Shown: one piece after another, positions 1 through 64,000 of the stretch
Numbering within the stretch: the stretch's first letter is position 1
How the letters are laid out: each line of letters opens with the position of its first letter
Assembly (NCBI GenBank): GCA_016788205.1
Contig: JAEUTA010000031.1
Span: forward strand, 42,576-106,575
Length of the DNA: 64,000 nucleotides
Reading direction: 5' to 3'
DNA from: Flavobacteriales bacterium
GTDB lineage: Bacteria; Bacteroidota; Bacteroidia; Flavobacteriales_F; PHOS-HE28
Made by a program: the position numbers and the translations under genes
The notes under the pieces: model-generated
Told to the model about the DNA's origin: nothing
The model's database searches: none
What the model saw: only the letters and a program-made list of their open reading frames with translations

Positions 1-584
1 GGTTTGGTCACCTTGTCGCGGATGGTCGCGAAGTCGGGGATCAGGCCGATGTACCAGAACACGAGCGATACGCTGAAGTAGGTCGAGATCGCGAACACGT
101 CCCACAACAACGGGCTGTTGAAGTTGGTCCAGAGCGAACCGTACTGGTTCGGAAGCGGGAACACCCAGTAACCCACCCACAGACGACCCATGTGGATCAG
201 CGGGAAGGTACCGGCCATGATCACCGCGAAGATGGTCATGGCTTCCGCCGAGCGGTTCACGGCCATCCGCCACTTCTGACGGAACAACAACAACACGGCG
301 CTGATCAGTGTGCCGGCGTGACCGATACCCACCCACCAAACGAAGTTGGTGATGTCCCAGGCCCAATCCACCGTCTTGTTCAAACCCCATGTACCGATGC
401 CCTTACTTAGCAAGTACATGATGCAGCCTACGCCGTAAAGGGCGATCAGGCCTGCGATGGTGATGAGCACATACCAGCCACGGGGCGCCTTGTTCTCGAT
501 CGGACCTACGATATCATTGGTGATATCATGGTAGGTCTTGTGACCCAGGATGAGCGGTTCGCGGATCGCTGCTTCTGCGTGCAT
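1..584 (-). CDS. actC: Alternative complex III subunit ActC, an NrfD/PsrC-like polytopic membrane protein. N-terminal part only; the gene runs off the window start.
   Basis: The minus-strand translation begins MHAEAAIREPLILGHKTYHDITNDIVGPIENKAPRGWYVLITIAGLIALYG... and contains WWVGIGHAGTLISAVLLLFRQKWR, typical of the NrfD family. It sits immediately downstream of actB. There is no stop inside the window, so the six-frame track missed it. Confidence 0.85.
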   Translation of the reverse strand, partial: MHAEAAIREPLILGHKTYHDITNDIVGPIENKAPRGWYVLITIAGLIALYGVGCIMYLLSKGIGTWGLNKTVDWAWDITNFVWWVGIGHAGTLISAVLLLFRQKWRMAVNRSAEAMTIFAVIMAGTFPLIHMGRLWVGYWVFPLPNQYGSLWTNFNSPLLWDVFAISTYFSVSLVFWYIGLIPDFATIRDKVTK

Positions 585-601
585 GGTTCCTAATTCGTTG
601 C

Positions 602-3799
<3,198 letters not shown>

Positions 3800-3815
3800 G
3801 CGGCGCGCGGTGTTC

Positions 3816-5216
3816 TTAGTAGTGACACTTGGCGCATTCCCAGCCGCCAAGCTCCTTCACACTGATCTTCTCGTCCTCCAGGTACTTCTTCAATTCTTCG
3901 TGGCCCATGTCGGTATCCTCCAAGCGGGCCATGATCTCGTCGTAGTAGCCGTTGCCGGCCATCTTCACATCCTTGGTATTGTGGCAGTCGATGCACCAGC
4001 CCATGGTGAGGGGCGCCCACTGCTCGGCCACGTCCATCTTCTCGTCGATGGGACCATGGCACTCCTGGCACTCCAGCTTGCCCACGGAAACGTGCTGCTG
4101 GTGGTTGAAGTAGGCGTGGTCCGGCAGGTTGTGCACCTTCACCCACTTCACGGGTTCGGGCTTGCCGGTGTAGGCCTTGCCGTCCCAACCCACGGCCGCG
4201 TAGATCTTGGCGATCTCCTTGGTGCCTTCGGGTGTACGGCCTTCGTTCACCGCACTGTGGCAGTTCATGCACACGTTGGTGCTGGGGATGCCCGCGTGTT
4301 TGCTCTTCTCGGCGCTACTGTGGCAATACTGGCAGTTGATGGCCAGGTTGCCCTTGTCGGCCTTGCCCGCGTGCAGGGTGTGGTTGAAGAGGATGGGCTG
4401 TTCGGGCTTGTAATGTGGCACTTCATCACCACCGTACACACCGATCACGAAAGCGGCATCCCATAGTTTCAGGATGAGGAAAACCACGATGAACAAGCCG
4501 AGGATGCTGGCAGCCGCTTTATTGTGCCAGGCCCAGTTGCGCAGGCGCTGGCCGAAGCTCATGTCCGGCTCCGGCTCTTTGCCTTCCGCTTCGCGGACCG
4601 CGTTGTTGAGGCTGCGCTTGACGCCGCTGAGGCTGAGCCCTACAACGAGCAGCAATAGGGCGATGACAACGAGCCAGGGCCAGTTGGAAGTTTCGCCCCC
4701 TGGAGTGACCGTTGTGGGATCCGGCCCCTTGGGAACAGGGGGCACGTACGCATCCGCATACGCCAGCACCGCATCGATCTCCTCGTCCGTGAGGGTTTGC
4801 GCGGTCATCACGCTCTTGTTCCACTTCGCGAACAGTTCCGTGGCATACGGATTGCCGGTCTTCAAATAAGCCGAGCTGTTCTTCACCCAGGCATGGATAT
4901 CGCCCTTCCCTTCCCAGCGCGCTTTGGCGCCTTTCAGGGCGGGACCGGTCATGTCCTTATCGGGCTTGTGGCAGCTGGCACAGTTCCCTTTGAACAGCTT
5001 TTCTCCGTCCGGTTGCGCGAAGGCCACCGTGGCGAAGAGGAACAAGAAGACTGATAGGGAAATGTTAAAGAGCCCGGGGGAACGTTCTGAAATCCTTGCT
5101 ACAAGCGGCATTCCGAGCATTTTAGAAGGGACAACCATCCGTTTGTCCGGCCGCAAAAATAGCCAGCGGACCAATTGGGGGATAGCCGGTTGACGTGCTT
5201 GCCACAGCGATGTCAC
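3816..5216 (-). CDS. actA: Alternative complex III cytochrome c subunit ActA. Six CxxCH motifs: an N-terminal class-I-like cytochrome c domain, two TM helices, then a pentaheme domain.
   Basis: CxxCH motifs: CASCH, CQYCH, CMNCH, CQECH, CIDCH, CAKCH. Signal/anchor segment LSVFLFLFATVAFAQ and hydrophobic helices WLVVIALLLLVVGLSL and ILGLFIVVFLIL. Directly upstream of actB. Confidence 0.85.
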   Translation of the reverse strand: MTSLWQARQPAIPQLVRWLFLRPDKRMVVPSKMLGMPLVARISERSPGLFNISLSVFLFLFATVAFAQPDGEKLFKGNCASCHKPDKDMTGPALKGAKARWEGKGDIHAWVKNSSAYLKTGNPYATELFAKWNKSVMTAQTLTDEEIDAVLAYADAYVPPVPKGPDPTTVTPGGETSNWPWLVVIALLLLVVGLSLSGVKRSLNNAVREAEGKEPEPDMSFGQRLRNWAWHNKAAASILGLFIVVFLILKLWDAAFVIGVYGGDEVPHYKPEQPILFNHTLHAGKADKGNLAINCQYCHSSAEKSKHAGIPSTNVCMNCHSAVNEGRTPEGTKEIAKIYAAVGWDGKAYTGKPEPVKWVKVHNLPDHAYFNHQQHVSVGKLECQECHGPIDEKMDVAEQWAPLTMGWCIDCHNTKDVKMAGNGYYDEIMARLEDTDMGHEELKKYLEDEKISVKELGGWECAKCHY

Positions 5217-5303
5217 TATTTAGAGCGCTTCTAAATAATAAGCACACTGCGACGTCGTTCGCGGCGGCTTCATCCCTCCGGCCTGCGGCATACTTTTGGC
5301 CTC
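5217..5303. promoter_or_regulatory. Divergent intergenic region between the ACIII operon and the SPOR gene. Carries the imperfect inverted repeat TTAGAG-CGC-TTCTAA (5218-5232) and an AT-rich stretch.
   Basis: Read directly from the sequence. Both flanking genes start here, so promoters for both strands are expected. Confidence 0.3.
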
Positions 5304-5750
5304 GTGCCGTTGATGCGATCCGCCGTTATTCTCTTGATCTTTTGTGCGCCGTTCGTGTGCACTGCGCAGGCTGACCTCGGGCCCATGCCAGGCCAAGGGT
5401 TGGCGGTCGATTCGCCGTCCACGGACCGCACCGGCGATGTGGTGGTCAAGATCACACCGGAGATCAGCAAGCTGTTGAACGCTTATAGCGAGCACAAACA
5501 TGTGCAGAAGGGCTATCGCGTGCAGATCTTCCTTGGGGATCGTGCCACCGCCGAGGCCACGAAACGCTCCTTCCTCCAGAAGAACCCGGATATAGCTGCT
5601 TACCTAAGCTGGTTGGCACCGAACTTCCGGTTGCGGGTAGGCGATCTGCGCACCCGTTTGGAAGCCGAGCATCTGCTGCGCGATATGAAGGTCTTGTATC
5701 CCGGTAGCTACATCGTGCCGGACGAGATCGAGATGCCGCGAGTGGATTGA
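5304..5750 (+). CDS. SPOR-domain (peptidoglycan-binding) secreted protein.
   Basis: Signal peptide MPLMRSAVILLIFCAPFVCTAQA. The C-terminus matches the SPOR fold consensus (GYRVQIFLG...FRLRVGDLRTRLEAEHLLRDMKVLYPGSYIV). Confidence 0.7.
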   Translation: MPLMRSAVILLIFCAPFVCTAQADLGPMPGQGLAVDSPSTDRTGDVVVKITPEISKLLNAYSEHKHVQKGYRVQIFLGDRATAEATKRSFLQKNPDIAAYLSWLAPNFRLRVGDLRTRLEAEHLLRDMKVLYPGSYIVPDEIEMPRVD

Positions 5751-5837
5751 GTTTGTACGGTCGAGGCTGGATTGATCGATCGTTCGGGGACGATCATTCG
5801 ATAGCGTGTGACTAACTTCTGTTCAGATTGACGACTT

Positions 5838-6176
5838 ATGCGACTCCGACTACGGAATGCTTGGATCATACTGATCGGCTGCTCGGCTGTGATCAGCGCC
5901 CTCGTCATACTTGGGACAACGACCGGGTGGTCATCGTTGTTGCCACCATCTGATTTGCATGCTCGATCATGGATATCTCCAGCAATGGTGGGCGTCCTAG
6001 CGCTGGCACTTTGGTTCATTTCATTTGTAGCCATCGTATGGGGAAAACGAATCCCCGCTGATCCGCAGAAACCTGAGCTGGGCTCCATCATCTCAGCGTT
6101 CATCTTGCAACGTTCATCCAGGCCTTCGTCCCGATCAGGGACGTCCACCTCCACAAAAGGCACGAAAACGAAATGA
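5838..6176 (+). CDS. Hypothetical small membrane protein with two predicted TM helices.
   Basis: 112 aa ORF with hydrophobic segments IILIGCSAVISALVILG and VGVLALALWFISFVAIVWG, ending just inside the terminator hairpin. No recognisable family. Confidence 0.35.
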   Translation: MRLRLRNAWIILIGCSAVISALVILGTTTGWSSLLPPSDLHARSWISPAMVGVLALALWFISFVAIVWGKRIPADPQKPELGSIISAFILQRSSRPSSRSGTSTSTKGTKTK

Positions 6177-6214
6177 AGAAGGCCGGTTCATTTGAACCGG
6201 CCTTCTTCATTTTC
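6173..6214. terminator. Bidirectional rho-independent terminator between convergent genes.
   Basis: An essentially perfect ~16-18 bp inverted repeat, ATGAAGAAGGCCGGTTCA / TGAACCGGCCTTCTTCAT, flanked by an A-run on the 5' side and TTTT on the 3' side. It lies between the end of the + gene (6176) and the end of infB (6228). Confidence 0.75.
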
Positions 6215-6227
6215 CGATCGTCTCCGA

Positions 6228-8978
6228 TCAATCGTTCAGCGTGCGCTTCACCTCTTCGATGGTGAACGCTTCCACCACGTCGCCGACCTTGATATCGTTG
6301 AAGTTCTTGATGCTGAGGCCGCACTCGTAACCGTGTGTCACCTCCTTCACCTCGTCCTTGAAACGCTTCAGCGCATCGAGGTCGCCGGTGTAGACCACGA
6401 TGCCATCGCGGATGAGGCGAACCCTGTTCTTGCGCTCCAATTTGCCATCGAGCACGTAGCAACCGGCAACGGTGCCCACTTTGCTGATCTTGAAGACCTC
6501 GCGTACCTCGGCGGAACCCACCACCTTCTCCACTTCCTTCGGTGCGAGCATGCCTTCCATGGCCTGCTTGATCTCTTCGATCGCCGCGTAGATGATGGAG
6601 TAGAGGCGGATATCGATCTCTTCGGTCTCGGCGAGTTTGCGCGCTCCCGGTGTCGGACGCACCTGGAAACCGATTACGATGGCGTTCGAAGCCGTTGCCA
6701 GCAACACGTCGCTCTCCGCGATAGGACCCACGGCGCGGTGGATCACGTTCACCTTGATCTGTTCGGTGCTCAGCTTCAACAGCGAATCGGTGAGGGCTTC
6801 CACGGAACCATCCACGTCGCCTTTGACGATGAGGTTGAGCTCCTTGAAGTCGCCGATCGCGAGACGACGGCCGATCTCGTCCAGCGTGATGTGCTTGTGC
6901 GTACGGATACCCTGTTCGCGCTGAAGCTGTGTGCGGCGAGTAGCGATCGTGCGTGCATCGCGTTCGTCCTCGAACACCTGGAACGTATCGCCCGCGTTAG
7001 GCGCGCCGTCCAGACCAAGGATCGACACCGGTGTTGAAGGCGGCGCCTCCGTGACCTGCTGTCCGCGTTCGTTGAACATGTTACGCACGCGGCCACTGTA
7101 TTGGCCGGCGAGGATGATGTCCCCTTTGCGCAGCGTACCGGCATCAACGAGCAAGGTGGTGACGTAACCACGACCCTGTTCGAGCGTGCTTTCAATGACC
7201 ACACCGTGCGCGCGTTTGCCTGGATCGGCTTTCAAGTCGAGCAGTTCGGATTCGAGCAGCACTTTCTCCAGCAGCTGTTCGATGCCTGTTCCCTTCTTCG
7301 CGCTGATCTCCTGGGTCTGGAACTTACCGCCCCATTCCTCCACAAGGATGTTCATCTGCGAGAGCTCCTCGCGGATCTTCTCGGCGTTGGCGCCGGGCTT
7401 GTCGATCTTGTTGAAGGCGAAGACCATGGGCACACCAGCCGCCTGGGCGTGGTTGATGGCTTCGCGCGTCTGCGGCATCACACTGTCGTCCGCCGCCACC
7501 ACGATGATGGCGATGTCGGTGACCTGCGCACCACGCGCACGCATGGCGGTGAACGCTTCGTGACCCGGGGTATCCAGGAAGGTGATCTTCTTGCCGCTCT
7601 CCAGTTGCACACCATACGCACCGATGTGCTGGGTGATACCACCTGCTTCACCGGCGATCACGTTGGCCTTGCGGATGTAATCGAGCAGCGAGGTCTTACC
7701 ATGGTCGACGTGACCCATCACCGTGACGATCGGCGGACGAGCGGTGACGCGCTCTGCCACGTCAGCTTCTTCGGGGATGTCCTGCTGCACATCGGCACCG
7801 ACGAACTCCACCTTGAAACCATATTCCTCGGCGATCACGGCGAGGGTCTCCGCATCGAGGCGCTGGTTGATGCTCACCATCATGCCGAGCGCGAAGCAGG
7901 CCTTGATGATGTCGGTCACGGGCACGCTCATCATGCTCGCCAGTTCGCTCGCGGTCACGAATTCGGTAACCTTCAACGTCATGCCGGCCAGTTCCTTGGC
8001 GGCTTGTTCTTCTTCGTAACGACGGCCTCGTTGATCGCGTTTCTCGCGACGCAACTTGGCGCCTTTGCTCTTGCTGCCGGTAAGGCGGGCGAGCGTTTCG
8101 CTCACCTTCTTCTTCACCGCGTTCTCATCCAACTCGCCGGGACGGCCGGTGCTTGGCGTGCTGCGTTGCTCTTGTTGAACGGCGCGGTCCACGTTGACCG
8201 GTCCGGGCTTCACGATGCGCTTGCGGCGACCACGTTCGTTATCGGAACCGGGGCGCTCGGCTGGCTTGCGCTCCTTCTCCACCGGCAGTTCGATCTTGCC
8301 GAGGGTCTTCAGGCCCGCGAGCTTCTGCACGTTCACCCGGATGGTCTCCGGTTCGGCGGGAGCGGCGGGAGCAGATGGCGTTGTCGCCGCCGCGGCCACC
8401 GGCGTGACCGGTTCTGCAGGGGCTGGGGTAGCCGGCCCAACTGCGGGTACTTCCTTGGCAGCAGCTTTCGGGGCCTCTACTTCGCTGGCTTTCTTGGCTG
8501 ACTTCTTTGGCGCGTCGAGGTCGATCTTGCCTACTGTCTTGGGGCCTGCGGTCTTCTCGGCGCGTGCCTTGATCACCTCGGGTTCATTCGTCCCCTTCAC
8601 AGGTTCGATGGGAGCCGGAGGTTGTACAGGCTCTTCGGCTTTCGGCACAGCGGGCGCAGGGGGTGGCGGGGCAGGTACCACGGGCGCAGGTTCCTGCTTC
8701 GGTTTCGGCACCTCCTTCACCGGAGCGGCATGGCTCAACGAGATGGTCTCCCGTTCCTGGCGCTGCTGCACGGTGGCCTTGCTCTGCTCCTTGATGGCCT
8801 TGTCCGTGCCGAACTCCGCCTGGAGCAGCTCGTACAGGTCATTCGGGATCTTGGTGTTGGGATTGCTCTCCACCTTGTGTCCCTTCTTCTCGAGGAACTC
8901 CACGACGGTGTGCAACCCCTGGTTGAATTCCCGGGCCACCTTGCTCAATCGCAATCCCTTATCGGTCGTTTCACTCAT
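6228..8978 (-). CDS. infB: Translation initiation factor IF-2.
   Basis: G-domain motifs ([24 protein letters not shown]). Pro/Ala-rich low-complexity N-terminus. Lies downstream of nusA. Confidence 0.97.
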
Positions 8979-9063
8979 GCACTACGCTGTTGGCCTTCCT
9001 TTCTTCCTGTGCGATCGGGGATCGCGGTTCGTTCCTTTCAAAATACCGTGCTGATGCGTTGCA

Positions 9064-10302
9064 TCAACCCTCCAATTCCTTCTTCAGAATGCGGCGCACC
9101 TCGTCGATGGTCTCCTCCTCCAGATCAGTGCGTTTCACCAATTCTTCCACGGAGAGATCCAACACGTTGCGGGCAGTGTCGCACCCGATCTTCTTGAACT
9201 CGTCAATGATCCACTCGTCGATCTCATCATAGAATTCATCCAGGCTCACGTCGTCGCTTACCTCGTCGGTATCCCGGTACACGTCGATATCGAACCCGGT
9301 GAGCTTGCCGGCCAGCTTGATGTTGTGGCCGCCCTTGCCGATGGCGAGCGCCACCTGATCAGGTTTCATGTACACCTCGGCGCGCTTGTGCTCCTGGTCC
9401 AATTTGATGTCGCCCACCTTGGCAGGGCTCAACGCACGTTGGATGAGCAGTTGCTCGTTGTTGGTGAAGTTGATCACATCGATGTTCTCGTTGCGCAGCT
9501 CGCGCACGATGCCATGGATGCGCGAACCCTTCATGCCCACGCAAGCGCCTACCGGATCGATACGGTCGTCATAACTCTCCACGGCGACCTTGGCGCGCTC
9601 GCCCGGTTCGCGCACGATACGCTTGATGGTGATGAGGCCATCGGCCACTTCGGGCACTTCCTGCTCGAACAATTTCTCCAGGAATTCCGGTGCGGTGCGG
9701 CTGAGGATGACGACGGGCGTGTTGTTACGCATCTCCACCTTCCACACCACGGCGCGCACGTTGTCGCCCTTCTTGAAGAAATCCGTCTTGATCTGCTGAT
9801 CCTTGGGCATGATCAGCTCGTTGCCCTCATCATCCAGGATCAGCGTTTCGCGCTTCCAGATCTGGTACACCTCGCCGGTGATGATCTCGCCAACGCGCTC
9901 CGCGTACTTCTTGTACAGGTGATCCTTCTCCAACTCCATGATCCGGCCCTGGAGGTTCTGCTTCAAGGAGAGGATGTTGCGGCGGCCGAAGTCCTCGATC
10001 TTCACTTCCTGGCTCACCTCCTCACCCACCTCGAAGTCGGGCTCGATCTTGCGCGCCTCGCTCAGTTCGATGTCCAAGTTGTCGTCTTCGCTGAAGCCGT
10101 CCTCAACGATCACGCGATTCAACCACACTTCAAGGTCGCCCTTGTCCGGGTTGATGATGATGTCCACCTTGGCTTCCTCTCCGAAGCGCTTCTTCACGAC
10201 ACCGCGGAAAACATCCTCCATGATGCCCATCATGGTTACGCGGTCGATGTTCTTGTTGTCCTTGAATTCACCGAAGGACTCGAGGAGATTCACAGTGGCC
10301 AT
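9064..10302 (-). CDS. nusA: Transcription termination/antitermination factor NusA.
   Basis: 412 aa with an N-terminal NusA domain, S1 and KH domains (GACVGMKGSRIHGIVRELRNENIDVI). Canonical position between rimP and infB. Confidence 0.95.
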   Translation of the reverse strand: MATVNLLESFGEFKDNKNIDRVTMMGIMEDVFRGVVKKRFGEEAKVDIIINPDKGDLEVWLNRVIVEDGFSEDDNLDIELSEARKIEPDFEVGEEVSQEVKIEDFGRRNILSLKQNLQGRIMELEKDHLYKKYAERVGEIITGEVYQIWKRETLILDDEGNELIMPKDQQIKTDFFKKGDNVRAVVWKVEMRNNTPVVILSRTAPEFLEKLFEQEVPEVADGLITIKRIVREPGERAKVAVESYDDRIDPVGACVGMKGSRIHGIVRELRNENIDVINFTNNEQLLIQRALSPAKVGDIKLDQEHKRAEVYMKPDQVALAIGKGGHNIKLAGKLTGFDIDVYRDTDEVSDDVSLDEFYDEIDEWIIDEFKKIGCDTARNVLDLSVEELVKRTDLEEETIDEVRRILKKELEG

Positions 10303-10309
10303 TGTGTGG

Positions 10310-10774
10310 TCAATTGAATGTGATGCTTGCTTTGGTGGCGCGGATCTCCGCTGCCGGTATCGTGGTGATCTCGGCGTCCAGCTTGGGTAGACGACCCTTC
10401 ACCTTGCTGGGGTGTTGGATGCGCAGGTCCAGGCTGTTCCCGTCGTATCGCTCTAGTTTCCCTTCCAACGTGCGGCCGTCGGCCAGATCCACCAGCACGA
10501 GGCGGCCAGTGTGTTTTTGGTATTGCCGCTCCACCTTAAAGGGGCGGCCCATGCCCGGGCTGCTGAATTGGAACTCGCAATCGTCGGCCGCATCGCCAAG
10601 TTGTTCCCGCACGGCCTTGTTCAGGTTGGCCAGCTCTTGCAGGGTGATGGCCCGGTCGTTATCCACCTCTACCACCACTTTATTGCCCGGCCGCACCTCC
10701 ACCGCCACCACGAAATGTGATGTTCCCTGGAGGTGTTCCTCCACGCTATTCCGCACCTGTTCTACGCTGACCAT
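10310..10774 (-). CDS. rimP: Ribosome maturation factor RimP.
   Basis: RimP-like sequence (...AVEVRPGNKVVVEVDNDRAITLQELANLNKAVREQL...) upstream of nusA. I chose the internal Met at 10774 (MVSVEQV); the 185 aa ORF extension is unlikely. Confidence 0.8.
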   Translation of the reverse strand: MVSVEQVRNSVEEHLQGTSHFVVAVEVRPGNKVVVEVDNDRAITLQELANLNKAVREQLGDAADDCEFQFSSPGMGRPFKVERQYQKHTGRLVLVDLADGRTLEGKLERYDGNSLDLRIQHPSKVKGRLPKLDAEITTIPAAEIRATKASITFN

Positions 10775-10885
10775 GACCGACTTACGAACCACTTGGGAAC
10801 AAAAAAGAGGGGCGGTCCCCTCTTCCTCTTCCGCCGACTTACGGGGGCAAATGTAGGCATTTGGCACGGAACGCCGAACACTGGA

Positions 10886-12553
10886 TCAACGCCCCCCCGG
10901 TACTCCGCCACCACGTGGCTTTTCCCCTGCAGGAGGAAGGGCCTTCTTCACCTGTCCATCTTCGTACTCGGTGGTCTTCACCGGCCTTCCGTCGCTGCCG
11001 AAAACGGTCATGGTGCCATGCAGCCTGCCGTTGCGGTAGGTCATCTCCTGGATCACACGGCCCCGCTGATCATACACTTTGCACGGGCCATCGGGATCAC
11101 CATCGAGCAAGGTCTGCTCGCGCATCTTTACACCGGCATCATCGAAATAGGTCCATGCCCCAGTGGGCGTTCCGTTGCTGTAACTGCCTTCTGCCACGGC
11201 GATACCACTGATGTTATAAGTGACCCAGCGGCCGCTCTTCTTGCCGTCCAGGTAGACACCCTCCTCCTTCACACGGCCCCCGATCTCCTTGCCAGGCGGG
11301 CTTTCGGTGTAGAGCTTCCATGCTCCGTTCTTCAGATCGTCCTTGTAGTAACCCTCGAAGTCGGGTTGTCCATCGGGGAAGAAGCCGCGCCACAGGCCGT
11401 TCATGCGTCCGGCATTGAACGAACCGATGGCTTTCTGTGCGCCGGTCTCGAACCAGCTGCGCCATTCACCCTCTTCCTTGCCGTTCGCATAAGGGCCTTC
11501 CTGGAGTTTCTGTCCGCCCTCGTACCAAGTCGTCCATATCCCGTCCTTAACGCCTTGTTCGAAGGTGCCTTTCTTCCAGAACTGCCCGCCTTCGTAGAAG
11601 TAGACCCACTCCCCCTCTTCCTTGTCGGCGGCAAAGGCGCCGGTGGTACTGAGCTGGCCGTTCGAATACCAGTATTTCCAAACACCCTCGCGTAGCCCTG
11701 CTTTGAAAGGCCCTTCCTGGTCCTTCTTGCCCAGGGTGGTGTACCAGGTCCACACGCTATCCTTCAGCCCCTCTTTGTGCCAGCCTTCCACATTGAGCTG
11801 GCCGCTCCTGAACCAGAGTTCGTAGTGCCCATCCAGTTTACCTCCAGTGAAGGCATCCTTCTTTTCCAGCTTGTTGTTGGAGTACCAATAGGACCACTGG
11901 CCGTGCTTTTCGCCCTGCCGGAAGGCGCCTTTCGCCTTGGGGTTGCCTGCCGGGTACAGCTCCATGCAAGGCCCGTCCTTCAGTCCATTACTGATGGTGA
12001 ATTCTTCCAATACGGACCCGCTCGCGTAGTAGCTGCGCATGATACCATTGCCCTCCACCACCGTGGGCTTCCCCTCCCGATCCCATGCATCGCGAACGAG
12101 GATCGTACTATCCGTGTAGGTCTCCACCAGCAAAGGCACGCTGTCCGGGTTGTAGTAACGCCACTCCCCGATCTTCTTACCGCCCTTGTAAAGACCACGC
12201 TCCATGATGTCCCCATCGCTGTAACGCGATACCCGCAGGCTATCCTCCTTGCCGTAACGGAACCAGCCGTCATGATGCACGTTGCCATTGAGATGGAAGA
12301 TGCGCACACGTCCATGGCGCTCGCCCATTCGGAACTCAGCCTGCTCCAGTAGTCGGCCCTCCCGATCGTAGAACTTCCATTCATTCCACTCCCGGCCGTT
12401 CACCATAAGGCCCTCACTGCGCTTGATGGTCTTCTTCGCGTCCCAATGGTCCAGGAAAGGCTGTGCCCCTTGCGCACGCACATCCTGCCCCATGGCTGCA
12501 AGGAAAGCGACCACCGATGTGGCCAGGGAAAATCGCTGAGCAGAAAGACGCAT
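10886..12553 (-). CDS. Secreted MORN-repeat protein (YwqK-family-like), with about 20 tandem W/Y-rich repeats.
   Basis: Signal peptide MRLSAQRFSLATSVVAFLAAMG. After it, the unit G.W..Y..NG.L...G.Y..G...G.W (23 residues) repeats throughout. Start taken at 12553, not the ORF-track start at 12703. Confidence 0.75.
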   Translation of the reverse strand: MRLSAQRFSLATSVVAFLAAMGQDVRAQGAQPFLDHWDAKKTIKRSEGLMVNGREWNEWKFYDREGRLLEQAEFRMGERHGRVRIFHLNGNVHHDGWFRYGKEDSLRVSRYSDGDIMERGLYKGGKKIGEWRYYNPDSVPLLVETYTDSTILVRDAWDREGKPTVVEGNGIMRSYYASGSVLEEFTISNGLKDGPCMELYPAGNPKAKGAFRQGEKHGQWSYWYSNNKLEKKDAFTGGKLDGHYELWFRSGQLNVEGWHKEGLKDSVWTWYTTLGKKDQEGPFKAGLREGVWKYWYSNGQLSTTGAFAADKEEGEWVYFYEGGQFWKKGTFEQGVKDGIWTTWYEGGQKLQEGPYANGKEEGEWRSWFETGAQKAIGSFNAGRMNGLWRGFFPDGQPDFEGYYKDDLKNGAWKLYTESPPGKEIGGRVKEEGVYLDGKKSGRWVTYNISGIAVAEGSYSNGTPTGAWTYFDDAGVKMREQTLLDGDPDGPCKVYDQRGRVIQEMTYRNGRLHGTMTVFGSDGRPVKTTEYEDGQVKKALPPAGEKPRGGGVPGGR

Positions 12554-12849
12554 GATGAACGGGGGCGAAAGTAGCGTGGCGGGAAAGGAGCTCGGGATGT
12601 GCGCTATCGCTTCATGAACAACGCGATGTTGCAGTTGAACGTGTGACCCGACCAAGCTTCCCCGTCCAAAGGCCCCATGGTAAGCTATCTGCGCGACCGA
12701 CAATTGGGCATCCTGCTGTTCATCGCCTTGATGGGATTGGCCCTACTCGCCTGGCCGGCCTGAAGGGATCTTCATCAGGCCCTGGTACGATCCGCTCGAC
12801 CGCACTTGCTGACACGCCGGGCAGCCGGTAACGCCCCTAACTTTCGACC

Positions 12850-14799
12850 ATGGTACGCAGAAGGAAGCCCCTTCTACTTCTCGGTGTGGTGCTCGTCGTG
12901 GTGCTGTCGGGAGCATGGACGGAGGCCAACCGACCCGTGCGCGGTCCTCACGGCAGACTAGCGCTTGCCCTTTTCCGCAGTGTGAGCGACACCTTACCGG
13001 TGCTGCGCAGCAACTACTTCTGGACGAGCGGCCGCTGTGCGGGGTGCCACGGACGTGACCTGCTGGGTGAGGCCAGCATCGACCCGGCCAACGGACGTGA
13101 TGTGAACGTGGTGAACGACTGGCGCAGCACCTTGATGGCGAACAGTGCGCGCGATCCTTTCTTCCGCGCGAAGCTGGACCATGAGGCGTTGGTGAACCCG
13201 GCACATAGCGAAGCGTTGAGCAACAAATGCCTGAGCTGCCATGCTCCGCTGGCCATGCACGAAGAACGTATGGCGGGCCGGCCGCCTTTCACCGCAGCCA
13301 TGTTGGACACCAGCGTGCTGGCCGGTGACGGCGTCAGCTGCCTGGCATGCCACATGCAAAGCCCCATTGATGCCGGTCACTTCTTCAGTGGCGACCTACA
13401 TTTCGACAGTGCCCATGTCTATGGGCCTTACGCAGATGACCAGATCGACCCGAACATCATGCAATCGTTCGTGGGATTCACACCCGGATTCGGCGATCAC
13501 ATGGTGAACAGCGAAGTATGTGCCGGTTGCCACACGCTGATCACGCAGACCGTGGACCTGCAAGGGAACACGACCGGTGATGAGTTCGTGGAACAAGCCA
13601 CCTACCATGAGTGGAAGAACAGTGTTTACAGCGCCAACGATGTACACTGCAACACCTGCCACATGCCGCGCGTGGAGGGGCCGGTGATCTTGGCAGCGGA
13701 GTATGCGTTCCTGCCTGGTCAAACACCGTTCGGACTGCACCACCTGGCCGGAGCGAACGTGCATATGCTGGAGATCATGAAGGCGAATCGTGAGGCTTTG
13801 CACATCCCTGCCACCGAAGAACAGTTCGACAGTACGATCGCGCGAACGAAGGCCATGTTGATGCAGCGTACAATGGATGTGGACCTCGATCCGATGGGAC
13901 GCACAGCGGACACCGCTTTCTTCGATGTGCGCCTGACCAACCGTGCAGGGCATCGCTTCCCGAGCGGATATCCTTCCCGTCGCGCCTTTGTGCGCCTTGT
14001 GGTGCGCAATGCGGACGGCGACACCGTTTTCGCCAGCGGTCTAGTTGATGATACGTTCGAAGTGCTCGGCCACGATACCCCATATGAGCCGCACCATGAT
14101 GTGATCCGCAGGGAGGAGGATGTGCAGATCTACGAGCTGGTGATGGGCGATGTGAACGGCGACCCGACCACCGTGCTGGAGCGCGCGAAAACCCCTTTGA
14201 AGGATGACCGTCTGGTACCCCTCGGCTTCACCACAACGCATGCGAGCTACGATACCATGCGTATAGCTGGCGTTGCGCTGAACGATATCGATTTCAATCA
14301 CGATGCGTTCGGGGCTGAAGGCAGCGGGACCGATGTTGTACACTACCATGTTCCCGTCAGCGGTGTAAATGGTGCTCTTCTGGCAACAGCACAGGTCTAC
14401 TACCAGCCTATACCACCCGCTTGGAATGCAGCGATGTTCGCCTTCAATTCCGCATACATCGATACGTTCCGCACCATGCTCGGCCAGAGCGATCATTCAC
14501 CCATCCTCGTGGCCGCCGACTCCATCGGCTTAGGACCGCTCGGTGTGGCGGCATCGTCGCTGGAGCGCATCACCGTATCCCCCAATCCGAGCCTTGACGG
14601 CACAGCGGAGATCCGTTTTGCGAGCCATGAACGGGTCGAACTCGTGACCGTCTACGATGCTCGAGGTGCGGTTCTGAGCATACCGACAGAGCGACGCAAC
14701 AATAGCCTGCGTCTGACACTACCGCCAGTAGCAGGCGTCTACTTGATACACCTGCTGGTGAACGGCAGCCCTGTGCTGAAGCGCATCGTTCGCCGATGA
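12850..14799 (+). CDS. Multiheme (pentaheme) c-type cytochrome with a T9SS C-terminal sorting domain.
   Basis: N-terminal signal/anchor (LLLLGVVLVVVLSGAWTEA). Five CxxCH motifs: CAGCH, CLSCH, CLACH, CAGCH, CNTCH. An HRFPSGYPSRR segment. The C-terminus has a Por/T9SS CTD signature (VSPNPS...VYDARGAVL...AGVYLIHLLVNGSPVLKRIV). Confidence 0.8.
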   Translation: MVRRRKPLLLLGVVLVVVLSGAWTEANRPVRGPHGRLALALFRSVSDTLPVLRSNYFWTSGRCAGCHGRDLLGEASIDPANGRDVNVVNDWRSTLMANSARDPFFRAKLDHEALVNPAHSEALSNKCLSCHAPLAMHEERMAGRPPFTAAMLDTSVLAGDGVSCLACHMQSPIDAGHFFSGDLHFDSAHVYGPYADDQIDPNIMQSFVGFTPGFGDHMVNSEVCAGCHTLITQTVDLQGNTTGDEFVEQATYHEWKNSVYSANDVHCNTCHMPRVEGPVILAAEYAFLPGQTPFGLHHLAGANVHMLEIMKANREALHIPATEEQFDSTIARTKAMLMQRTMDVDLDPMGRTADTAFFDVRLTNRAGHRFPSGYPSRRAFVRLVVRNADGDTVFASGLVDDTFEVLGHDTPYEPHHDVIRREEDVQIYELVMGDVNGDPTTVLERAKTPLKDDRLVPLGFTTTHASYDTMRIAGVALNDIDFNHDAFGAEGSGTDVVHYHVPVSGVNGALLATAQVYYQPIPPAWNAAMFAFNSAYIDTFRTMLGQSDHSPILVAADSIGLGPLGVAASSLERITVSPNPSLDGTAEIRFASHERVELVTVYDARGAVLSIPTERRNNSLRLTLPPVAGVYLIHLLVNGSPVLKRIVRR

Positions 14800-15614
14800 A
14801 CCTTCACCTGGCCTCCATCCATATCCACCCGGTGAAATCGCTCGGAGGCTTTCCTGTGGACCGCGCGCGCTTGACCGATCGCGGCCTTGAACACGACAGG
14901 CGTTGGATGCTCGTGGACGCCGAAGGACGCTTCATCTCGCAGCGCGAAATACCCGCGATGGCCTGTCTGCATTGTAAGCCAACGGCAAAAGGTTTCCAAG
15001 TGACGGACATCCGTGATGGCAGGCACCTGGACCTGCCCTGGGCATTGCAGAGCGGCTCCACCATGCCCGCTTCCGTTTGGGATGAACCCGTGGATGTGAT
15101 ACCTGCCCCGCCCGTGATGGCGAAGTGGTTCGCACAGCAACTGGGGGTGTCATGCACGCCCGTTTTCATGCCCGACGGCACGTTGCGACCTACGGACACG
15201 CGCTACGCCCAAGCCGTCACTTCGCTCAGCGATGGATTTCCCTACCTGATCCTCTCCCAGACCTCCCTGGACGACCTGAATAGCCGTCTTGGCGCTCATT
15301 CGCAGGTGTCCATGGACCGTTTCCGGCCCAATCTTGTCATCGCTGGGGGCACCGCGTTCCAGGAAGACGACTGGCGCCATATCCTGATCGGCGAGTATAT
15401 CTTCCACTTGGTGAAGCCCTGTGCGCGCTGCATAATCACTACTACCGACCAACGTACCGGTGCACGCGGCAAGGAGCCACTGGCCACACTATCACGCTAC
15501 CGCAGACGGGCGAGTGATGCCGCCAAGGTGGACTTCGGCATGAACGCGGTGGGGTCCATTGATGGCGTCTTGCGGGTGGGTGATGCGGTGAAGATGTACG
15601 AGGAGGGCTCTTAA
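14796..15614 (+). CDS. MOSC domain protein (YcbX/mARC-like molybdenum-cofactor sulfurase C-terminal domain, with an N-terminal beta-barrel).
   Basis: IHIHPVKSLGGFPV opens a MOSC_N beta-barrel; a C-terminal MOSC region follows (CARCIITTTDQRTG). Its start overlaps the cytochrome stop as ATGA. Confidence 0.8.
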   Translation: MNLHLASIHIHPVKSLGGFPVDRARLTDRGLEHDRRWMLVDAEGRFISQREIPAMACLHCKPTAKGFQVTDIRDGRHLDLPWALQSGSTMPASVWDEPVDVIPAPPVMAKWFAQQLGVSCTPVFMPDGTLRPTDTRYAQAVTSLSDGFPYLILSQTSLDDLNSRLGAHSQVSMDRFRPNLVIAGGTAFQEDDWRHILIGEYIFHLVKPCARCIITTTDQRTGARGKEPLATLSRYRRRASDAAKVDFGMNAVGSIDGVLRVGDAVKMYEEGS

Positions 15615-15623
15615 TTTGGCCCA

Positions 15624-16412
15624 ATGGTACACGCGCTGCTGGCCGACAAAGCCAACCGCCTGTTCGTGGTGCTCGCCGCCTTCTTCATCGCCAACGCGTT
15701 GATAGCCGAGATGATAGGCGTGAAGCTGTTCCAGTTGGAAAAGGCGCTCGGGTTGAACAAGGCGGACTTCCAACTGCTCGGACAGCAACACCTCTCCTTC
15801 GTACTCAGTGTGGGCGTGCTGCCATGGCCTCTGGTCTTCATCCTCACCGATGTGATCAACGACTACTACGGTGTTCGTGGCGTGCGCTTCCTCACCATGC
15901 TCACTGCAGTGATCATCGCGTTCGCATTCGTTGTGATGTACCTCGCCATCGGCATGCCGCCGGACATGGGTTGGTGGATCGGCAGCGGCGTGTCCTCCGG
16001 TGTTCCAGACATGCAAGCGGCCTTCGCGAACATCTTCGGGCAGAGCATGAACATCATCCTCGGCAGCATCACGGCCTTCATCGTCGGCCAGCTCGTTGAC
16101 GCCTTCATCTTCCGTCGCATCAAGCGCGTGACTGGCGACAAGAAGATCTGGCTGCGCGCCACGGGCAGCACGTTGGTGAGCCAGTTGATCGATAGTGTGG
16201 TGGTGACCTACCTCGCCTTCTGGGTACTGCGCGATATGTCGTTCCCCTTGGCGACGGCACTTGTTCTTACCGCGTACGCGTACAAGCTCACTGTTGCGCT
16301 GGTGGCTACACCACTTGTCTACCTCGCACACGCCGGTGTGGAGCGCTATCTTGGAAAGGAGAAAGCACACACCATGCGCACAGCCGCATTGCAGCGGGCT
16401 GATGAACAGTGA
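15624..16412 (+). CDS. yhhQ: Queuosine-precursor transporter, YhhQ/VUT family (DUF165).
   Basis: 262 aa polytopic membrane protein with the family's typical conserved segments (ILTDVINDYYG, FIVGQLVDAFIFRRIK). Confidence 0.8.
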   Translation: MVHALLADKANRLFVVLAAFFIANALIAEMIGVKLFQLEKALGLNKADFQLLGQQHLSFVLSVGVLPWPLVFILTDVINDYYGVRGVRFLTMLTAVIIAFAFVVMYLAIGMPPDMGWWIGSGVSSGVPDMQAAFANIFGQSMNIILGSITAFIVGQLVDAFIFRRIKRVTGDKKIWLRATGSTLVSQLIDSVVVTYLAFWVLRDMSFPLATALVLTAYAYKLTVALVATPLVYLAHAGVERYLGKEKAHTMRTAALQRADEQ

Positions 16413-16591
16413 TAGCCATGGCGAAGAAGAAAGCGATAACGAAAAAGGAACTGGACGCTATCGAACGTGCCGCCAAGCGCGAGGCGCAGAAAGCCGCAGG
16501 TGCGCTGGATGGTCGTTTCCGTCAGAAAGTGGTGCCCAACAAGAAGCGCAAGGCCGAAGGCAAGAAGAAGGTGAACCCCGACGCGGAATGA
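16409..16591 (+). CDS. Small lysine-rich basic protein (60 aa), hypothetical.
   Basis: MIAMAKKKAITKKELDAIERAAKREAQKAAG...KKRKAEGKKKVNPDAE. Its start overlaps the yhhQ stop as ATGA, and its stop overlaps the next ATG, so translational coupling supports it as real. Confidence 0.4.
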   Translation: MIAMAKKKAITKKELDAIERAAKREAQKAAGALDGRFRQKVVPNKKRKAEGKKKVNPDAE

Positions 16592-16620
16592 TGCGGCTAC
16601 CTTTGCAAGCGCACACCACC

Positions 16621-17040
16621 ATGTCCACCGAATTGCACGACCTCTACGTTGATGGCAAGAAGGCCAGCCCCGGCCTTCCCGACAGCGTGAAGAATTACCT
16701 GATCGACATCGACGGCACCATCTGCGAGGACATCCCCAACGAGGAACCGGAGCGCATGGTAGATGCCGTGATCTTCGACGGTGCACTCGAAACGTGCAAC
16801 CGTTGGTACGAGCAAGGGCACATCATCACGTTCTTCACGTCGCGTACGGAAGCGCATCGCGCGGTGACCGAAGCCTGGTTGAACAAGCACGGCTTCAAGT
16901 ACCACGGCATTCTCTTTGGCAAGCCGCGCGGTGGCAACTACCATTGGATCGACAATCACATCGTGCGCTCCACCCGTTACATGGGCACTTTCTCCGACAT
17001 GGTGGAGAAGCAGGTGACCATTCAGGTGTTCCCCGAGTGA
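16621..17040 (+). CDS. HAD-superfamily hydrolase-like small protein (DxDGT motif).
   Basis: LIDIDGTICEDIPNEE is a HAD motif I, followed by a ~140 aa core. An alternative start at 16588 (MMRLP...) is possible. Confidence 0.55.
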   Translation: MSTELHDLYVDGKKASPGLPDSVKNYLIDIDGTICEDIPNEEPERMVDAVIFDGALETCNRWYEQGHIITFFTSRTEAHRAVTEAWLNKHGFKYHGILFGKPRGGNYHWIDNHIVRSTRYMGTFSDMVEKQVTIQVFPE

Positions 17041-17041
17041 T

Positions 17042-18028
17042 CTAGCTTCCTGCTGGCGTCCACTTCTCGATCATCCCATCAACGGGCTTCACCGTCCGGA
17101 GGTAGGAGTAAATAGCGCCGAGATCCTCCTCGGTCATGCTTGCATACATCATCCATGGCATGGCGGTCTGCATATCGCCCCGTGCCCAATCCACGGGTGG
17201 TGCAACATAGCCGCTGTCCGCATACATCTTGAACCGCTGGATGAACTGCTCCTTCGTCCAACGCCCGATGCCACCATCTTCACTCGGAGTGATGTTGGGG
17301 GAGCGTAACAGGGAGCCGTTGGGGAAAACGAATTCGAACCCACCTGCGAACGGTTCGCCCACTTTTTCACCCTTTTCCATCTTCGTGTGGCATTCACCAC
17401 AACCGGCTGCATTGGTAAGGTAGGCGCCCAGCGCAAGTATATCCGAAGCTGCGGGGCGTTCGGTGGGTGCAGGCCTTGATGGAACCGTATGCAGGATAAC
17501 ACTAACAGGGAATACCGCCCGGCTCTCCGCCACTTGGTTCTCGATGGCCGGCACACTGCGCAGGTAAGCGATGATACTATACACATCCTCGGTGGCCAGC
17601 TTGTTGTAGTTCGGGTAGGGCATGACCGGGAAGAACGGATGACCATCCTTGCTGATGCCACTGGTCATGGCGCGGTACAATTCACCATCGCTCCACGAAC
17701 CCACGCCTGCCGGGGTGATGTTGCGCGAGAAGAAGGTACCGGGGAAGTTCATCGTCTCGTCGAACCGTTCGCCGCCTTTGCCCAAGGTTCCAGGGACCAT
17801 CGGTGCAGCGTAGGTGTTCCAATCGCGGGTGCTGTGGCAGTCCATGCAAACGCAAACACTGTTGGCCAGGTAGCGCCCGCGCTCTATCCGCTCAGGCGTG
17901 GGCTCCACCTTGAGATCGGCGGGCGCATCGATGTCGGGCAATGCGGTCGTGATGTAGGTGACCGCACCTACGCCGAGCAGTATGATCAACAGCAAAAGGA
18001 TGCCGAGCACCTTCAGGAACTTCTTCAT
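17042..18028 (-). CDS. Membrane-anchored diheme cytochrome c.
   Basis: N-terminal anchor MKKFLKVLGILLLLIILLGVGAV. Two CxxCH motifs (CMDCHS, CGECHT), each followed by Met-containing class-I-like domains. Immediately downstream of the YdeP-family gene. Confidence 0.8.
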   Translation of the reverse strand: MKKFLKVLGILLLLIILLGVGAVTYITTALPDIDAPADLKVEPTPERIERGRYLANSVCVCMDCHSTRDWNTYAAPMVPGTLGKGGERFDETMNFPGTFFSRNITPAGVGSWSDGELYRAMTSGISKDGHPFFPVMPYPNYNKLATEDVYSIIAYLRSVPAIENQVAESRAVFPVSVILHTVPSRPAPTERPAASDILALGAYLTNAAGCGECHTKMEKGEKVGEPFAGGFEFVFPNGSLLRSPNITPSEDGGIGRWTKEQFIQRFKMYADSGYVAPPVDWARGDMQTAMPWMMYASMTEEDLGAIYSYLRTVKPVDGMIEKWTPAGS

Positions 18029-18109
18029 GGGAGAGGATGAAGTGGTCACGTTAATGACCGTGTAGTGATGTTGCGCAGGGAAGGTAGGACTCCTCGGCGA
18101 CAAGCCACT

Positions 18110-20428
18110 TCAGCGCCTACGGATGGAGATCACCACGCTCTTGCTCGCCGGCGTTCCGCTCTTCTCGGCTTTCAAATGCAAGGGGACCAACACATTGGCC
18201 TCGGGGAAGTATGTGGCCACACAGCCTTTCGCGATAGCATATGGTAATACGAAAAAGTCGGTCGCAACGCGCTCGCGCTCGTAATTGCTCACCAGGTCAA
18301 CACGCTCGCGTTCGGCAAGGCCCATGGCGCTCATATCATCAGCGTGCATCAGCACGACGCGCCGTTCGCCGTGGATGCCACGGTAGTGATCATCCAATCC
18401 ATATATCGTGGTGTTGAACTGATCGTGCGTACGGATGGTCATCATCATGAATCTGTCCTTGGGGACATTCCAAGCAGGCGCGGCATCCACGCTGAAACTG
18501 GCCTTCCCTGTACCCGTGGTGAACCGCGCTCCATCGCGCGCGTCGTTAGGGAGCACGAAACCGTCAGGTGTCCGCACACGCTTGTTGAAGTCCTTGAAAC
18601 CCGGGATCACCGCTTCGATCTCCTCGCGGATGCGGTCGTGGTCACGTGCCCACTCCTTCCAACGCAACGATGGATGTTCCTTCAATGTAGCATCCGCAAG
18701 GCCGCAAACGATCCAGGGCTCGCTGCGCAAGTACGGTGATGCGGGCTCGTGCGCGCCTTGCGAACGATGGACAACGCTCATGCTGTCCTCCACCGTGACG
18801 AACTGCGGCTTCGCGCCAGTGGGCGCAACACCGTCCAGCGTGTATGGCATGTCGCGTTCGCTACGGCCCAGACACGGCAGGATCAGCGCCTCCTCACCCG
18901 TGATCACGTGACTGCGGTTGAGCTTGGTGCTGATCTGTACGGTGAGCGCACAGGTCATCATGGCCTTCGCGGTGACCTCGCTATCGGGTGTGGCGCTGAT
19001 GAAATTACCTCCCAGGGCGATGAAGACCTTGGCGCGTCCCGCATGCATCGCTTCGATACAATCCACCACATCGTAGCCGTGCGAGCGTGGCGCGGTGAAT
19101 TGATATCGACCGTCCAGCGCTTGAAGGAAAGTCTCTGTGGGCTTTTCGTAGATGCCCATGGTACGATCGCCCTGGACGTTGCTATGCCCACGTACGGGGC
19201 ATGCACCAGCACCCGGCTTGCCAAAGGCCCCACGCAACAACAACAGGTTGACCACCTGCCGGATGTTCGCCACGGCGTTCACGTGCTGCGTAAGACCCAT
19301 AGCCCAGGTGATGATGATCCTATCCGTGCCACAGATCAGATCAGCGAGCTCATGGAACTGCTGCAACGTGATGCCGCAGGTATCGGCCATCTCCTGCACA
19401 TCGATATTGCGTAGCTCGGCGATGAACGCTTCATGACCTTCGGTGCGATCGGCGATGAACGCGCGGTCGAACACGGTGCCTGGACGGGCTTCCTCCCGCT
19501 CCAGCAAGAGTCGCATGACCCCTTTCAACAGGGCCACATCGGTGTTGATCCTGAGCCCGATGTGCAGGCTGCTGAGCGCCGAACCGCCGCGCAACACCGC
19601 CAGCGGACTCTGCGGATCAACGAACCGTTGCGTGCCGGCTTCAGGCAATGGGTTCACGCTCACCACGCGACCGCCGTTCTCCACGCACTTCGTCAAAGCG
19701 CTCAGCATCCGAGGGTGGTTGGTACCCGGGTTCTGCCCCATGACGATGATCAGACCGGCGTTATGCAGATCATCCAGCGACACCGTGCCTTTGCCTACGC
19801 CGATAGTCTCATTGAGCCCGACACCACTGCTCTCGTGGCACATGTTGCTGCAATCGGGCAGGTTGTTGGTGCCGAACCGCCGAACGAAAAGCTGGTAGAG
19901 GTAGGCCGCTTCGTTGCTTGCGCGCCCGCTCGTGTAGAAGACCGCTTCGTTCGGCGAGGACAAGGCGCTCAGGTGCTGTGCAGCATAGGCGAGCGCTTCG
20001 CTCCATCCCATGGGTTCATAGTGCGAACTTCCTGCGCGCAGTATGAAGGGCTCGGTCAAACGCCCTGCCTTGCCCAGCTCATAGTCGCTCCAGTGGCTGA
20101 GTTCCTCCACACTGTGCTTCGCGAAAAAGGCGCGGTCCACACGCTTGGTGGTACCCTCTTCTGCGATGGCCTTCACCCCGTTCTCGCAATATTCGCCCAA
20201 GCGGCTCCGGTGGGCGGGATCGGGCCAGGCGCAACCCGGACAGTCGAAGCCATCCTTCTGGTTCAGCTTGTTCAGTATGCTGATGCCGTTGAGCACCCCG
20301 GTCTCCTCCTGCACATGAGCCAACGAACGCACCAACGCAGGCAGCCCTGCCGCGCGTTCCTGCTTGGGCACCAGCGCAAGACCCGTGTGCCTGTCGGGAG
20401 GAAGTAATCGGATGGAACGACGGTTCAT
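18110..20428 (-). CDS. FdhF/YdeP-family molybdopterin (bis-MGD) oxidoreductase.
   Basis: 772 aa. N-terminal Cys cluster (CPGCAWPD...C), MopB domain motifs, and end-to-end similarity to the YdeP/formate-dehydrogenase-like family (LPDCSNMCHESSGVGL). Confidence 0.85.
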   Translation of the reverse strand: MNRRSIRLLPPDRHTGLALVPKQERAAGLPALVRSLAHVQEETGVLNGISILNKLNQKDGFDCPGCAWPDPAHRSRLGEYCENGVKAIAEEGTTKRVDRAFFAKHSVEELSHWSDYELGKAGRLTEPFILRAGSSHYEPMGWSEALAYAAQHLSALSSPNEAVFYTSGRASNEAAYLYQLFVRRFGTNNLPDCSNMCHESSGVGLNETIGVGKGTVSLDDLHNAGLIIVMGQNPGTNHPRMLSALTKCVENGGRVVSVNPLPEAGTQRFVDPQSPLAVLRGGSALSSLHIGLRINTDVALLKGVMRLLLEREEARPGTVFDRAFIADRTEGHEAFIAELRNIDVQEMADTCGITLQQFHELADLICGTDRIIITWAMGLTQHVNAVANIRQVVNLLLLRGAFGKPGAGACPVRGHSNVQGDRTMGIYEKPTETFLQALDGRYQFTAPRSHGYDVVDCIEAMHAGRAKVFIALGGNFISATPDSEVTAKAMMTCALTVQISTKLNRSHVITGEEALILPCLGRSERDMPYTLDGVAPTGAKPQFVTVEDSMSVVHRSQGAHEPASPYLRSEPWIVCGLADATLKEHPSLRWKEWARDHDRIREEIEAVIPGFKDFNKRVRTPDGFVLPNDARDGARFTTGTGKASFSVDAAPAWNVPKDRFMMMTIRTHDQFNTTIYGLDDHYRGIHGERRVVLMHADDMSAMGLAERERVDLVSNYERERVATDFFVLPYAIAKGCVATYFPEANVLVPLHLKAEKSGTPASKSVVISIRRR

Positions 20429-20560
20429 GTGAGCGAAGGTAGCGGTGCGCTGGGCGGTCCATTGACCGGCTTCAATGTTAACCCAATATGAAGTTTGACC
20501 AAGGCCTGATCATTATTCACCGATGAATGGGATGATCGAGCGAACTTCACGGCACCTAAA

Positions 20561-20947
20561 GTGATCACCATGGGCTCTCCGGTACACGCTCCCGATCGGT
20601 ACAAGGAAGGTGGGTTGCGCACGGCGCTTCACCTCGGTAGTTCAGGTGCGTTGGAAGTGATGCGTGTTACACGCGCCATACCCACGGCTAACGGCGACCT
20701 GCTCTTCCTGGGCACACCTGCGCGAACAGGGAACACCGCTCGGAGCCTGCTCGTTTCCTTCGAAACAGAAGGCGTGCTTCCAGCTCCTACCATGGATCCG
20801 AGCAATGGTCGTATCCATTTGTTCTACCCGCGTAAGGACCACCCCGAAGTGCTGGCTTTATTGAACAGCAAGCGCGACCGATTCTGCTACTTCTGGCGGT
20901 CGGCCAAAGGTGACCAGACCCACGCGTGGCTGCTTAGTTCCAAGTAG
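20561..20947 (+). CDS. Hypothetical protein (orphan ORF in a 618 bp intergenic region).
   Basis: 128 aa ORF with no recognisable motifs. It is the only ORF of plausible size in the gap, but coding is uncertain. Confidence 0.25.
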   Translation: MITMGSPVHAPDRYKEGGLRTALHLGSSGALEVMRVTRAIPTANGDLLFLGTPARTGNTARSLLVSFETEGVLPAPTMDPSNGRIHLFYPRKDHPEVLALLNSKRDRFCYFWRSAKGDQTHAWLLSSK

Positions 20948-20950
20948 CTC

Positions 20951-20999
20951 TCAGGGTGCGGCTGCGCTCGTATCCGCAGACGGGATCGTGCACCCCTGA
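20951..20999. other. Nested stem-loop: an outer stem TCAGGGTGC / GCACCCCTGA enclosing an inner stem CTGCG / CGCAG.
   Basis: Inverted repeats read directly from the sequence, with no trailing T-run. It sits between the orphan ORF end and the convergent grpB end. A factor-dependent or structural terminator, or a small structured RNA, are both possible. Confidence 0.3.
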
Positions 21000-21046
21000 A
21001 CCTTCACCTAGCCGATACGGGCGCATATCCCCGTTCTTCGATCGCC

Positions 21047-21628
21047 CTAGCGCAATAGGCCAGCGCGTCCTTTGCGAAGCGTGGAGTGGATGAACTCCGT
21101 CTTGCCTTGCGTGTAGGCGACACGATCCTTGGCGAACTTCTTCGCCAACATGTTCTTCAGCGTCTCGTACGATGCCGCTTCCTCCGGATGCTTCCGTAGC
21201 AGATCACGGAAAACGATACGGTCCGCACTGACATGGTCCGGCGCTATGATGTGCACATGTTCCATGCGCTCACCGCGTTCATTCCGCAGAATGAACCATG
21301 CGTAATAGGGTTCACTCTCGCCCATGGAGCGACGCCAGATGAACTCATATCCCTGCTCCTCCATCATCGGCACCACACGCTCGCGTACCTCCTGCAAGTC
21401 ATTGACTTCAACCTGTACATCGATGATGGGTTTGGCGCTAAGGCCGGGAACGGCGGTGCTGCCGATATGCGCGATCCGTTGAACAAGGTTCTTCGGCAAA
21501 AGCTTCTTCAATCGTGCCTCCACTTCCGTGTAGCGTTGCGGCCAGCTGGGATCATAGGGCAGCACCGCGATGCGCTCCCGCATAAGTTCCTGAAGCCGCT
21601 TCTGTGGATCCTGCTGCTTCGGCTTCAT
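21047..21628 (-). CDS. GrpB-family protein (nucleotidyltransferase-fold, UPF0157).
   Basis: 193 aa with the GrpB signature region (IAHIGSTAVPGLSAKPIIDVQVEV...HVHII). Confidence 0.75.
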   Translation of the reverse strand: MKPKQQDPQKRLQELMRERIAVLPYDPSWPQRYTEVEARLKKLLPKNLVQRIAHIGSTAVPGLSAKPIIDVQVEVNDLQEVRERVVPMMEEQGYEFIWRRSMGESEPYYAWFILRNERGERMEHVHIIAPDHVSADRIVFRDLLRKHPEEAASYETLKNMLAKKFAKDRVAYTQGKTEFIHSTLRKGRAGLLR

Positions 21629-22443
21629 GATGCGTAAATATTGAACCGTTCACCACGCAGGAAACCGATGAGGCACAGGCCGCTCTCCTGTGCGAGCTTC
21701 ACCGCCAGCGAGGAGGGTGCACCAATGGCAGCCATGACCGGGACCCCAACGACAACGCATTTCTGAACGAGTTCGAAACCGGCACGGCCACTGACCAGCA
21801 GCATACTCGAAACCAACGGCATATCCGTGCTCAATGCCGCGCCTATGACCTTGTCAACGGCATTGTGCCGACCGACGTCCTCGCGCAGAACGAGCAACTC
21901 GCCCTTCCTGTCGAAAAGCGCTGCCGCATGTATCCCACCCGTATGGCGGAAAACCGTCTGGGCCATGCGCATGCGCTCAGGAAGCGCAGTGAGTATCCCG
22001 GGATCGATCGCACCCATCGGAACGAGCGGTCGTTTGCATTGGAGGTGTACCGCTTCTATGCTGCTTTTGCCACACACGCCGCAACTGCTGGTGGTGTAGA
22101 AATTGCGCTGCCAACGTGCAGGATCCAGTTCCACCGAGGGGTGCAGTTCCGCACGCACAACGTTTCCCTGCTCCTCCTCACGCACATTCGCACAAGGCAC
22201 AACACGCAATAGCTCCTCCTCTCGCGCTACGATGCCTTCGGAGTGAAGGAAACCACGCACCAGGTCCTCATCATGCCCGGGCGTACGCATGGTCACGCTC
22301 AGGCGTATCTCCCGACGGTGCTCCGAATTCCCGAAGCCCAGCCTGATCTCCAGCGGTTCCTCGGTCACCAATAGATCATCGCGCTCCGTGGACGAACTGC
22401 CTTCCACCGTGGCCACACGCGCCGCTACGACCAATGTTGCCAT
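21625..22443 (-). CDS. fdhD: Formate dehydrogenase accessory sulfurtransferase FdhD.
   Basis: SSCGVCGK catalytic motif. 272 aa. Overlaps the grpB start by 4 nt. Confidence 0.9.
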   Translation of the reverse strand: MATLVVAARVATVEGSSSTERDDLLVTEEPLEIRLGFGNSEHRREIRLSVTMRTPGHDEDLVRGFLHSEGIVAREEELLRVVPCANVREEEQGNVVRAELHPSVELDPARWQRNFYTTSSCGVCGKSSIEAVHLQCKRPLVPMGAIDPGILTALPERMRMAQTVFRHTGGIHAAALFDRKGELLVLREDVGRHNAVDKVIGAALSTDMPLVSSMLLVSGRAGFELVQKCVVVGVPVMAAIGAPSSLAVKLAQESGLCLIGFLRGERFNIYAS

Positions 22444-22469
22444 GCTGCCAAGTTAACCCCGGGAGGGCG

Positions 22470-23045
22470 CTATCCGGTCCTTCGCCAACAACTGAGCAGG
22501 TGATCGTTCACCATGCCGATGGCTTGCATGTACGCATAGACGATCGTCGTGCCCACGAAGGAGAACCCAGCCTTCTTCAAGTCCCTGCTCAGCGCATCGC
22601 TTTCCGGGGTGCTCACGGGCACCTGACCCAAGCTGCTCCACTCGTTCATGCGCGGTTCGTGGTCCACGTGCTTCCAGATGAAGCGATCGAAGGAACCTTT
22701 GCCGTCCTCCATGATGCGCAGGTAACCTTGGGCGTTCTTGATGGCGCTCTCTATCTTTTGGCGATTGCGGATGATGCCTGGGTCGCTCATCAATCGGTCC
22801 ATGTCCTTCTTTCCATAACACGCGATCTTCTCGGCATTCCAATCGTCGAAAGCCCGGGCATAGCTCTCTGTGCGGATGAGAATGGTGTACCAGCTCAACC
22901 CTGCCTGTGCGCCGTCCAGTACGAGTTTCGCGAACAGCTTCCGATCATCATGCTCAGGACGGCCCCACACATTGTCGTGATAGGCCATGTATACATCATC
23001 CTTCAAACACCAGGGACAGCGTGTCCTTTCCTTTCGTAAAACCAT
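22470..23045 (-). CDS. tag: DNA-3-methyladenine glycosylase I.
   Basis: YHDNVWGRPEHDDRKLFAKLVLDGAQAGLSW is near-identical in pattern to E. coli Tag. Zn-binding Cys residues are present at both ends. Confidence 0.9.
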   Translation of the reverse strand: MVLRKERTRCPWCLKDDVYMAYHDNVWGRPEHDDRKLFAKLVLDGAQAGLSWYTILIRTESYARAFDDWNAEKIACYGKKDMDRLMSDPGIIRNRQKIESAIKNAQGYLRIMEDGKGSFDRFIWKHVDHEPRMNEWSSLGQVPVSTPESDALSRDLKKAGFSFVGTTIVYAYMQAIGMVNDHLLSCWRRTG

Positions 23046-23107
23046 TGTAGAATAGAAGAAGACCGGCCGAAGATCGTGATCCTCGGCCGGTCTTATAGAA
23101 TGGACGA

Positions 23108-25597
23108 CTATCGAGTAACGACGAAGCGTTGCAAGGCCACATGCTCATCCACGCTGGCGCGCAGGAAGTATTGACCAGCAGGTAGATCCCCGTCGAAGCC
23201 GATCCAGGAGCGCAATGCAGGACCCTCTCCCTTGATCCGCTGCTGGTGCACGAGCTTGCCGGTCATGTCCATGATGGTGATATCCACCGACGCATCACTT
23301 TCATGGCCGGTCAGGCTGATCTGCATTCCGTCCCCGGCGCTCGGGTTGGGCCACAATACCATTTCGAACGGCTGTAGTTCGTCTACGCGATCCACATCGG
23401 CACCCGCCGCCATGGCATTGGGTCCCGTTATGCTCACGCTGCACGTTTCTCCCCATTGACACCACGAGGCCCCATTGTCCCGGCTGGCACGAACGCGCAC
23501 TTGGTAGGTACGACCGGAAACGAGCGCGGGCGATGCCCAATTCAGGTAACGATGGTAGTTGGTGCTCTGGATGGTGTAGTTGTATCCGTCGCCCACGTTC
23601 ACGAACTCGAATTCGTAGCGATTCGCTCCTGACACGGGTTTGGCCGTGACGTATTGCGAGCGGGTGCGCGAAGCGCCGCAGGAGAAATACTGATCACCGG
23701 GGGTATCGATCAACTTCGTCCTTGGACATGCAGCGGAGACCGGGTCCAGCTTGAATCGGCAGGCCGCCCCCCATTCCCTGTTCGTTCCATTCACTCGACC
23801 GCGCACCTTCACGTTCAAAAGCACGTTCTCCGGAATGGGGTTCGGTGTCCAGGTGATGTTCAGGTAGCAGGCACGCGTGGCGCCACTACCATAACTACCG
23901 GGTGCGGCGTGGCTGCGGAATTTGCGCTGCGAGTAAGAACCATCCGGATCGTAGAACCAGAATTCGTAGCCATCATCGGTCTGGTCGCCCACGCCCCACT
24001 GCGCGCTCACCTCGTCGGTAGCGGAAGCGACCATCAGCTGGTTATACGTCCAGTCCACCTTATCGCAAATGCTGTTCAGTGGACGATATGCGCTCATCGG
24101 AAGGTAAAAGGAACCACCCGTGGCGATGCTGCTCTCGCTGGCGAACGCACCATCATTCGCATTGTCGATGATGCGTTTTCCCGAAGCATCCTTCAGCACA
24201 TACCCACCCGTTGTCATGCCATCTCCGGCACTATCCAGTACGCGCAAGCGCATGGGGCCATGCGGCACACAGCAGCTCACTGTGACCTCGGTATTGTTCG
24301 TGAAACCGGACCCGTTGCACACCGGATAGGTGAAGCCTTCTCCCATAAGCTCCCAGCTGGTCTGTGACCCGAATGCATCGGCCTTCACCGTCAGCTGAAC
24401 GTTCTCATCGCAACCCGTCTGTAGGCGGAGGATGCGGTTGCGGGCAGCACCATTGTAGCTGGTGAAACCACCCGCAACAGTGGTACGCCCCTCGGGCTGC
24501 CAGGTGATGGCGTAGACCCAGTTGTTGAACGCACTACCCATGCTGAAGCCACTGTCCACACTGCCGTTGGTATTGAGGCGCACCATGCGGTTCCGAGCGG
24601 TCCCGTTGTAAGTGGTGAAATCACCACCCGCGAGGATCTTGCCATCACCTTGTACTGCAATGGTATACACCCAGCTGTTGAACCCGGTGCCCACCGAGAA
24701 GGTATTGTCATACGCCCCGGAACGCTCCAAGCGAGCTATGCGAGCGGACGGTGTGATGGCGTTGTAACTGGTGAACAGGCCACCGAGCAGGATCCTGCCA
24801 TCGCGTTGAACCGCGATGCAGTAAACAGCATTGTTCGGACCAGCGCCGGGATCGAAACCCGTGTCCACAGCACCTGTAGTGGTCAATCGAGCCACATTGA
24901 TCCGGGTAGTGCCGTTCACGGCGGTGAAGGAACCGCCGATGATCAAGCGCCCTTCTGCGTCCAGGGATGCCGCGTACACATCGCCGTTAACGCCGGTGCC
25001 CACTTGATAGGTAGCATCCAGGGTACCATCGCTGTTGAGCCTTACGATGCGGTTCTGCGTTGCGCCATTATACGTGGTGAACATACCTGCCACCAGGATC
25101 TTGCCATCAGGTTGGACGAGGATGAAGTTGACGTTGCCGTTGAACCCTGTACCGATGTTGAAGCTCCCATCTAGGGTACCATTGCTGTTCACGCGTACCA
25201 GGCGCGAGCGATTCGTTCCGTTGTAACTGGTGAACGAGCCCCCCAACAGGATCTTCCCGTTAGCATCCACCGCTGCGTGGTTCACCTGCCCGTTGGGACC
25301 GGTGCCGATGACGAACGTGGCATCCAATGCGCCGCTACGCGACACACGTACCACCCTGTTGCGAGCCGTTCCGTTGTAGGTCGTGAAGGCGCCTCCTACG
25401 ATCTGCTTGCCGTCCGGCTGAGCCACCATGGTGTACACCCTTCCGTTGGCCCCAGTACCCACGTTGAAAGCACCATCCAAGCTTCCCGACTGTGCAGCGG
25501 TGGAGGATGTGAATGGACTGAGCAAAAGGCCGGCCAGCAGGGAACCGACGTTGAGGATCGGGGTCTTGAACATGTTCTTGGTCTTTGAGGTTGTCAT
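23108..25597 (-). CDS. Delta-60 repeat (beta-propeller-like) secreted protein with a T9SS C-terminal sorting domain.
   Basis: Signal peptide MTTSKTKNMFKTPILNVGSLLAGLLLSPF. About 9 tandem ~50 aa repeats (G.LD..F..GTG.NG.V......DGK...GG.FT.YNG..R.R..R). A C-terminal CTD (LWPNPSAGDGMQISL...GQYFLRASVDEHVALQRFVV). Start trimmed from 25813 to 25597. Confidence 0.8.
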   Translation of the reverse strand: MTTSKTKNMFKTPILNVGSLLAGLLLSPFTSSTAAQSGSLDGAFNVGTGANGRVYTMVAQPDGKQIVGGAFTTYNGTARNRVVRVSRSGALDATFVIGTGPNGQVNHAAVDANGKILLGGSFTSYNGTNRSRLVRVNSNGTLDGSFNIGTGFNGNVNFILVQPDGKILVAGMFTTYNGATQNRIVRLNSDGTLDATYQVGTGVNGDVYAASLDAEGRLIIGGSFTAVNGTTRINVARLTTTGAVDTGFDPGAGPNNAVYCIAVQRDGRILLGGLFTSYNAITPSARIARLERSGAYDNTFSVGTGFNSWVYTIAVQGDGKILAGGDFTTYNGTARNRMVRLNTNGSVDSGFSMGSAFNNWVYAITWQPEGRTTVAGGFTSYNGAARNRILRLQTGCDENVQLTVKADAFGSQTSWELMGEGFTYPVCNGSGFTNNTEVTVSCCVPHGPMRLRVLDSAGDGMTTGGYVLKDASGKRIIDNANDGAFASESSIATGGSFYLPMSAYRPLNSICDKVDWTYNQLMVASATDEVSAQWGVGDQTDDGYEFWFYDPDGSYSQRKFRSHAAPGSYGSGATRACYLNITWTPNPIPENVLLNVKVRGRVNGTNREWGAACRFKLDPVSAACPRTKLIDTPGDQYFSCGASRTRSQYVTAKPVSGANRYEFEFVNVGDGYNYTIQSTNYHRYLNWASPALVSGRTYQVRVRASRDNGASWCQWGETCSVSITGPNAMAAGADVDRVDELQPFEMVLWPNPSAGDGMQISLTGHESDASVDITIMDMTGKLVHQQRIKGEGPALRSWIGFDGDLPAGQYFLRASVDEHVALQRFVVTR

Positions 25598-25708
25598 AAG
25601 GGCCCCGCGATACCGGAGAACGTCCGCTCCGCCCTTATGGCAACGTTGTACGCAATGCCAGATGTTTGGTTCCGGCCATGGCGCACAACCTCGTTCCTTT
25701 GGGGCGGC

Positions 25709-26698
25709 ATGCCCCTTCAGGACCTCCATTCCCGTACACACCGCAGCCTGAGGATCAGCGTGGTGGATAAATGCGATCTGCGCTGCACATACTGCATGCC
25801 AGAGGACCAGCACTTCCTGAAGCGCGAGGAATTGATGACGCGCGAAGAGGTCGTGACCATCGCGCGGCTCTTCGTGGAACGGTACGGCATCACCAAGATC
25901 CGCCTCACCGGAGGGGAGCCCTTACTGCGCCCCGATGTGGTGGAGATCGTGCGCGACCTGGCGGCCATGCGCGTGAAGTTGGGGTTGACCACCAACGCCG
26001 TATCGCTCCATAAATACATCGATGGCCTGGCAGCCGCAGGACTCCGCAGCCTGAACGTGAGCCTGGACACCTTCGATGCGGACCGCTTCAAACGTATCGC
26101 TCGCCGAGACCTCTACGAGCAGGTGTGGAACAATGTGCGCCTGGCCCATGACCGGGGAATGCACATCAAGCTGAACATGGTGGTGATGCGTGGTGTGAAC
26201 GACGACGAGATCCTGCGCTTCGTGGAACTCACCGAACACAACGGCATCGATGTGCGCTTCATCGAGTTCATGCCTTTCGCCGGCAACCACTGGGGCCGCG
26301 ACAAGGTGTACACCTATGCCGAGATGCTTGGCCTGATCGGCAGCGTGCATTCGTTCGATCGCCTCAACGACGATATCAACAGCACCGCGAAGACCTACCG
26401 GGTTCCCGGCTGGCGCGGCACCTTCGCCGTGATCAGCACCGTGACCGAACCCTTCTGCGGTAGCTGCGACCGGCTGCGCATAACAGCGGAGGGGAAGATG
26501 CGCAACTGCCTTTTCGCGCGTGAAGAGACCGACCTGCTGAGTGCGCTTCGCCGCGGCGATGACATCACCGAACTGATCGAGGCGAACGTGGCGGCCAAAC
26601 ACGCTATGTTGGGGGGGCTGCCGCCATTCAAACCGGAGAAGCAGGAAGAGGTCCTCAACGACCTGAGCGAACGGCCCATGGTGAGCATCGGCGGCTAA
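25709..26698 (+). CDS. moaA: GTP 3',8-cyclase MoaA (radical SAM).
   Basis: LRISVVDKCDLRCTYCMP radical-SAM motif plus C-terminal MoaA Cys residues. The ORF track starts at 25637; the internal Met at 25709 fits the family length better. Confidence 0.9.
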   Translation: MPLQDLHSRTHRSLRISVVDKCDLRCTYCMPEDQHFLKREELMTREEVVTIARLFVERYGITKIRLTGGEPLLRPDVVEIVRDLAAMRVKLGLTTNAVSLHKYIDGLAAAGLRSLNVSLDTFDADRFKRIARRDLYEQVWNNVRLAHDRGMHIKLNMVVMRGVNDDEILRFVELTEHNGIDVRFIEFMPFAGNHWGRDKVYTYAEMLGLIGSVHSFDRLNDDINSTAKTYRVPGWRGTFAVISTVTEPFCGSCDRLRITAEGKMRNCLFAREETDLLSALRRGDDITELIEANVAAKHAMLGGLPPFKPEKQEEVLNDLSERPMVSIGG

Positions 26699-27720
26699 GC
26701 CTCCTGGTCGTAATAGATCTTGTAGAACTTCCGGCCGGTACGCTCATCCACTCCCTGTTCGATCCGGCTACGGTCGCCGTGGATGTAGATATGGAAGTTC
26801 TTGTCCAGTTTCAGAACGCTCTTGAACACCCGTGCCTGGCGTTTCACGGCGTGACTGCTGATAGCGAAGTTGTCGTCGAAGGCCACGTCGTTGCTCTCCT
26901 TGTATCCCTTGCCGAATCGATCGAATGCTTCGATCATCCCCTGCTCTTCGAAAACCTGTTCGACGAACGTGGTGCGGTCGAACTCAGCATTGTCCTTGAA
27001 ATACTGTACCGAGCGGTTCAGCAGGTCGATCTGATCGGCACGTGGCGTCTCGAACTCCTGCGGCAAGTGTTCCGTGATGAAGGACTTCGTGAGCTCCAAC
27101 ACGCCGCTCGTGCTGTTAACGTGATCACGCTTAGCACGATGACCGACGAAGTCCTTCTGCCAATAATCGGTATTGTCATTATCATCCAACACGAAAACGG
27201 TGGGCGCCTCCTGCGTGAAAACGATCAAGCAGGCTTTGTTCGGCCTCAAGCCACCTACGCCCCGATTCAACCACATGGACACCTTGCCCGCTTCGGTCTT
27301 GCTTTGGATGAACACCTCCTTCTCCTCGAACTTGTAGATCCCCAGTGCAGCATAGCGCTCATCGCCGAAGCCCACATTGTTCAACCGCGCCACATAAAGG
27401 TCCCCTCCCTTGATATTATAGTGACGTGATACGGCTACGAGGTGTTTCGCGATGTCCACCGAACATTCCACGAGGTCCCTTCCGGCCTGTGCTTCCTTGG
27501 ACAGGTTGTACAGCACGTTGTATTCCAAACCCACCGGATGCGCGAATTCAGCGGTAGCGGCCATCTGCGAGAAGGGCTTAAGGAAAAGCTTGCGAAGGAA
27601 GACCTGTTCCTCGTCTCCCTTCAATATCGCCGTGTAGTCACTGTAGGTGTTCTCCACCGCTCCCCCACCGATATGGTGCAGTGCGAATTCCTCCACCCAT
27701 GCATCCTTGCCGTTGATCAT
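26695..27720 (-). CDS. Nucleoid-associated protein, NdpA/YejK family.
   Basis: 341 aa. The overall pattern matches PF04245 (EFALHHIGGG... and the acidic middle region). Family assignment is by recall. Confidence 0.6.
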   Translation of the reverse strand: MINGKDAWVEEFALHHIGGGAVENTYSDYTAILKGDEEQVFLRKLFLKPFSQMAATAEFAHPVGLEYNVLYNLSKEAQAGRDLVECSVDIAKHLVAVSRHYNIKGGDLYVARLNNVGFGDERYAALGIYKFEEKEVFIQSKTEAGKVSMWLNRGVGGLRPNKACLIVFTQEAPTVFVLDDNDNTDYWQKDFVGHRAKRDHVNSTSGVLELTKSFITEHLPQEFETPRADQIDLLNRSVQYFKDNAEFDRTTFVEQVFEEQGMIEAFDRFGKGYKESNDVAFDDNFAISSHAVKRQARVFKSVLKLDKNFHIYIHGDRSRIEQGVDERTGRKFYKIYYDQEA

Positions 27721-27744
27721 GATGGGCGCAAAGAACGGGAAGCG

Positions 27745-28662
27745 CTACAGACCGTGCCTGAACGCATGCTCTTGCACCTTGATGATGTGCATTGCGAACG
27801 GGAACAGTGCATCCATCGTCTCCTTTGCTCCTCGTGTTGAACCCGGCAAGGTGATCACCAAGGTGCGGCCGATCATTCCAGCGATACCACGGCTCATCAT
27901 CGCCCAAGGCATGCGCTCCTGGCCGTAACTACGGGCCACTTCCATGATGCCAGGCACTTCTCGATCCAGCAGCGGAGCGAGCGCTTCCGGCGTGCGATCA
28001 CGCGGAGAAAGTCCAGTTCCACCGGTGGTGAGGATCAGGTCAAGGCCGCTGTTCGACCATTCGCGCACCCGTGCTGCGATAGCATCAGGTTCATCGGCGA
28101 CGACAGCCTGCTGGCTCACCTCAACATCCAACTTCGCCAAACGTTCCGCGATCGCAGCCCCCGCCTTGTCCTCCTTCTTCCCGCTGGCCACACCATCGCT
28201 GATAACGAGTACACCCGCTTTCAACGGCACATCGAAACGATCCGTCCAATCACTCTTGCCACCCTTCTTCTCCACCAAGCGGATGCCCGTGATCACCACG
28301 CCCTTGTCGATGGGTTTGAGCATGTCGTAGATGGTGAGGGCTGCGACGCTCGCGCCGTGCATGGCCTCTACTTCAACACCGGTGCGGTAGATGGTGCGCA
28401 CCCGCATGGTGACGAGGATCTCCTGCTCACCAACCGCGAACGTGCATTCAGCATGTTCGATCGGCAGCGGATGGCAATCGGGGATCATCTCGTGGGTCTT
28501 CTTCACGCCGAACAAGGCCGCCACCCGTGCGCTCTCCAATACTTCGCCTTTCGGCACGCGCTTCTCCTTCACAGCGGCGATGGTGGCGCTCTGACTCACC
28601 GTGACCAAGGCCGTGGCCGTGGCTTCGCGCAAGGTGGTGGGCTTGTGGGTGATGTCTATCAT
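27745..28662 (-). CDS. moaC: Bifunctional cyclic pyranopterin monophosphate synthase MoaC fused to a MoaB/MogA-like domain.
   Basis: The N-terminal half is MoaC-like (MIDITHKPTTLREATA...GVEVEAMHGASVAALTIYDMLK). The C-terminal half is MogA/MoaB-like (LILTTGGTGLSPRDRTPEA). Start at 28662; the upstream ORF extension to 28818 was rejected. Confidence 0.85.
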   Translation of the reverse strand: MIDITHKPTTLREATATALVTVSQSATIAAVKEKRVPKGEVLESARVAALFGVKKTHEMIPDCHPLPIEHAECTFAVGEQEILVTMRVRTIYRTGVEVEAMHGASVAALTIYDMLKPIDKGVVITGIRLVEKKGGKSDWTDRFDVPLKAGVLVISDGVASGKKEDKAGAAIAERLAKLDVEVSQQAVVADEPDAIAARVREWSNSGLDLILTTGGTGLSPRDRTPEALAPLLDREVPGIMEVARSYGQERMPWAMMSRGIAGMIGRTLVITLPGSTRGAKETMDALFPFAMHIIKVQEHAFRHGL

Positions 28663-28690
28663 GTCAAGGAGTCGATCCCATGGGTCGACG

Positions 28691-29164
28691 CTACAGGTTG
28701 GTTTTCCAGATGTGCGTGGCGTCCGACAGGATCTCGCGGCCGAAGATCGGCAGTTCGGATTTGATCCGATCCACCACCCAGGCCACAGCCTCGCGCGCCT
28801 GTTGTCGGTGCGGCGCACTGGCGAAGACCATGAAACACAACTCTCCAGCTTTGATCACGCCCAGACTATGATGCACGTGCAAGCAGGTCATCGCCGGCCA
28901 CTTGGCAAAAGCCTGTTCACGTATGATGGTCATGCGTTCTAGAGCCATTTCGCGGTAGGCGGTGTATTCGATGGCAGCGGTGCGAGCAGCGTTCACGTCG
29001 CCTGCACCACCGATGACATCCGCACGGACCTGGCCTAGGAAGATCTCGTGCGCTCCGATGTCCGTTCGCGTGGCATGCTTCGCGATGCTCTCGGCGATGA
29101 AGGATGGCGGTATAGCCCCTTCCACGAAGATGTCCTTCACCTTATGGGGCTTCGCATCGCTCAT
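28691..29164 (-). CDS. moaE: Molybdopterin synthase catalytic subunit MoaE.
   Basis: 157 aa with MoaE-like conserved segments. Start overlaps the moaD stop as ATGA. Confidence 0.85.
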   Translation of the reverse strand: MSDAKPHKVKDIFVEGAIPPSFIAESIAKHATRTDIGAHEIFLGQVRADVIGGAGDVNAARTAAIEYTAYREMALERMTIIREQAFAKWPAMTCLHVHHSLGVIKAGELCFMVFASAPHRQQAREAVAWVVDRIKSELPIFGREILSDATHIWKTNL

Positions 29165-29385
29165 CCTCCGGCGAATGGGGGTAGTACGGCGATCTCCTCG
29201 GTGCCGGTGAGCGCATGATCCGTTGTGACCACCTGCCGATCCACCGCAATGGCATAGCGCATCCCACGCAGCGCGGGGATCCTCTCCACCAACTGCGTGC
29301 GCAAAGCCTCAAGCGAATCAGCATCCACCTGCAACGTTGGCGAGCCAGCCTTCTCCGCGATCATGCCGAACAACAGGACCTCCAT
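29161..29385 (-). CDS. moaD: Molybdopterin synthase sulfur carrier MoaD.
   Basis: 74 aa with a ThiS/MoaD fold and a C-terminal Gly-Gly. Confidence 0.8.
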   Translation of the reverse strand: MEVLLFGMIAEKAGSPTLQVDADSLEALRTQLVERIPALRGMRYAIAVDRQVVTTDHALTGTEEIAVLPPFAGG

Positions 29386-29388
29386 GGT

Positions 29389-29955
29389 TCAAAGATCGGT
29401 AGGCGTGTTGATGTTGCGGAACAGATCATCGGGCCATTCCTCCTCACCGGGGCACACCTGCAGGTAGCGTGTGCGCACACGGTCCAGCGCCGTGGACATC
29501 TTCCGCTCACCCGCTGCGAGCCGCGCGGAGAAAACATGGCGGCACGAACGGTGGTAAACCGCGGCCAAAGGCTCCATGCGGCCATCGCATTGTGCCACCA
29601 CCGCGTCGTGGTCTCTATCCGCCCATGTTTTGAGGTGCTCGATGAAACGCGCATTGATGTTCGGCATATCGCACGCGAGCACGATCGAACGATCGTTCCA
29701 CGCGTAGCGCAGTGCAGTAAGGATACCACCCAAGGGCCCTTGCCCCGAAGTATCATCCGCGATCACCAGCGGACCGATGCGCCCGTACGTGGACGGGTCA
29801 CCGATGATGAGCAGTTCATCCACATGCGGACGCAAGATCTCGACAGCGTTGGCGATCAGCGATCGGCCGTTGTGCTCGATCAATGCCTTGTCCCTACCCA
29901 TGCGGCTGCTTCGGCCGCCGGCAAGGACCACACCGCACCATCCGTTCTCGTTCAT
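29389..29955 (-). CDS. mobA: Molybdenum cofactor guanylyltransferase MobA.
   Basis: GVVLAGGRSSRMGRDKAL nucleotide-binding motif. Start at the internal Met (MNENGW). Confidence 0.85.
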   Translation of the reverse strand: MNENGWCGVVLAGGRSSRMGRDKALIEHNGRSLIANAVEILRPHVDELLIIGDPSTYGRIGPLVIADDTSGQGPLGGILTALRYAWNDRSIVLACDMPNINARFIEHLKTWADRDHDAVVAQCDGRMEPLAAVYHRSCRHVFSARLAAGERKMSTALDRVRTRYLQVCPGEEEWPDDLFRNINTPTDL

Positions 29956-29969
29956 CGGCTGTCGTTCCC

Positions 29970-31172
29970 TCAACGCAGTATCGGCGTTCCGCTCTGCGGC
30001 AGGTAGTGTACTTCCACAAGGTCCCCTGCCTTGCACGCGCGCTGGCTGGTCGGCAGGTAGGCCAACGCATCCGCTTCCACCAAGGTGCGCAACATGTGGG
30101 AACCTTCATCCGCCAGCAGCTCAACGCGACCACTGCTCACGCGCGCGGCTCGGAACTCTGCACGATCTCCTTTCACCGTGAGCGCTGTGCCGATGGGAAG
30201 TCGTTCACTTCGCATGTACGGATCGGCGCGATGGCGCATGGCTAACAGGAAGGGCAGCACGTATTCGTAGAACAGCACCAGTGCCGCACGTGGATTACCG
30301 GGCAGGCCAAAGATGTGCCTTCCGTTCAACGTAGCGAAGAACATCGGCTTCCCCGGTTTCTGCGCCACCCCATGGAAATGCACGGTGGCTTTCAGCTTCT
30401 TCAGCACGGGCAGCAACAGGTCATGATCGCCGACCGATGCACCGCCCGTGGTGATCACCACATCCGTCTTTCCCGCAGCCGCAAGCAATGCTTCGCTCAG
30501 CTCTTCTTCCTCGTCGAATACAAGATGAACATCGTCGGTGGCATCAATGCCCGTAGCGTTCAGTGCGGCCAGCAACATCTTCTCGTTGCTGCTGTGGATG
30601 GAGCCCTCGTGCGTCTCCCCTTCCTCCAGGAATTCCCCGCCCGTGCGAATGATGCTGACCGTTGGGTCCTGTGCCACCATCACCTCATACACGCCGCACG
30701 ATGCCAGCAGCCCGATGGCGGCCGGTGAAAGCACCGACCCCTTCGCCAGCAACCGATCGCCAGGCTTTACGCTCTCTCCTTTCCGGCGGATGTTGGCTCC
30801 GTTGTTGAACGCACCTTTTGCGTGCTCGATCCGCTCCCCGTCGCGTGTGCAATGCTCTTGCATGAGGACCGCAACCGTATCCTTCGGTACCTGCGCACCG
30901 GTATTGATGCGCACAGCTTCTCCAGCACGCAGCGCTTCCGTAGCGACCTGGCCCGCCATCAATTCACCCACTATCGTCCACGGACCATCTACGCTTCCTA
31001 CCGCATAACCATCCACCGCGCTCACATCGGAACGCGGATAAAACTCACCGGAGAACAGATCCTCCATCAGGTTGCGGCCGATGGCTTCTTCCGGAGGGAA
31101 GAACATGCCTTCTCGCACAGCGATGCCCACCTCAGCCATGATGATCCCACGTGCTTCTTCCACCGAGATCAT
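29970..31172 (-). CDS. moeA: Molybdopterin molybdotransferase MoeA.
   Basis: About 400 aa with MoeA N-terminal, MoCF-binding and C-terminal domains (SAVDGYAV..., GGASVGDHD). The ORF track's 545 aa extension was rejected; the ATG at 31172 overlaps the TSUP stop as ATGA. Confidence 0.9.
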   Translation of the reverse strand: MISVEEARGIIMAEVGIAVREGMFFPPEEAIGRNLMEDLFSGEFYPRSDVSAVDGYAVGSVDGPWTIVGELMAGQVATEALRAGEAVRINTGAQVPKDTVAVLMQEHCTRDGERIEHAKGAFNNGANIRRKGESVKPGDRLLAKGSVLSPAAIGLLASCGVYEVMVAQDPTVSIIRTGGEFLEEGETHEGSIHSSNEKMLLAALNATGIDATDDVHLVFDEEEELSEALLAAAGKTDVVITTGGASVGDHDLLLPVLKKLKATVHFHGVAQKPGKPMFFATLNGRHIFGLPGNPRAALVLFYEYVLPFLLAMRHRADPYMRSERLPIGTALTVKGDRAEFRAARVSSGRVELLADEGSHMLRTLVEADALAYLPTSQRACKAGDLVEVHYLPQSGTPILR

Positions 31173-31912
31173 GCGAAGAACAGTTTGAACGACGCGAACA
31201 ACAAGACCAGACCCAGCACCTGACGCAAGCGTTCCTGGCTGAACCGTTGTGCGCCGATGTAGGCCCCAAATGCACCCCCGGCCAAGGCCGCCGCGATCCA
31301 GATCAGGTGCGCGCTGCTGAAGATGCCGCTGCCTGGAGCGAAGAGCGTGGTGGACATGCTTGCCAAACCGGCCAGGCTGTTCACGAAGATGAACCCTGCA
31401 CTGATCGCGGCGCTTTCCTTCGCGGTGCTCCAGCCGAAGACGAGCAGAAGCGGGCTCAGCAGGATGCCACCACCTATGCCGATCATACCCGAGAACAGGC
31501 CGAGCACCGCACCGATGGCCAACGCCAGGGGCAATGCCGGCGATCGCTTCTGCTCGTTGCTCGCACCGAACAGACCCAGCAAACGCGCCACGGCGATGAG
31601 CAGGCACACGGCGAGCACACGTTTATAGACCACCGCATCCAGTTGCATGCGCGCACCCAGCCACGCGAAGGGCACCGAAGCCGCAGCGAACGGCCAGAAC
31701 AGGTTCCAGCGGAAATGTCCGGCACGGGCGAATTGCGCGAAGGCCATCGCGCTCACGAAGAGGTTCAACGCAAGAGCGGTCGGCCGCACCACCTCGGGCG
31801 CGAAGCCCAGCAACAACATCACCGCGATGTAGCCGCTCGCGCCACCGTGGCCCACGCTCGCATAGAGAAAGGCGACCAGGGCCAATAGCAAAGCGATGGT
31901 GATCTCGTTCAT
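31169..31912 (-). CDS. TSUP-family (TauE/SafE-type) anion exporter, embedded in the Moco operon.
   Basis: 247 aa polytopic membrane protein with the two-repeat TSUP architecture. It is translationally coupled on both sides (ATGA overlaps with moeB and moeA). Confidence 0.75.
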   Translation of the reverse strand: MNEITIALLLALVAFLYASVGHGGASGYIAVMLLLGFAPEVVRPTALALNLFVSAMAFAQFARAGHFRWNLFWPFAAASVPFAWLGARMQLDAVVYKRVLAVCLLIAVARLLGLFGASNEQKRSPALPLALAIGAVLGLFSGMIGIGGGILLSPLLLVFGWSTAKESAAISAGFIFVNSLAGLASMSTTLFAPGSGIFSSAHLIWIAAALAGGAFGAYIGAQRFSQERLRQVLGLVLLFASFKLFFA

Positions 31913-32607
31913 GCGTGGTGCGCTGGGTCGATGGGTGTATCCATGAACTCGCCCACTTCTGGACCCATGATGCGCATCCAGCGCCCCCGCGCACTATCCA
32001 CCAGGTCCATCACGCCTGCCAAGCCATCTCCGCCGTTCAACAGGTCGGTGATGCGCAGTGCCATCAGCGATCCAGTGAGCATTGTCACCGCCGCGGGCAC
32101 ATCACGCATGTCGCAACCCAACTGATCCTCGGAGGGGCGGCCTTGGAAGAACGTGCGCCGTGCATGGTCCACTCCGGCACAGGTGATGACTTGAACCTGA
32201 TGGCCATGCACTGCACCGCTCACGAGCGGAATTCTCAATGCGCGGCACGTCCGTTCGATGAGGGCACGGACCGCGAGATCATCCGTGCAGTCGGCGACCA
32301 CCGTATGGCCGCTTAGGAGCTTCACGCAATTCGCAGCATCCAGAAAGTGATGGTGGCCGACCCAAGTGATGTGATCCGTCGTTGGTCGCATGCGGTCAAG
32401 TGCGGCCTGCACTTTGGGGCGACCAACATCCGCTCGGGCATAGAGTAATTGCCGTGCGAGATTCTTCGCCTCCACGGTGTCGCCATCGATCACGGTGATA
32501 GCTTCAACCTGAAGTGCTCCCAACAAAGGGATCAAAGCGCAACCCGTGCCACCCGCACCCACGATGGCAATGCTCGTGTGCGCTCCGAGGTGCTGCGTTC
32601 CGCCCAT
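31909..32607 (-). CDS. moeB: ThiF/MoeB-family E1-like adenylyltransferase (molybdopterin-synthase adenylyltransferase).
   Basis: IAIVGAGGTGCALIPLL dinucleotide fold. First gene of the Moco operon. Confidence 0.8.
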   Translation of the reverse strand: MGGTQHLGAHTSIAIVGAGGTGCALIPLLGALQVEAITVIDGDTVEAKNLARQLLYARADVGRPKVQAALDRMRPTTDHITWVGHHHFLDAANCVKLLSGHTVVADCTDDLAVRALIERTCRALRIPLVSGAVHGHQVQVITCAGVDHARRTFFQGRPSEDQLGCDMRDVPAAVTMLTGSLMALRITDLLNGGDGLAGVMDLVDSARGRWMRIMGPEVGEFMDTPIDPAHHA

Positions 32608-32628
32608 AGGCGCAAGGTACGCCCAGCC

Positions 32629-33111
32629 CTATTCGATGTACGTGATGTCGAAGCTGGCCGTGATGGTCGCGGAGGTTCCGCCCAAGGGTTCCGTGAGGGG
32701 ACCCATCACAGAGCCGCGGATCCTGTTGGAGCCGGTGTCGTGCGAGTCAATCGTGAGCGTGGCCGGTGTGGCATCCGAACTCTCGTAGGCAAGGCCCATC
32801 CCTGTTGTGTAGAGCGCATGGTTCACATCGGTGGTCATGGCGTAAGTGCCGACTTCGAGCGAGTCCAACTCCAGCGTCAAGGTCATGCCCGCCGTGGAAA
32901 TGCCGTTGATCGTGATGACATCAGCCCCCAGATCACCGAAGAGGCTCGCGTTGGCGCAGAATGACTCTCCTGCGAAGGATGCTTGCAAACGTGCACCGGC
33001 GATGCCGCAGAGGGCCGCTGGAGCGCTCACCACCGGTGCGGCATCATCCTCCTTCTTACAGGAGAAAAGTGAAAGAACGAACAAGAAAGGCAAGGTGGAG
33101 CGAAGATGCAT
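32629..33111 (-). CDS. Lipoprotein, unknown family (paralog A).
   Basis: Lipobox LSLFSC. Paralogous to the next gene (shared CG..GAR.QA...G.SFC...TL.L.LD.L.VGTY...I..HD...R...DVTY). Confidence 0.6.
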   Translation of the reverse strand: MHLRSTLPFLFVLSLFSCKKEDDAAPVVSAPAALCGIAGARLQASFAGESFCANASLFGDLGADVITINGISTAGMTLTLELDSLEVGTYAMTTDVNHALYTTGMGLAYESSDATPATLTIDSHDTGSNRIRGSVMGPLTEPLGGTSATITASFDITYIE

Positions 33112-33155
33112 CGTTGAGGTTTTCCCCCAAGATGCCAGATCCGTGCCACGACCGT

Positions 33156-33647
33156 TCAGGGGTTCACACTGTACGTCACATCCAAGCTACCGGAGATAGC
33201 CTTGCTACTGCCGCTCATCTCGTTGCGCACACGCGCCTGAAAAGTGGCCTTCAGCCTATGCGCTGCGCCATCATGTCCGGTGATGATGACCGATCCAGCG
33301 CTGTCGCTGTCGGTAGTGTACGGTGTACCACCGCTCAGGTAGAGCACTGCGTTATCCGCTTCGCTGATGGTGTAGGTTCCGACACCTAACGTGTCCAATT
33401 GCAGGCTGAGCGTGTTACCCAGCAGGGCGATACCGCTTACTGTAGCGCTGTGCCCATCGGACATGGCGATTATCTGAGCATCGCCGCAGAACGATGATCC
33501 ATCCACCTCGGCTTGTACACGGGCCCCATCGCTACCGCAAGTGCTCGGGATGATGCCCAACTCCTCGGCCACTTCCTGGCCCGCCTTTGCACAGGCGGAG
33601 AGGGTGATGATGGACACGATGAGCAACAGGATGTTGATATGGCGCAT
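33156..33647 (-). CDS. Lipoprotein, unknown family (paralog B).
   Basis: Lipobox ITLSAC. About 35-40% identical by eye to paralog A across the full length. Start at 33647 (MRHINILLL). Confidence 0.6.
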   Translation of the reverse strand: MRHINILLLIVSIITLSACAKAGQEVAEELGIIPSTCGSDGARVQAEVDGSSFCGDAQIIAMSDGHSATVSGIALLGNTLSLQLDTLGVGTYTISEADNAVLYLSGGTPYTTDSDSAGSVIITGHDGAAHRLKATFQARVRNEMSGSSKAISGSLDVTYSVNP

Positions 33648-33751
33648 GGAGAGGTGTTTTGGCGCCCTTGTACGTTGGCCGCTACGCGGGGGATACATGC
33701 AGAAGCCCCGCTCAATCGAGCGGGGCTTCCGTGAAAAGGATAGACAGAGTA

Positions 33752-36595
33752 TCACTGCACCACCACGCGGCTTACGCGCACACCGCCTTCGTGGCGTACG
33801 TTCAGCGTGTACTCACCGGGGGCCAGTCCCTTCAGGTCCATGACGCTCACTCCGTTGGCCGAAACATCCAGGTTGGTGGACAACGACAAACGTCCGGTGA
33901 TGTCATGTACATCCAGGGCCACACGGCCTTTCAGACCAGAGAGGTCGATGTTCACGGTGCCATTGGTCGGGTTCGGCCACACTTTCAGCTCGTTGGCGGC
34001 AGCTGCCTCTGCGATGCTGTTCCCCGTGGAACCCACCGAAACCTGAACCTCTGTCCGCGGTCCGGCGCAAGCCGTGCTGGGCGACTTCACTTCGATGTCG
34101 TAGAAGAAGTAGTAGTACGCGGTGGCGTTGGCACCGCTGGCCGTGCTGCTCGTCATGCTACCCAAGGTGCCCAAAGCGTAAGGGTACGTGGGGTTGCTTC
34201 CAGCACCATCGCGCCACAACTGCGGGTTGCCACCCACCACGCGCAATCCGTAGGGTCCACCAGCTGGTACATTGAAATCGAGGGTAACGCGGCTCTCGCC
34301 GTTAGGGATGTTGAAAGTCCCCGTGGCCACCGTGCTGCCATTGCTCTGGTCGATCACCGCGATCGTGCGATTCGCCGCACCATTGGCATACACCTTCACG
34401 CTGGCGATGATCATGTCCTCATAAGCCGTGAAAAGCTGGTAGTTGTCAGCATTGGTATGATAGATACCGTTCGTGCTGTTGTTGGTACGACCGCCGTAAG
34501 CGATATCCCCGCCATGAATGGTGGTGGACGATACCCAGTAGGACGCGTCGGTATTGAGCACCGGGGTCACGAACGTGGTGCCGGTGCCTAGCACGGCACC
34601 ACCGTTGGCTTGACCGAACCACTCCAGGTTCTCGCCACTGGCCTCGAGCGTGGCGCTGTTGTTGAGGGCCGTGTTCACATCATCGGCAACGGGCGCATTC
34701 GGCGCGTCCAGCACGTCAACATCCACTGCATCGCTGGTAAAATCACCGCACACGCCGGCGATGGTAACCTCGTAAGAGCCGCTGGTGCTGACACTGATGG
34801 TCTGCGCGTTGCCTGCACCGTTGTTCCAAGTGTAGGAAGAAGCCGTGCTGGAAGAGAGCACCACTTCGCCGCCTTCGCAGAACTTGAGGTCGCCGTCGAC
34901 GTTCACGGTGGGCGTCTCATCCGGGCTCTGCTGCACGAAGATGCTGGTGGTACCGGAGCAGCCTTCTCCGTCGTCAATGGTAACGGTGTAGCTGCCTGCC
35001 GTTCCTACGGTGATGCTGCGCGTGGTGGCACCCGTGCTCCAAACATAGTCGTAGCCTTCATCGGCCGTGAGGATGAGCTCATCGCCATTGCCGCAGATGA
35101 TGGGAGCGGTAGGCGTGCTGATCGTAGCCACCGGACTGATGCAGGTGTTCTCGATCACGGTGATGGACTGGTCAACATCCAGATCGGTGAACGTTTCCAC
35201 CAAGCCACTCGGCCAACGGATGGTGAGCGTTGGGATGGTGGTGTTCTGGCCAAGACCGAAGTTGCAGGCGAAAGAAGTGACCATGCCGTAGCTCTCACCA
35301 GCCTTCACCTCGCGGACTTGGGTACCCCATGGACCGGTGATGGTGACACGCGCGCCAACGGCATCGCGGTTGCTGATGGTGCCTTGCAGGCGCACGGTGA
35401 AGTAATGGTTCGTGTTGCCGTCGTTCAGCCAAAGGCGGTCGGGGTTATTAGCGTCCGGGGTGATGTAGCCCCCGCCGTAGTTGGCGAAGAGGTCGATGAA
35501 GCCATCATTGTTGAGATCCCCCGTTGCAAAGCTGTGCAGGTCCTTACCGGCGGGCAGCAGGTTGTTCAGTTGTGTGAAGGTGCCGTTGCCGTTGCCCTTG
35601 AAGATGTACTCGTCGCCACCAGCGATCACCACGTCCAAGTAGCCGTCGTTATCCAGGTCCACGAATTTGCTCTGGAGGAAGAAGCCGTTCACTTCCATGC
35701 CGCAGCCGGAGGTGACATCGGCGAAGTGGCCTGTGCCGTCGTTCTCGAAGAGCTGGATGGTGGCATCATGGTTCGTTGCCACCATATCCAGATCGCCATC
35801 GTTGTCGTAATCACCGAAGTCGGCTGTCCATGTCTGGTTGCGGATCTCCAGGCCATAGCTGGCGGCTTGGTCGCTGTAGCTGTTGCTGCCGTTGTTCACG
35901 AACAGGCGATTCCAGCGGCGGCAATCGTTGGGGTCGTTCACCCCCTGGCGGCAGTGGGCGATGTAGAGATCCAGGTCATCGTCGCCATCGAAATCCGAGA
36001 AACAGCTGCCGTAGTTGCCGCTCATATCACCCGCCGTACCGGAGCAGGCGGTGGCCCAGTTGACGTAAGCGTTGTTGTTCATCGGCACACCACCGGCGTT
36101 GGTGAACCACAGGTTCGGAGCACCATCGTCATGGCAGGCGAACACATCCACGCGACCGTCGTTGTCCACGTCGCCCATGCTCATGGCCTGGGTGAAGATG
36201 TCCGGTCCGTTCAGGTCAGCCAGGGTGTACACGCCAGGGCTGGTGATGCGTACATAGTGGGAGCCGTCGTAGCTACCACCGCTGACCATGTCCTTGTGCC
36301 CGTTGTTATCCAGATCGGCGATAGCCCAACCCCACTGGCCGCTGTTACTAACCTGGCCGTAGTCCACCAAGGTGAACGTGCCGTCCGCGTTCTGGTAATC
36401 CACTTGGAACTGCCTTGCGTTGTGCAGTTTGGCGATGTCGTCCAGTCCATCACCGTTCATATCCACCACACCCATGCAACCGCCACTGATGGTGACGTTG
36501 CTCATGCGGTCGGTGGCATTGGTGAAGCTCAACTGCGCCATGGTCAGTGGCGCAACGAGCAAGGCCGGAATGCCGAGCGTAAGGTTCTTTAGCAT
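33752..36595 (-). CDS. CRTAC1-like protein: FG-GAP/VCBS repeats plus an ASPIC/UnbV domain, Ig-like repeats and a T9SS C-terminal sorting domain.
   Basis: Signal peptide MLKNLTLGIPALLVAPLTMAQ. DxDxDG calcium-loop repeats (DLDNNGHKD, GDVDNDGRVD, DFDGDDDLD, GDYDNDGDLD, VDLDNDGYLD, GDLNNDGFID). An ASPIC/UnbV segment (NHYFTVRLQG...GARVTI...). A CTD (LKVWPNPTNGTVNIDL...YTLNVRHEGGVRVSRVVVQ). Confidence 0.8.
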   Translation of the reverse strand: MLKNLTLGIPALLVAPLTMAQLSFTNATDRMSNVTISGGCMGVVDMNGDGLDDIAKLHNARQFQVDYQNADGTFTLVDYGQVSNSGQWGWAIADLDNNGHKDMVSGGSYDGSHYVRITSPGVYTLADLNGPDIFTQAMSMGDVDNDGRVDVFACHDDGAPNLWFTNAGGVPMNNNAYVNWATACSGTAGDMSGNYGSCFSDFDGDDDLDLYIAHCRQGVNDPNDCRRWNRLFVNNGSNSYSDQAASYGLEIRNQTWTADFGDYDNDGDLDMVATNHDATIQLFENDGTGHFADVTSGCGMEVNGFFLQSKFVDLDNDGYLDVVIAGGDEYIFKGNGNGTFTQLNNLLPAGKDLHSFATGDLNNDGFIDLFANYGGGYITPDANNPDRLWLNDGNTNHYFTVRLQGTISNRDAVGARVTITGPWGTQVREVKAGESYGMVTSFACNFGLGQNTTIPTLTIRWPSGLVETFTDLDVDQSITVIENTCISPVATISTPTAPIICGNGDELILTADEGYDYVWSTGATTRSITVGTAGSYTVTIDDGEGCSGTTSIFVQQSPDETPTVNVDGDLKFCEGGEVVLSSSTASSYTWNNGAGNAQTISVSTSGSYEVTIAGVCGDFTSDAVDVDVLDAPNAPVADDVNTALNNSATLEASGENLEWFGQANGGAVLGTGTTFVTPVLNTDASYWVSSTTIHGGDIAYGGRTNNSTNGIYHTNADNYQLFTAYEDMIIASVKVYANGAANRTIAVIDQSNGSTVATGTFNIPNGESRVTLDFNVPAGGPYGLRVVGGNPQLWRDGAGSNPTYPYALGTLGSMTSSTASGANATAYYYFFYDIEVKSPSTACAGPRTEVQVSVGSTGNSIAEAAAANELKVWPNPTNGTVNIDLSGLKGRVALDVHDITGRLSLSTNLDVSANGVSVMDLKGLAPGEYTLNVRHEGGVRVSRVVVQ

Positions 36596-36648
36596 GTGAT
36601 CTCCTTGCAGTTGGTTTTGTAAGCAGGCGAATGTAGGGGAGCGGGCCT

Positions 36649-37794
36649 TCAGCGGTCCAGCCCTTCGGCGGTGGACTGTGGAGATCCTGCCGGGGCGGCC
36701 AGGGGGGCATCCGTGCTGGTCTGGCGGCGTATGCTCTCCCGGTGCACGGCGTCCATGAACTCGCGGACGAACGCATCGCTGAGGCCGAGGTGCCCTCCCA
36801 AGCGCAGCTGTCGCCGCATGATGCGCTCCCACCGCTCGGGTTGCAATATGGCCACGTTATGCTCCCGCTTGTGGTCGCCGATGCGGGCGGCGATGTCCAT
36901 GCGGGCACCCATCTTCTGCGAGATCTCCTCGTCCAACTGGTCGATGAGGTCGCGTAGTTCCTCCAAGCGGTCGTGCATGGAAGGCGTGGGCAGGGCCTGA
37001 CGGAAGATGAGGCTCTCCACCAGCGCCGCATAGTCCGCAGGGGTCAGTTGTTGTTCGGCATCGCTGCGAGCCTTGGCTGGATCGGTATGCACTTCGATCA
37101 TAAGGCCACTGAGGCCCAGGTCCAGCGCCTGTTGTGCCACCAAGCCCACTTTGTCTCGACTGCCGGCGATGTGACTGGGGTCCCCCACGATCTCCAATTC
37201 GGGGAAGGCTGCCTTCAAGCGGATGGGGAATTCCCACATGGGACTATTCCGGAAAGGCGTGCGTTCGAACCACGAGAAGCCGCGGTGTATGGCTGCGTAG
37301 CGCTTGAGCCCGGCCCGTTGCAGTCGCTCCAGCGCCCCTATCCATAGTTGCAGGTCCGGATTGATGGGGTTCTTCACGAACACCGGTATGTCCACCCCGC
37401 GCAAAGCATCGGCTATCTCCTGAACACTGAACGGGTTGGGTGTGGTACGGGCGCCGATCCAAAGCATGTCAACGCCGGCCTTCAGGCAGGCCTCCACGTG
37501 CTGCGCCGTGGCCACCTCCGTAAGGGTGAGCAGACCTGTGGACTCCTTCACGGTGCGCAGCCATTCCAGACCAGCATCACCACTGCCTTCGAAAGTCCCG
37601 GGACGCGTACGGGGTTTCCAGAGCCCAGCGCGGAATACCTGCGCCTGCCCTCTCGCTGCCAGGCCACGCGCGGTGGTCAGCATCTGGGTTTCGGACTCTG
37701 CGCTGCACGGGCCGGCGATAAGCAGCGGCCGATGCAGCCCCAGGCCCCAGTCGGCGAAGGGCTGCGGATGCAAGGCGGGAACGGCGGAAGACAT
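36649..37794 (-). CDS. Bifunctional 3-deoxy-7-phosphoheptulonate (DAHP) synthase / chorismate mutase.
   Basis: A type I-beta DAHPS core (LLIAGPCSAESE...VFRAGLWKPRT...) with a C-terminal AroQ-type chorismate mutase domain (RLEELRDLIDQLDEEISQKMGARMDIAARIG). Confidence 0.85.
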   Translation of the reverse strand: MSSAVPALHPQPFADWGLGLHRPLLIAGPCSAESETQMLTTARGLAARGQAQVFRAGLWKPRTRPGTFEGSGDAGLEWLRTVKESTGLLTLTEVATAQHVEACLKAGVDMLWIGARTTPNPFSVQEIADALRGVDIPVFVKNPINPDLQLWIGALERLQRAGLKRYAAIHRGFSWFERTPFRNSPMWEFPIRLKAAFPELEIVGDPSHIAGSRDKVGLVAQQALDLGLSGLMIEVHTDPAKARSDAEQQLTPADYAALVESLIFRQALPTPSMHDRLEELRDLIDQLDEEISQKMGARMDIAARIGDHKREHNVAILQPERWERIMRRQLRLGGHLGLSDAFVREFMDAVHRESIRRQTSTDAPLAAPAGSPQSTAEGLDR

Positions 37795-37917
37795 CGGGCA
37801 CAAAGGTAGCGGGCCCAGAACCCGGCCGCTCGGCCTTCAAAGGGTGAGCGTCGGATCGGCAGGGCAACGAAGACCGCCATCCGACGCGTCCTCTCCATAT
37901 TCGCCTATCCCTATCCT

Positions 37918-39042
37918 GTGCGCCATCCCGTGAAGAAAGTTCTCGCCCTCGTCCTGCTCTTGTTCGCCATTCTGGTCTCCTGTACCAAGGAGAACCTGCA
38001 AGAGAGCCTCGTCGTGTTCGAGGATCAAGGCGATCGTTTGGAACTGGATCCTCAACAATTCCCCTTCAACGCCCTCTCCAGTTACCACTTCTTCAAGGGC
38101 CACATGGCGCTGCAGAAACCCGTTCTGGGCGTTCTGCCCTATGCACCCATCAACGCACTGTTCAGTGACTACGCGCACAAGTTCCGCTTCGTGTGGATGC
38201 CTGCTGGTACGCACGCCACCTACAATGGCGACAACGAGGTGCTGGACTTCCCGGACGGTACGGTGCTGATCAAGACCTTCTATTACGACCGGGTGCAGCC
38301 CGCAGATGTGCGCCGCCTCGTGGAGACCCGCCTGCTTTTCAAACGCAACGGCGCATGGGAATTCGCCAACTACGTGTGGAATGCCCAACAGACCGAGGCT
38401 ACGCTGGATCTGAACGGGAGCTACACCCCCATAACTTGGGTGGAAGAGGGCGGTGCCACGCGCACGGTGAATTACCGCATTCCGTCCCAGGCCGAGTGCT
38501 TCACGTGCCACAAATTCGATGGCGTTTCCACACCCATCGGTCCCAAACCGCAGAACCTCAACAGTCTTTTCAGCTACGGCGACAAAACCGGTTTCGCGAA
38601 CACAGCGAACAAGAACCAACTCGCCCACTGGGTTCAGCAGGGCTACCTACAGCCGGGTTTCCCCAAGCGGATCGCCACTGTGCCACGTTGGGAAGATGTC
38701 GCCCTGCCGCTGACCGATCGCGTACGCGGCTACGTGGACATCAATTGCGCCCACTGCCATCGCGAGGGAAGCCACTGCGACTACCGGCCCATGCGCTTCG
38801 CCTACAGTGAAACCGCCGACCCAGAGAACCTGGGGGTCTGCGTGCCACCGGACGACCCTCTGTTGCCGCAGCACACGTTCATCGTCGCTCGCGGCAATAC
38901 CGCACGCTCTCTGTTGCACTATCGCGTAGCCGCCACCGATGAGGCCGAACGCATGCCGCTCCTGGGGCGCACCCTCGTGCATGATGAGGGCCTCGCCCTG
39001 ATCACCGAGTGGATCAATAGTCTTTCTCCCGCCTGCCCGTAA
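37918..39042 (+). CDS. Diheme c-type cytochrome lipoprotein. Its C-terminal domain resembles the planctomycete-type cytochrome c (PSCyt1-like) pattern.
   Basis: Lipobox LVSC. Two CxxCH motifs (CFTCHK, CAHCHR). The second is followed ~65 aa later by RSLLHYRVAATDEAERMPL, resembling the PSCyt1 '...SlL..ri....deeeRMPP' tail. Confidence 0.65.
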   Translation: MRHPVKKVLALVLLLFAILVSCTKENLQESLVVFEDQGDRLELDPQQFPFNALSSYHFFKGHMALQKPVLGVLPYAPINALFSDYAHKFRFVWMPAGTHATYNGDNEVLDFPDGTVLIKTFYYDRVQPADVRRLVETRLLFKRNGAWEFANYVWNAQQTEATLDLNGSYTPITWVEEGGATRTVNYRIPSQAECFTCHKFDGVSTPIGPKPQNLNSLFSYGDKTGFANTANKNQLAHWVQQGYLQPGFPKRIATVPRWEDVALPLTDRVRGYVDINCAHCHREGSHCDYRPMRFAYSETADPENLGVCVPPDDPLLPQHTFIVARGNTARSLLHYRVAATDEAERMPLLGRTLVHDEGLALITEWINSLSPACP

Positions 39043-39067
39043 ACCGATCAAAACCGACCTGCAAGTC

Positions 39068-41029
39068 ATGAAAAGAACCCTACTCCTCTCCCTACCGCTG
39101 GCACTGACCTTGCCTGCGGCCGCACAGAATTCCTGTTGGACGGCACTGCCCGTTAGCGAAGGCATTTACACGGTTGAAGCCGTGGATGGTGCGCCCTCAC
39201 CCGGTAACGCCTGCCCCTATGGGGATGGCCTGCACGCCGAGTGGTACACGTTCACCAGTCCGGTGGATACCGGAGTTGTCATCAGCACCAGCTTCGGGGA
39301 GGAACCAACCGATACCCGCATTCAGGTGTACACCGGGGTCTGTGGTGCCTTGGTGTGCATGGTAGGCGATGATGATTCAGGCAACGGCTACTCCTCGGAA
39401 CTGGACTTCACCGCGGTAGCCAATGTGACGTATTATTTCAACTTCGATGACAACTGGTCCGCTGATGGGTTCCAGTTCAGCATCACCCTCTTCCCTCCAC
39501 CTCCGCCACCGCTCAACTTGATCGACTTCGTGGAGACCGAAGTACCCGGAATGACCTACTCCCTGGGGGCCGTGGACATGAACAGCGATGGTCTGGACGA
39601 CATTCTTGACCCCACGGAGACCAACGTGCACATCGGCCTTCAACAGCTGGACGGTACGTTCCAGTTCGTGGACATCGCCACCAGCCCCGCCGACCACGTG
39701 GCGTCCTGGAGCCTTTGCGTGGGAGATCTGGACAAGAACGGCGCCAATGACATGCTCTATGGCGCTGGTGATGGTGTCACGCTCATGTTCGCCAATGAGG
39801 ACGGCACCGCCTTCACCGAAGTATCCTACGACGAATACATCTTCTGCCAGCGCACCAACATGGTGGACCTCAACAACGATGGCCACTTGGACGCCTTCAG
39901 CTGCCACGACGTGGACGCCAACGTGGGCTTCATCAACAACGGCACTGGCACCCTCGTGTATAGCCAGGGCGGCTACGGTGAGACCTGCGGCAACTACGGA
40001 TCGGTCTTCACCGATTACAACAATGATGGCCTCATGGACCTCTTCGTTTCCAAATGCGGCTGCGATCCGGAAGATCTGCTCATGCCCAACTCCAACGGCG
40101 GCATCTTCACCGATGTGGCCCCTGACATGGGTTGGAACGACCAACACCAGAGCTGGAGCAGCGCTTGGGGCGATTATGACAACGACGGCGATATGGACGC
40201 CATGATCGGCAGCAGCAGCAGCACTGTGCACAAATTCATGCGCAACAACGGCGACGGCACCTTCACCAACGTAACCAACGAGGTGGGCGTGAACGCCAAC
40301 GAAGGCCAGAGCATCGAGTGGACGACCCACGACTTCAACAACGATGCCTGGCTCGATATCCTGGGCGGCGACGGAATGCTCATGAACAACGGAGACGGCA
40401 CCTTCACCTTCGACGCGAGCGTGCCTTACAATGGACCGATCGGAGACATGGACAATGATGGTTACCTGGACATACTGGATGCCGGAAGCATCCATTACAA
40501 CCAAAGCACCGGTAACAACTGGTTGCGGATCTGGCCCGTTGGCTCGGTGAGCAACCAGAACGGCATTGGTGCGCGAGTGCATGTGATCACCAACGGTGTA
40601 CACCAGATCCGGGACATAAAGAGCGGCGATGGATTCCGCTACATGAGCAGCCTGCTGGCCCACTTCGGCCTGGGAGCGGCCACCACCGCCACCGTGGAGG
40701 TGCACTGGCCCAGTGGCATCGTCGATCACATCGAGAACGTGCAACCCAACGCCACCTTGGTGGTGAACGAAGGACTGTTCAGCTCTATGCCTGAAACGCG
40801 CACCACGACCCTTAGCCTCTTCCCGGTGCCCGCCACCGACCGCATTACCGTGAGCGGTGACGATGTGAACCAGCGCATGGCCCTCATCTTCTCCATTACA
40901 GGCCAGCTGGTGCAGAGCGATATGGTGCGAGCCAGCACACTGCACATCGGCGAACTCGCCAGCGGCGTATACCTGTTGGAAGTGACGACACCAAGCGGCG
41001 TGCTGAAGGAGCGCTTCGTGAAGGAGTGA
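39068..41029 (+). CDS. CRTAC1-like protein #2: an N-terminal PPC-like domain, FG-GAP repeats, an ASPIC/UnbV domain and a T9SS C-terminal sorting domain.
   Basis: Signal peptide MKRTLLLSLPLALTLPAAAQ. DxNxDG loops (VDMNSDGLDD, GDLDKNGAND, VDLNNDGHLD, TDYNNDGLMD, GDYDNDGDMD, HDFNNDAWLD, GDMDNDGYLD). ASPIC/UnbV segment (NNWLRIWPVGSVSNQNGIGARVHV...). A CTD (LSLFPVPATDRITVSG...GVYLLEVTTPSGVLKERFVK). Confidence 0.8.
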   Translation: MKRTLLLSLPLALTLPAAAQNSCWTALPVSEGIYTVEAVDGAPSPGNACPYGDGLHAEWYTFTSPVDTGVVISTSFGEEPTDTRIQVYTGVCGALVCMVGDDDSGNGYSSELDFTAVANVTYYFNFDDNWSADGFQFSITLFPPPPPPLNLIDFVETEVPGMTYSLGAVDMNSDGLDDILDPTETNVHIGLQQLDGTFQFVDIATSPADHVASWSLCVGDLDKNGANDMLYGAGDGVTLMFANEDGTAFTEVSYDEYIFCQRTNMVDLNNDGHLDAFSCHDVDANVGFINNGTGTLVYSQGGYGETCGNYGSVFTDYNNDGLMDLFVSKCGCDPEDLLMPNSNGGIFTDVAPDMGWNDQHQSWSSAWGDYDNDGDMDAMIGSSSSTVHKFMRNNGDGTFTNVTNEVGVNANEGQSIEWTTHDFNNDAWLDILGGDGMLMNNGDGTFTFDASVPYNGPIGDMDNDGYLDILDAGSIHYNQSTGNNWLRIWPVGSVSNQNGIGARVHVITNGVHQIRDIKSGDGFRYMSSLLAHFGLGAATTATVEVHWPSGIVDHIENVQPNATLVVNEGLFSSMPETRTTTLSLFPVPATDRITVSGDDVNQRMALIFSITGQLVQSDMVRASTLHIGELASGVYLLEVTTPSGVLKERFVKE

Positions 41030-41107
41030 TACTTGTGCGTCTGTTCTGATGAAGCGCTCCGCCCGGCGGGGCGCTTCACCTTTCCGATCGACCGTTTATC
41101 TTTCGGT

Positions 41108-41644
41108 ATGCGCCTAGTGCTGGCTACCCTGTTCTTGCCCTTACAGCTGCTGGGTCAACAGCCAACGCTCCCGCACGACCCTTACAAGGCGGTACCATCG
41201 GAGGTCGTCATAGGCTTGGGCATCGGCCAGCCCTTCGGTGGTATCGGGGCACAGCTCGCTGCGCGTCCAGCGGATCAGTTGGACCTTTTCGCCGGGGGTG
41301 GTTTCGTGATGTCGGGCATGGGCTATAACCTGGGCCTGCGTGTGCGCCTGATGCCCGCATCGCCCGCGTGCCCTTTCCTTACCGCCATGTACGGCTACAA
41401 CGCGGTGATCCACAGTAATGTGCCGCACTACAACACGATCTACTACGGACCCACCTTCGGAGGCGGGATCGAATTCCACGGAAGGCGACGTCCGGAGCGC
41501 TTCTTCAGCCTACACCTGCTCTTTCCGCTACGGCCGCAGGCCTACGACGACGACATCGAGGCTGCGAAGCGCAACCCCCTCATCACCGAGATCCAAGAAA
41601 CCTGGGATGTCACCATCGCACTGGGCTGGCACTTCGGGAATTGA
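41108..41644 (+). CDS. Hypothetical secreted / outer-membrane protein (Gly-rich, probable small beta-barrel).
   Basis: Signal peptide MRLVLATLFLPLQLLGQQ. Alternating Gly/aromatic segments and a C-terminal aromatic residue (WHFGN). No family recognised. Confidence 0.45.
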   Translation: MRLVLATLFLPLQLLGQQPTLPHDPYKAVPSEVVIGLGIGQPFGGIGAQLAARPADQLDLFAGGGFVMSGMGYNLGLRVRLMPASPACPFLTAMYGYNAVIHSNVPHYNTIYYGPTFGGGIEFHGRRRPERFFSLHLLFPLRPQAYDDDIEAAKRNPLITEIQETWDVTIALGWHFGN

Positions 41645-41703
41645 GCCTCGCCCACCTTTCGGGCACGTTCTTTGGAAGACTTTCGCGCCCGATATCCCTT
41701 TCC

Positions 41704-42435
41704 ATGAAACAACTCATCGTCCTCACCCTCTCCGCGCTGTTCGTCACCCCCCTGCATGCTCAACTTCCTGGTTCCCTCAAGGGGATCGCGGATAAAGTGA
41801 AGACCGGCGGTGCCGGTGGTCTCAGCAACGATGAGGTGATCGCCGGTCTGAAAGAGGCCTTGGAGAAGGGAGCTGAGACCAGCGTGCTCAAGGGCTCAGC
41901 ATTGGACGGTTTCTGGAAGAACGAACTCATCCGGATCGCCTTCCCACCCGAGGCCGAGAAGATGAAAAGCACATTGCTCAAGATCGGAATGACGAAGCAG
42001 GTGGATGAGTTCGAGCTCACCATGAACCGCGCGGCAGAAGATGCTGCCAAGGAGGCGCTACCCGTTCTGCGCGATGCCGTGCTGGGTATGAGCGTGAGCG
42101 ATGGGTTGGCCATACTTAAGGGTGGTGACCGCGCTGCCACCGATCACCTTATTCAGCAGACCTCTGCATCGCTGCGAGCGAAATTCGCTCCCATCGTGGC
42201 CAACAGCACGAAGAAGGTGGCCCTTACCAGCTACTGGACCCCACTGGCCAACAGCTACAACAAGGCGGGCATGCTCACCGGGGCCAAAGCCGTGGACCCT
42301 GACCTTGACGCGTACATCACCCAGAAAGCCATCGATGGTCTCTTCATCCTCATCGCGCAGGAGGAGACCAGGATCCGCAAAGACCCCATGGCCCGTACCA
42401 GCGAATTGCTGAAGAAGGTGTTCAGCGGGAAGTGA
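41704..42435 (+). CDS. DUF4197-family secreted protein.
   Basis: Signal peptide MKQLIVLTLSALFVTPLHAQ and the overall composition and pattern recall DUF4197. Family assignment is by recall. Confidence 0.5.
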   Translation: MKQLIVLTLSALFVTPLHAQLPGSLKGIADKVKTGGAGGLSNDEVIAGLKEALEKGAETSVLKGSALDGFWKNELIRIAFPPEAEKMKSTLLKIGMTKQVDEFELTMNRAAEDAAKEALPVLRDAVLGMSVSDGLAILKGGDRAATDHLIQQTSASLRAKFAPIVANSTKKVALTSYWTPLANSYNKAGMLTGAKAVDPDLDAYITQKAIDGLFILIAQEETRIRKDPMARTSELLKKVFSGK

Positions 42436-42652
42436 GTCGCTAGCGTAGAGCTTTGTCCTCCGCCCGTGGAACAGCCACTTCGAATTCAGCTTGGGGACGC
42501 ACTTCGTGCAGCTGAAAGCCACGTTAGGACCTTGGCTTGCCTTCGTGGGATCCGAAACCTCGACGGATCCTACAAGGCTTTGGTGCTCTGCCGCTGATCC
42601 TCTTTCGTCGCTCGCCAAGGCTCAGCTCCGATCCTCCAACTAATTTCGTTCC

Positions 42653-43597
42653 ATGCAGGTGCGCAGAATGATCGTTGTCCTAATCCTGCTGTCCGTCCAA
42701 CAGCTTTTGGCGCAGGATCCCCTGCAGATCGCGAAAGCCGACACCCTTTTCGCGTATGGCGAGTGGAAAGCGGCGCATGCCATCTATGACAGACTGATCG
42801 CGCAACGTGATGCCGACGCCCACGTTCATCACATGCGCGGAGTTTGCAAGGATCGACTTGATATGGACGACGAGGAGGTAATGGCGGACATCAATGAAGC
42901 CCTGCGTCTCGATCCGCACCTCTTCAAGGCGCTGCTCTACCGGGCCAGTGTCTACAGCGCCATGCGCATGTTCGATCGCGAGATCGCCGACCTCACCGTT
43001 GCCTTGGAATATGCACCCGACACCGCAGGGTTGGTGAAGTGCTTTACTGAACGTGGAACGGCCCATTACAGCAGACGCGACTTCGAACCCTCCATCGCCG
43101 ACTTGACCCGTGCACTGGAGCTGGACAGTACAGCCCATGCCGCATACGGCAGACTGGCCAACACCTTGGAAGAGGTCGGCCGGGGCGAGGAGGCGCTCAA
43201 AATGCAGATCCGCTACACCGAACTGGTACCCGAAGATTGGACCGGCTACGTGAATGCGGGCTTCTATCTGGCGAACATGGGTCGCTACGAAGAGGCCTTG
43301 GAGTGGTATGCCAAGGCCTTTGAACGCGATAATGCGTCGGAGTCCTATCACCTGTGGAATAACCGGGGCTACGCGCGGTACAAGCTCGGCGACATGAAAG
43401 GTGCGCTCAAGGATGTGCGCAAGAGCATATCCATGAAACCCTCGAACGCCTATGCCTACCGCAACCTGGCATTGATACACATCGCAGAAGCCCGGAACGA
43501 TGATGCCTGCACAGCTTTGGAAAAGGCGTTGAGCCAAGGCTTCACAGCGCAGTATGGCGATGAGGTCCGGGACCTGTACCGCACACATTGCAAGTAA
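42653..43597 (+). CDS. Secreted tetratricopeptide-repeat (TPR) protein.
   Basis: A signal peptide and about 7 TPR-like 34-residue repeats (W..A...Y...I......A...Y..RG). Confidence 0.7.
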   Translation: MQVRRMIVVLILLSVQQLLAQDPLQIAKADTLFAYGEWKAAHAIYDRLIAQRDADAHVHHMRGVCKDRLDMDDEEVMADINEALRLDPHLFKALLYRASVYSAMRMFDREIADLTVALEYAPDTAGLVKCFTERGTAHYSRRDFEPSIADLTRALELDSTAHAAYGRLANTLEEVGRGEEALKMQIRYTELVPEDWTGYVNAGFYLANMGRYEEALEWYAKAFERDNASESYHLWNNRGYARYKLGDMKGALKDVRKSISMKPSNAYAYRNLALIHIAEARNDDACTALEKALSQGFTAQYGDEVRDLYRTHCK

Positions 43598-44002
43598 GTG
43601 GATAGGGGAGATCCGGGATCACTCCGTATTCCTCCTCCTCGCGACCCGTTGAGCGCATGCCTTCACCCCTTTTGTGCGGTCGGAAAAAGCGCCTGAAGTA
43701 GCCCTTTTCCTCCTCGCTCATGCACCCCATGCTGATCTATGGATATGTCGCCATCGACGGCCGGTTGCAGCCCGTGGAGGAAAGCGGTACGGAACACGTC
43801 CACGCGATCGATCCGTAAGGGCATCGGATCCTCAAGAATGGCCGTTTTCTTCTGCCCCGCGGCGGGCGCCACCTGCCCTTGCTGAAATTGACCAACGGCT
43901 TTCCTAGTGACCAATTCGCCCAGCAGGCTACCGTTGAACAGTGCTTTCCGATCCACAAAAAGGTCGATGGAGCCAGCTGCATTGAACTAGGGCGTTCCCG
44001 GG

Positions 44003-44233
44003 TCAGGGAATCCCCGGTTCGTGGAAGATATCCTCGATGTGATACGCTCCACGGGTCAGCGCCTGATCCAGATCCTCTGCGTGAGCGATGCAATTCGGCA
44101 TGTTGGCGAGGCGGTCGTTCCGATCGTGCAATAGCACATTGGGCAGCGCGATGCGGATGTCTAGCAGCATCAGCACGATCATGAGGATGGCCCATAACCG
44201 CCTGCGCCTACCTACTTCTGGTGACGTCATCAT
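44003..44233 (-). CDS. Hypothetical small membrane-anchored protein (about 76 aa).
   Basis: MMTSPEVGRRRRLWAILMIVLMLLD has a positive-inside N-terminus and one TM helix. No family recognised. Lies in a gene-poor region. Confidence 0.2.
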   Translation of the reverse strand: MMTSPEVGRRRRLWAILMIVLMLLDIRIALPNVLLHDRNDRLANMPNCIAHAEDLDQALTRGAYHIEDIFHEPGIP

Positions 44234-44385
44234 GCATCCAGGCTGCAAGTCCCACGCTGGTTAAGAACGTATCGCTCAAGGCGCCTGTACTTCTGCTCGT
44301 TCAGAACATCCGCGGGATCATTGGTCCTTATGATACGGATGGAAGCGGCCGACCTTGTGCTGCACACTTCCGAACCCAGAAGCCG

Positions 44386-44559
44386 ATGCTGTTCGCGAGC
44401 ATTCCCACCGTTACGTTCATCAATGGAGCGCTGCTCCTGGTCTCTGGTGGTTGGCTGCTGTTGAAAGGCCGAACAGCCCAAGACACCGGTCGGGCGAGGT
44501 TCTGGGGATGGGTCGCATTAGTGGCAGGGACAGCCTTGCTGCTACTGTATTTCCGGTGA
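44386..44559 (+). CDS. Hypothetical 57 aa two-TM membrane protein.
   Basis: MLFASIPTVTFINGALLLVSGGWLLLKGRTAQDTGRARFWGWVALVAGTALLLLYFR. The longer ORF from 44221 carries no additional features. Confidence 0.25.
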   Translation: MLFASIPTVTFINGALLLVSGGWLLLKGRTAQDTGRARFWGWVALVAGTALLLLYFR

Positions 44560-44656
44560 AGATCATGATGGTCACGGAGCGCGGATCAAAGGCGGATGAC
44601 CCCATTGGGCGACCCATCGTAACACCGCTGATCGCTGTCGCCTACCTTTGTGATGC

Positions 44657-45016
44657 ATGCGTCGCTTGCTGTTCGCCTTCCTCCTCGGGTCTTACGCTTT
44701 CGGCGTGATGGACCTCCACAGTTGGGCGCATGTGCCTAGGGTGCTACTCCACCTTCTTGAGCACCACAGCGATCTGGGCCATCACCACAGCGGCGCATTG
44801 GAGCATGGCCATGCCGATGATGAGGACGACCATGACCCGTTCGTGCCGCACCAGCACGAGGCGTGCACCACCCTCTCCGTGGCTAGCCTGCACCAACAGC
44901 CTGGTGGCCTCACCGCTCCCATACCTTGGCGTGCGCGCCGTGTGGTTCCCTACTATGAGGACAATGCGTTGAGCGCGTTCTCCGGTTCCAAGTGGAACCC
45001 ACCCCGACTGGGCTGA
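44657..45016 (+). CDS. His-rich small secreted protein, a putative periplasmic metal-binding protein, leading the efflux operon.
   Basis: Signal peptide MRRLLFAFLLGSYAFG, then HSWAHV, HLLEHHSDLGHHHSGALEHGHADDEDDHDPFVPHQHE (13 His in about 50 residues). Confidence 0.5.
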   Translation: MRRLLFAFLLGSYAFGVMDLHSWAHVPRVLLHLLEHHSDLGHHHSGALEHGHADDEDDHDPFVPHQHEACTTLSVASLHQQPGGLTAPIPWRARRVVPYYEDNALSAFSGSKWNPPRLG

Positions 45017-45111
45017 ATCCGCGACCCTAGCAGGTCCGCAGTTCGCGGCATGTCCGCGACACGCATCGCTGCATGATGCACTCATCTTGTGTTCAACCAG
45101 TTCATCCTATC

Positions 45112-46593
45112 ATGAACAAGTATGTGCTTTTCCCGCTGCTCTACGCAGCGCTGATGGCGTGCCAGCGACCAAGGCACGATGAGAAAGATACCCGGGGCCA
45201 CGACCACGGCGAAATGGAGTCTTTGACCTACACGCTTTACACCGATAGTGTTGAGCTCTTCGTTGAATTCAAGCCACTCGTGGTGGGGCAGGAAACCCAT
45301 TTCGCCGCTCACTTCACGCGCCTGGGCAGCCTCTTCACTCCAGTCGACCACGGGGCGGCAGCTGTTTCCCTTTCCGTTCTGGGCGCTCCACAATACGATC
45401 TTGCGGAAGACCCCGATAGCCCCGGTATCTTCCGTCTCACCCTTACTCCGGCCCAAGAGGGTCCGGCGCGCCTGGTCTTCACCCTGCACGACGGGGTGCG
45501 GCGCGATACGTTGGCCATCAATGACGCGACGGTTCACGCCACCGCGGAAGAGGCCCAACATGCTGAACGGCCCGCAGCACCAGCGGGCGACATCACCTTC
45601 CTGAAGGAACAGGCATGGCGCATCCCCTTCTCCTTGGAGCTGGTGCGTAGCGCCCCTTTCGCGCGCAGTGTTCGCGTAGCTGCTGAAGTTGAACCCGCAG
45701 TGAACGCCGAGGAGGTCGTTACAGCGCGCACCGCAGGCATTGTACAGCTGGCCGGTGAAGCGCCCTTGGAAGGTATGGTCGTGACGAAGGGCCGCACGCT
45801 CTTCACGCTGAGCAGCCAGGGCGTAGTTGGCGCCAACGCCGGTGCCACGCTGCAACAGGCCCGCAATGACCTCGAGCGCGCCAAGGCTGATCTGGAGCGG
45901 ACGGAATCATTGTACAAGGATCGACTCGTTACACAGGATGAAATGCTGCGGGCTCGAAACGCCTTCGCCAATGCGGAAGTATTAGTGAACCAGAGCGGAT
46001 CAGCACAAACGGTCTCTGCAGGGATCAACGGCTACGTACGCACGCTGCGTGTGCGCGAAGGCCAGTTCGTTCAACCCGGAGAGGTGTTGGCCACCATCGC
46101 CACCAACGATCGCCTCAGCATCCACGCTGATGTTCCACTGCGCGCTTTCGGCGTGTTGGGAGCCGTGGCCGATGCACGCATCCGAACGATGGAAGGCAAG
46201 GTGCATACGATGGCGGAACTGAAAGGTCGCGTACAGAGCGTGGGCCGCGCAGCCGATGGAGCGTACATCCCAGTGCGCCTGGAGGTGAACGGTGCGCCCG
46301 GCGTACTGCCCGGCGCCGTGATCGAAGCATGGCTGCTCTCTCCCACCGGTGCTGAGGCACTGACCATTCCGCTGAGCGCGGTGCTGGAACAAGAAGGCCG
46401 CACATACTGCTATGTGCAGACCGCTGGTGAGACCATGGACAAACGGGTCATCGCACTCGGCGGGAACGATGGGTTGCGCGTCGAGGTCAAGGAAGGGCTT
46501 CACCCCGGCGAACGTGTGGTGAGCATCGGTGCCTTGGATGTGAAACTCGCCACGGCCAGCGGCACTATGCCCGCCCACGGTCACGAGCATTGA
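45112..46593 (+). CDS. Efflux RND transporter periplasmic adaptor subunit (CusB/CzcB-like, HlyD family).
   Basis: Signal/lipoprotein-like N-terminus (LLYAALMACQ), a His-rich linker (RGHDHGEMES), then the membrane-fusion-protein architecture of coiled-coil, lipoyl and beta-barrel segments. The ORF track starts at 45073. Confidence 0.8.
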   Translation: MNKYVLFPLLYAALMACQRPRHDEKDTRGHDHGEMESLTYTLYTDSVELFVEFKPLVVGQETHFAAHFTRLGSLFTPVDHGAAAVSLSVLGAPQYDLAEDPDSPGIFRLTLTPAQEGPARLVFTLHDGVRRDTLAINDATVHATAEEAQHAERPAAPAGDITFLKEQAWRIPFSLELVRSAPFARSVRVAAEVEPAVNAEEVVTARTAGIVQLAGEAPLEGMVVTKGRTLFTLSSQGVVGANAGATLQQARNDLERAKADLERTESLYKDRLVTQDEMLRARNAFANAEVLVNQSGSAQTVSAGINGYVRTLRVREGQFVQPGEVLATIATNDRLSIHADVPLRAFGVLGAVADARIRTMEGKVHTMAELKGRVQSVGRAADGAYIPVRLEVNGAPGVLPGAVIEAWLLSPTGAEALTIPLSAVLEQEGRTYCYVQTAGETMDKRVIALGGNDGLRVEVKEGLHPGERVVSIGALDVKLATASGTMPAHGHEH

Positions 46594-49500
46594 CACCCAC
46601 GAACATGCTCAACGCGATCATCCGATACGCACTGCACGACCGTTCGGTGGTGCTCTCGCTCGCAATCCTGTTGTTGATCTGGGGAGCCATCACGGCCAGG
46701 CATATGGACGTGGACGTGTTCCCCGACCTCACCGCCCCCACCGTTGTGGTGATGACCGAAAGCCATGGCATGGCTCCCGAAGAGGTCGAACGCCTGGTGA
46801 CCTTTCCACTGGAGAGCGCGGTGAACGGTGCTGCCGGCGTACGCCGTGTGCGCAGCAGCAGCGCCACCGGGTTCAGTCTCATCTGGGTCGAATTCGAATG
46901 GGGTACTCCTATTCCCCTCGCTCGGCAGACCGTGACCGAAAAGCTCGCTACCGTGGCCGGTCTGCTGCCGAACGGGGTGAGCGAACCGGTGCTCGCACCA
47001 CAGGCCAGCATCATGGGTGAGATCATGCTGGTGGCGTTGACAATGGATAGCACGGCCACCGGCAGCGTACAGGAGAGAATGGACCTGCGCACGCTGGCGG
47101 AATGGCAACTGCGTCCACGCCTGCAAAGCATTTCCGGCGTTGCTAATGTCATCATCATGGGTGGCTTGAACAAGCAGTACCAGATCCAGGCCGACCCCTT
47201 GCGCATGAAACGGTACGGCGTAAAACTGGAACAACTGGTGCAGGCGGCCAAGAGCAGTAATATGAACGCCGCAGGAAGCTACGTGGTCCAGCATGGGCAG
47301 GAATACATTGTACGCGGCACGGCACGCACAGCGGACCCGGACGAGATCGGCGATGTGGTCGTACGTGATACGCCCGAAGGTCCTGTGCGTATCGCCGACG
47401 TCGCCGAAGTGCTCATCGGGAGCAGCGATCGCATTGGAGATGCCGCACTGGACGGAAGCCCCGCTGTGGTCCTCACCATCAGCAAACAGCCAAGCACCAA
47501 TACGCTGGAACTGACCGAACGCCTTGATGCGACGCTGGAGCAGTTGCGCCAAGCACTACCGGCTGGCGTGAACCTGCACACGGACATCTTCAGGCAGAGC
47601 GACTTCATCGCAGCGAGCATCAACAACGTGCAACGCTCACTGGTGGAGGGGTCCATCTTCGTGGTGATCGTGTTGCTCGTGTTCCTCATGAACTGGCGCA
47701 GCACCATCATCAGCCTTCTCGCCATCCCGCTCTCTCTCCTGGTGAGCGTTCTTGTCCTGGAATGGCTGGGCTTCACCATCAACACCATGAGCCTTGGCGG
47801 CATGGCGATCGCCATCGGTGCGCTGGTGGATGATGCCATCATCGACGTGGACAACGTTCTGAAACGCCTGCGCGAGAACGTGCGACTTCCCGCCGAAACG
47901 CGTCGGCCAGCGCTCACGGTGATCTTCGATGCCAGCACCGAGATACGCGCGAGCATCCTGAACGCCACGCTGATCATCATCGCCGCCTTCGTGCCACTGT
48001 TCTTCCTCAGTGGCATGGAAGGGCGCATGCTCACACCCCTCGGTGTATCCTTCATCGTTGCGCTCTTCGCTTCGCTGGTGGTGGCCATCACCGTTACGCC
48101 GGTGCTATGCCACTTGCTACTGACCAATGAACGGCAACTGGCGCGCCACAGCGAAGGCGGTTGGGTGGTGCGCAATCTGAAGCGCTCCTATGAACACGCG
48201 TTGCAAGGGGCACTTCGCCTGCGCAAAACGCTGATCGCCGGCACGGTGCTGCTCTTCGTGGCCAGCATGGTGCTCTTCTCCATGCTTGGCCGCAGCTTCC
48301 TGCCGGAGTTCAACGAAGGTTCCTTGGTGATAGCGGCGGTGAGCATGCCCGGCATCAGCATGGATCAGAGCAATGCCCTAGGCGATAGGGTGGAACGCAT
48401 TCTGCTCTCCATACCCGAGGTGCGAGGCGTTACCCGTCGCACAGGTCGTGCCGAACGCGATGAGCATACACAGGGATCGAACTCCAGTGAATTGGAGGTG
48501 CCGTTCACCTTGGGCGAACGCGGGCGCGATGCCTTCCTGACCGATGTGCGCGCCAAGCTGGCGGAGGTCAGCGGTGTGAACATCACCATCGGACAACCGA
48601 TCGGTCACCGGTTGGATCACATGCTCAGCGGTACGCGGGCCAACATCGCCATCAAGCTCTTCGGTCCGGACCTCAGCGACCTCTACGCGCAAGCCAACCG
48701 CATCCGAACGGTCATCGACGGCACTCCCGGAGTGGTGGACCTTTCCGTGGAACAACAGATCGATATCCCGCAGATACGCATCGACGCGCGACGTGGAATG
48801 CTGGCGCGGTACGGCATTCCTACGAACCACTTCACCCAGTTCGTCGATGTGGCCATCGCAGGCGAGAAGATGGGTGAGGTGTATGAAGGCGAGCGCCGCT
48901 TCGACCTGGTGCTGCGCTATGCACCACGCTACCGCGACGGCCTGGAGCCCATCCAGGACCTTCCGATGGACGCGAACATCGGGGCCGTGCCACTGAGCGC
49001 CGTAGCCGATGTGCGCAGCACGAGCGGACCCAGTACCATCAACCGCGAGAACGTGCAGCGCCGCATCGTCATCAGCGCCAACGTGGCCGGTCGAGACCTG
49101 CGCAGCGTGGTGGAAGAGATCCAGCAACGCATAGGCACCGAGGTGGATCTGCTTCCCGGATACCACCTCGAGTATGGTGGTCAATTCGAGAGCGAGGAGG
49201 CTGCGAGCCGCACACTTACCATCACGAGCCTTCTGGCGCTCGGTGTCATCTTCCTACTACTCTATCAGGAATTCAAGAACGCGCGTTTAGCGGGCATCAT
49301 CCTGCTCAATCTTCCATTGGCCCTCATCGGTGGTGTGCTCGCCGTATGGATCGCGGGTGGTACGCTGAGCATACCCGCTATCATCGGTTTCATCACGCTC
49401 TTCGGAGTGGCCACGCGCAACGGCATACTCCTGGTCAGCCACTATCGCCACTTGGAAGAAGCCGGGGAGTCGGTGGAACACGCAGTGATCCATGGCTCCG

Positions 49501-49709
49501 TAGACCGCCTCACACCCATTCTTATGACGGCACTTACCGCAGCGCTGGCATTGATACCGCTCGCACTCGCCAGCCAGGATCCCGGTAACGAGATCCAAAG
49601 TCCCATGGCCAAGGTCATCCTCGGAGGCCTGCTCAGCAGCACCCTGCTCAACATGTTCATCATTCCCATCGTGTACCACATGGTGCGCGGCCAACGCAGA
49701 ACGCAATGA
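46590..49709 (+). CDS. Heavy-metal efflux RND pump, CusA/CzcA family.
   Basis: 1039 aa with 12 TM helices and two large periplasmic loops in the RND/HME architecture. Start overlaps the adaptor stop as ATGA. Confidence 0.9.
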   Translation: MTPTNMLNAIIRYALHDRSVVLSLAILLLIWGAITARHMDVDVFPDLTAPTVVVMTESHGMAPEEVERLVTFPLESAVNGAAGVRRVRSSSATGFSLIWVEFEWGTPIPLARQTVTEKLATVAGLLPNGVSEPVLAPQASIMGEIMLVALTMDSTATGSVQERMDLRTLAEWQLRPRLQSISGVANVIIMGGLNKQYQIQADPLRMKRYGVKLEQLVQAAKSSNMNAAGSYVVQHGQEYIVRGTARTADPDEIGDVVVRDTPEGPVRIADVAEVLIGSSDRIGDAALDGSPAVVLTISKQPSTNTLELTERLDATLEQLRQALPAGVNLHTDIFRQSDFIAASINNVQRSLVEGSIFVVIVLLVFLMNWRSTIISLLAIPLSLLVSVLVLEWLGFTINTMSLGGMAIAIGALVDDAIIDVDNVLKRLRENVRLPAETRRPALTVIFDASTEIRASILNATLIIIAAFVPLFFLSGMEGRMLTPLGVSFIVALFASLVVAITVTPVLCHLLLTNERQLARHSEGGWVVRNLKRSYEHALQGALRLRKTLIAGTVLLFVASMVLFSMLGRSFLPEFNEGSLVIAAVSMPGISMDQSNALGDRVERILLSIPEVRGVTRRTGRAERDEHTQGSNSSELEVPFTLGERGRDAFLTDVRAKLAEVSGVNITIGQPIGHRLDHMLSGTRANIAIKLFGPDLSDLYAQANRIRTVIDGTPGVVDLSVEQQIDIPQIRIDARRGMLARYGIPTNHFTQFVDVAIAGEKMGEVYEGERRFDLVLRYAPRYRDGLEPIQDLPMDANIGAVPLSAVADVRSTSGPSTINRENVQRRIVISANVAGRDLRSVVEEIQQRIGTEVDLLPGYHLEYGGQFESEEAASRTLTITSLLALGVIFLLLYQEFKNARLAGIILLNLPLALIGGVLAVWIAGGTLSIPAIIGFITLFGVATRNGILLVSHYRHLEEAGESVEHAVIHGSVDRLTPILMTALTAALALIPLALASQDPGNEIQSPMAKVILGGLLSSTLLNMFIIPIVYHMVRGQRRTQ

Positions 49710-50929
49710 AACACGACACGAGCGCAAGGTGCGGCACGGTACCGCCGCATCGGATCATCACGCCGGTGTTCCTGATCCTCTTCGCCCTAGGCCTGCGTGC
49801 ACAAACAAGCACCATGGCCGCTGTACTGGACCAGGTTCGAGCCAACAACAAGGAGCTGCTTGCGAGCGCTCAAAGGCTCGAAGCACAGCACGTTCAGGAA
49901 CGCACCGGGCTATCCCTCCCCGACCCCACGTTGGAGTATGATTGGATGAACGGTCGCCCAGCCGCCACGGCAGGCGTACAACATGATCTGACCATTGCCC
50001 AGGTCTTCGAGTTCCCAACGGCGTATGCAGCACGGCGCACAATGGCCGAACTGAAGAACGATCAGCACGACCAAGAGAACATAGCCGTGCGACGTGACGT
50101 ACTCCTGGACGCCCAGCGCACTTGTATCTCCCTTGTTCATGCCAACAAGCGCGCAGGGCTCTTGCAGCGCCGTGCCGACTTCGCTTCGCGTTTCGTCGCT
50201 GGCTTGCGCATCCGGTTCGAACGGGGAGCAGCTACCGTGCTGGACCTGCGCCGCGCTGAAATGATGGAAGCGGGGATCATCGCCGATGTTCGTTCAGCGG
50301 AAATGGAACGTACGGCCTTGGAACAGCATTTAATGGAGTTGAACGGCGGTATCGGCATCGTTTTCGCGGATACCATCTACCCCCCGCTGGACATGCTACC
50401 GTCTTTCGAACAGGTGGAGGCCTCGATGGAAGCCGTGGACCCGGACCTGCTGATCCTGAATGCGCAGGCCGCAGTGAGCGCTCAGCAGGAACGGCTATAC
50501 AGGGCCACGGGGCTTCCCCAGTTCGAAGTGGGCTATCGTTACCAGGGCATCCTCGGTGCCACCTACCATGGCACACATGCCGGCCTGGTGGTTCCCTTGT
50601 GGAGCAACCGCAATAAGGTGAGGCAGCAGAAGCGATGGTCCGAAGCATACTCCTTGCTCACCGAAGAACATCGCGTAAAACACTTCTACGAGGCCCGCCA
50701 CCTATACGACCGTGCCATGGAGTTGCAGAACATCACCGCGGCTTTCGTGCAACGTGCACAAGCGGACGATAGTGAGCTGCTGCTCGAGCGCTCCTTCAGC
50801 GCAGGCCAGATCAGCGTACTGGAATACCAGATGGAATCGTTGCTGATACAGCAGAATCGCGAGCGAGCTCTTGCGCTGGAACGCGACCACCGCCTTGCCG
50901 TGGCCGATGTATTAAGCTACTTACTTTGA
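49706..50929 (+). CDS. TolC-family outer membrane efflux factor.
   Basis: A signal peptide, then two repeats of the OEP helical/beta pattern. Start overlaps the pump stop as ATGA. Confidence 0.8.
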   Translation: MKHDTSARCGTVPPHRIITPVFLILFALGLRAQTSTMAAVLDQVRANNKELLASAQRLEAQHVQERTGLSLPDPTLEYDWMNGRPAATAGVQHDLTIAQVFEFPTAYAARRTMAELKNDQHDQENIAVRRDVLLDAQRTCISLVHANKRAGLLQRRADFASRFVAGLRIRFERGAATVLDLRRAEMMEAGIIADVRSAEMERTALEQHLMELNGGIGIVFADTIYPPLDMLPSFEQVEASMEAVDPDLLILNAQAAVSAQQERLYRATGLPQFEVGYRYQGILGATYHGTHAGLVVPLWSNRNKVRQQKRWSEAYSLLTEEHRVKHFYEARHLYDRAMELQNITAAFVQRAQADDSELLLERSFSAGQISVLEYQMESLLIQQNRERALALERDHRLAVADVLSYLL

Positions 50930-50945
50930 ATTCAACGGTGAGCGA

Positions 50946-50986
50946 GAACGCAATGAACCCCGACCAGCAGCCGGGGTTCATTGCGT
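50946..50986. terminator. Strong hairpin between convergent genes, a putative bidirectional terminator.
   Basis: A perfect 16 bp inverted repeat, AACGCAATGAACCCCG / CGGGGTTCATTGCGTT, with a 9-nt loop. It lies between the TolC stop (50929) and the tricorn stop (51002). There is no obvious U-tract. Confidence 0.5.
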
Positions 50987-51001
50987 TCAAATGAGTGCGT
51001 T

Positions 51002-54000
51002 CTACCTCATCAGCACCTTCACCGCCTCTTCCAGTTGCTGGTCGCGGCCCTGGCTCACGGCGCCGGGGTCAAGCGCTTGTTTCACATCGGGCTCCAGTTG
51101 CTGGTTCTCCAGGTACTGGCCGTTGTTGTCGATCATGCCCACCTGCGGTATGCCGAACCACATGTTGTTCTGCAGACCTTCCCACCACACGGCGGTACCG
51201 GTGCCCGCAACAGGCATGCCCACGAGCTTACCGATGCCCATGGCGCGGTAGGTCACCGGGAACATGTGCGCATCGCTGTAGTTGCCTTCGCTCATCACCA
51301 CCACGCTCGGCTTCTGCCACTTGAACTGCGGCTCGGTGCCCAGCTTCTGGCCGCGTGGCTCCATGCGCATATAGGTCTTGCCGTTGAGGAAAGTGGCCAG
51401 GTCATCGTGCAACCAGCCGCCGCCGTTGAAGCGCGTATCCACCACCAAGCCCTTCTTGTTGTGGTAGCGGCCCAGTGCTTCTTCGTACACCACACGGAAG
51501 CTCTGATCGTCCATGCCCTGCACGTGTACGTAGCCGAGTTGTCCGCCGCTGAGGCTGTCCACCAGGTGACGGCTATTCTCCACCCACCGCTTGTAGAGCA
51601 TGTCGCCTTGTTCCCACCAGGTGATCGGCTTCACCGTTTCCACCCAGCGTGTGTTCGTCTTGGTATCGAGAATGCCGAGCAACATGGGTTTGCCGGCCTT
51701 GCGGTTGAAGTAGCGTGCGGGATCCACATTGGCTTCGATCACCTGCCCATCGACCTGTTCGATGACATGACCGGCTTTGATCTTCGACCCCTTCTTGATC
51801 ACGGGGCTCTTCTCCAGGATCTCGGCGATCTTCAAGCCCGGACCGGCATCGTTGGTGTAGAGCAGGCCGAGGCAAGCTGTCTCGTCGCCATTCGGGACTT
51901 CATCGCCACCATAACCCGCACCGGTGTGGCTTGCGTTGAGTTCACCAAGCAGCTCGCTGCACAGTTCGGCCATGTCGTGGTTGTTGTTGATGTGCGGCAG
52001 GTAGCGCTGGTATTCGGCCTTGTACTTGTCCCAGTCCACACCCTGGATGTCCACGCGGTAGAACTTCTTCTTCACCTGGCGCCAGATGTGCTCGTAGAGG
52101 TAGGCGCGTTCGGCCCCTTCATTCAGCAGCATGTCGCCGTTGATGCCCACGCCCTTGTTCTCGTTCTTCTCGGTGTCGTAGTAGCTGATGCTGCCGTTGG
52201 AGATGTAGAAGAGCTTCTTGCCCTCCTTGTCCAGCATGAGGCCACCGGCCCAGCCGTCACCCATCTTGTTGAGGATCTTGGTCTCGCGCGTGCGCACCTC
52301 GTACTGCCACAGATCGGTGCCTTTCTCGAAAGCGGCGAAGTACCACACCTTCTCGCCGTCCTTGCTCAACACAGCACCGCTGAGGAAGCTGGAATTCGGC
52401 GTCAGGCGCAGGCGACGTTCCTGCAGGCCTTCCAATTCGATGGTGATGGGTTTCACCGGCTTGTCCTTCTCCTCGTCCTCCTTCTTCTTTTTGTCCTCCT
52501 TCTCTTTCTTCTTCTTCTCCTCTTCGGTCAGTTCCTCGTCGTCACCATCCTTCTTGTCCTCATCCTCTTTCGCCAGAGCGGCTTCCTCCTTGTTCAGTTT
52601 GAACTTGTCGTAGGCTTCCTGCGTGAGGAAGAAGGCATAGGCATCGCCTTGACCGCCCCAGCTCGCGTGGTTCTTCATGCCGTCGCGATCGCTCGTGTAC
52701 ACGATGGCCTTGCCGTCCATGGCCCAGCGTGGGCCGTAGCCACCGTAGCCGCTACGGGTAAGGTCAACGATGGGTTCCGTGCCGGTGGCCTTTACGATAC
52801 CCACCTGGCCGATCCATTGCTGCTCGTGCAGGAAATTCACTACGAACCACTTGCTATCCGGGCTCCACTCATACCACTGGTCTCCATCGGAGTAGCTGTA
52901 ATTCTTGTCGGCGGCCATTACCGTGCGCGTCTGTTTGCTCGCCAGGTTGAGCACTTTCAACGTGGTGCGCTCCTCCAAATACGCCACCTCCTTTCCATCG
53001 GGGGAATAGAACGGCTGGAACTCTTCCGCCGGTGTGTTCAGCAATGCTTCCTCCTTCAGCACCGTACCATTGAAGAAGTACTTCTCTTCCTTGCGTGTGA
53101 GGCTTGTGGTGTAAAGGTCCCAGCTGCCGTTGCGCTCGGTGGCGTAGAGGATGCTGCGGCCATCGGGACTGAAGCTGACGTTGCGCTCCTGTTCGGGCGT
53201 GTTGGTGATGCGGCGTGTGGTGCCTTCGGCCACGGAGGACACGAACACTTCGCCACGATGGACGAAGACCACTTCCTTGCCGTTGCTGCTCACCTCGTAC
53301 TCGCTGGCGTTGTTCACGCTGATGATCTTCTCCGGATTGTAGCGCCCATCGTTGTTGATGCGGATGGCCACCTTCTTCGGTTCAGCACCGTCGGTCATGG
53401 TGTAGAGCTCACCGCGGTAACTGAAACAGAGGGTGCCATTGTCGCTCATGCTCAGGTAACGCACCGGGTGATCGGTCAAGCGGCTCACCTGCGTGCTGGC
53501 ACCGCCCGTCGCGGGCATCTTGTACACGTTGAAGGAGCCGTTCTGCTCGCTGAGGTAGTAGAGGGTGTTGCCATCCTTGCTCCACACCGGGCTGCGGTCC
53601 TCTCCGGCGAAGGTGCTGAGCTGCTTGTAGGCCTTGGTCGCTGTATCGTAGGTCCAGATGTCGCGGGTTACGCTGCTGGTGTGGTGCTTGCGCAGCGGGT
53701 CTTCGTAACCCTTGCGGTCTTGGAAGGCGAGGATGGTGCCTTCGGGGTTGTAGCGTGCGTTCTGCATGGCGATGGTGCTCAGCTGCATGGGGCGGCCACC
53801 TTTCGCGGGCACTGTATAGAGTTCACCGAAACCACCCACGGGGAACTGCTGGTGCTTCACGTCATCCTGGCGTGTGCCGTAGAAGATCACGTTCGCATCA
53901 TCGCGTGTGAAGTCCGTGGGGATCTCGCCATTGCTGTGGAAGGTGAGGCGCGTGGGTGCACCGCCCATGGCACCCATCACGAACACGTCGGCCCCACCGT

Positions 54001-54244
54001 AACGCGTGCTGGCGAAGGCGATGCTGCGGCCGTCATGGCTCCAGACCGGGGCATAATCGTATGCATCGTTCGTGGTCAGGGGGGTGGCATCACCACCGGC
54101 GGTGGGCACCCGCCAGATATCGCCCTGGTAGCAGAAGGCGATGGTGGTACCATCCGGGCTGATGGCCGAACTGCGCAGCCAAAGCGGTTCGTTCTGTGCG
54201 GATGCTTCGACCGCCAGCAAGGCGAGCAGCGGAAGTGCGCGTTT
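51002..54244 (-). CDS. Tricorn protease homolog: an S41-family peptidase with beta-propeller and PDZ domains.
   Basis: Signal peptide MKRALPLLALLAVEASAQ. Tandem WD40/TolB-like propeller segments. A PDZ plus S41 catalytic region (VDTRFNGGGW...). It contains a KE-rich low-complexity insert. Confidence 0.85.
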   Translation of the reverse strand, partial: KRALPLLALLAVEASAQNEPLWLRSSAISPDGTTIAFCYQGDIWRVPTAGGDATPLTTNDAYDYAPVWSHDGRSIAFASTRYGGADVFVMGAMGGAPTRLTFHSNGEIPTDFTRDDANVIFYGTRQDDVKHQQFPVGGFGELYTVPAKGGRPMQLSTIAMQNARYNPEGTILAFQDRKGYEDPLRKHHTSSVTRDIWTYDTATKAYKQLSTFAGEDRSPVWSKDGNTLYYLSEQNGSFNVYKMPATGGASTQVSRLTDHPVRYLSMSDNGTLCFSYRGELYTMTDGAEPKKVAIRINNDGRYNPEKIISVNNASEYEVSSNGKEVVFVHRGEVFVSSVAEGTTRRITNTPEQERNVSFSPDGRSILYATERNGSWDLYTTSLTRKEEKYFFNGTVLKEEALLNTPAEEFQPFYSPDGKEVAYLEERTTLKVLNLASKQTRTVMAADKNYSYSDGDQWYEWSPDSKWFVVNFLHEQQWIGQVGIVKATGTEPIVDLTRSGYGGYGPRWAMDGKAIVYTSDRDGMKNHASWGGQGDAYAFFLTQEAYDKFKLNKEEAALAKEDEDKKDGDDEELTEEEKKKKEKEDKKKKEDEEKDKPVKPITIELEGLQERRLRLTPNSSFLSGAVLSKDGEKVWYFAAFEKGTDLWQYEVRTRETKILNKMGDGWAGGLMLDKEGKKLFYISNGSISYYDTEKNENKGVGINGDMLLNEGAERAYLYEHIWRQVKKKFYRVDIQGVDWDKYKAEYQRYLPHINNNHDMAELCSELLGELNASHTGAGYGGDEVPNGDETACLGLLYTNDAGPGLKIAEILEKSPVIKKGSKIKAGHVIEQVDGQVIEANVDPARYFNRKAGKPMLLGILDTKTNTRWVETVKPITWWEQGDMLYKRWVENSRHLVDSLSGGQLGYVHVQGMDDQSFRVVYEEALGRYHNKKGLVVDTRFNGGGWLHDDLATFLNGKTYMRMEPRGQKLGTEPQFKWQKPSVVVMSEGNYSDAHMFPVTYRAMGIGKLVGMPVAGTGTAVWWEGLQNNMWFGIPQVGMIDNNGQYLENQQLEPDVKQALDPGAVSQGRDQQLEEAVKVLMR

Positions 54245-54396
54245 CATGTGGTTCTTCATGGTCGGGCAAAACTATTCGTCCCCGGCGCGTGCCCATCCCG
54301 GGACGAGCGGTTGACCTATTCCAGCCGACCCAATGGGAAAAGACGGCGTCCACGAGCGCCCTTGGACGGGCATATGCGGGTAGTCATCACCAGTGA

Positions 54397-55404
54397 TCAA
54401 TGCGTTACTACGACCCGTGCTGTTCGCGCTTCGCCCTTGCCGTGAAAACGCAAGGTGTAGGCCCCGGCAGGAAGGTCGCCCAGATCCACTTCGGCGCGTT
54501 CGGTCGTGTTCTGTGGCAGCGAGCGCACCACGCGTCCGTCCACGGTCTGCACCAATAGGATACCGGAACCCCCATGCTCCACGGTCAAGATGCCAGTAGT
54601 GGGATTGGGATACACTGGCATTCCCCGTTCGCGCAATGGCTCGGCCAAGCTCACCAGAGCAGCATCGTCCAGGATCTGTCCGCTACGAGTGATACCCCCT
54701 TGTGCGTTGATATAAGTAGTGAAGTGCAGCAAAGGATATGGGATACCCGGCGCGTACCAATCGTTGACCACTGTGATCACCGAGTCCGTGCCGTCGGGTG
54801 CGGCGGCCGCAGCCTTGCGCATGGTGAGCAATCGCACATCGTGGAAGGTGCCGAAGGAAAGCTCCAGCGTACCCGTGGCCGCCAGCGACACCACGGAACT
54901 GCCACAGAATTGTGCGGACCCTCCAACGTTCGTGGACGTGTAGCAGAACGAACCCGTGCGCTGGTCGCCAAGCTCAAGGGGATATGCGTGCAACAAAGCG
55001 CCGGGCTGATACACCGTGGAGGTGGCACTGCCCAATGTGCCAAGGTCCAGGCACTCGTGGTCCTTCACGTCGTAGAAAACAAAGCTGGTGGAAGAGCCAT
55101 TATCCGGCACGGTCCGCACCGCACGGTCTGCATCAGCATAGACGGCACTCCCCGCTATGGGCTCGGGTTCTAGAACGGTGTGCGTGGTGCCGAACAGGTC
55201 GTTGCCCACCACGTCGCTGTAAGGCCACACCATATCGTGCGAGAGCGGTATCTCCGGTGGCAGTGCTTGCAACGCACGCATGTGCCAGCTGGCGCCCACG
55301 GCCGGGAGTACATCAGCCTGTACAAGACTTTGCGCCACAACGATGCGTGACCCAAGGGCAAGAGCGACAAGCAGGAAAGTGGAATGGATGGCGGTGCGTT
55401 CCAT
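54397..55404 (-). CDS. Hypothetical secreted protein with a T9SS C-terminal sorting domain.
   Basis: A signal peptide (FLLVALALGSRIVVAQS) and a CTD (VYPNPTTGILTVEHGG...GAYTLRFHGKGEARTARVVV). The passenger domain was not recognised. Confidence 0.65.
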   Translation of the reverse strand: MERTAIHSTFLLVALALGSRIVVAQSLVQADVLPAVGASWHMRALQALPPEIPLSHDMVWPYSDVVGNDLFGTTHTVLEPEPIAGSAVYADADRAVRTVPDNGSSTSFVFYDVKDHECLDLGTLGSATSTVYQPGALLHAYPLELGDQRTGSFCYTSTNVGGSAQFCGSSVVSLAATGTLELSFGTFHDVRLLTMRKAAAAAPDGTDSVITVVNDWYAPGIPYPLLHFTTYINAQGGITRSGQILDDAALVSLAEPLRERGMPVYPNPTTGILTVEHGGSGILLVQTVDGRVVRSLPQNTTERAEVDLGDLPAGAYTLRFHGKGEARTARVVVTH

Positions 55405-55554
55405 GGCGTTCGGTGCAGTGGAGGTGGTTGTTCCCGTGCAGGAGCAAACCTACCGGCAGCCCTAGGGGGACGGGCCATCCGTTGAACACCAGCACAACCG
55501 TTGAGCGCCACATCCGCACCACCCATCACGCCCGTCAAGGACGGACGGTTGAGC

Positions 55555-56577
55555 CTATGATGACCACCTTACCACCAGCTTGCCCATGGTGGCACCTCCG
55601 GCCAAGTCGGCCATTGCGCGCGGCAGTTCAGCAGCGCTGTATTCGCCGTGCACATGTGGGGAAAGGTGATGCTTCGCACATGCCTCCACCGTGCTACGAA
55701 GGCATTCCGCAATGTCCTGCGGGCGATCCTCCGCGATACGCAGCATGTTCAATCCCAGTATCGAACGGCTCTTCATCATCAGCAGAATGGGCACCACGAT
55801 CCCCATGCGCCACACGAACCGAAGCGTACCCAACGGCCCCAAGGCCCCACGCTCGGCACCTCCGAAAAGCACGATGCGCCCTCCGCTACCGAGCGATCGC
55901 ATGTCCTGCTTGAACGACGCCCCACCAACAGCATTGAAGACCACATCCAGCGGAGCTCCCCGTAGCGCTTGTTCGAGTTGCGCACGGTGATCGCCCTGCG
56001 CTCGATCGAAGACATGCTTTGCCCCGATGGAACGTACATAGTCCACCTTAGCGCTTCCGCTCGCCACGGCGTAGACCTCGCAACCCGCTCGCATGGCCAA
56101 CTGCACCAGTAGATGACCAACACCACCAGCTGCGCTATGTATCAGCACACGTTGCCCTTCGCGCAGCGGACAGAGCAGGTGCGTTGCGTACCAAGCGGTG
56201 CAGCCTTGGGTGGCCAGCGCAGCTGCGGTGCCAAGGGGCATGCCCTCCGGAATGCCGCATACAGCGCGATGGTCGGTCACTGCGAATTGGGCATATCCAC
56301 CGAAACGCGTCATGCCCACCACCCGTTGGCCGAGCAGTTCACTGGGGGCGCCCGGACCTAGACCCCGCACGCGGCCCACCACTTCGTAGCCCAGTACACT
56401 GGGCGTAGGCGGCGCTTCGCGGTAAAGACCCTTGCTCGCCATCACGTCAGCATAATTGATGCCGAAGCCTTCGCATTCAATGAGCACTTCACCGTCTTTG
56501 GGCTCGGGCGTTGCATGCTCGCACAAAGCGAATACCCGATGCGGGTCTCCGTGGGCGGTGAGCGTCCAGGCTTTCAC
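55555..56577 (-). CDS. Zinc-binding / quinone oxidoreductase-like medium-chain dehydrogenase (MDR superfamily).
   Basis: GEVLIECEGFGINYADV and an HSAAGGVGHLLVQLA Rossmann motif. Confidence 0.8.
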   Translation of the reverse strand: MKAWTLTAHGDPHRVFALCEHATPEPKDGEVLIECEGFGINYADVMASKGLYREAPPTPSVLGYEVVGRVRGLGPGAPSELLGQRVVGMTRFGGYAQFAVTDHRAVCGIPEGMPLGTAAALATQGCTAWYATHLLCPLREGQRVLIHSAAGGVGHLLVQLAMRAGCEVYAVASGSAKVDYVRSIGAKHVFDRAQGDHRAQLEQALRGAPLDVVFNAVGGASFKQDMRSLGSGGRIVLFGGAERGALGPLGTLRFVWRMGIVVPILLMMKSRSILGLNMLRIAEDRPQDIAECLRSTVEACAKHHLSPHVHGEYSAAELPRAMADLAGGATMGKLVVRWSS

Positions 56578-57164
56578 GGGTTACCGGTAAGGCCGGCCTC
56601 GAAGTCCACAACGCACTGGCGCACGGGGTCCATGCCTTCCTGCGCTCCTATGCAAGAGAACAGCGGCTCCAATGCCGGATACTCCGTGCGGAAACGACCA
56701 CTCACCGTCTTGGTATCACCTTCCTTGAAGACGGCCGGAACGATGGGGCTGCGGATGTCCTTGCTCAGGTACGAGGCGTACCCCACATCGAACGTGCCCA
56801 ACTCCGCATCCTCGCGTTGCATGTACAGGTGCGCGAATCCATTCTCGTAGTAGCATACGTTGCCCTCCACCATCAGCCGCACGGGGATCGGCCCTTCGTC
56901 GTTGATACGGAAAAGCACTCCCTTGTACATGAACCCCCAGATATCCTTGCACTTGACCTTGCGCTTCACACCGTCCTTTTCGAACAGCAGGGTCCACTGA
57001 CCCATGTTGGGGTAGAGATCCACGAATTCCCCAACAGGTTCGCCCAAGGGAAGGAAGGGGTCCGCTGTGCGATGCTTCAGGTACACGTCTGCATCAGGGT
57101 AGATATAGGCCTGGGCCTTAACCACTTCCACAAACGATAGCCCCCCCATTGCGACGAGGGCCAT
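56574..57164 (-). CDS. Hypothetical secreted protein.
   Basis: A signal-like N-terminus (MALVAMGGLSFVEVVKAQA). No family recognised. Overlaps the oxidoreductase start by 4 nt. Confidence 0.45.
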   Translation of the reverse strand: MALVAMGGLSFVEVVKAQAYIYPDADVYLKHRTADPFLPLGEPVGEFVDLYPNMGQWTLLFEKDGVKRKVKCKDIWGFMYKGVLFRINDEGPIPVRLMVEGNVCYYENGFAHLYMQREDAELGTFDVGYASYLSKDIRSPIVPAVFKEGDTKTVSGRFRTEYPALEPLFSCIGAQEGMDPVRQCVVDFEAGLTGNP

Positions 57165-57241
57165 CTTCCGAAGGAATGCGGTTATCAACAGCATCTTGTT
57201 GACAAAGTAAATGCAGAAGACGATCCGCCCGACGACCCCGG

Positions 57242-57955
57242 TCAGGCAACATCCATGCCTTCGTCATAACCCGCATCGCAACCGCCGACCACGAGCACGA
57301 ACTCACCGCGCGGCTCTTTGGCGGTGTAGTGCTTCACCAATTCGGTCAGCGTTCCGCGCACGGTCTCTTCGTGCAGCTTGCTCAATTCGCGCGACGCGCT
57401 GGCGCGACGCTCACCGCCGAACACCTCGGAGAGATCCGTCAATGTGCGCACGATGCGGTGCGGACTTTCGTAGAGTACGATCGTGCGCTCTTCCTTCTTC
57501 AATTGCTCCAGTCGCGTGCGTCGTCCCTTCTTCACCGGAAGGAAGCCTTCGAACACGAAGCGCTCGCTAGGCAGGCCGCTGTTCACCAGGGCAGGCACGA
57601 AGGCGGTGGCACCGGGTAGGCTTTCCACGCTCACCCCACCTTTCAAGGCGGCGCGCACCAACAGGAACCCCGGATCACTGATCGCCGGTGTGCCCGCGTC
57701 ACTGACCAAAGCGAAGCGTTCGCCGTTGAATAGGCGTTGCACAAGCTGCTCCACCATGCGGTGCTCGTTGTGCGCATGGAACGGGATCAAGGGACGACTG
57801 ATGCCCAAGTGTTGGAGCAAACGGCCGGTTACGCGCGTGTCCTCCGCGATCACCGCATCCACCTCCGCAAGCACCTTCAGTGCACGCAAGGTGATGTCGT
57901 CCAGGTTGCCGATGGGTGTGGGGACGAGTGTGAGCGCGGAGCGAGTGGCGGACAT
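57242..57955 (-). CDS. rsmI: 16S rRNA (cytidine1402-2'-O)-methyltransferase RsmI.
   Basis: LTLVPTPIGNLDDITLRALKVL...VIAEDTR...VSDAGTPAISDPG are hallmark RsmI/tetrapyrrole-methylase-like motifs. Confidence 0.9.
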   Translation of the reverse strand: MSATRSALTLVPTPIGNLDDITLRALKVLAEVDAVIAEDTRVTGRLLQHLGISRPLIPFHAHNEHRMVEQLVQRLFNGERFALVSDAGTPAISDPGFLLVRAALKGGVSVESLPGATAFVPALVNSGLPSERFVFEGFLPVKKGRRTRLEQLKKEERTIVLYESPHRIVRTLTDLSEVFGGERRASASRELSKLHEETVRGTLTELVKHYTAKEPRGEFVLVVGGCDAGYDEGMDVA

Positions 57956-58012
57956 CGGAGCGCAATTAGCGGATGTGCGAATCAGCGAATGGCCATCCGA
58001 ACCATGGAGCGC

Positions 58013-59281
58013 TCACTTCCATCCGGAAATGAAGTCTTTCAACAGCGCGTACAGCTCGGGGAACTTGGTGAGGGGCAGTTGTTCCTCCCTATCCTGCACA
58101 TCGTGATAAGCGGCCGTGCCACCCATGGTGTAGATGAACAACGCTGGAATGTTCTTCTGCACGAAGGGGCAATGATCGCTGTTGCAGGCCGGACCGCGCG
58201 GTTTCACCTGGGGCAGGTACTTCTTCTCCGTGTTGATCGCCACCAGTCGATCGAACAAGGCCTGTTGTGCGGTGGCATTCACCACGGTGATGCCGTCATC
58301 ACCGGTGCCGAGGATGTCGAGGTTGAGCATCAGCTTGATCTTCGACAAGTCGATCGGCCGGTCCACGATGAACCATTCCGAACCCACGAGCCCGGCTTCT
58401 TCGCCCGCGAACGCCACGAAGAGGATGTTGTGCTTCGGCTTGTGCTTGCTGAACCATTCGGCCAGCGACAACATCATGGCCACACCGCTCGCATTATCGT
58501 TCGCGCCCGGGAACAACGCATCGGGGCCCATGTGGCCCAGGTGGTCGTAGTGCGCACCGATCACGATCCACTTGCTGCCCTTCCCCTTTACCCAACCCAG
58601 CACGTTGCGCGCCTCGTGACGTGCCAGTAATTTGTTCTGCACCTGCAGTTCTACTGTGAGCGAACTATCGGTGATGGTGTTGGGCAGCACTTCGATCAAC
58701 GGGAACGGACGCGCCTCCTGCGCCACGCCCCACGTCAGCTTGCCGGTGGTGGTCTTCACCACAGGGCAGAAGTGCATCAGTTCGCGCTCCACATCGTCGA
58801 AGAGCCTGAGCGAATCGCCGTTAGTGGTCCTGGGAAAATGAAGGCATGCGGCCTTGCCCGAGAGCACACCCATGCTCATGGCGCGCGGTGCGGGATCCAG
58901 CAGATCCTCGGGGCTCAGGTGCACCAGATCAAAACGACCCGAAGCCTTGCCCGATGCCGGGTGTACGATGAAGTCCGTGCCGGGTAAGAGCCTCCTCCCA
59001 TCGATGGTCACCTTCACGCTGTCCGGGAAACTGTTCACGTTGAACTGGAATGGCTCGAAGTAGTCGGTCTTCAACGGCAAAAGGCCCATGCGCGTGAACT
59101 GCTGCGCGATCCAATCCGCCGCAAGCCCATCGCCGCTCTCCACATAACCACGGCCATGAAGCGCAGGCGCAGTAAGGTTCTTCACGTACTTGCGGGCGTT
59201 GCTGCGTACGGCATCCGCCTCTTGCGCGAACGCCGATGTGCAGAGCAGCACCAGGTGGATCAGGAGCAGTCGTGTTCTCAT
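58013..59281 (-). CDS. M28-family zinc aminopeptidase.
   Basis: A signal peptide, then GAHYDHLGH...NDNASGVAMMLSLA...FAGEEAGLVGS metal-ligand motifs. Confidence 0.8.
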   Translation of the reverse strand: MRTRLLLIHLVLLCTSAFAQEADAVRSNARKYVKNLTAPALHGRGYVESGDGLAADWIAQQFTRMGLLPLKTDYFEPFQFNVNSFPDSVKVTIDGRRLLPGTDFIVHPASGKASGRFDLVHLSPEDLLDPAPRAMSMGVLSGKAACLHFPRTTNGDSLRLFDDVERELMHFCPVVKTTTGKLTWGVAQEARPFPLIEVLPNTITDSSLTVELQVQNKLLARHEARNVLGWVKGKGSKWIVIGAHYDHLGHMGPDALFPGANDNASGVAMMLSLAEWFSKHKPKHNILFVAFAGEEAGLVGSEWFIVDRPIDLSKIKLMLNLDILGTGDDGITVVNATAQQALFDRLVAINTEKKYLPQVKPRGPACNSDHCPFVQKNIPALFIYTMGGTAAYHDVQDREEQLPLTKFPELYALLKDFISGWK

Positions 59282-59955
59282 GCGTAACGGCGTTCCACGA
59301 GTTCGTTGAAGGTGGCCAGGGCTTCGGGGTCGGCGGGTTTCTTCAGCTTTCCGACGACCTCGGCCGCGATGAAGGCGTTGGCTTCCGCAAGGTCGTTGAA
59401 GGCGTTGAGCTGCTCGATGGACTTCTCGTAGCTGATCCGGTCGCCATTGAAGAGCTCGGCCACGAACCAGAACTTGTGGCTGAGCGAGATGGCCTTGCCG
59501 AGATCCGCCACGGCGGCTTTCTCCAGCTTCTCTGCGACCGACGGGGCCATTTTCGCAGCGGCCTCCGGCGCACCATGCGCCGCTGGTGCTTTGGCAGGCT
59601 CCTGCTTCTCGGTGTGCTCGATGGCATCGATCAAGGAGGTCTGGCGGGCAGCCGGTTCCGCCGGCGGGCGTGTATCCAGGCGCACGGAGCGCTCCTCTGG
59701 AACGGTCGGTAGTGCTGGTTCTCGCATGGTGTTCTGCGGGGCTTTCGTAGGAGGTGCTTCCACCGCCTGGCCACCCACTTGCGCCTCGCGGGCCTTGTGG
59801 CGCAGCACGATCAGGCGTTCATACAATTCGCGGGCATCATCGCACGCGGCCTCCAGGCCATCTGCGCCCAGTGCACCGCTGGTCAGTCCCTTGTCCGCCG
59901 CGGCCAGTGCCGCCACCAGTTCATTGATCCTCCGGAATGGCTTGTCCGTGCTCAT
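59278..59955 (-). CDS. Hypothetical protein, Ala/Pro-rich in the middle.
   Basis: Start chosen at [14 protein letters not shown] conserved-looking C-terminus ([25 protein letters not shown]). Stop overlaps the M28 start. Confidence 0.45.
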
Positions 59956-60049
59956 GCTGCTGCTCGTTCGTTCACACGCGTCCCTGCGAAGATCCCTATT
60001 TTCGCACACCCGCCAACGCCCGAAGCTAACAACACCCCGGGCCCCTTCG

Positions 60050-60646
60050 ATGTTCCTGGAGCATACCGGACCACACGGTCCACGCAAAGGCTGGATCGAA
60101 GTGATCTGTGGAAGCATGTTCTCCGGGAAAACGGAAGAGCTCATCCGCCGATTGCGCCGCGCTGAATTCGCCAAGCAGAAGGTGGAGATCTTCAAGCCTG
60201 GCGTGGATACCCGCTACCATGCAGTGGACGTGGTGAGCCACGAGGGCACCACCATCCGCAGTACGCCCGTGCCCAACAGCACCAACCTACTCCTGCTCAC
60301 CAACGACATCCAGGTGGTGGGGATCGACGAGGCGCAGTTCTTCGATGACGGCCTGCCCGCCGTGTGCGAACAGCTCGCCAACAGCGGCATCCGCGTGATC
60401 ATCGCCGGGTTGGACATGGATTTCCAAGGCCGCCCCTTCGGCCCGATGCCCGCACTGATGGCCATCGCCGAGTACGTGACCAAGGTGCACGCCATCTGCA
60501 TGCACTGCGGCGGCCTGGCCACCTTCAGCCACCGCAAAACCGCGAGCCAGGAATTGGTGGTGCTCGGTGAGACCGACAGTTACGAACCCTTGTGCCGGAG
60601 CTGCTTCCAGGCGGCGTTGAACGCACAGCACCCCGCCAGACCATGA
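60050..60646 (+). CDS. tdk: Thymidine kinase.
   Basis: [15 protein letters not shown]-loop and C-terminal Zn-ribbon cysteines (CMHCG...CRSC). Collinear with E. coli Tdk. Confidence 0.9.
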
Positions 60647-63024
60647 GCGTGTGGCGATACTCGTTGTCCACCATTACGAAGGCCGTTGACGGGCGCGTGG
60701 TGGGCGATGGTGCATTCCAAGTAGACGATGTGTCCATTGACTCCCGCGGAGGCGTTCTCCCGACGACCCTTTTCGCGGCGCTGAAAGGACCACGGCACGA
60801 TGGGCACGATCACATCCGCGAACTGCACCGCTTGGGGGTTCGGGCCTTCCTGGTGAATGAGGACAACGCGGGATCGGTCGCTGGCATGAACGCGATCGTC
60901 GTCCCCGACAGCATGGATGCGTTGCAGCGGTTCGCCGCCTGGCACCGGGGACACTTCAACATCCCGGTCATCGGCATCACCGGCAGCAATGGCAAGACCA
61001 TCGTGAAAGAATGGCTGTTCCAGATGCTGCATCGCGAAGAGAACATTGTGCGCAGTCCGGGTAGTTGGAACAGCCAGGTGGGTGTGCCGCTGAGTGTGCT
61101 GCAGATGGCGCCCGAACACACGCTGGCCATTTTCGAAGCAGGCATCAGCCAGCCGGGGGAAATGGAAAAGCTGGAAAAGATCATCCGGCCGACGATCGGT
61201 GTACTTACGAACATCGGCGATGCACATGACGATGGGTTCGGGGCGGATCCTGAACTGAAGGAACAGGAGAAGCGCGTGCTTTTCACCAAGGCCGATGCGG
61301 TGCTCGACGAACGTTCGTTGAACGTCACAAGCATCAGCGAACGAGCTGGATCGTCTTCGATACGTGCAACGCATGATGGACAGGAATATGACTTCCTGAT
61401 CCCGTTCAGCGACCATGCCAGCATCAGCAACGCCCTCACCTGCATCTCCGTCTGCCTGCATCTAGGTCGAAGTGCCGCATGGATCAACCAGCGGCTCGCG
61501 CAGCTCACACCCGTGGACATGCGCCTGCGCACCATGCAGGGTGGCCACGGCACCACGTTGATCGACGATAGCTACAGCCTGGATCGCAGCTCGCTCATGT
61601 CGGCCCTTGATCACTTGCGCCGCACCGCGCATGGTCGTGACCAAGTGGTTGTTCTGAGCGATGTCGCTGAACATGGCCATGATGAAGCCGAGCTCTATGC
61701 GGCCATCGCTACAGCACTGCAACAGCGCGGTGTGCATCGCCTCATCGCCGTTGGACCACGCCTGCTCGCACATCGTGCGCTCTTCCCACCGGACACCAGC
61801 TTCCATCCGGATGTGGACGCTTTGCTGCGCACGGATGCGCTCGTTTCATCGCCGGGAGCCGTCGTGCTGATCAAAGGCGCACGGAGCTTCGGCTTCGAGC
61901 GAATCGTGGAACGCTGGCAACAGCAGGTACACGGCACCGAGCTGGTGATCGACCTCGAAGCGATCAGGCATAACCTGAACCACTACCGCGCATCGATCGC
62001 CACCGGTGTGCGCACCATGGCCATGGTGAAGGCCTTCGGCTACGGCAGCGGTGCGCTGGAACTGGCACGGCTCTTCGAGCATGAGCGCGTGCACTACCTC
62101 GGCGTGGCCTATGCCGATGAAGGCATCGAATTGCGCACGCATGGCATCACCATGCCCATCATGGTGATGAACCCCGAGCCCGTTGACATGGGTACTTTGC
62201 ACCGTTTCCGGCTGGAGACCGAGGTGTATGATCAACGCTCCTTGCGCGAAGCGATCACCGCCGCTGAACGCATGGCTGATGCACCACCCGTCCACCTCAA
62301 GCTGGATACGGGTATGCACCGCTTGGGCTTCGTGGAACGCGAGCTACCGGAGTTGCTCAACACCTTGCGCGAGCGCGGATCGTTGACCGTGGCCTCCATC
62401 CTCTCGCACCTCGTGGCCAGCGAAGAACCCGCGCAGGACGACTTCACGCGTGGGCAGATCGCAGCGTTCACACGCATGGCCAACGCCATCGGCGAGGTGC
62501 TCGGCTACAAGCCGCTCTGGCACATGGCGAACACCGCCGGTATCGCGCGCTGGCCCGAAGCACACTTCGACATGGTACGCGTCGGCATCGGTCTGCATGG
62601 CATCGGCGCGAACGCGGCAGAGACCGCCAAGCTGATGCCCACCATGACATTGCGCACACCTATCGCACAACTGAAACAACTCACAACCGGAGAGACCGTG
62701 GGCTACAACCGGCGCGGTGTCATCACCGGTGATCGCACCATCGCCACGCTGCCGATCGGTTATGCGGATGGGCTTTCCCGACGCCTGGGCAATGGCGTGG
62801 GTCGTGTTTGGATCGCCGGAAAAGCAGCGCCCATCATCGGCAGTGTGTGTATGGACATGTGCATGGTGGATGTGACAGGCATCAACTGCTCCGTGGGCCA
62901 GATGGCTTTCGTCTTCTACCGCGAACACCCCGTTTCCGAAGTGGCGAAGGACATGGGCACGATCCCCTACGAAGTGCTCACGAGCATTTCGCAGCGGGTG
63001 AAGCGGGTGTATGTGCGGGGGTGA
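60643..63024 (+). CDS. murF: Bifunctional UDP-N-acetylmuramoyl-tripeptide--D-alanyl-D-alanine ligase (MurF) / alanine racemase (Alr).
   Basis: The N-terminal ~430 aa is a Mur ligase ([14 protein letters not shown]). The C-terminal ~370 aa is a PLP alanine racemase ([15 protein letters not shown] motif). Start overlaps the tdk stop as ATGA. Confidence 0.85.
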
Positions 63025-63120
63025 TGCCTTCAGCCTTCCAACAGCGGCAGGCATTGGCAAACCCCAACGGCTCGTCCCCGAAGAGCGCTCCCCTAACTTT
63101 GAAGCCTAGCGAAAACCTCG

Positions 63121-64000
63121 TATGCGTCTGCTCACTCTCCTGGCCGCTATGGCCTTATCCAGTCTGACACACCTGCAGGCACAACCTCCTGAGATCGTGG
63201 CTGGCGACCTGCTCGTCATGCTCACACCCGCTGGCGACATCGACTTGGTGGCGAAAGACCTGGAACAGGTGAACGGCACGATGACCGGTGTGCGTGTGGT
63301 GCGCGAGGTGAGCAAGCCGATGCGCACATGGAAACTGGTGTTCGATGCTACCGCACTGCAACAAGCTGCCATGTTGCGTGCAGTGCGCAACCACCCTGCT
63401 GTGCAACTCGCGCAGAACAACCATGTCTTGAAGCCACGCGAAATGCCGGACGATACGCAGTACGCCGACCAGTGGCATCACCAGAACATCAACAGCGAAG
63501 CCGCTTGGGCCATCAGCACGGGCGGCCTGACCGCCGATGGCGACACCATCGTGGTGTGTATCATCGAGAACTGCGACATGCCGCACGAAGATCTGCTGGC
63601 CAACGCCTGGTTCAACCACCAGGAGATCCCGGACAACGGGGTGGACGATGATGCGAACGGCTACGTGGATGACCACCGAGGTTGGAACCCGAACTCCCAG
63701 ACAGACGAGGTGTACAGCGGTAGCCATGGTACACAAGTGGCTGGCATGATCGGTGCTGTGGGCGACAACGGACAAGGCGTGGCAGGTGCCAACTGGGCGG
63801 TGAAAATGATGATCGTATTCAACAGCGGTGCCAACGACGAAGGGGTGGTGGCCAGCCACAGCTACCCGCTCACCATGCGCAGACTCTATAATGAGACCAA
63901 CGGCCAAAAAGGCGCCTTCGTGGTGGCTACTAACGCTAGCTGGGGCGTTAACGGCGGGCAGCCGGAAGATGCGCCACTGTGGTGCGCCATGTACGACAGC
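63121..64000 (+). CDS. S8-family (subtilisin-like) serine peptidase, N-terminal part; runs off the window end.
   Basis: Signal peptide MRLLTLLAAMALSSLTHLQAQ. Catalytic Asp region (VCIIENCD), DDANGYVDDHRGWN, and the His motif GSHGTQVAGMIGA. No stop before position 64000. Confidence 0.8.

Follow-up and report, generated by a model that had tools for sequence, protein, structure and literature searches.

A T9SS-tagged pentaheme cytochrome of the c552/MccSep fold family, translationally coupled to a MOSC protein in one Flavobacteriales clade

Introduction

Known outer-surface multiheme cytochromes, those of Shewanella and Geobacter, arrive there via type II secretion and porin-cytochrome conduits. 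The decaheme MtrC and OmcA of Shewanella are displayed outside the outer membrane by this combination of type II export and conduit. Our literature search for the type IX secretion system (T9SS) together with multiheme cytochromes returned no paper.

Pentaheme c-type cytochromes of the c552/MccSep-ExtKL (PHC) fold form a known, poorly understood family that is structurally characterised and mostly periplasmic. Cytochrome c552 of the purple sulfur bacterium Thermochromatium tepidum (PDB 5ze8), a periplasmic protein of 385 residues in the crystal, is suspected to have a role in sulfur metabolism (PMC11976967). MccSep/ExtKL (GSU2937-2936; PDB 9wt8), a polysulfide reductase from Geobacter sulfurreducens, is periplasmic and tetrameric, and depends on both Sec325 and Cys239, the latter being a ligand of heme 2 (PMC13510729). 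The PHC proteins of cable bacteria and Geobacter (sPHC, which is ExtKL, and lPHC, which is GSU2801) have the same pentaheme plus Ig-like architecture and are described as periplasmic; some are fused to truncated haemoglobins and none is described as carrying a T9SS C-terminal sorting domain (CTD) (PMC11976967).

Here we establish, for a cytochrome encoded in a 64-kb stretch of Flavobacteriales DNA (hereafter the window), its domain architecture, fold and sorting domain, the overlap of its gene with that of a MOSC protein, the conservation of this overlap, and its restriction to a single clade.

Results

The features of the locus are collected in Table 1. The 649-residue reading frame with five CxxCH motifs and a T9SS tag, described in a first-pass annotation of this DNA, is confirmed. 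The motifs lie at residues 63, 127, 164, 224 and 267, align to those of c552 and MccSep, and are invariant in 68 diverse homologues as well as in alignments A1, A2 and A3. All 10 cysteines of the protein fall within these motifs, so a distal ligand of heme 2 of the Cys239 type is absent. The N-terminus, with a charged n-region followed by a single hydrophobic core (residues 8-22, where the 15-mer Kyte-Doolittle value is 2.93; the protein has no other such stretch), fits a Sec signal peptide and is conserved among the homologues.

Table 1. Features of the cytochrome-MOSC locus (window coordinates).
Feature	Position	Strand	Basis or remark
Divergent MORN-repeat protein, conserved neighbour of the cytochrome gene	10886..12703	-	found upstream in the majority of orthologous loci
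Bacteroidota -7-type promoter-like element, TAACTTTC	12838..12845	+	12 nt before cytochrome ATG
Pentaheme c-type cytochrome, c552/MccSep (PHC) fold family, T9SS type-A CTD, 649 aa	12850..14799	+	
Sec-type signal peptide with RRRK and a hydrophobic core (cleavage site probably follows TEA)	12850..12927	+	hydrophobicity, conservation
Heme domain, five CxxCH motifs	13036..13662	+	motifs unchanged across alignments
CxxCH motifs	13036-13050, 13228-13242, 13339-13353, 13519-13533, 13648-13662	+	
Ig-like beta-sandwich domain with large insertion	13867..14544	+	model secondary structure, conservation, alignment to c552/MccSep stem domains
GHRFPSGYPSRR loop, homologous to MccSep GHSIPDGUP	13948..13983	+	HMMER alignments to 9wt8 and 5ze8
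T9SS CTD, type A	14569..14796	+	TIGR04183 score, modelled fold
ATGA stop/start overlap of cytochrome and MOSC genes	14796..14799	+	sequence
Cytoplasmic protein of 272 aa with MOSC_N and MOSC domains, of mARC/YcbX type but lacking a ferredoxin domain	14796..15614	+	
YhhQ/Vut_1 transporter of queuosine precursors; its gene is probably the third in the transcription unit	15624..16412	+	

The structure model, computed without hemes from a 142-sequence alignment, replaced an earlier one from 47 close homologues (pLDDT 58.8), in which the heme domain was unusable. The N-terminal domain is helical and presents the CxxCH motifs in the order of the c552/PHC family, while the post-heme region is predicted to form an Ig-like beta-sandwich with a large insertion, carrying an invariant H415 and the motif LKDNRLxPxGF. 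As modelled, the overall fold, including this C-terminal sandwich, matches the pentaheme c552/PHC family, to which the protein belongs. Besides H415, the conserved residues H217, H297, H368, M96 (near-invariant) and M204 (invariant) are candidate axial ligands, a number that would suffice for five six-coordinate hemes.

Among the closest described relatives, c552 is smaller than the present protein and lacks both the T9SS CTD and the large Ig-like-domain insertion. The larger core of the present protein resembles that of the "large PHC", GSU2801 being compared by its description only (PMC11976967). MccSep is recovered with a profile E-value of 1.4e-9 and has in common with this cytochrome the five CxxCH motifs, the Ig-like stem and the loop (GHSIPDGUP in MccSep, GHRFPSGYP here). 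In HMMER alignments to 9wt8 and 5ze8, however, Tyr374 falls at the selenocysteine position, where c552 carries Ala; the corresponding column of alignment A2 holds Tyr (34), Phe (19), Ile (11) or His (4), and never Cys or Sec. The chemistry must differ from that of MccSep, since the Sec position is Tyr and the Cys heme ligand is absent. Membership of the MccSep selenoprotein family was accordingly rejected, both the Sec/Cys of the GxP loop (U325) and C239 being missing; in addition, MccSep is periplasmic, whereas the CTD points to a location beyond the periplasm.

The first-pass annotation had also considered that the cytochrome might fall cleanly into a characterised periplasmic family such as NrfA or ONR with a CxxCK heme. 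It does share the fold of the mostly periplasmic c552/PHC proteins, but it has no CxxCK motif and no clean NrfA or ONR match. The NrfH profile gives a weak local match (20.5 bits, where its cutoff is 134), PDB matches to NrfA have E-values of 1e-4 or worse, and any sequence similarity to NrfA, HAO or ONR is confined to the heme motifs. MtrC and OmcA are likewise multiheme c-type cytochromes, but they yield weak local Pfam/NCBIfam matches and no significant structural match, their fold being unrelated. Because every score is far below its cutoff, assignments to NrfA, ONR, OmcA/MtrC and NapC/NirT were rejected.

The C-terminal domain scores as a T9SS CTD (TIGR04183, 29.6 bits; cutoff 23), is modelled at pLDDT >90, and forms in the model a beta-sandwich that superposes on the CTDs of cargo bound to the SprA translocon. 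Among close homologues 119 of 120 retain it, among diverse ones 116 of 117, and PF18962 is recorded for many homologues. At least three further CTD proteins are encoded in the window, an indirect indication of T9SS-dependent secretion. The T9SS-tagged pentaheme family comprises hundreds of sequence clusters in Bacteroidota and Calditrichota, among them those of Flavobacteriales that are abundant in wastewater and fresh water. The tag is genuine, as had been proposed, but it is widespread on FCB members of the family and therefore not special to this locus. Near the gene we see neither a porin-cytochrome conduit of the MtrC/OmcA kind nor any other path by which electrons could reach a surface cytochrome.

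The downstream protein matches both Pfam MOSC domains (73.1 and 80.3 bits) and aligns to mARC1 with an E-value of 1.9e-28, its Mo-ligand Cys in VKPCARCIITTTD corresponding to that in mARC1 VMACSRCILTTVD. These domains, shared with mARC1 and E. coli YcbX, bear out its YcbX/mARC-type identity. The MOSC domains are the only two present; the protein lacks both YcbX's C-terminal 2Fe-2S ferredoxin domain and the membrane anchor of mARC. A hydrophobicity scan revealed no signal peptide or hydrophobic segment, so the topological mismatch between a surface cytochrome and a cytoplasmic MOSC protein, pointed out in the first-pass annotation, is real. The ATGA overlap is likewise as first reported, and the next gene does encode a queuosine-precursor transporter (TIGR00697, 117.9 bits; cutoff 50.95).

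The pair is indeed conserved as neighbours in related genomes: among 48 related loci of species-level genomes, there are 39 in which the two genes overlap at stop and start or lie no more than 9 nt apart, the overlap being of 4 nt in 27 and of 1 nt in seven. This is the best-kept junction in an otherwise rearranged neighbourhood; the IF-2/NusA/RimP block, for instance, accompanies the cytochrome gene in no more than roughly half of the loci. Across the 80 closest cytochrome loci and nine distant neighbourhoods examined individually, the link to MOSC occurs in one Flavobacteriales clade only. A paralogue in the same genomes (48-51% identical) has no MOSC link, and none of the nine distant homologues has a MOSC neighbour. 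Consequently, the proposed cytochrome-MOSC module stands as a tight pairing within the clade, but does not extend to the paralogue or the distant homologues. The search for MOSC homologues recovered the same clade only (57-69% identity).

Five loci show independent loss in the pair, which argues against a functional link. The operon also varies in whether it includes the iron exporter VIT1, a CaCA exchanger or YhhQ. The VIT1/MbfA-type exporter gene is found in seven loci, though not in this window; in locus L025 it directly follows the cytochrome gene, replacing MOSC. In locus L038 the next gene encodes a TonB-dependent-like outer-membrane protein. The gene of the paralogue adjoins that of a T9SS-tagged cupredoxin.

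A sigma-70 promoter scan is uninformative for a Bacteroidota genome, and the -7-type motif was used instead. The consensus TA[AC]CTT[TG]CG precedes the start codon by ~5-15 nt in nearly all of 52 orthologous loci and, within 12000-18200 of the + strand, occurs only before the cytochrome gene and at 16598, suggesting a near-leaderless cytochrome transcript. The MOSC-yhhQ interval has no promoter-like motif or terminator, and cytochrome, MOSC and yhhQ are probably co-transcribed. An Rfam scan of the whole window, together with a permissive scan of the operon, gave no matches and thus no Moco riboswitch; nor did the operon reveal a regulatory site, whether of Fur type or another.

Discussion

Together, our findings make it rather probable that this cytochrome is a surface redox protein of PHC fold sorted by the T9SS, and that the MOSC protein is coupled to it yet separate, in a clade-level operon arrangement and not as part of a two-component machine. 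The cytochrome would be exported by Sec and receive its hemes in the periplasm, and the folded holoprotein would then pass through the type IX translocon by means of its type-A CTD to the cell surface or the medium. There it would most likely serve in redox catalysis or electron transfer, its substrate being extracellular and probably anionic. Its five hemes may be arranged as in c552 and MccSep, in the Y-shaped packing of the family, with the Ig-domain loop GH(R/K)FPSG(Y/F)PSRR covering the heme-2 pocket, although the MccSep mechanism is unavailable to it with both Sec and the heme-ligating Cys missing. MOSC and yhhQ would be transcribed from the promoter directly upstream of the cytochrome gene, and the translationally coupled MOSC protein would work separately as a cytoplasmic Moco-dependent reductase of N-hydroxylated compounds, the coupling having become fixed in one Flavobacteriales clade.

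That the cytochrome-MOSC junction has survived rearrangement suggests that joint expression is under selection, for which a common physiological trigger or function could be the reason. Nevertheless, the variable presence of VIT1, CaCA and YhhQ, together with the clade restriction, is better explained by unrelated genes sharing a transcript than by a cytochrome-MOSC machine. In this regard, the coupling carries lesser weight, as a handle for co-expression studies and probably not a mechanism. Of more consequence is a well-conserved pentaheme family with a bona fide T9SS sorting domain, in contrast to the type II/conduit-routed cytochromes of Shewanella and Geobacter, which also displays how the MccSep/c552 scaffold behaves without Sec and Cys. 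If its members are secreted as holo-cytochromes, the T9SS can move heme-loaded, folded redox proteins, and largely aerobic heterotrophs carry out unrecognised extracellular redox chemistry. A bolder reading, to which we assign a low probability, takes the T9SS as the FCB superphylum's own surface route for multiheme cytochromes and T9SS-tagged pentahemes and cupredoxins as an unrecognised extracellular redox system, the clade deliberately co-expressing a cytoplasmic Moco reductase so that reactive N-O or similar compounds are countered both outside and inside the cell.

A narrower version of this defence, rather unlikely in our judgement, has the surface cytochrome converting hydroxylamine, nitrite or NO while MOSC repairs N-hydroxylated bases inside, both being expressed for the same stress, for instance near the nitrifiers of activated sludge. 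The tight coupling in 39 of 48 genomes and the mARC/YcbX-like MOSC with its catalytic Cys agree with it, as do the wastewater-plant origin of many related MAGs and the frequent promiscuity of multiheme enzymes with the same heme core toward nitrite, hydroxylamine and sulfite (PMC13510729). On the other hand, neither the same-genome paralogue nor the nine homologues outside the clade have a MOSC neighbour, similarity to NrfA, HAO and ONR ends at the heme motifs, and an open-coordination heme is hypothetical.

Equally improbable is an operon for iron-replete or peroxide-stress conditions, whose surface heme protein would oxidise Fe(II), reduce Fe(III) or serve as an iron or heme sink. The VIT1 loci, above all the one in which VIT1 takes the place of MOSC, point in this direction, along with the TonB-dependent-like neighbour, the cupredoxin beside the paralogue, and Met204 and Met96, which could provide high-potential His/Met hemes. 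However, VIT1 occupies a minority of loci, and the slot looks promiscuous because CaCA and YhhQ genes occupy the same position; the heme ligands are putative, and the operon yielded no Fur-type site.

Less probable still is a surface reductase of polysulfide or other sulfur compounds acting like MccSep. Homology extends to the active-site loop, and conserved Arg and Lys residues occupy the anion-binding positions of MccSep; c552 is itself suspected in sulfur metabolism, and the gene of one distant homologue lies behind that of a persulfide dioxygenase-rhodanese and overlaps that of TauE. Against this, of the two residues essential in MccSep, Sec325 is replaced throughout the family and the Cys239 ligand is absent here, and the host lineage appears aerobic, the window carrying an alternative complex III-like operon. 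Finally, it is very unlikely that the CTD is vestigial and the cytochrome stays periplasmic as an ordinary electron carrier, as the location of c552 and MccSep and the absence of a nearby outer-membrane conduit might suggest, given that the domain exceeds its curated cutoff, is confidently modelled, superposes on translocon-bound CTDs and is kept in nearly all close and diverse homologues.

Identity of the cytochrome

The first-pass annotation had placed five CxxCH motifs in the first ~270 residues of the cytochrome, ahead of a Por/T9SS C-terminal sorting domain (CTD), and both features are found: the motifs start at residues 63, 127, 164, 224 and 267, and TIGR04183 (T9SS type-A sorting domain) matches the last 72 residues at 29.6 bits against a curated cutoff of 23. 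Given how much Cys and His the protein contains, about 0.007 such motifs would be expected by chance; all ten of its cysteines fall within them, and its hydrophobic segment is confined to the N-terminus (MVRRRKPLLLLGVVLVVVLSGAWTEA).

Family HMMs gave generic multiheme matches, all weak, and the ExtKL selenoprotein model matched locally across the GHRFPSGYP segment. NrfA, ONR, HAO, OmcA and NapC identities were rejected, since their scores are not meaningful and the CxxCK motif is absent; the periplasmic NrfA/ONR family with a CxxCK heme, raised earlier as a counter-case, does not accommodate the protein. An exhaustive homologue search returned 2711 cluster representatives (50% identity clustering), 546 of them below 1e-30, which align over residues ~50-560, so that this ~510-residue core defines a large, well-conserved family. 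In this regard, a profile of 68 diverse members matches two solved structures, Thermochromatium tepidum pentaheme cytochrome c552 (5ze8, E 1.9e-12) and MccSep (9wt8, E 1.4e-9), placing the cytochrome as a T9SS-tagged member of the PHC fold family, which comprises ExtKL/MccSep, GSU2801 and c552 (PMC11976967). Its Ig-like domain is larger than in c552 and MccSep, and an insertion there holds the invariant H415 and the motif LKDNRLxPxGF. The pentaheme core also lies inside a giant protein (P0240, 1919 aa, residues 1128-1620) annotated as subtilisin-like proprotein convertase/cytochrome c553, with two additional CxxCH motifs.

The fold family is already known from two crystal structures, and there is nothing unusual about the MOSC or YhhQ genes. 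The novelty lies in the variant, a large-type pentaheme cytochrome that lacks Sec and, heme motifs aside, Cys; it is fused to a T9SS sorting domain and is widespread in the FCB group.

Features of the window and of related loci (positions in the window unless a locus is named)
Feature	Position	Strand	Remarks
Cytochrome ORF	12850-14799	+	649 residues
MOSC_N + MOSC ORF	14796-15614	+	domain match
YhhQ-type queuosine-precursor transporter ORF	15624-16412	+	
HAD-like ORF	16591-17040		motif site 16598 just within it
TA(A/C)CTT(T/G)(C/G) sites	12838, 16598, 44643	+	
TA(A/C)CTT(T/G)(C/G) sites	32619, 22455	-	
1082-aa molybdopterin-like/4Fe-4S protein, adjoining 466-aa cytochrome	602-5216	-	six CxxCH in the cytochrome; looks like the ActB/ActA portion of an alternative complex III operon
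YdeP/FdhF-family molybdoenzyme, membrane-anchored diheme cytochrome c immediately 3'	17042-20428	-	molybdoenzyme 892 bits on TIGR01701
MoeA ORF call	29970-31607		start probably too far upstream
TauE/SafE-family membrane protein	31169-31912	-	in Moco cluster, between MoeB-like and MoeA
374-aa ORF	37918-39042	+	two CxxCH, no Pfam match; flanked by FG-GAP/ASPIC proteins with T9SS CTDs
1154-aa ORF	50981-54445	+	3' of RND efflux operon (HlyD, AcrB, OEP); no Pfam family
Paralogue, T9SS-tagged cupredoxin, CTD-bearing M28 peptidase	L054 13200-13856	-	
Same association	L072 9890-13938		paralogous cytochrome tandemly duplicated
Operon variants	L024 12723-13880; L025 11968-13092; L002 12769-13707		
CTD-less homologue P0228	L088 3605-7761		

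The cytochrome-MOSC junction

The gene order proposed from the sequence holds: the cytochrome stop overlaps the MOSC start (cgATGAac, 14796-14799), the MOSC protein is of the YcbX/mARC type (it matches human mARC1 at E 1.9e-28, and the alignment pairs the molybdenum-ligand cysteines), and a queuosine-precursor transporter follows. Neither a signal peptide nor a membrane segment was found in MOSC. The claim of a full Moco pathway with FdhD stands in part, as FdhD, MoaC/MoaB, MoaE, MoaD, MobA, MoeA and a MoeB-like ThiF are present and MoaA was not found in the window. At many related loci the gene for the diheme cytochrome c is found again, a few kb 3' of the pentaheme cytochrome gene.

Among the best 80 loci of a scan with one genome per species, all are from Flavobacteriales-type MAGs except one labelled Saprospiraceae. 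Orthologues (L001-L052, 53-76% identity) have a MORN-repeat gene divergent upstream and MOSC directly downstream, usually followed by yhhQ. Paralogues (L053-L080, 45-51%), often from the same genomes, lack these three neighbours and have DnaB and DUF genes to one side, M28 peptidase-CTD and T9SS-tagged cupredoxin genes (Copper-bind plus Por_Secre_tail in L054 and L072) to the other. At 48 orthologous loci the DNA extends far enough downstream to show the junction, which is a 4-nt overlap in 27, a 1-nt overlap in 7, a gap of 1-9 nt in 5 and of 121-389 nt in 2; the genes lie 2.9-3.8 kb apart in 2, and 5 have no MOSC gene. Neighbour conservation thus holds for most orthologues and fails at the paralogues and at 9 more distant homologues, which have neither MOSC nor any shared context (5 of the 9 being ~630-650 aa, the size of T9SS-tagged forms).

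Within the orthologous clade, 6 loci have a VIT1/MbfA-type exporter gene in the slot 3' of MOSC, and 5 have a CaCA (Na_Ca_ex) exchanger gene there. A seventh VIT1 gene directly follows the cytochrome gene in L025, replacing MOSC, and a gene for a TonB-dependent-like outer-membrane protein follows the cytochrome gene in L038. The VIT1 exporter of these variants is a rubrerythrin-VIT1 (MbfA-like) iron exporter.

A Bacteroidota -7-type motif, TA(A/C)CTT(T/G)CG, lies ~12 nt 5' of the cytochrome start at nearly all orthologous loci; on the + strand of 12000-18200 it occurs only at 12838 and at 16598, past yhhQ. As no terminator or riboswitch was found within the unit, the three genes look like one near-leaderless transcript. 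In the window as a whole, four genes have TA(A/C)CTT(T/G)(C/G) 12-14 nt 5' of their start codons, which suggests near-leaderless transcripts from such promoters.

Together, the cytochrome-MOSC pair is a real, conserved operon junction, restricted to one family-level clade, dispensable in some members and sharing its operon with unrelated membrane transporters; the module proposed in the first-pass annotation is probably not one. MOSC is cytoplasmic and the cytochrome exported, so the two cannot exchange electrons directly, and co-transcription without mechanical coupling is the most likely reading, held with moderate confidence. A common stress response to N-O compounds linking the two proteins seems unlikely. 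An iron-linked role, to which the VIT1 genes, possible His/Met hemes and the cupredoxin adjoining the paralogue would point, is likewise doubtful.

Conserved residues and possible chemistry

The periplasmic MccSep is a polysulfide reductase whose activity requires Sec325 and a Cys239-ligated heme 2 (PMC13510729). Its Sec position aligns to Tyr374 here (Y, F, I or H across the wider family) and no cysteine lies outside the heme motifs, which excludes this mechanism; an MccSep-like reductase of sulfur compounds is quite improbable. In the broadest alignment, the conserved residues that could serve as axial ligands are H297, H368, H415 and M204 (each conserved in 67-68 of 68 sequences), M96 (64/68) and H217 (60/68). 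D102, Q249, E254, R377, R378, K451 and R454 are kept at ~30% identity, and this pattern of invariant polar residues would point more to an enzyme acting on an anionic substrate than to a plain carrier.

Distribution of the T9SS tag

The CTD is present in 119 of the 120 closest homologues (all ~645 aa) and in 116 members of a diverse set of 117 homologues (34-52% identity), with Calditrichae, Bacteroidales, Lewinellaceae and Flavobacteriales as named sources. The family CTD is matched by 40 of 121 full-length representatives; 33 of the other 81 carry lipoprotein-like signals, and Burkholderiaceae, Rubrivivax and Deferrisomatales are among those named. These counts mark the T9SS tag as a widespread predicted localisation variant of the pentaheme family; a vestigial CTD, with the cytochrome retained in the periplasm, is very improbable. 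No paper in the literature searched brings up T9SS and multiheme cytochromes together, and a wastewater MAG survey recorded extracellular multiheme cytochromes of Bacteroidota in bulk (PMC11495043). The interesting point, and a testable one, is that a multiheme holo-cytochrome may travel by the T9SS.

The distant homologue P0228 has a sulfur-metabolism context: its gene comes after a metallo-beta-lactamase-rhodanese (persulfide dioxygenase-like) gene and overlaps a TauE sulfite-exporter gene at the latter's end.

Follow-up and report, generated by a model that had tools for sequence, protein, structure and literature searches.

Organization of the locus

The window analysed here is a 64,000-nucleotide stretch of contig JAEUTA010000031.1 from a Flavobacteriales bacterium. 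An earlier note on this DNA had placed two CRTAC-like T9SS proteins in it, with a lipoprotein carrying two CxxCH motifs between them. All three genes are present at the positions given there. The two CRTAC-like proteins are hereafter named CRTAC-A and CRTAC-B. The locus contains the following features.

33752–36595, minus strand: CRTAC-A, the older of the two paralogues, comprising a propeller, UnbV_ASPIC, Ig-like domains and a T9SS tail (Pfam matches)
36649–37803, minus strand: bifunctional DAHP synthase/chorismate mutase (DAHP_synth_1, E 4.8e-37; CM_2, E 3e-17)
37930–39042, plus strand: diheme c-type cytochrome lipoprotein, divergent SO2930/TIGR03806-type (TIGR03806 profile)
37930–37983, plus strand: lipoprotein signal peptide with the lipobox LVSC at its end (from the translation)
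38497–38511, plus strand: heme-binding motif 1, CFTCH, closing the predicted beta-sheet domain (from the translation)
38746–38760, plus strand: heme-binding motif 2, CAHCH, in the predicted C-terminal helical class-I/PSCyt1-like domain (from the translation)
38953–38955, plus strand: M346, probable Met ligand of the cytochrome (from conservation)
39043–39067, plus strand: 25-nt spacer from the cytochrome stop codon to the CRTAC-B start, operon-like (from the sequence)
39068–41029, plus strand: CRTAC-B, secreted, 653 residues (Pfam matches)
40817–41026, plus strand: T9SS type A C-terminal sorting domain of CRTAC-B (Por_Secre_tail, TIGR04183)

The longest open reading frame of the cytochrome starts at 37918. 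The deposited NCBI protein starts at 37930 and has 370 residues. The open reading frame of CRTAC-A extends from 33752 to 36832 on the minus strand and its likely true start, MLKNLTL, is at 36595, which gives a protein of 947 residues. The DAHP synthase/chorismate mutase gene lies between CRTAC-A and the cytochrome, is oriented divergently to the latter and adjoins it in close relatives only. The distance between the cytochrome stop codon and CRTAC-B, previously noted as 26 nt, is 25 nt as counted here. A 203-residue open reading frame at 41033–41644 has no Pfam match at E<=10. A sigma-70 promoter and terminator scan, which does not cover Bacteroidota promoters, was uninformative and returned no terminator-like sites.

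The cytochrome is related to the SO2930/TIGR03806 family

The cytochrome aligns with the TIGR03806 profile over positions 3–314 of 314 (E 2.3e-83). Its score of 280 bits is below the curated cut-off of 313.3 bits, whereas canonical members score 349–394 bits. At NCBI it is 100% identical to a protein of a Flavobacteriales MAG that is named just "hypothetical protein". Homology to the SO2930/HNE_0200 family is full-length and takes in Met346, the probable ligand, as well as both invariant CxxCH motifs. Judged by sequence, the cytochrome has its place in the catalogued, uncharacterised SO2930/TIGR03806 family rather than standing as an orphan, and it is best regarded as representing a divergent sister subfamily.

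Canonical members are paired or fused with a TIGR03805 parallel beta-helix protein, as observed at 4 alphaproteobacterial loci and in fusion proteins. A TonB-dependent receptor adjoins in 4/4 canonical contexts. In some family members a GSDH (PQQ-type glucose/sorbosone dehydrogenase) propeller precedes the cytochrome domain in a single fused chain, which in P0248 also carries extra cytochrome c domains. A plasmid collection contained one canonical context only. Like the window cytochrome, canonical members have lipoboxes and are encoded beside, or fused with, a secreted beta-rich partner. In contrast, the window cytochrome has as its partner a T9SS-tailed, CRTAC1-like propeller where canonical members have a beta-helix lipoprotein. 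The cytochrome gene precedes that of its partner, the opposite of the canonical order, and no TonB-dependent receptor adjoins the pair. A network study of Shewanella (PMC4837345) places SO_2930 among outer-membrane/extracellular proteins.

Heme sites and domains of the cytochrome

The earlier note had left conservation of the CxxCH motifs in orthologues of the lipoprotein to be checked. Both motifs (C194/C197/H198 and C277/C280/H281) are invariant in 84 close and 89 diverse homologues, and the lipid cysteine is invariant in the 84. The AF2 model of the cytochrome (pLDDT 90.7) predicts a P460/c'-beta-like sheet domain (residues 70–190 approximately) and a PSCyt1-like His/Met relay domain. M346 is conserved in 97% of the diverse family members and the ligands of heme 2 are probably His281 and Met346. 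At heme 1, no conserved sixth ligand is present across the family. Met94 was considered for this position. It is invariant in close homologues but is replaced by L, V or I in other members, and it was rejected because of this variation. K88 and K119, conserved in at least 94% of members, are putative candidates for a P460-type lysine cross-link.

The predicted sheet domain may resemble P460/c'-beta proteins in having a beta-sheet domain followed by a CxxCH helix and in lacking a conserved distal Met or His. It differs from them in being fused to a second, His/Met heme domain and in being lipid-anchored, and the similarity is weak. The window cytochrome has no match to Pfam Cytochrome_P460; sub-threshold matches occur in 17/84 close and 33/89 diverse members (best E 5.4e-5), and the likeness is not significant with Foldseek. 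P460/c'-beta proteins bind NO or CO or oxidise hydroxylamine.

The PSCyt1-like tail of the earlier description stands at the level of the family and not of the individual protein. PSCyt1 (PF07635) was not matched by the window cytochrome with the limit relaxed to E<=1, or by its C-terminal 120 residues, which had no Pfam match of any kind at E<=10. Matches to PSCyt1 were obtained for 60/89 diverse family members (best E 1.5e-5). By profile comparison the resemblance is real for the family, with the window protein below threshold. CCP_MauG gave faint matches in 9/89 members (best E 0.069) and Mtrc-MtrF_II-IV_dom sub-threshold matches only. No significant match of the cytochrome to MauG was found by sequence or fold, and a search of PDB sequences with the cytochrome and its 84-sequence profile returned nothing usable.

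CRTAC-A and CRTAC-B

The architecture previously attributed to both proteins (FG-GAP repeats, ASPIC/UnbV, T9SS C-terminal domain) is borne out by Pfam and TIGR04183 matches above cut-off in each of them. CRTAC-A matches FG-GAP_3 (E 8e-32, 110 bits), UnbV_ASPIC (2.5e-17, 62.9 bits) and Ig_7, every Pfam match being above cut-off. Its tail matches Por_Secre_tail (E 4.5e-8, 33.7 bits, cut-off 27) and TIGR04183 (34 bits, cut-off 23). For CRTAC-B the corresponding values are E 1e-26 and 93.7 bits for FG-GAP_3, 3.5e-17 and 62.5 bits for UnbV_ASPIC, E 2e-7 and 31.6 bits (cut-off 27) for Por_Secre_tail and 32.9 bits (cut-off 23) for TIGR04183. The label FG-GAP/VCBS is half retained: FG-GAP_3 is matched, but no match to a Pfam family named VCBS was found in the CRTAC proteins. 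FG-GAP_3 (PF13517) is the model once named VCBS.

CRTAC-B is composed of a signal peptide, a four-cysteine beta-sandwich domain (residues 21–145 approximately), a calcium-loop FG-GAP propeller with UnbV_ASPIC (about 150–570) and a T9SS type A C-terminal domain. Residues P586, P588, G612, G633 and Y635 of the tail are conserved in orthologues. The N-terminal cysteine-rich domain has no Pfam match at E<=10. Besides the calcium loops and the disulfide cysteines, no site for a metal or cofactor is conserved among orthologues.

Vertebrate CRTAC1 (cartilage acidic protein 1/LOTUS; PDB 9etn) is also secreted and also consists of an FG-GAP calcium-loop propeller with UnbV_ASPIC. CRTAC-B is related to it at 18% identity (phmmer E 9e-11), and a fold test against the solved CRTAC1 structure gave the same three-dimensional fold. 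The bacterial protein differs by the additional N-terminal four-cysteine beta-sandwich and the T9SS sorting tail. Vertebrate CRTAC1 ends with an EGF-like calcium-binding domain. No EGF-like domain is found among the Pfam matches of the bacterial CRTACs, and their C-terminus is a T9SS sorting domain. CRTAC1 is a binding protein for which we know of no cytochrome partner.

The identity between the two CRTAC proteins, proposed earlier as a means to date their duplication, is 31% over 477 residues. Such a value corresponds to an old divergence and rules out a recent duplication. CRTAC-A is near the cytochrome in L001, L004 and L010 only, loci of close relatives. By this divergence it is an ancient paralogue, and it lies outside the conserved unit. 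The arrangement of two paralogues flanking the cytochrome, put forward earlier as a feature of the locus, is not what is conserved: CRTAC-A is syntenic in close relatives only and stands beyond an unrelated biosynthetic gene.

The cytochrome and CRTAC-B form a conserved pair

The cytochrome gene and CRTAC-B form a tightly conserved two-gene operon across Flavobacteriales. The neighbourhood survey covered 80 species-level genome loci from one order (mostly Flavobacteriales). Conservation of the cytochrome–CRTAC adjacency, whose absence had been set beforehand as a possible refutation, is observed in the surveyed genomes. A CRTAC-B-like gene is directly downstream of 84/96 cytochrome copies. Nearly every copy with readable downstream DNA is followed by a same-strand gene with FG-GAP, UnbV_ASPIC and T9SS tail (about 97% adjacency). 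The 12 exceptions include 2 contig ends, 4 cytochrome–cytochrome–CRTAC tandems, 2 second copies located after a CRTAC gene and locus L062, which masked bases interrupt. The CRTAC neighbour is missing only in the L004/L005 context and in L016. The L004 lineage has retained the cytochrome and lost the downstream partner; in L016 a different T9SS-tail protein comes after the cytochrome.

The gap between the two genes ranges from -10 to +70 nt in 76 orthologous pairs (median 27), and in nearly every Flavobacteriales species with the cytochrome the order is kept at a spacing of 25–30 nt. The pair is the sole gene cluster common to all contexts, the next real cluster being found in 25/83 loci, and in L006 it is embedded in wholly different gene surroundings. 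The whole unit is tandemly repeated in L053, L082, L086, L009 and L012, and the T9SS tail is kept in partner orthologues throughout. The link is asymmetric, since CRTAC-B-type paralogues (about 50% identity) also exist without an adjacent cytochrome. No TonB receptor, SusC/D or cytochrome biogenesis gene is a general additional neighbour of the Flavobacteriales pair, and no trans-outer-membrane electron conduit was found nearby.

A lineage-specific motif after the lipid cysteine

The export signal of Bacteroidota surface lipoproteins is C-X-K-(D/E)2-X or an acidic run of the S-D-D type (PMC5080379). In the Flavobacteriales branch of the cytochrome family, K is found at +3 in 75% and D or E at +4 in 97% of sequences. 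At least 2 acidic residues at +2 to +6 are present in 62–76% of this branch and in none of 108 canonical members (0/108). The acidic, export-like post-cysteine motif is, in these sequences, specific to the Flavobacteriales branch. In the window cytochrome the sequence is C-T-K-E-N. It agrees with the export signal in K at +3 and E at +4 and departs from it in N at +5; its motif, in which only one residue of +2 to +6 is acidic, is partial. A Big_9 Ig domain is inserted after the lipid cysteine in some orthologues. Among characterised Bacteroidota proteins, no c-type cytochrome lipoprotein exposed at the surface is known to us.

A possible two-protein redox module

A redox-linked surface function, as suggested in the earlier note, is the most economical reading of these results, as a prediction. 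We tentatively propose, at a likelihood that we place a little short of even, that the cytochrome and CRTAC-B are encoded as one operon and make up a redox module of two proteins on the external side of the outer membrane. The cytochrome would be flipped to the cell surface, a placement suggested by the K-(D/E)-rich stretch that follows the lipid cysteine in this lineage only, and would meet there the T9SS-exported propeller of CRTAC-B. Heme 2 (His281/Met346), in the PSCyt1-like domain, would serve as an electron relay. Heme 1, on the P460/c'-beta-like sheet, would be the reactive or ligand-binding site because it has no conserved sixth ligand. The calcium-binding CRTAC propeller with its N-terminal cysteine-rich domain would not be a cofactor enzyme but the subunit that binds the substrate or target. 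Canonical members lie next to a TonB-dependent receptor or are joined to a PQQ-type dehydrogenase, and by this analogy the likely role would be to oxidise or reduce an extracellular substrate or nutrient before uptake. A narrower version, a surface heme enzyme assembled from two export routes (lipoprotein flipping and T9SS) with the CRTAC1-type propeller capturing the substrate, seems to us rather unlikely.

The cytochrome could also act in the periplasm as a MauG-like maturation factor that oxidatively modifies CRTAC-B (cross-link, hydroxylation, disulfide) before export. MauG is a diheme enzyme acting on a propeller-containing substrate protein, and an open heme combined with a His/Met relay heme resembles the logic of diheme peroxidases and MauG. 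The faint CCP_MauG matches go in the same direction, as do the incomplete export motif of the window cytochrome and the passage of T9SS cargo through the periplasm, where c-type heme is attached. However, the lineage-specific export-like motif and the Ig spacer domains argue for a stable surface placement, CRTAC-B-type paralogues exist without the cytochrome, and MauG is not significantly matched by sequence or fold. Moreover, the partners of the family elsewhere (beta-helix, GSDH) differ in fold, which fits an electron-transfer module better. We consider such a maturase improbable. A similarly small probability goes to a stand-alone cytochrome enzyme or scavenger (of NO, hydroxylamine, H2O2 or similar), with CRTAC-B just co-expressed or serving as an anchor. 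The fold and weak sequence similarity to P460/c'-beta proteins, the missing sixth ligand of heme 1 and the persistence of the cytochrome without partner in the L004 lineage are consistent with it. Yet the near-constant adjacency in differing contexts, the operon spacing and the repeated fusion of this domain to partner proteins in other phyla indicate that the partner matters.

That the two genes have no functional link, their adjacency being inherited synteny or chance, is very hard to believe. The surveyed loci all belong to one order, so common descent contributes to the pattern. Nevertheless, the pair is conserved and its flanking genes are not, the whole unit recurs in tandem at five loci, and spacing is operon-like in 76/76 measured pairs.

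The proposed surface redox module can be compared with other known systems. Quinohemoprotein-type fusions, exemplified by the GSDH fusions of the same cytochrome family, also combine a propeller with a heme relay. In the present case the propeller belongs to the FG-GAP/CRTAC type, for which no cofactor is known; it is made as a polypeptide of its own and follows another export route. MtrC and OmcA of metal reducers are likewise lipid-anchored c-type cytochromes, and the window cytochrome shares with them a predicted position at the cell surface. It has two hemes and not ten, no porin–cytochrome conduit is found nearby, and the sole sequence relationship is the sub-threshold Mtrc-MtrF_II-IV_dom matches.

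Implications for CRTAC1 homologues and their cytochrome partner

CRTAC1/ASPIC-type proteins are widespread in bacteria and conserved to humans, and to our knowledge no bacterial member has an assigned function. Searches of the literature on SO2930/TIGR03806, on bacterial ASPIC/UnbV proteins with T9SS or cytochromes and on the CRTAC1 structure returned no account of the pair. With the cytochrome, bacterial homologues of CRTAC1 gain their first genomic partner that is conserved, and the pair is a new version of a known but unstudied cytochrome system. A near-obligatory two-heme operon partner offers a concrete, testable handle on the bacterial CRTAC1/ASPIC proteins.

As a redox module, the SO2930/TIGR03806 cytochrome appears to be portable: between phyla, it seems to have exchanged both its partner (beta-helix, PQQ-type propeller, CRTAC propeller) and its cellular address. 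A surface c-type cytochrome in ordinary aerobic Flavobacteriales would, if confirmed, be unusual, and would bear on extracellular substrate processing by these major polymer degraders. The surface heme enzyme, if true, would represent an unrecognised class of extracellular oxidoreductases in aerobic bacteria that are abundant in water and soil. The CRTAC1/ASPIC fold would thereby acquire its first biochemical role.

Gene organization of the region

The earlier note described two CRTAC1-like T9SS proteins around a lipoprotein with two CxxCH motifs. All three genes are present as placed:

33752-36595, minus strand: CRTAC-A, 947 aa from the signal-peptide-like start MLKNLTL
36649-37803, minus strand: bifunctional DAHP synthase/chorismate mutase
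37918/37930-39042, plus strand: cytochrome lipoprotein, lipobox LVSC
38497-38511, plus strand: CFTCH motif of the cytochrome lipoprotein
38746-38760, plus strand: CAHCH motif of the cytochrome lipoprotein
39068-41029, plus strand: CRTAC-B, 653 aa, with FG-GAP_3, UnbV_ASPIC and a T9SS tail

Twenty-five bases separate the cytochrome stop codon from the CRTAC-B start. CRTAC-A contains five FG-GAP_3 repeats, UnbV_ASPIC, Ig_7 and a Por_Secre_tail/TIGR04183 T9SS sorting domain. The FG-GAP, UnbV_ASPIC and T9SS assignments of the note are thus retained, while the family named VCBS gave no match; FG-GAP_3 (PF13517) is the model once called VCBS. The PSCyt1-like tail was not detected in the window cytochrome at Pfam thresholds. 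In the deposited record, from an uncultured Flavobacteriales bacterium, the cytochrome is a 'hypothetical protein' and CRTAC-B a 'VCBS repeat-containing protein'.

Directly 3' of CRTAC-B lies a 203-aa ORF (41033-41644, plus strand) whose N-terminus is signal-like and whose sequence is rich in glycine and resembles a beta-barrel. It has no Pfam or NCBIfam match, no homologue was recovered beside the pair in other loci, and it is absent from the recurrent ORF clusters. In L001, the locus of a close relative, the genes after CRTAC-B differ from those of the window.

Conservation of the cytochrome-CRTAC-B pair

A cytochrome profile scan of one genome per GTDB species gave 594 confirmed relatives, of which the best 80 loci were kept. 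Among them are Flavobacterium, Kordia, Lacinutrix, Psychroserpens, Winogradskyella, Dokdonia, Bizionia, Fluviicola, Wandonia and Cryomorpha, besides numerous uncultured lineages, with identities of 45-70%. Across all loci, 84 of 96 cytochrome copies are immediately followed, on the same strand, by a CRTAC-B-like gene, and neither the two CxxCH motifs nor the lipid cysteine vary in close homologues. The pair is therefore a conserved unit, and neither of the two observations that would have refuted the earlier note, an adjacency absent elsewhere or CxxCH motifs not conserved in orthologues, was made.

Of the 12 exceptions, most have an explanation: contig ends (2), cytochrome-cytochrome-CRTAC tandems (4), a masked-base interruption (1), and second cytochrome copies that have a CRTAC gene in front of them (2). 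A CRTAC neighbour is genuinely missing only in L016, where another T9SS-tail protein follows the cytochrome, and in the L004/L005 context. L004/L005 (GCA_902826215.1, contig CADEDY010000001.1) represents a natural partner-loss lineage: the cytochrome is 68% identical, the upstream DAHP synthase and CRTAC-A are kept, and an NA37 nucleoid-protein gene takes the place of CRTAC-B.

With start codons set at signal-peptide-like N-termini, the intergenic gap ranges from -10 to +70 nt (median 27, all 76 measurable cases). Clustering of all ORFs identified the pair as the sole content common to all loci; the next real gene cluster after it, found in 25 of the 83 loci, reflects genus-level synteny. In L006 the two genes overlap by 4 nt in wholly different surroundings. 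The whole unit is repeated in tandem in five loci (L053, L082, L086, L009 and L012), and up to three CRTAC genes follow one cytochrome in L008. FG-GAP_3, UnbV_ASPIC and Por_Secre_tail are present in every partner variant, some of which also contain MAM or fn3 domains.

CRTAC-A is an old paralogue of CRTAC-B, as judged from 31% identity over 477 residues. The cysteine-rich N-terminal domain of CRTAC-B is missing from it, and it has additional Ig-like domains. It is found near the cytochrome in close relatives only (L001, L004 and L010, with 80%, 68% and 70% cytochrome identity), always separated from it by the DAHP synthase gene. Two tandem DUF6252 lipoprotein genes (32629-33111 and 33156-33755, both minus strand) lie directly downstream of CRTAC-A, so that each CRTAC gene of the window has its own lipoprotein neighbour. 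In one of them the export-like motif is strong (C-K-K-E-D-D). CRTAC-A is followed by a DUF6252 gene in L001 as well, and an unannotated gene of the same size (163 aa) occupies this position in L004.

Localization signals

A type A T9SS sorting domain is present in CRTAC-B and in every orthologue of it, so these proteins should cross the outer membrane. After the lipid cysteine, cytochromes of the Flavobacteriales branch have K at +3 (75%), D/E at +4 (97%) and D/E at +5 (45%), with runs such as CSDDND and CGSDDND in marine genera. At the sequence level, these residues match the Bacteroidota lipoprotein surface-export signal, C-X-K-(D/E)2-X in Capnocytophaga and SDDFE in F. johnsoniae (PMC5080379). 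The window cytochrome, with C-T-K-E-N, matches it only partially. Two acidic residues after the cysteine are found in none of the 108 canonical members, which are mostly alphaproteobacterial, so the motif is a lineage-specific acquisition and not a family trait. That the partner's T9SS tail and the export-like motif were gained in the same lineage is the main argument that the two proteins would act together outside the cell, and not only encounter one another on the way there.

Some cytochrome orthologues have a bacterial Ig domain inserted behind the lipid cysteine. Seven marine Flavobacteriaceae loci (L081, L076, L079, L084, L048, L062 and L075) encode about 90 extra residues there, identified as Big_9 in L081, the one scanned. 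Partners in such loci are often enlarged by fn3 or MAM domains.

Cytochrome family and heme sites

Over its full length, the window cytochrome can be aligned with NCBIfam TIGR03806, 'SO2930 family diheme c-type cytochrome' (E 2e-83), at 280 bits, below the curated cut-off of 313.3. The family comprises 5948 representative clusters at E<=0.001. It and its beta-helix pairing are already catalogued, as uncharacterised; our literature search found no description of the function of any member, nor of a cytochrome-CRTAC pairing.

In all four canonical contexts examined (Novosphingobium, Sphingomonas, Erythrobacter and Caulobacter), the order is TonB-dependent receptor, TIGR03805 parallel beta-helix lipoprotein, cytochrome lipoprotein. 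The CRTAC pairing differs in gene order and export signals, and has no receptor gene. Ten long family representatives include six beta-helix-cytochrome fusions and two fusions to a GSDH propeller (PQQ-type glucose/sorbosone dehydrogenase), one of which, P0248, also carries extra cytochrome c domains. The fusions to a dehydrogenase suggest a part in electron transfer. Given this variety of partners (beta-helix, GSDH propeller, CRTAC), the family looks like a portable heme module serving various secreted beta-rich proteins. A further partner context is found on Pseudoalteromonas plasmid NZ_CP013139.1 (L089, 4607-11080), where an SO2930-like domain lies within a 2157-aa 'starch-binding protein' followed by a DUF1552 gene. 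In Sphingomonas sp. QA11 (L094:8167-9420), the canonical trio of receptor, beta-helix and cytochrome has behind it, with an overlap of 4 nt, a FAD_binding_4/ALO (sugar-lactone oxidase-type) gene and a D-serine dehydratase-like gene. These downstream genes may be a clue to the class of substrate that the canonical system handles.

PDB sequence searches returned no solved structure for the family. The AlphaFold model of the window cytochrome is confident (pLDDT 90.7). Among 89 diverse members, sub-threshold Pfam matches to Cytochrome_P460 (33 members, best E 5.4e-5) and PSCyt1 (60 members, best E 1.5e-5) independently support a P460-like and a PSCyt1-like fold. Both CxxCH motifs, E136 and W147 are invariant in these members. 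M346 lies in the 'RMP' loop preceding the last helix and, with 97% conservation, is the obvious candidate ligand of heme 2; the alignment contains no other conserved Met or His. M94, invariant in close relatives and variable across the family, was rejected as the sixth ligand of heme 1. This pattern suggests a relay heme with His/Met ligands and a second heme whose distal site is open or unusual and probably lined by the conserved K88, R90, K119, R138, Y152, W154 and Y186.

The window holds three more c-type cytochrome genes: 3816-5216 (minus strand; 466 aa, six CxxCH, c7/class III/class I matches), 12850-14799 (plus strand; 649 aa, five CxxCH, weak c7/c3/MtrC-domain matches) and 17042-18103 (minus strand; 353 aa, two CxxCH). 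These may make up a respiratory cluster, and their products could be electron partners for the lipoprotein. Eleven Flavobacterium loci (L022, L035, L041, L045, L049, L053, L056, L071, L078, L082 and L086) have a small block of genes in common, some 2-4 kb downstream from the pair. It encodes a monoheme lipoprotein of about 128 aa (CISCH, acidic post-cysteine motif, weak Cytochrome_CBB3 match; for example L053:10632-11018), a small membrane protein and, by eye, YceI-type-like and outer-membrane beta-barrel-like proteins.

Possible roles of the pair

Dependency within the pair is one-sided, as CRTAC-B types also occur without a neighbouring cytochrome (L091, L092 and three copies in L093). About 50% identical to CRTAC-B, with the same length and N-terminal domain, these proteins group together, apart from cytochrome-linked copies. 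That cytochrome and CRTAC-B are functionally unlinked appears extremely improbable. A MauG-like periplasmic cytochrome acting as maturase of CRTAC-B is unlikely, and we give no greater chance to a heme enzyme that acts alone on small molecules beside a passive neighbour. Other, unforeseen chemistry takes the remaining probability.

The best-supported reading, to which we give a little less than an even chance, takes the pair as a redox module of two proteins at the cell surface. On this reading, it is very probable that the two genes are functionally coupled, and location of both proteins at the surface is at least an even prospect, perhaps slightly better. The cytochrome would supply a reactive heme plus a relay heme, and the CRTAC-B propeller would supply target binding. 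Such a module may process an extracellular substrate prior to uptake, as the analogy to the canonical system with its receptor would suggest.
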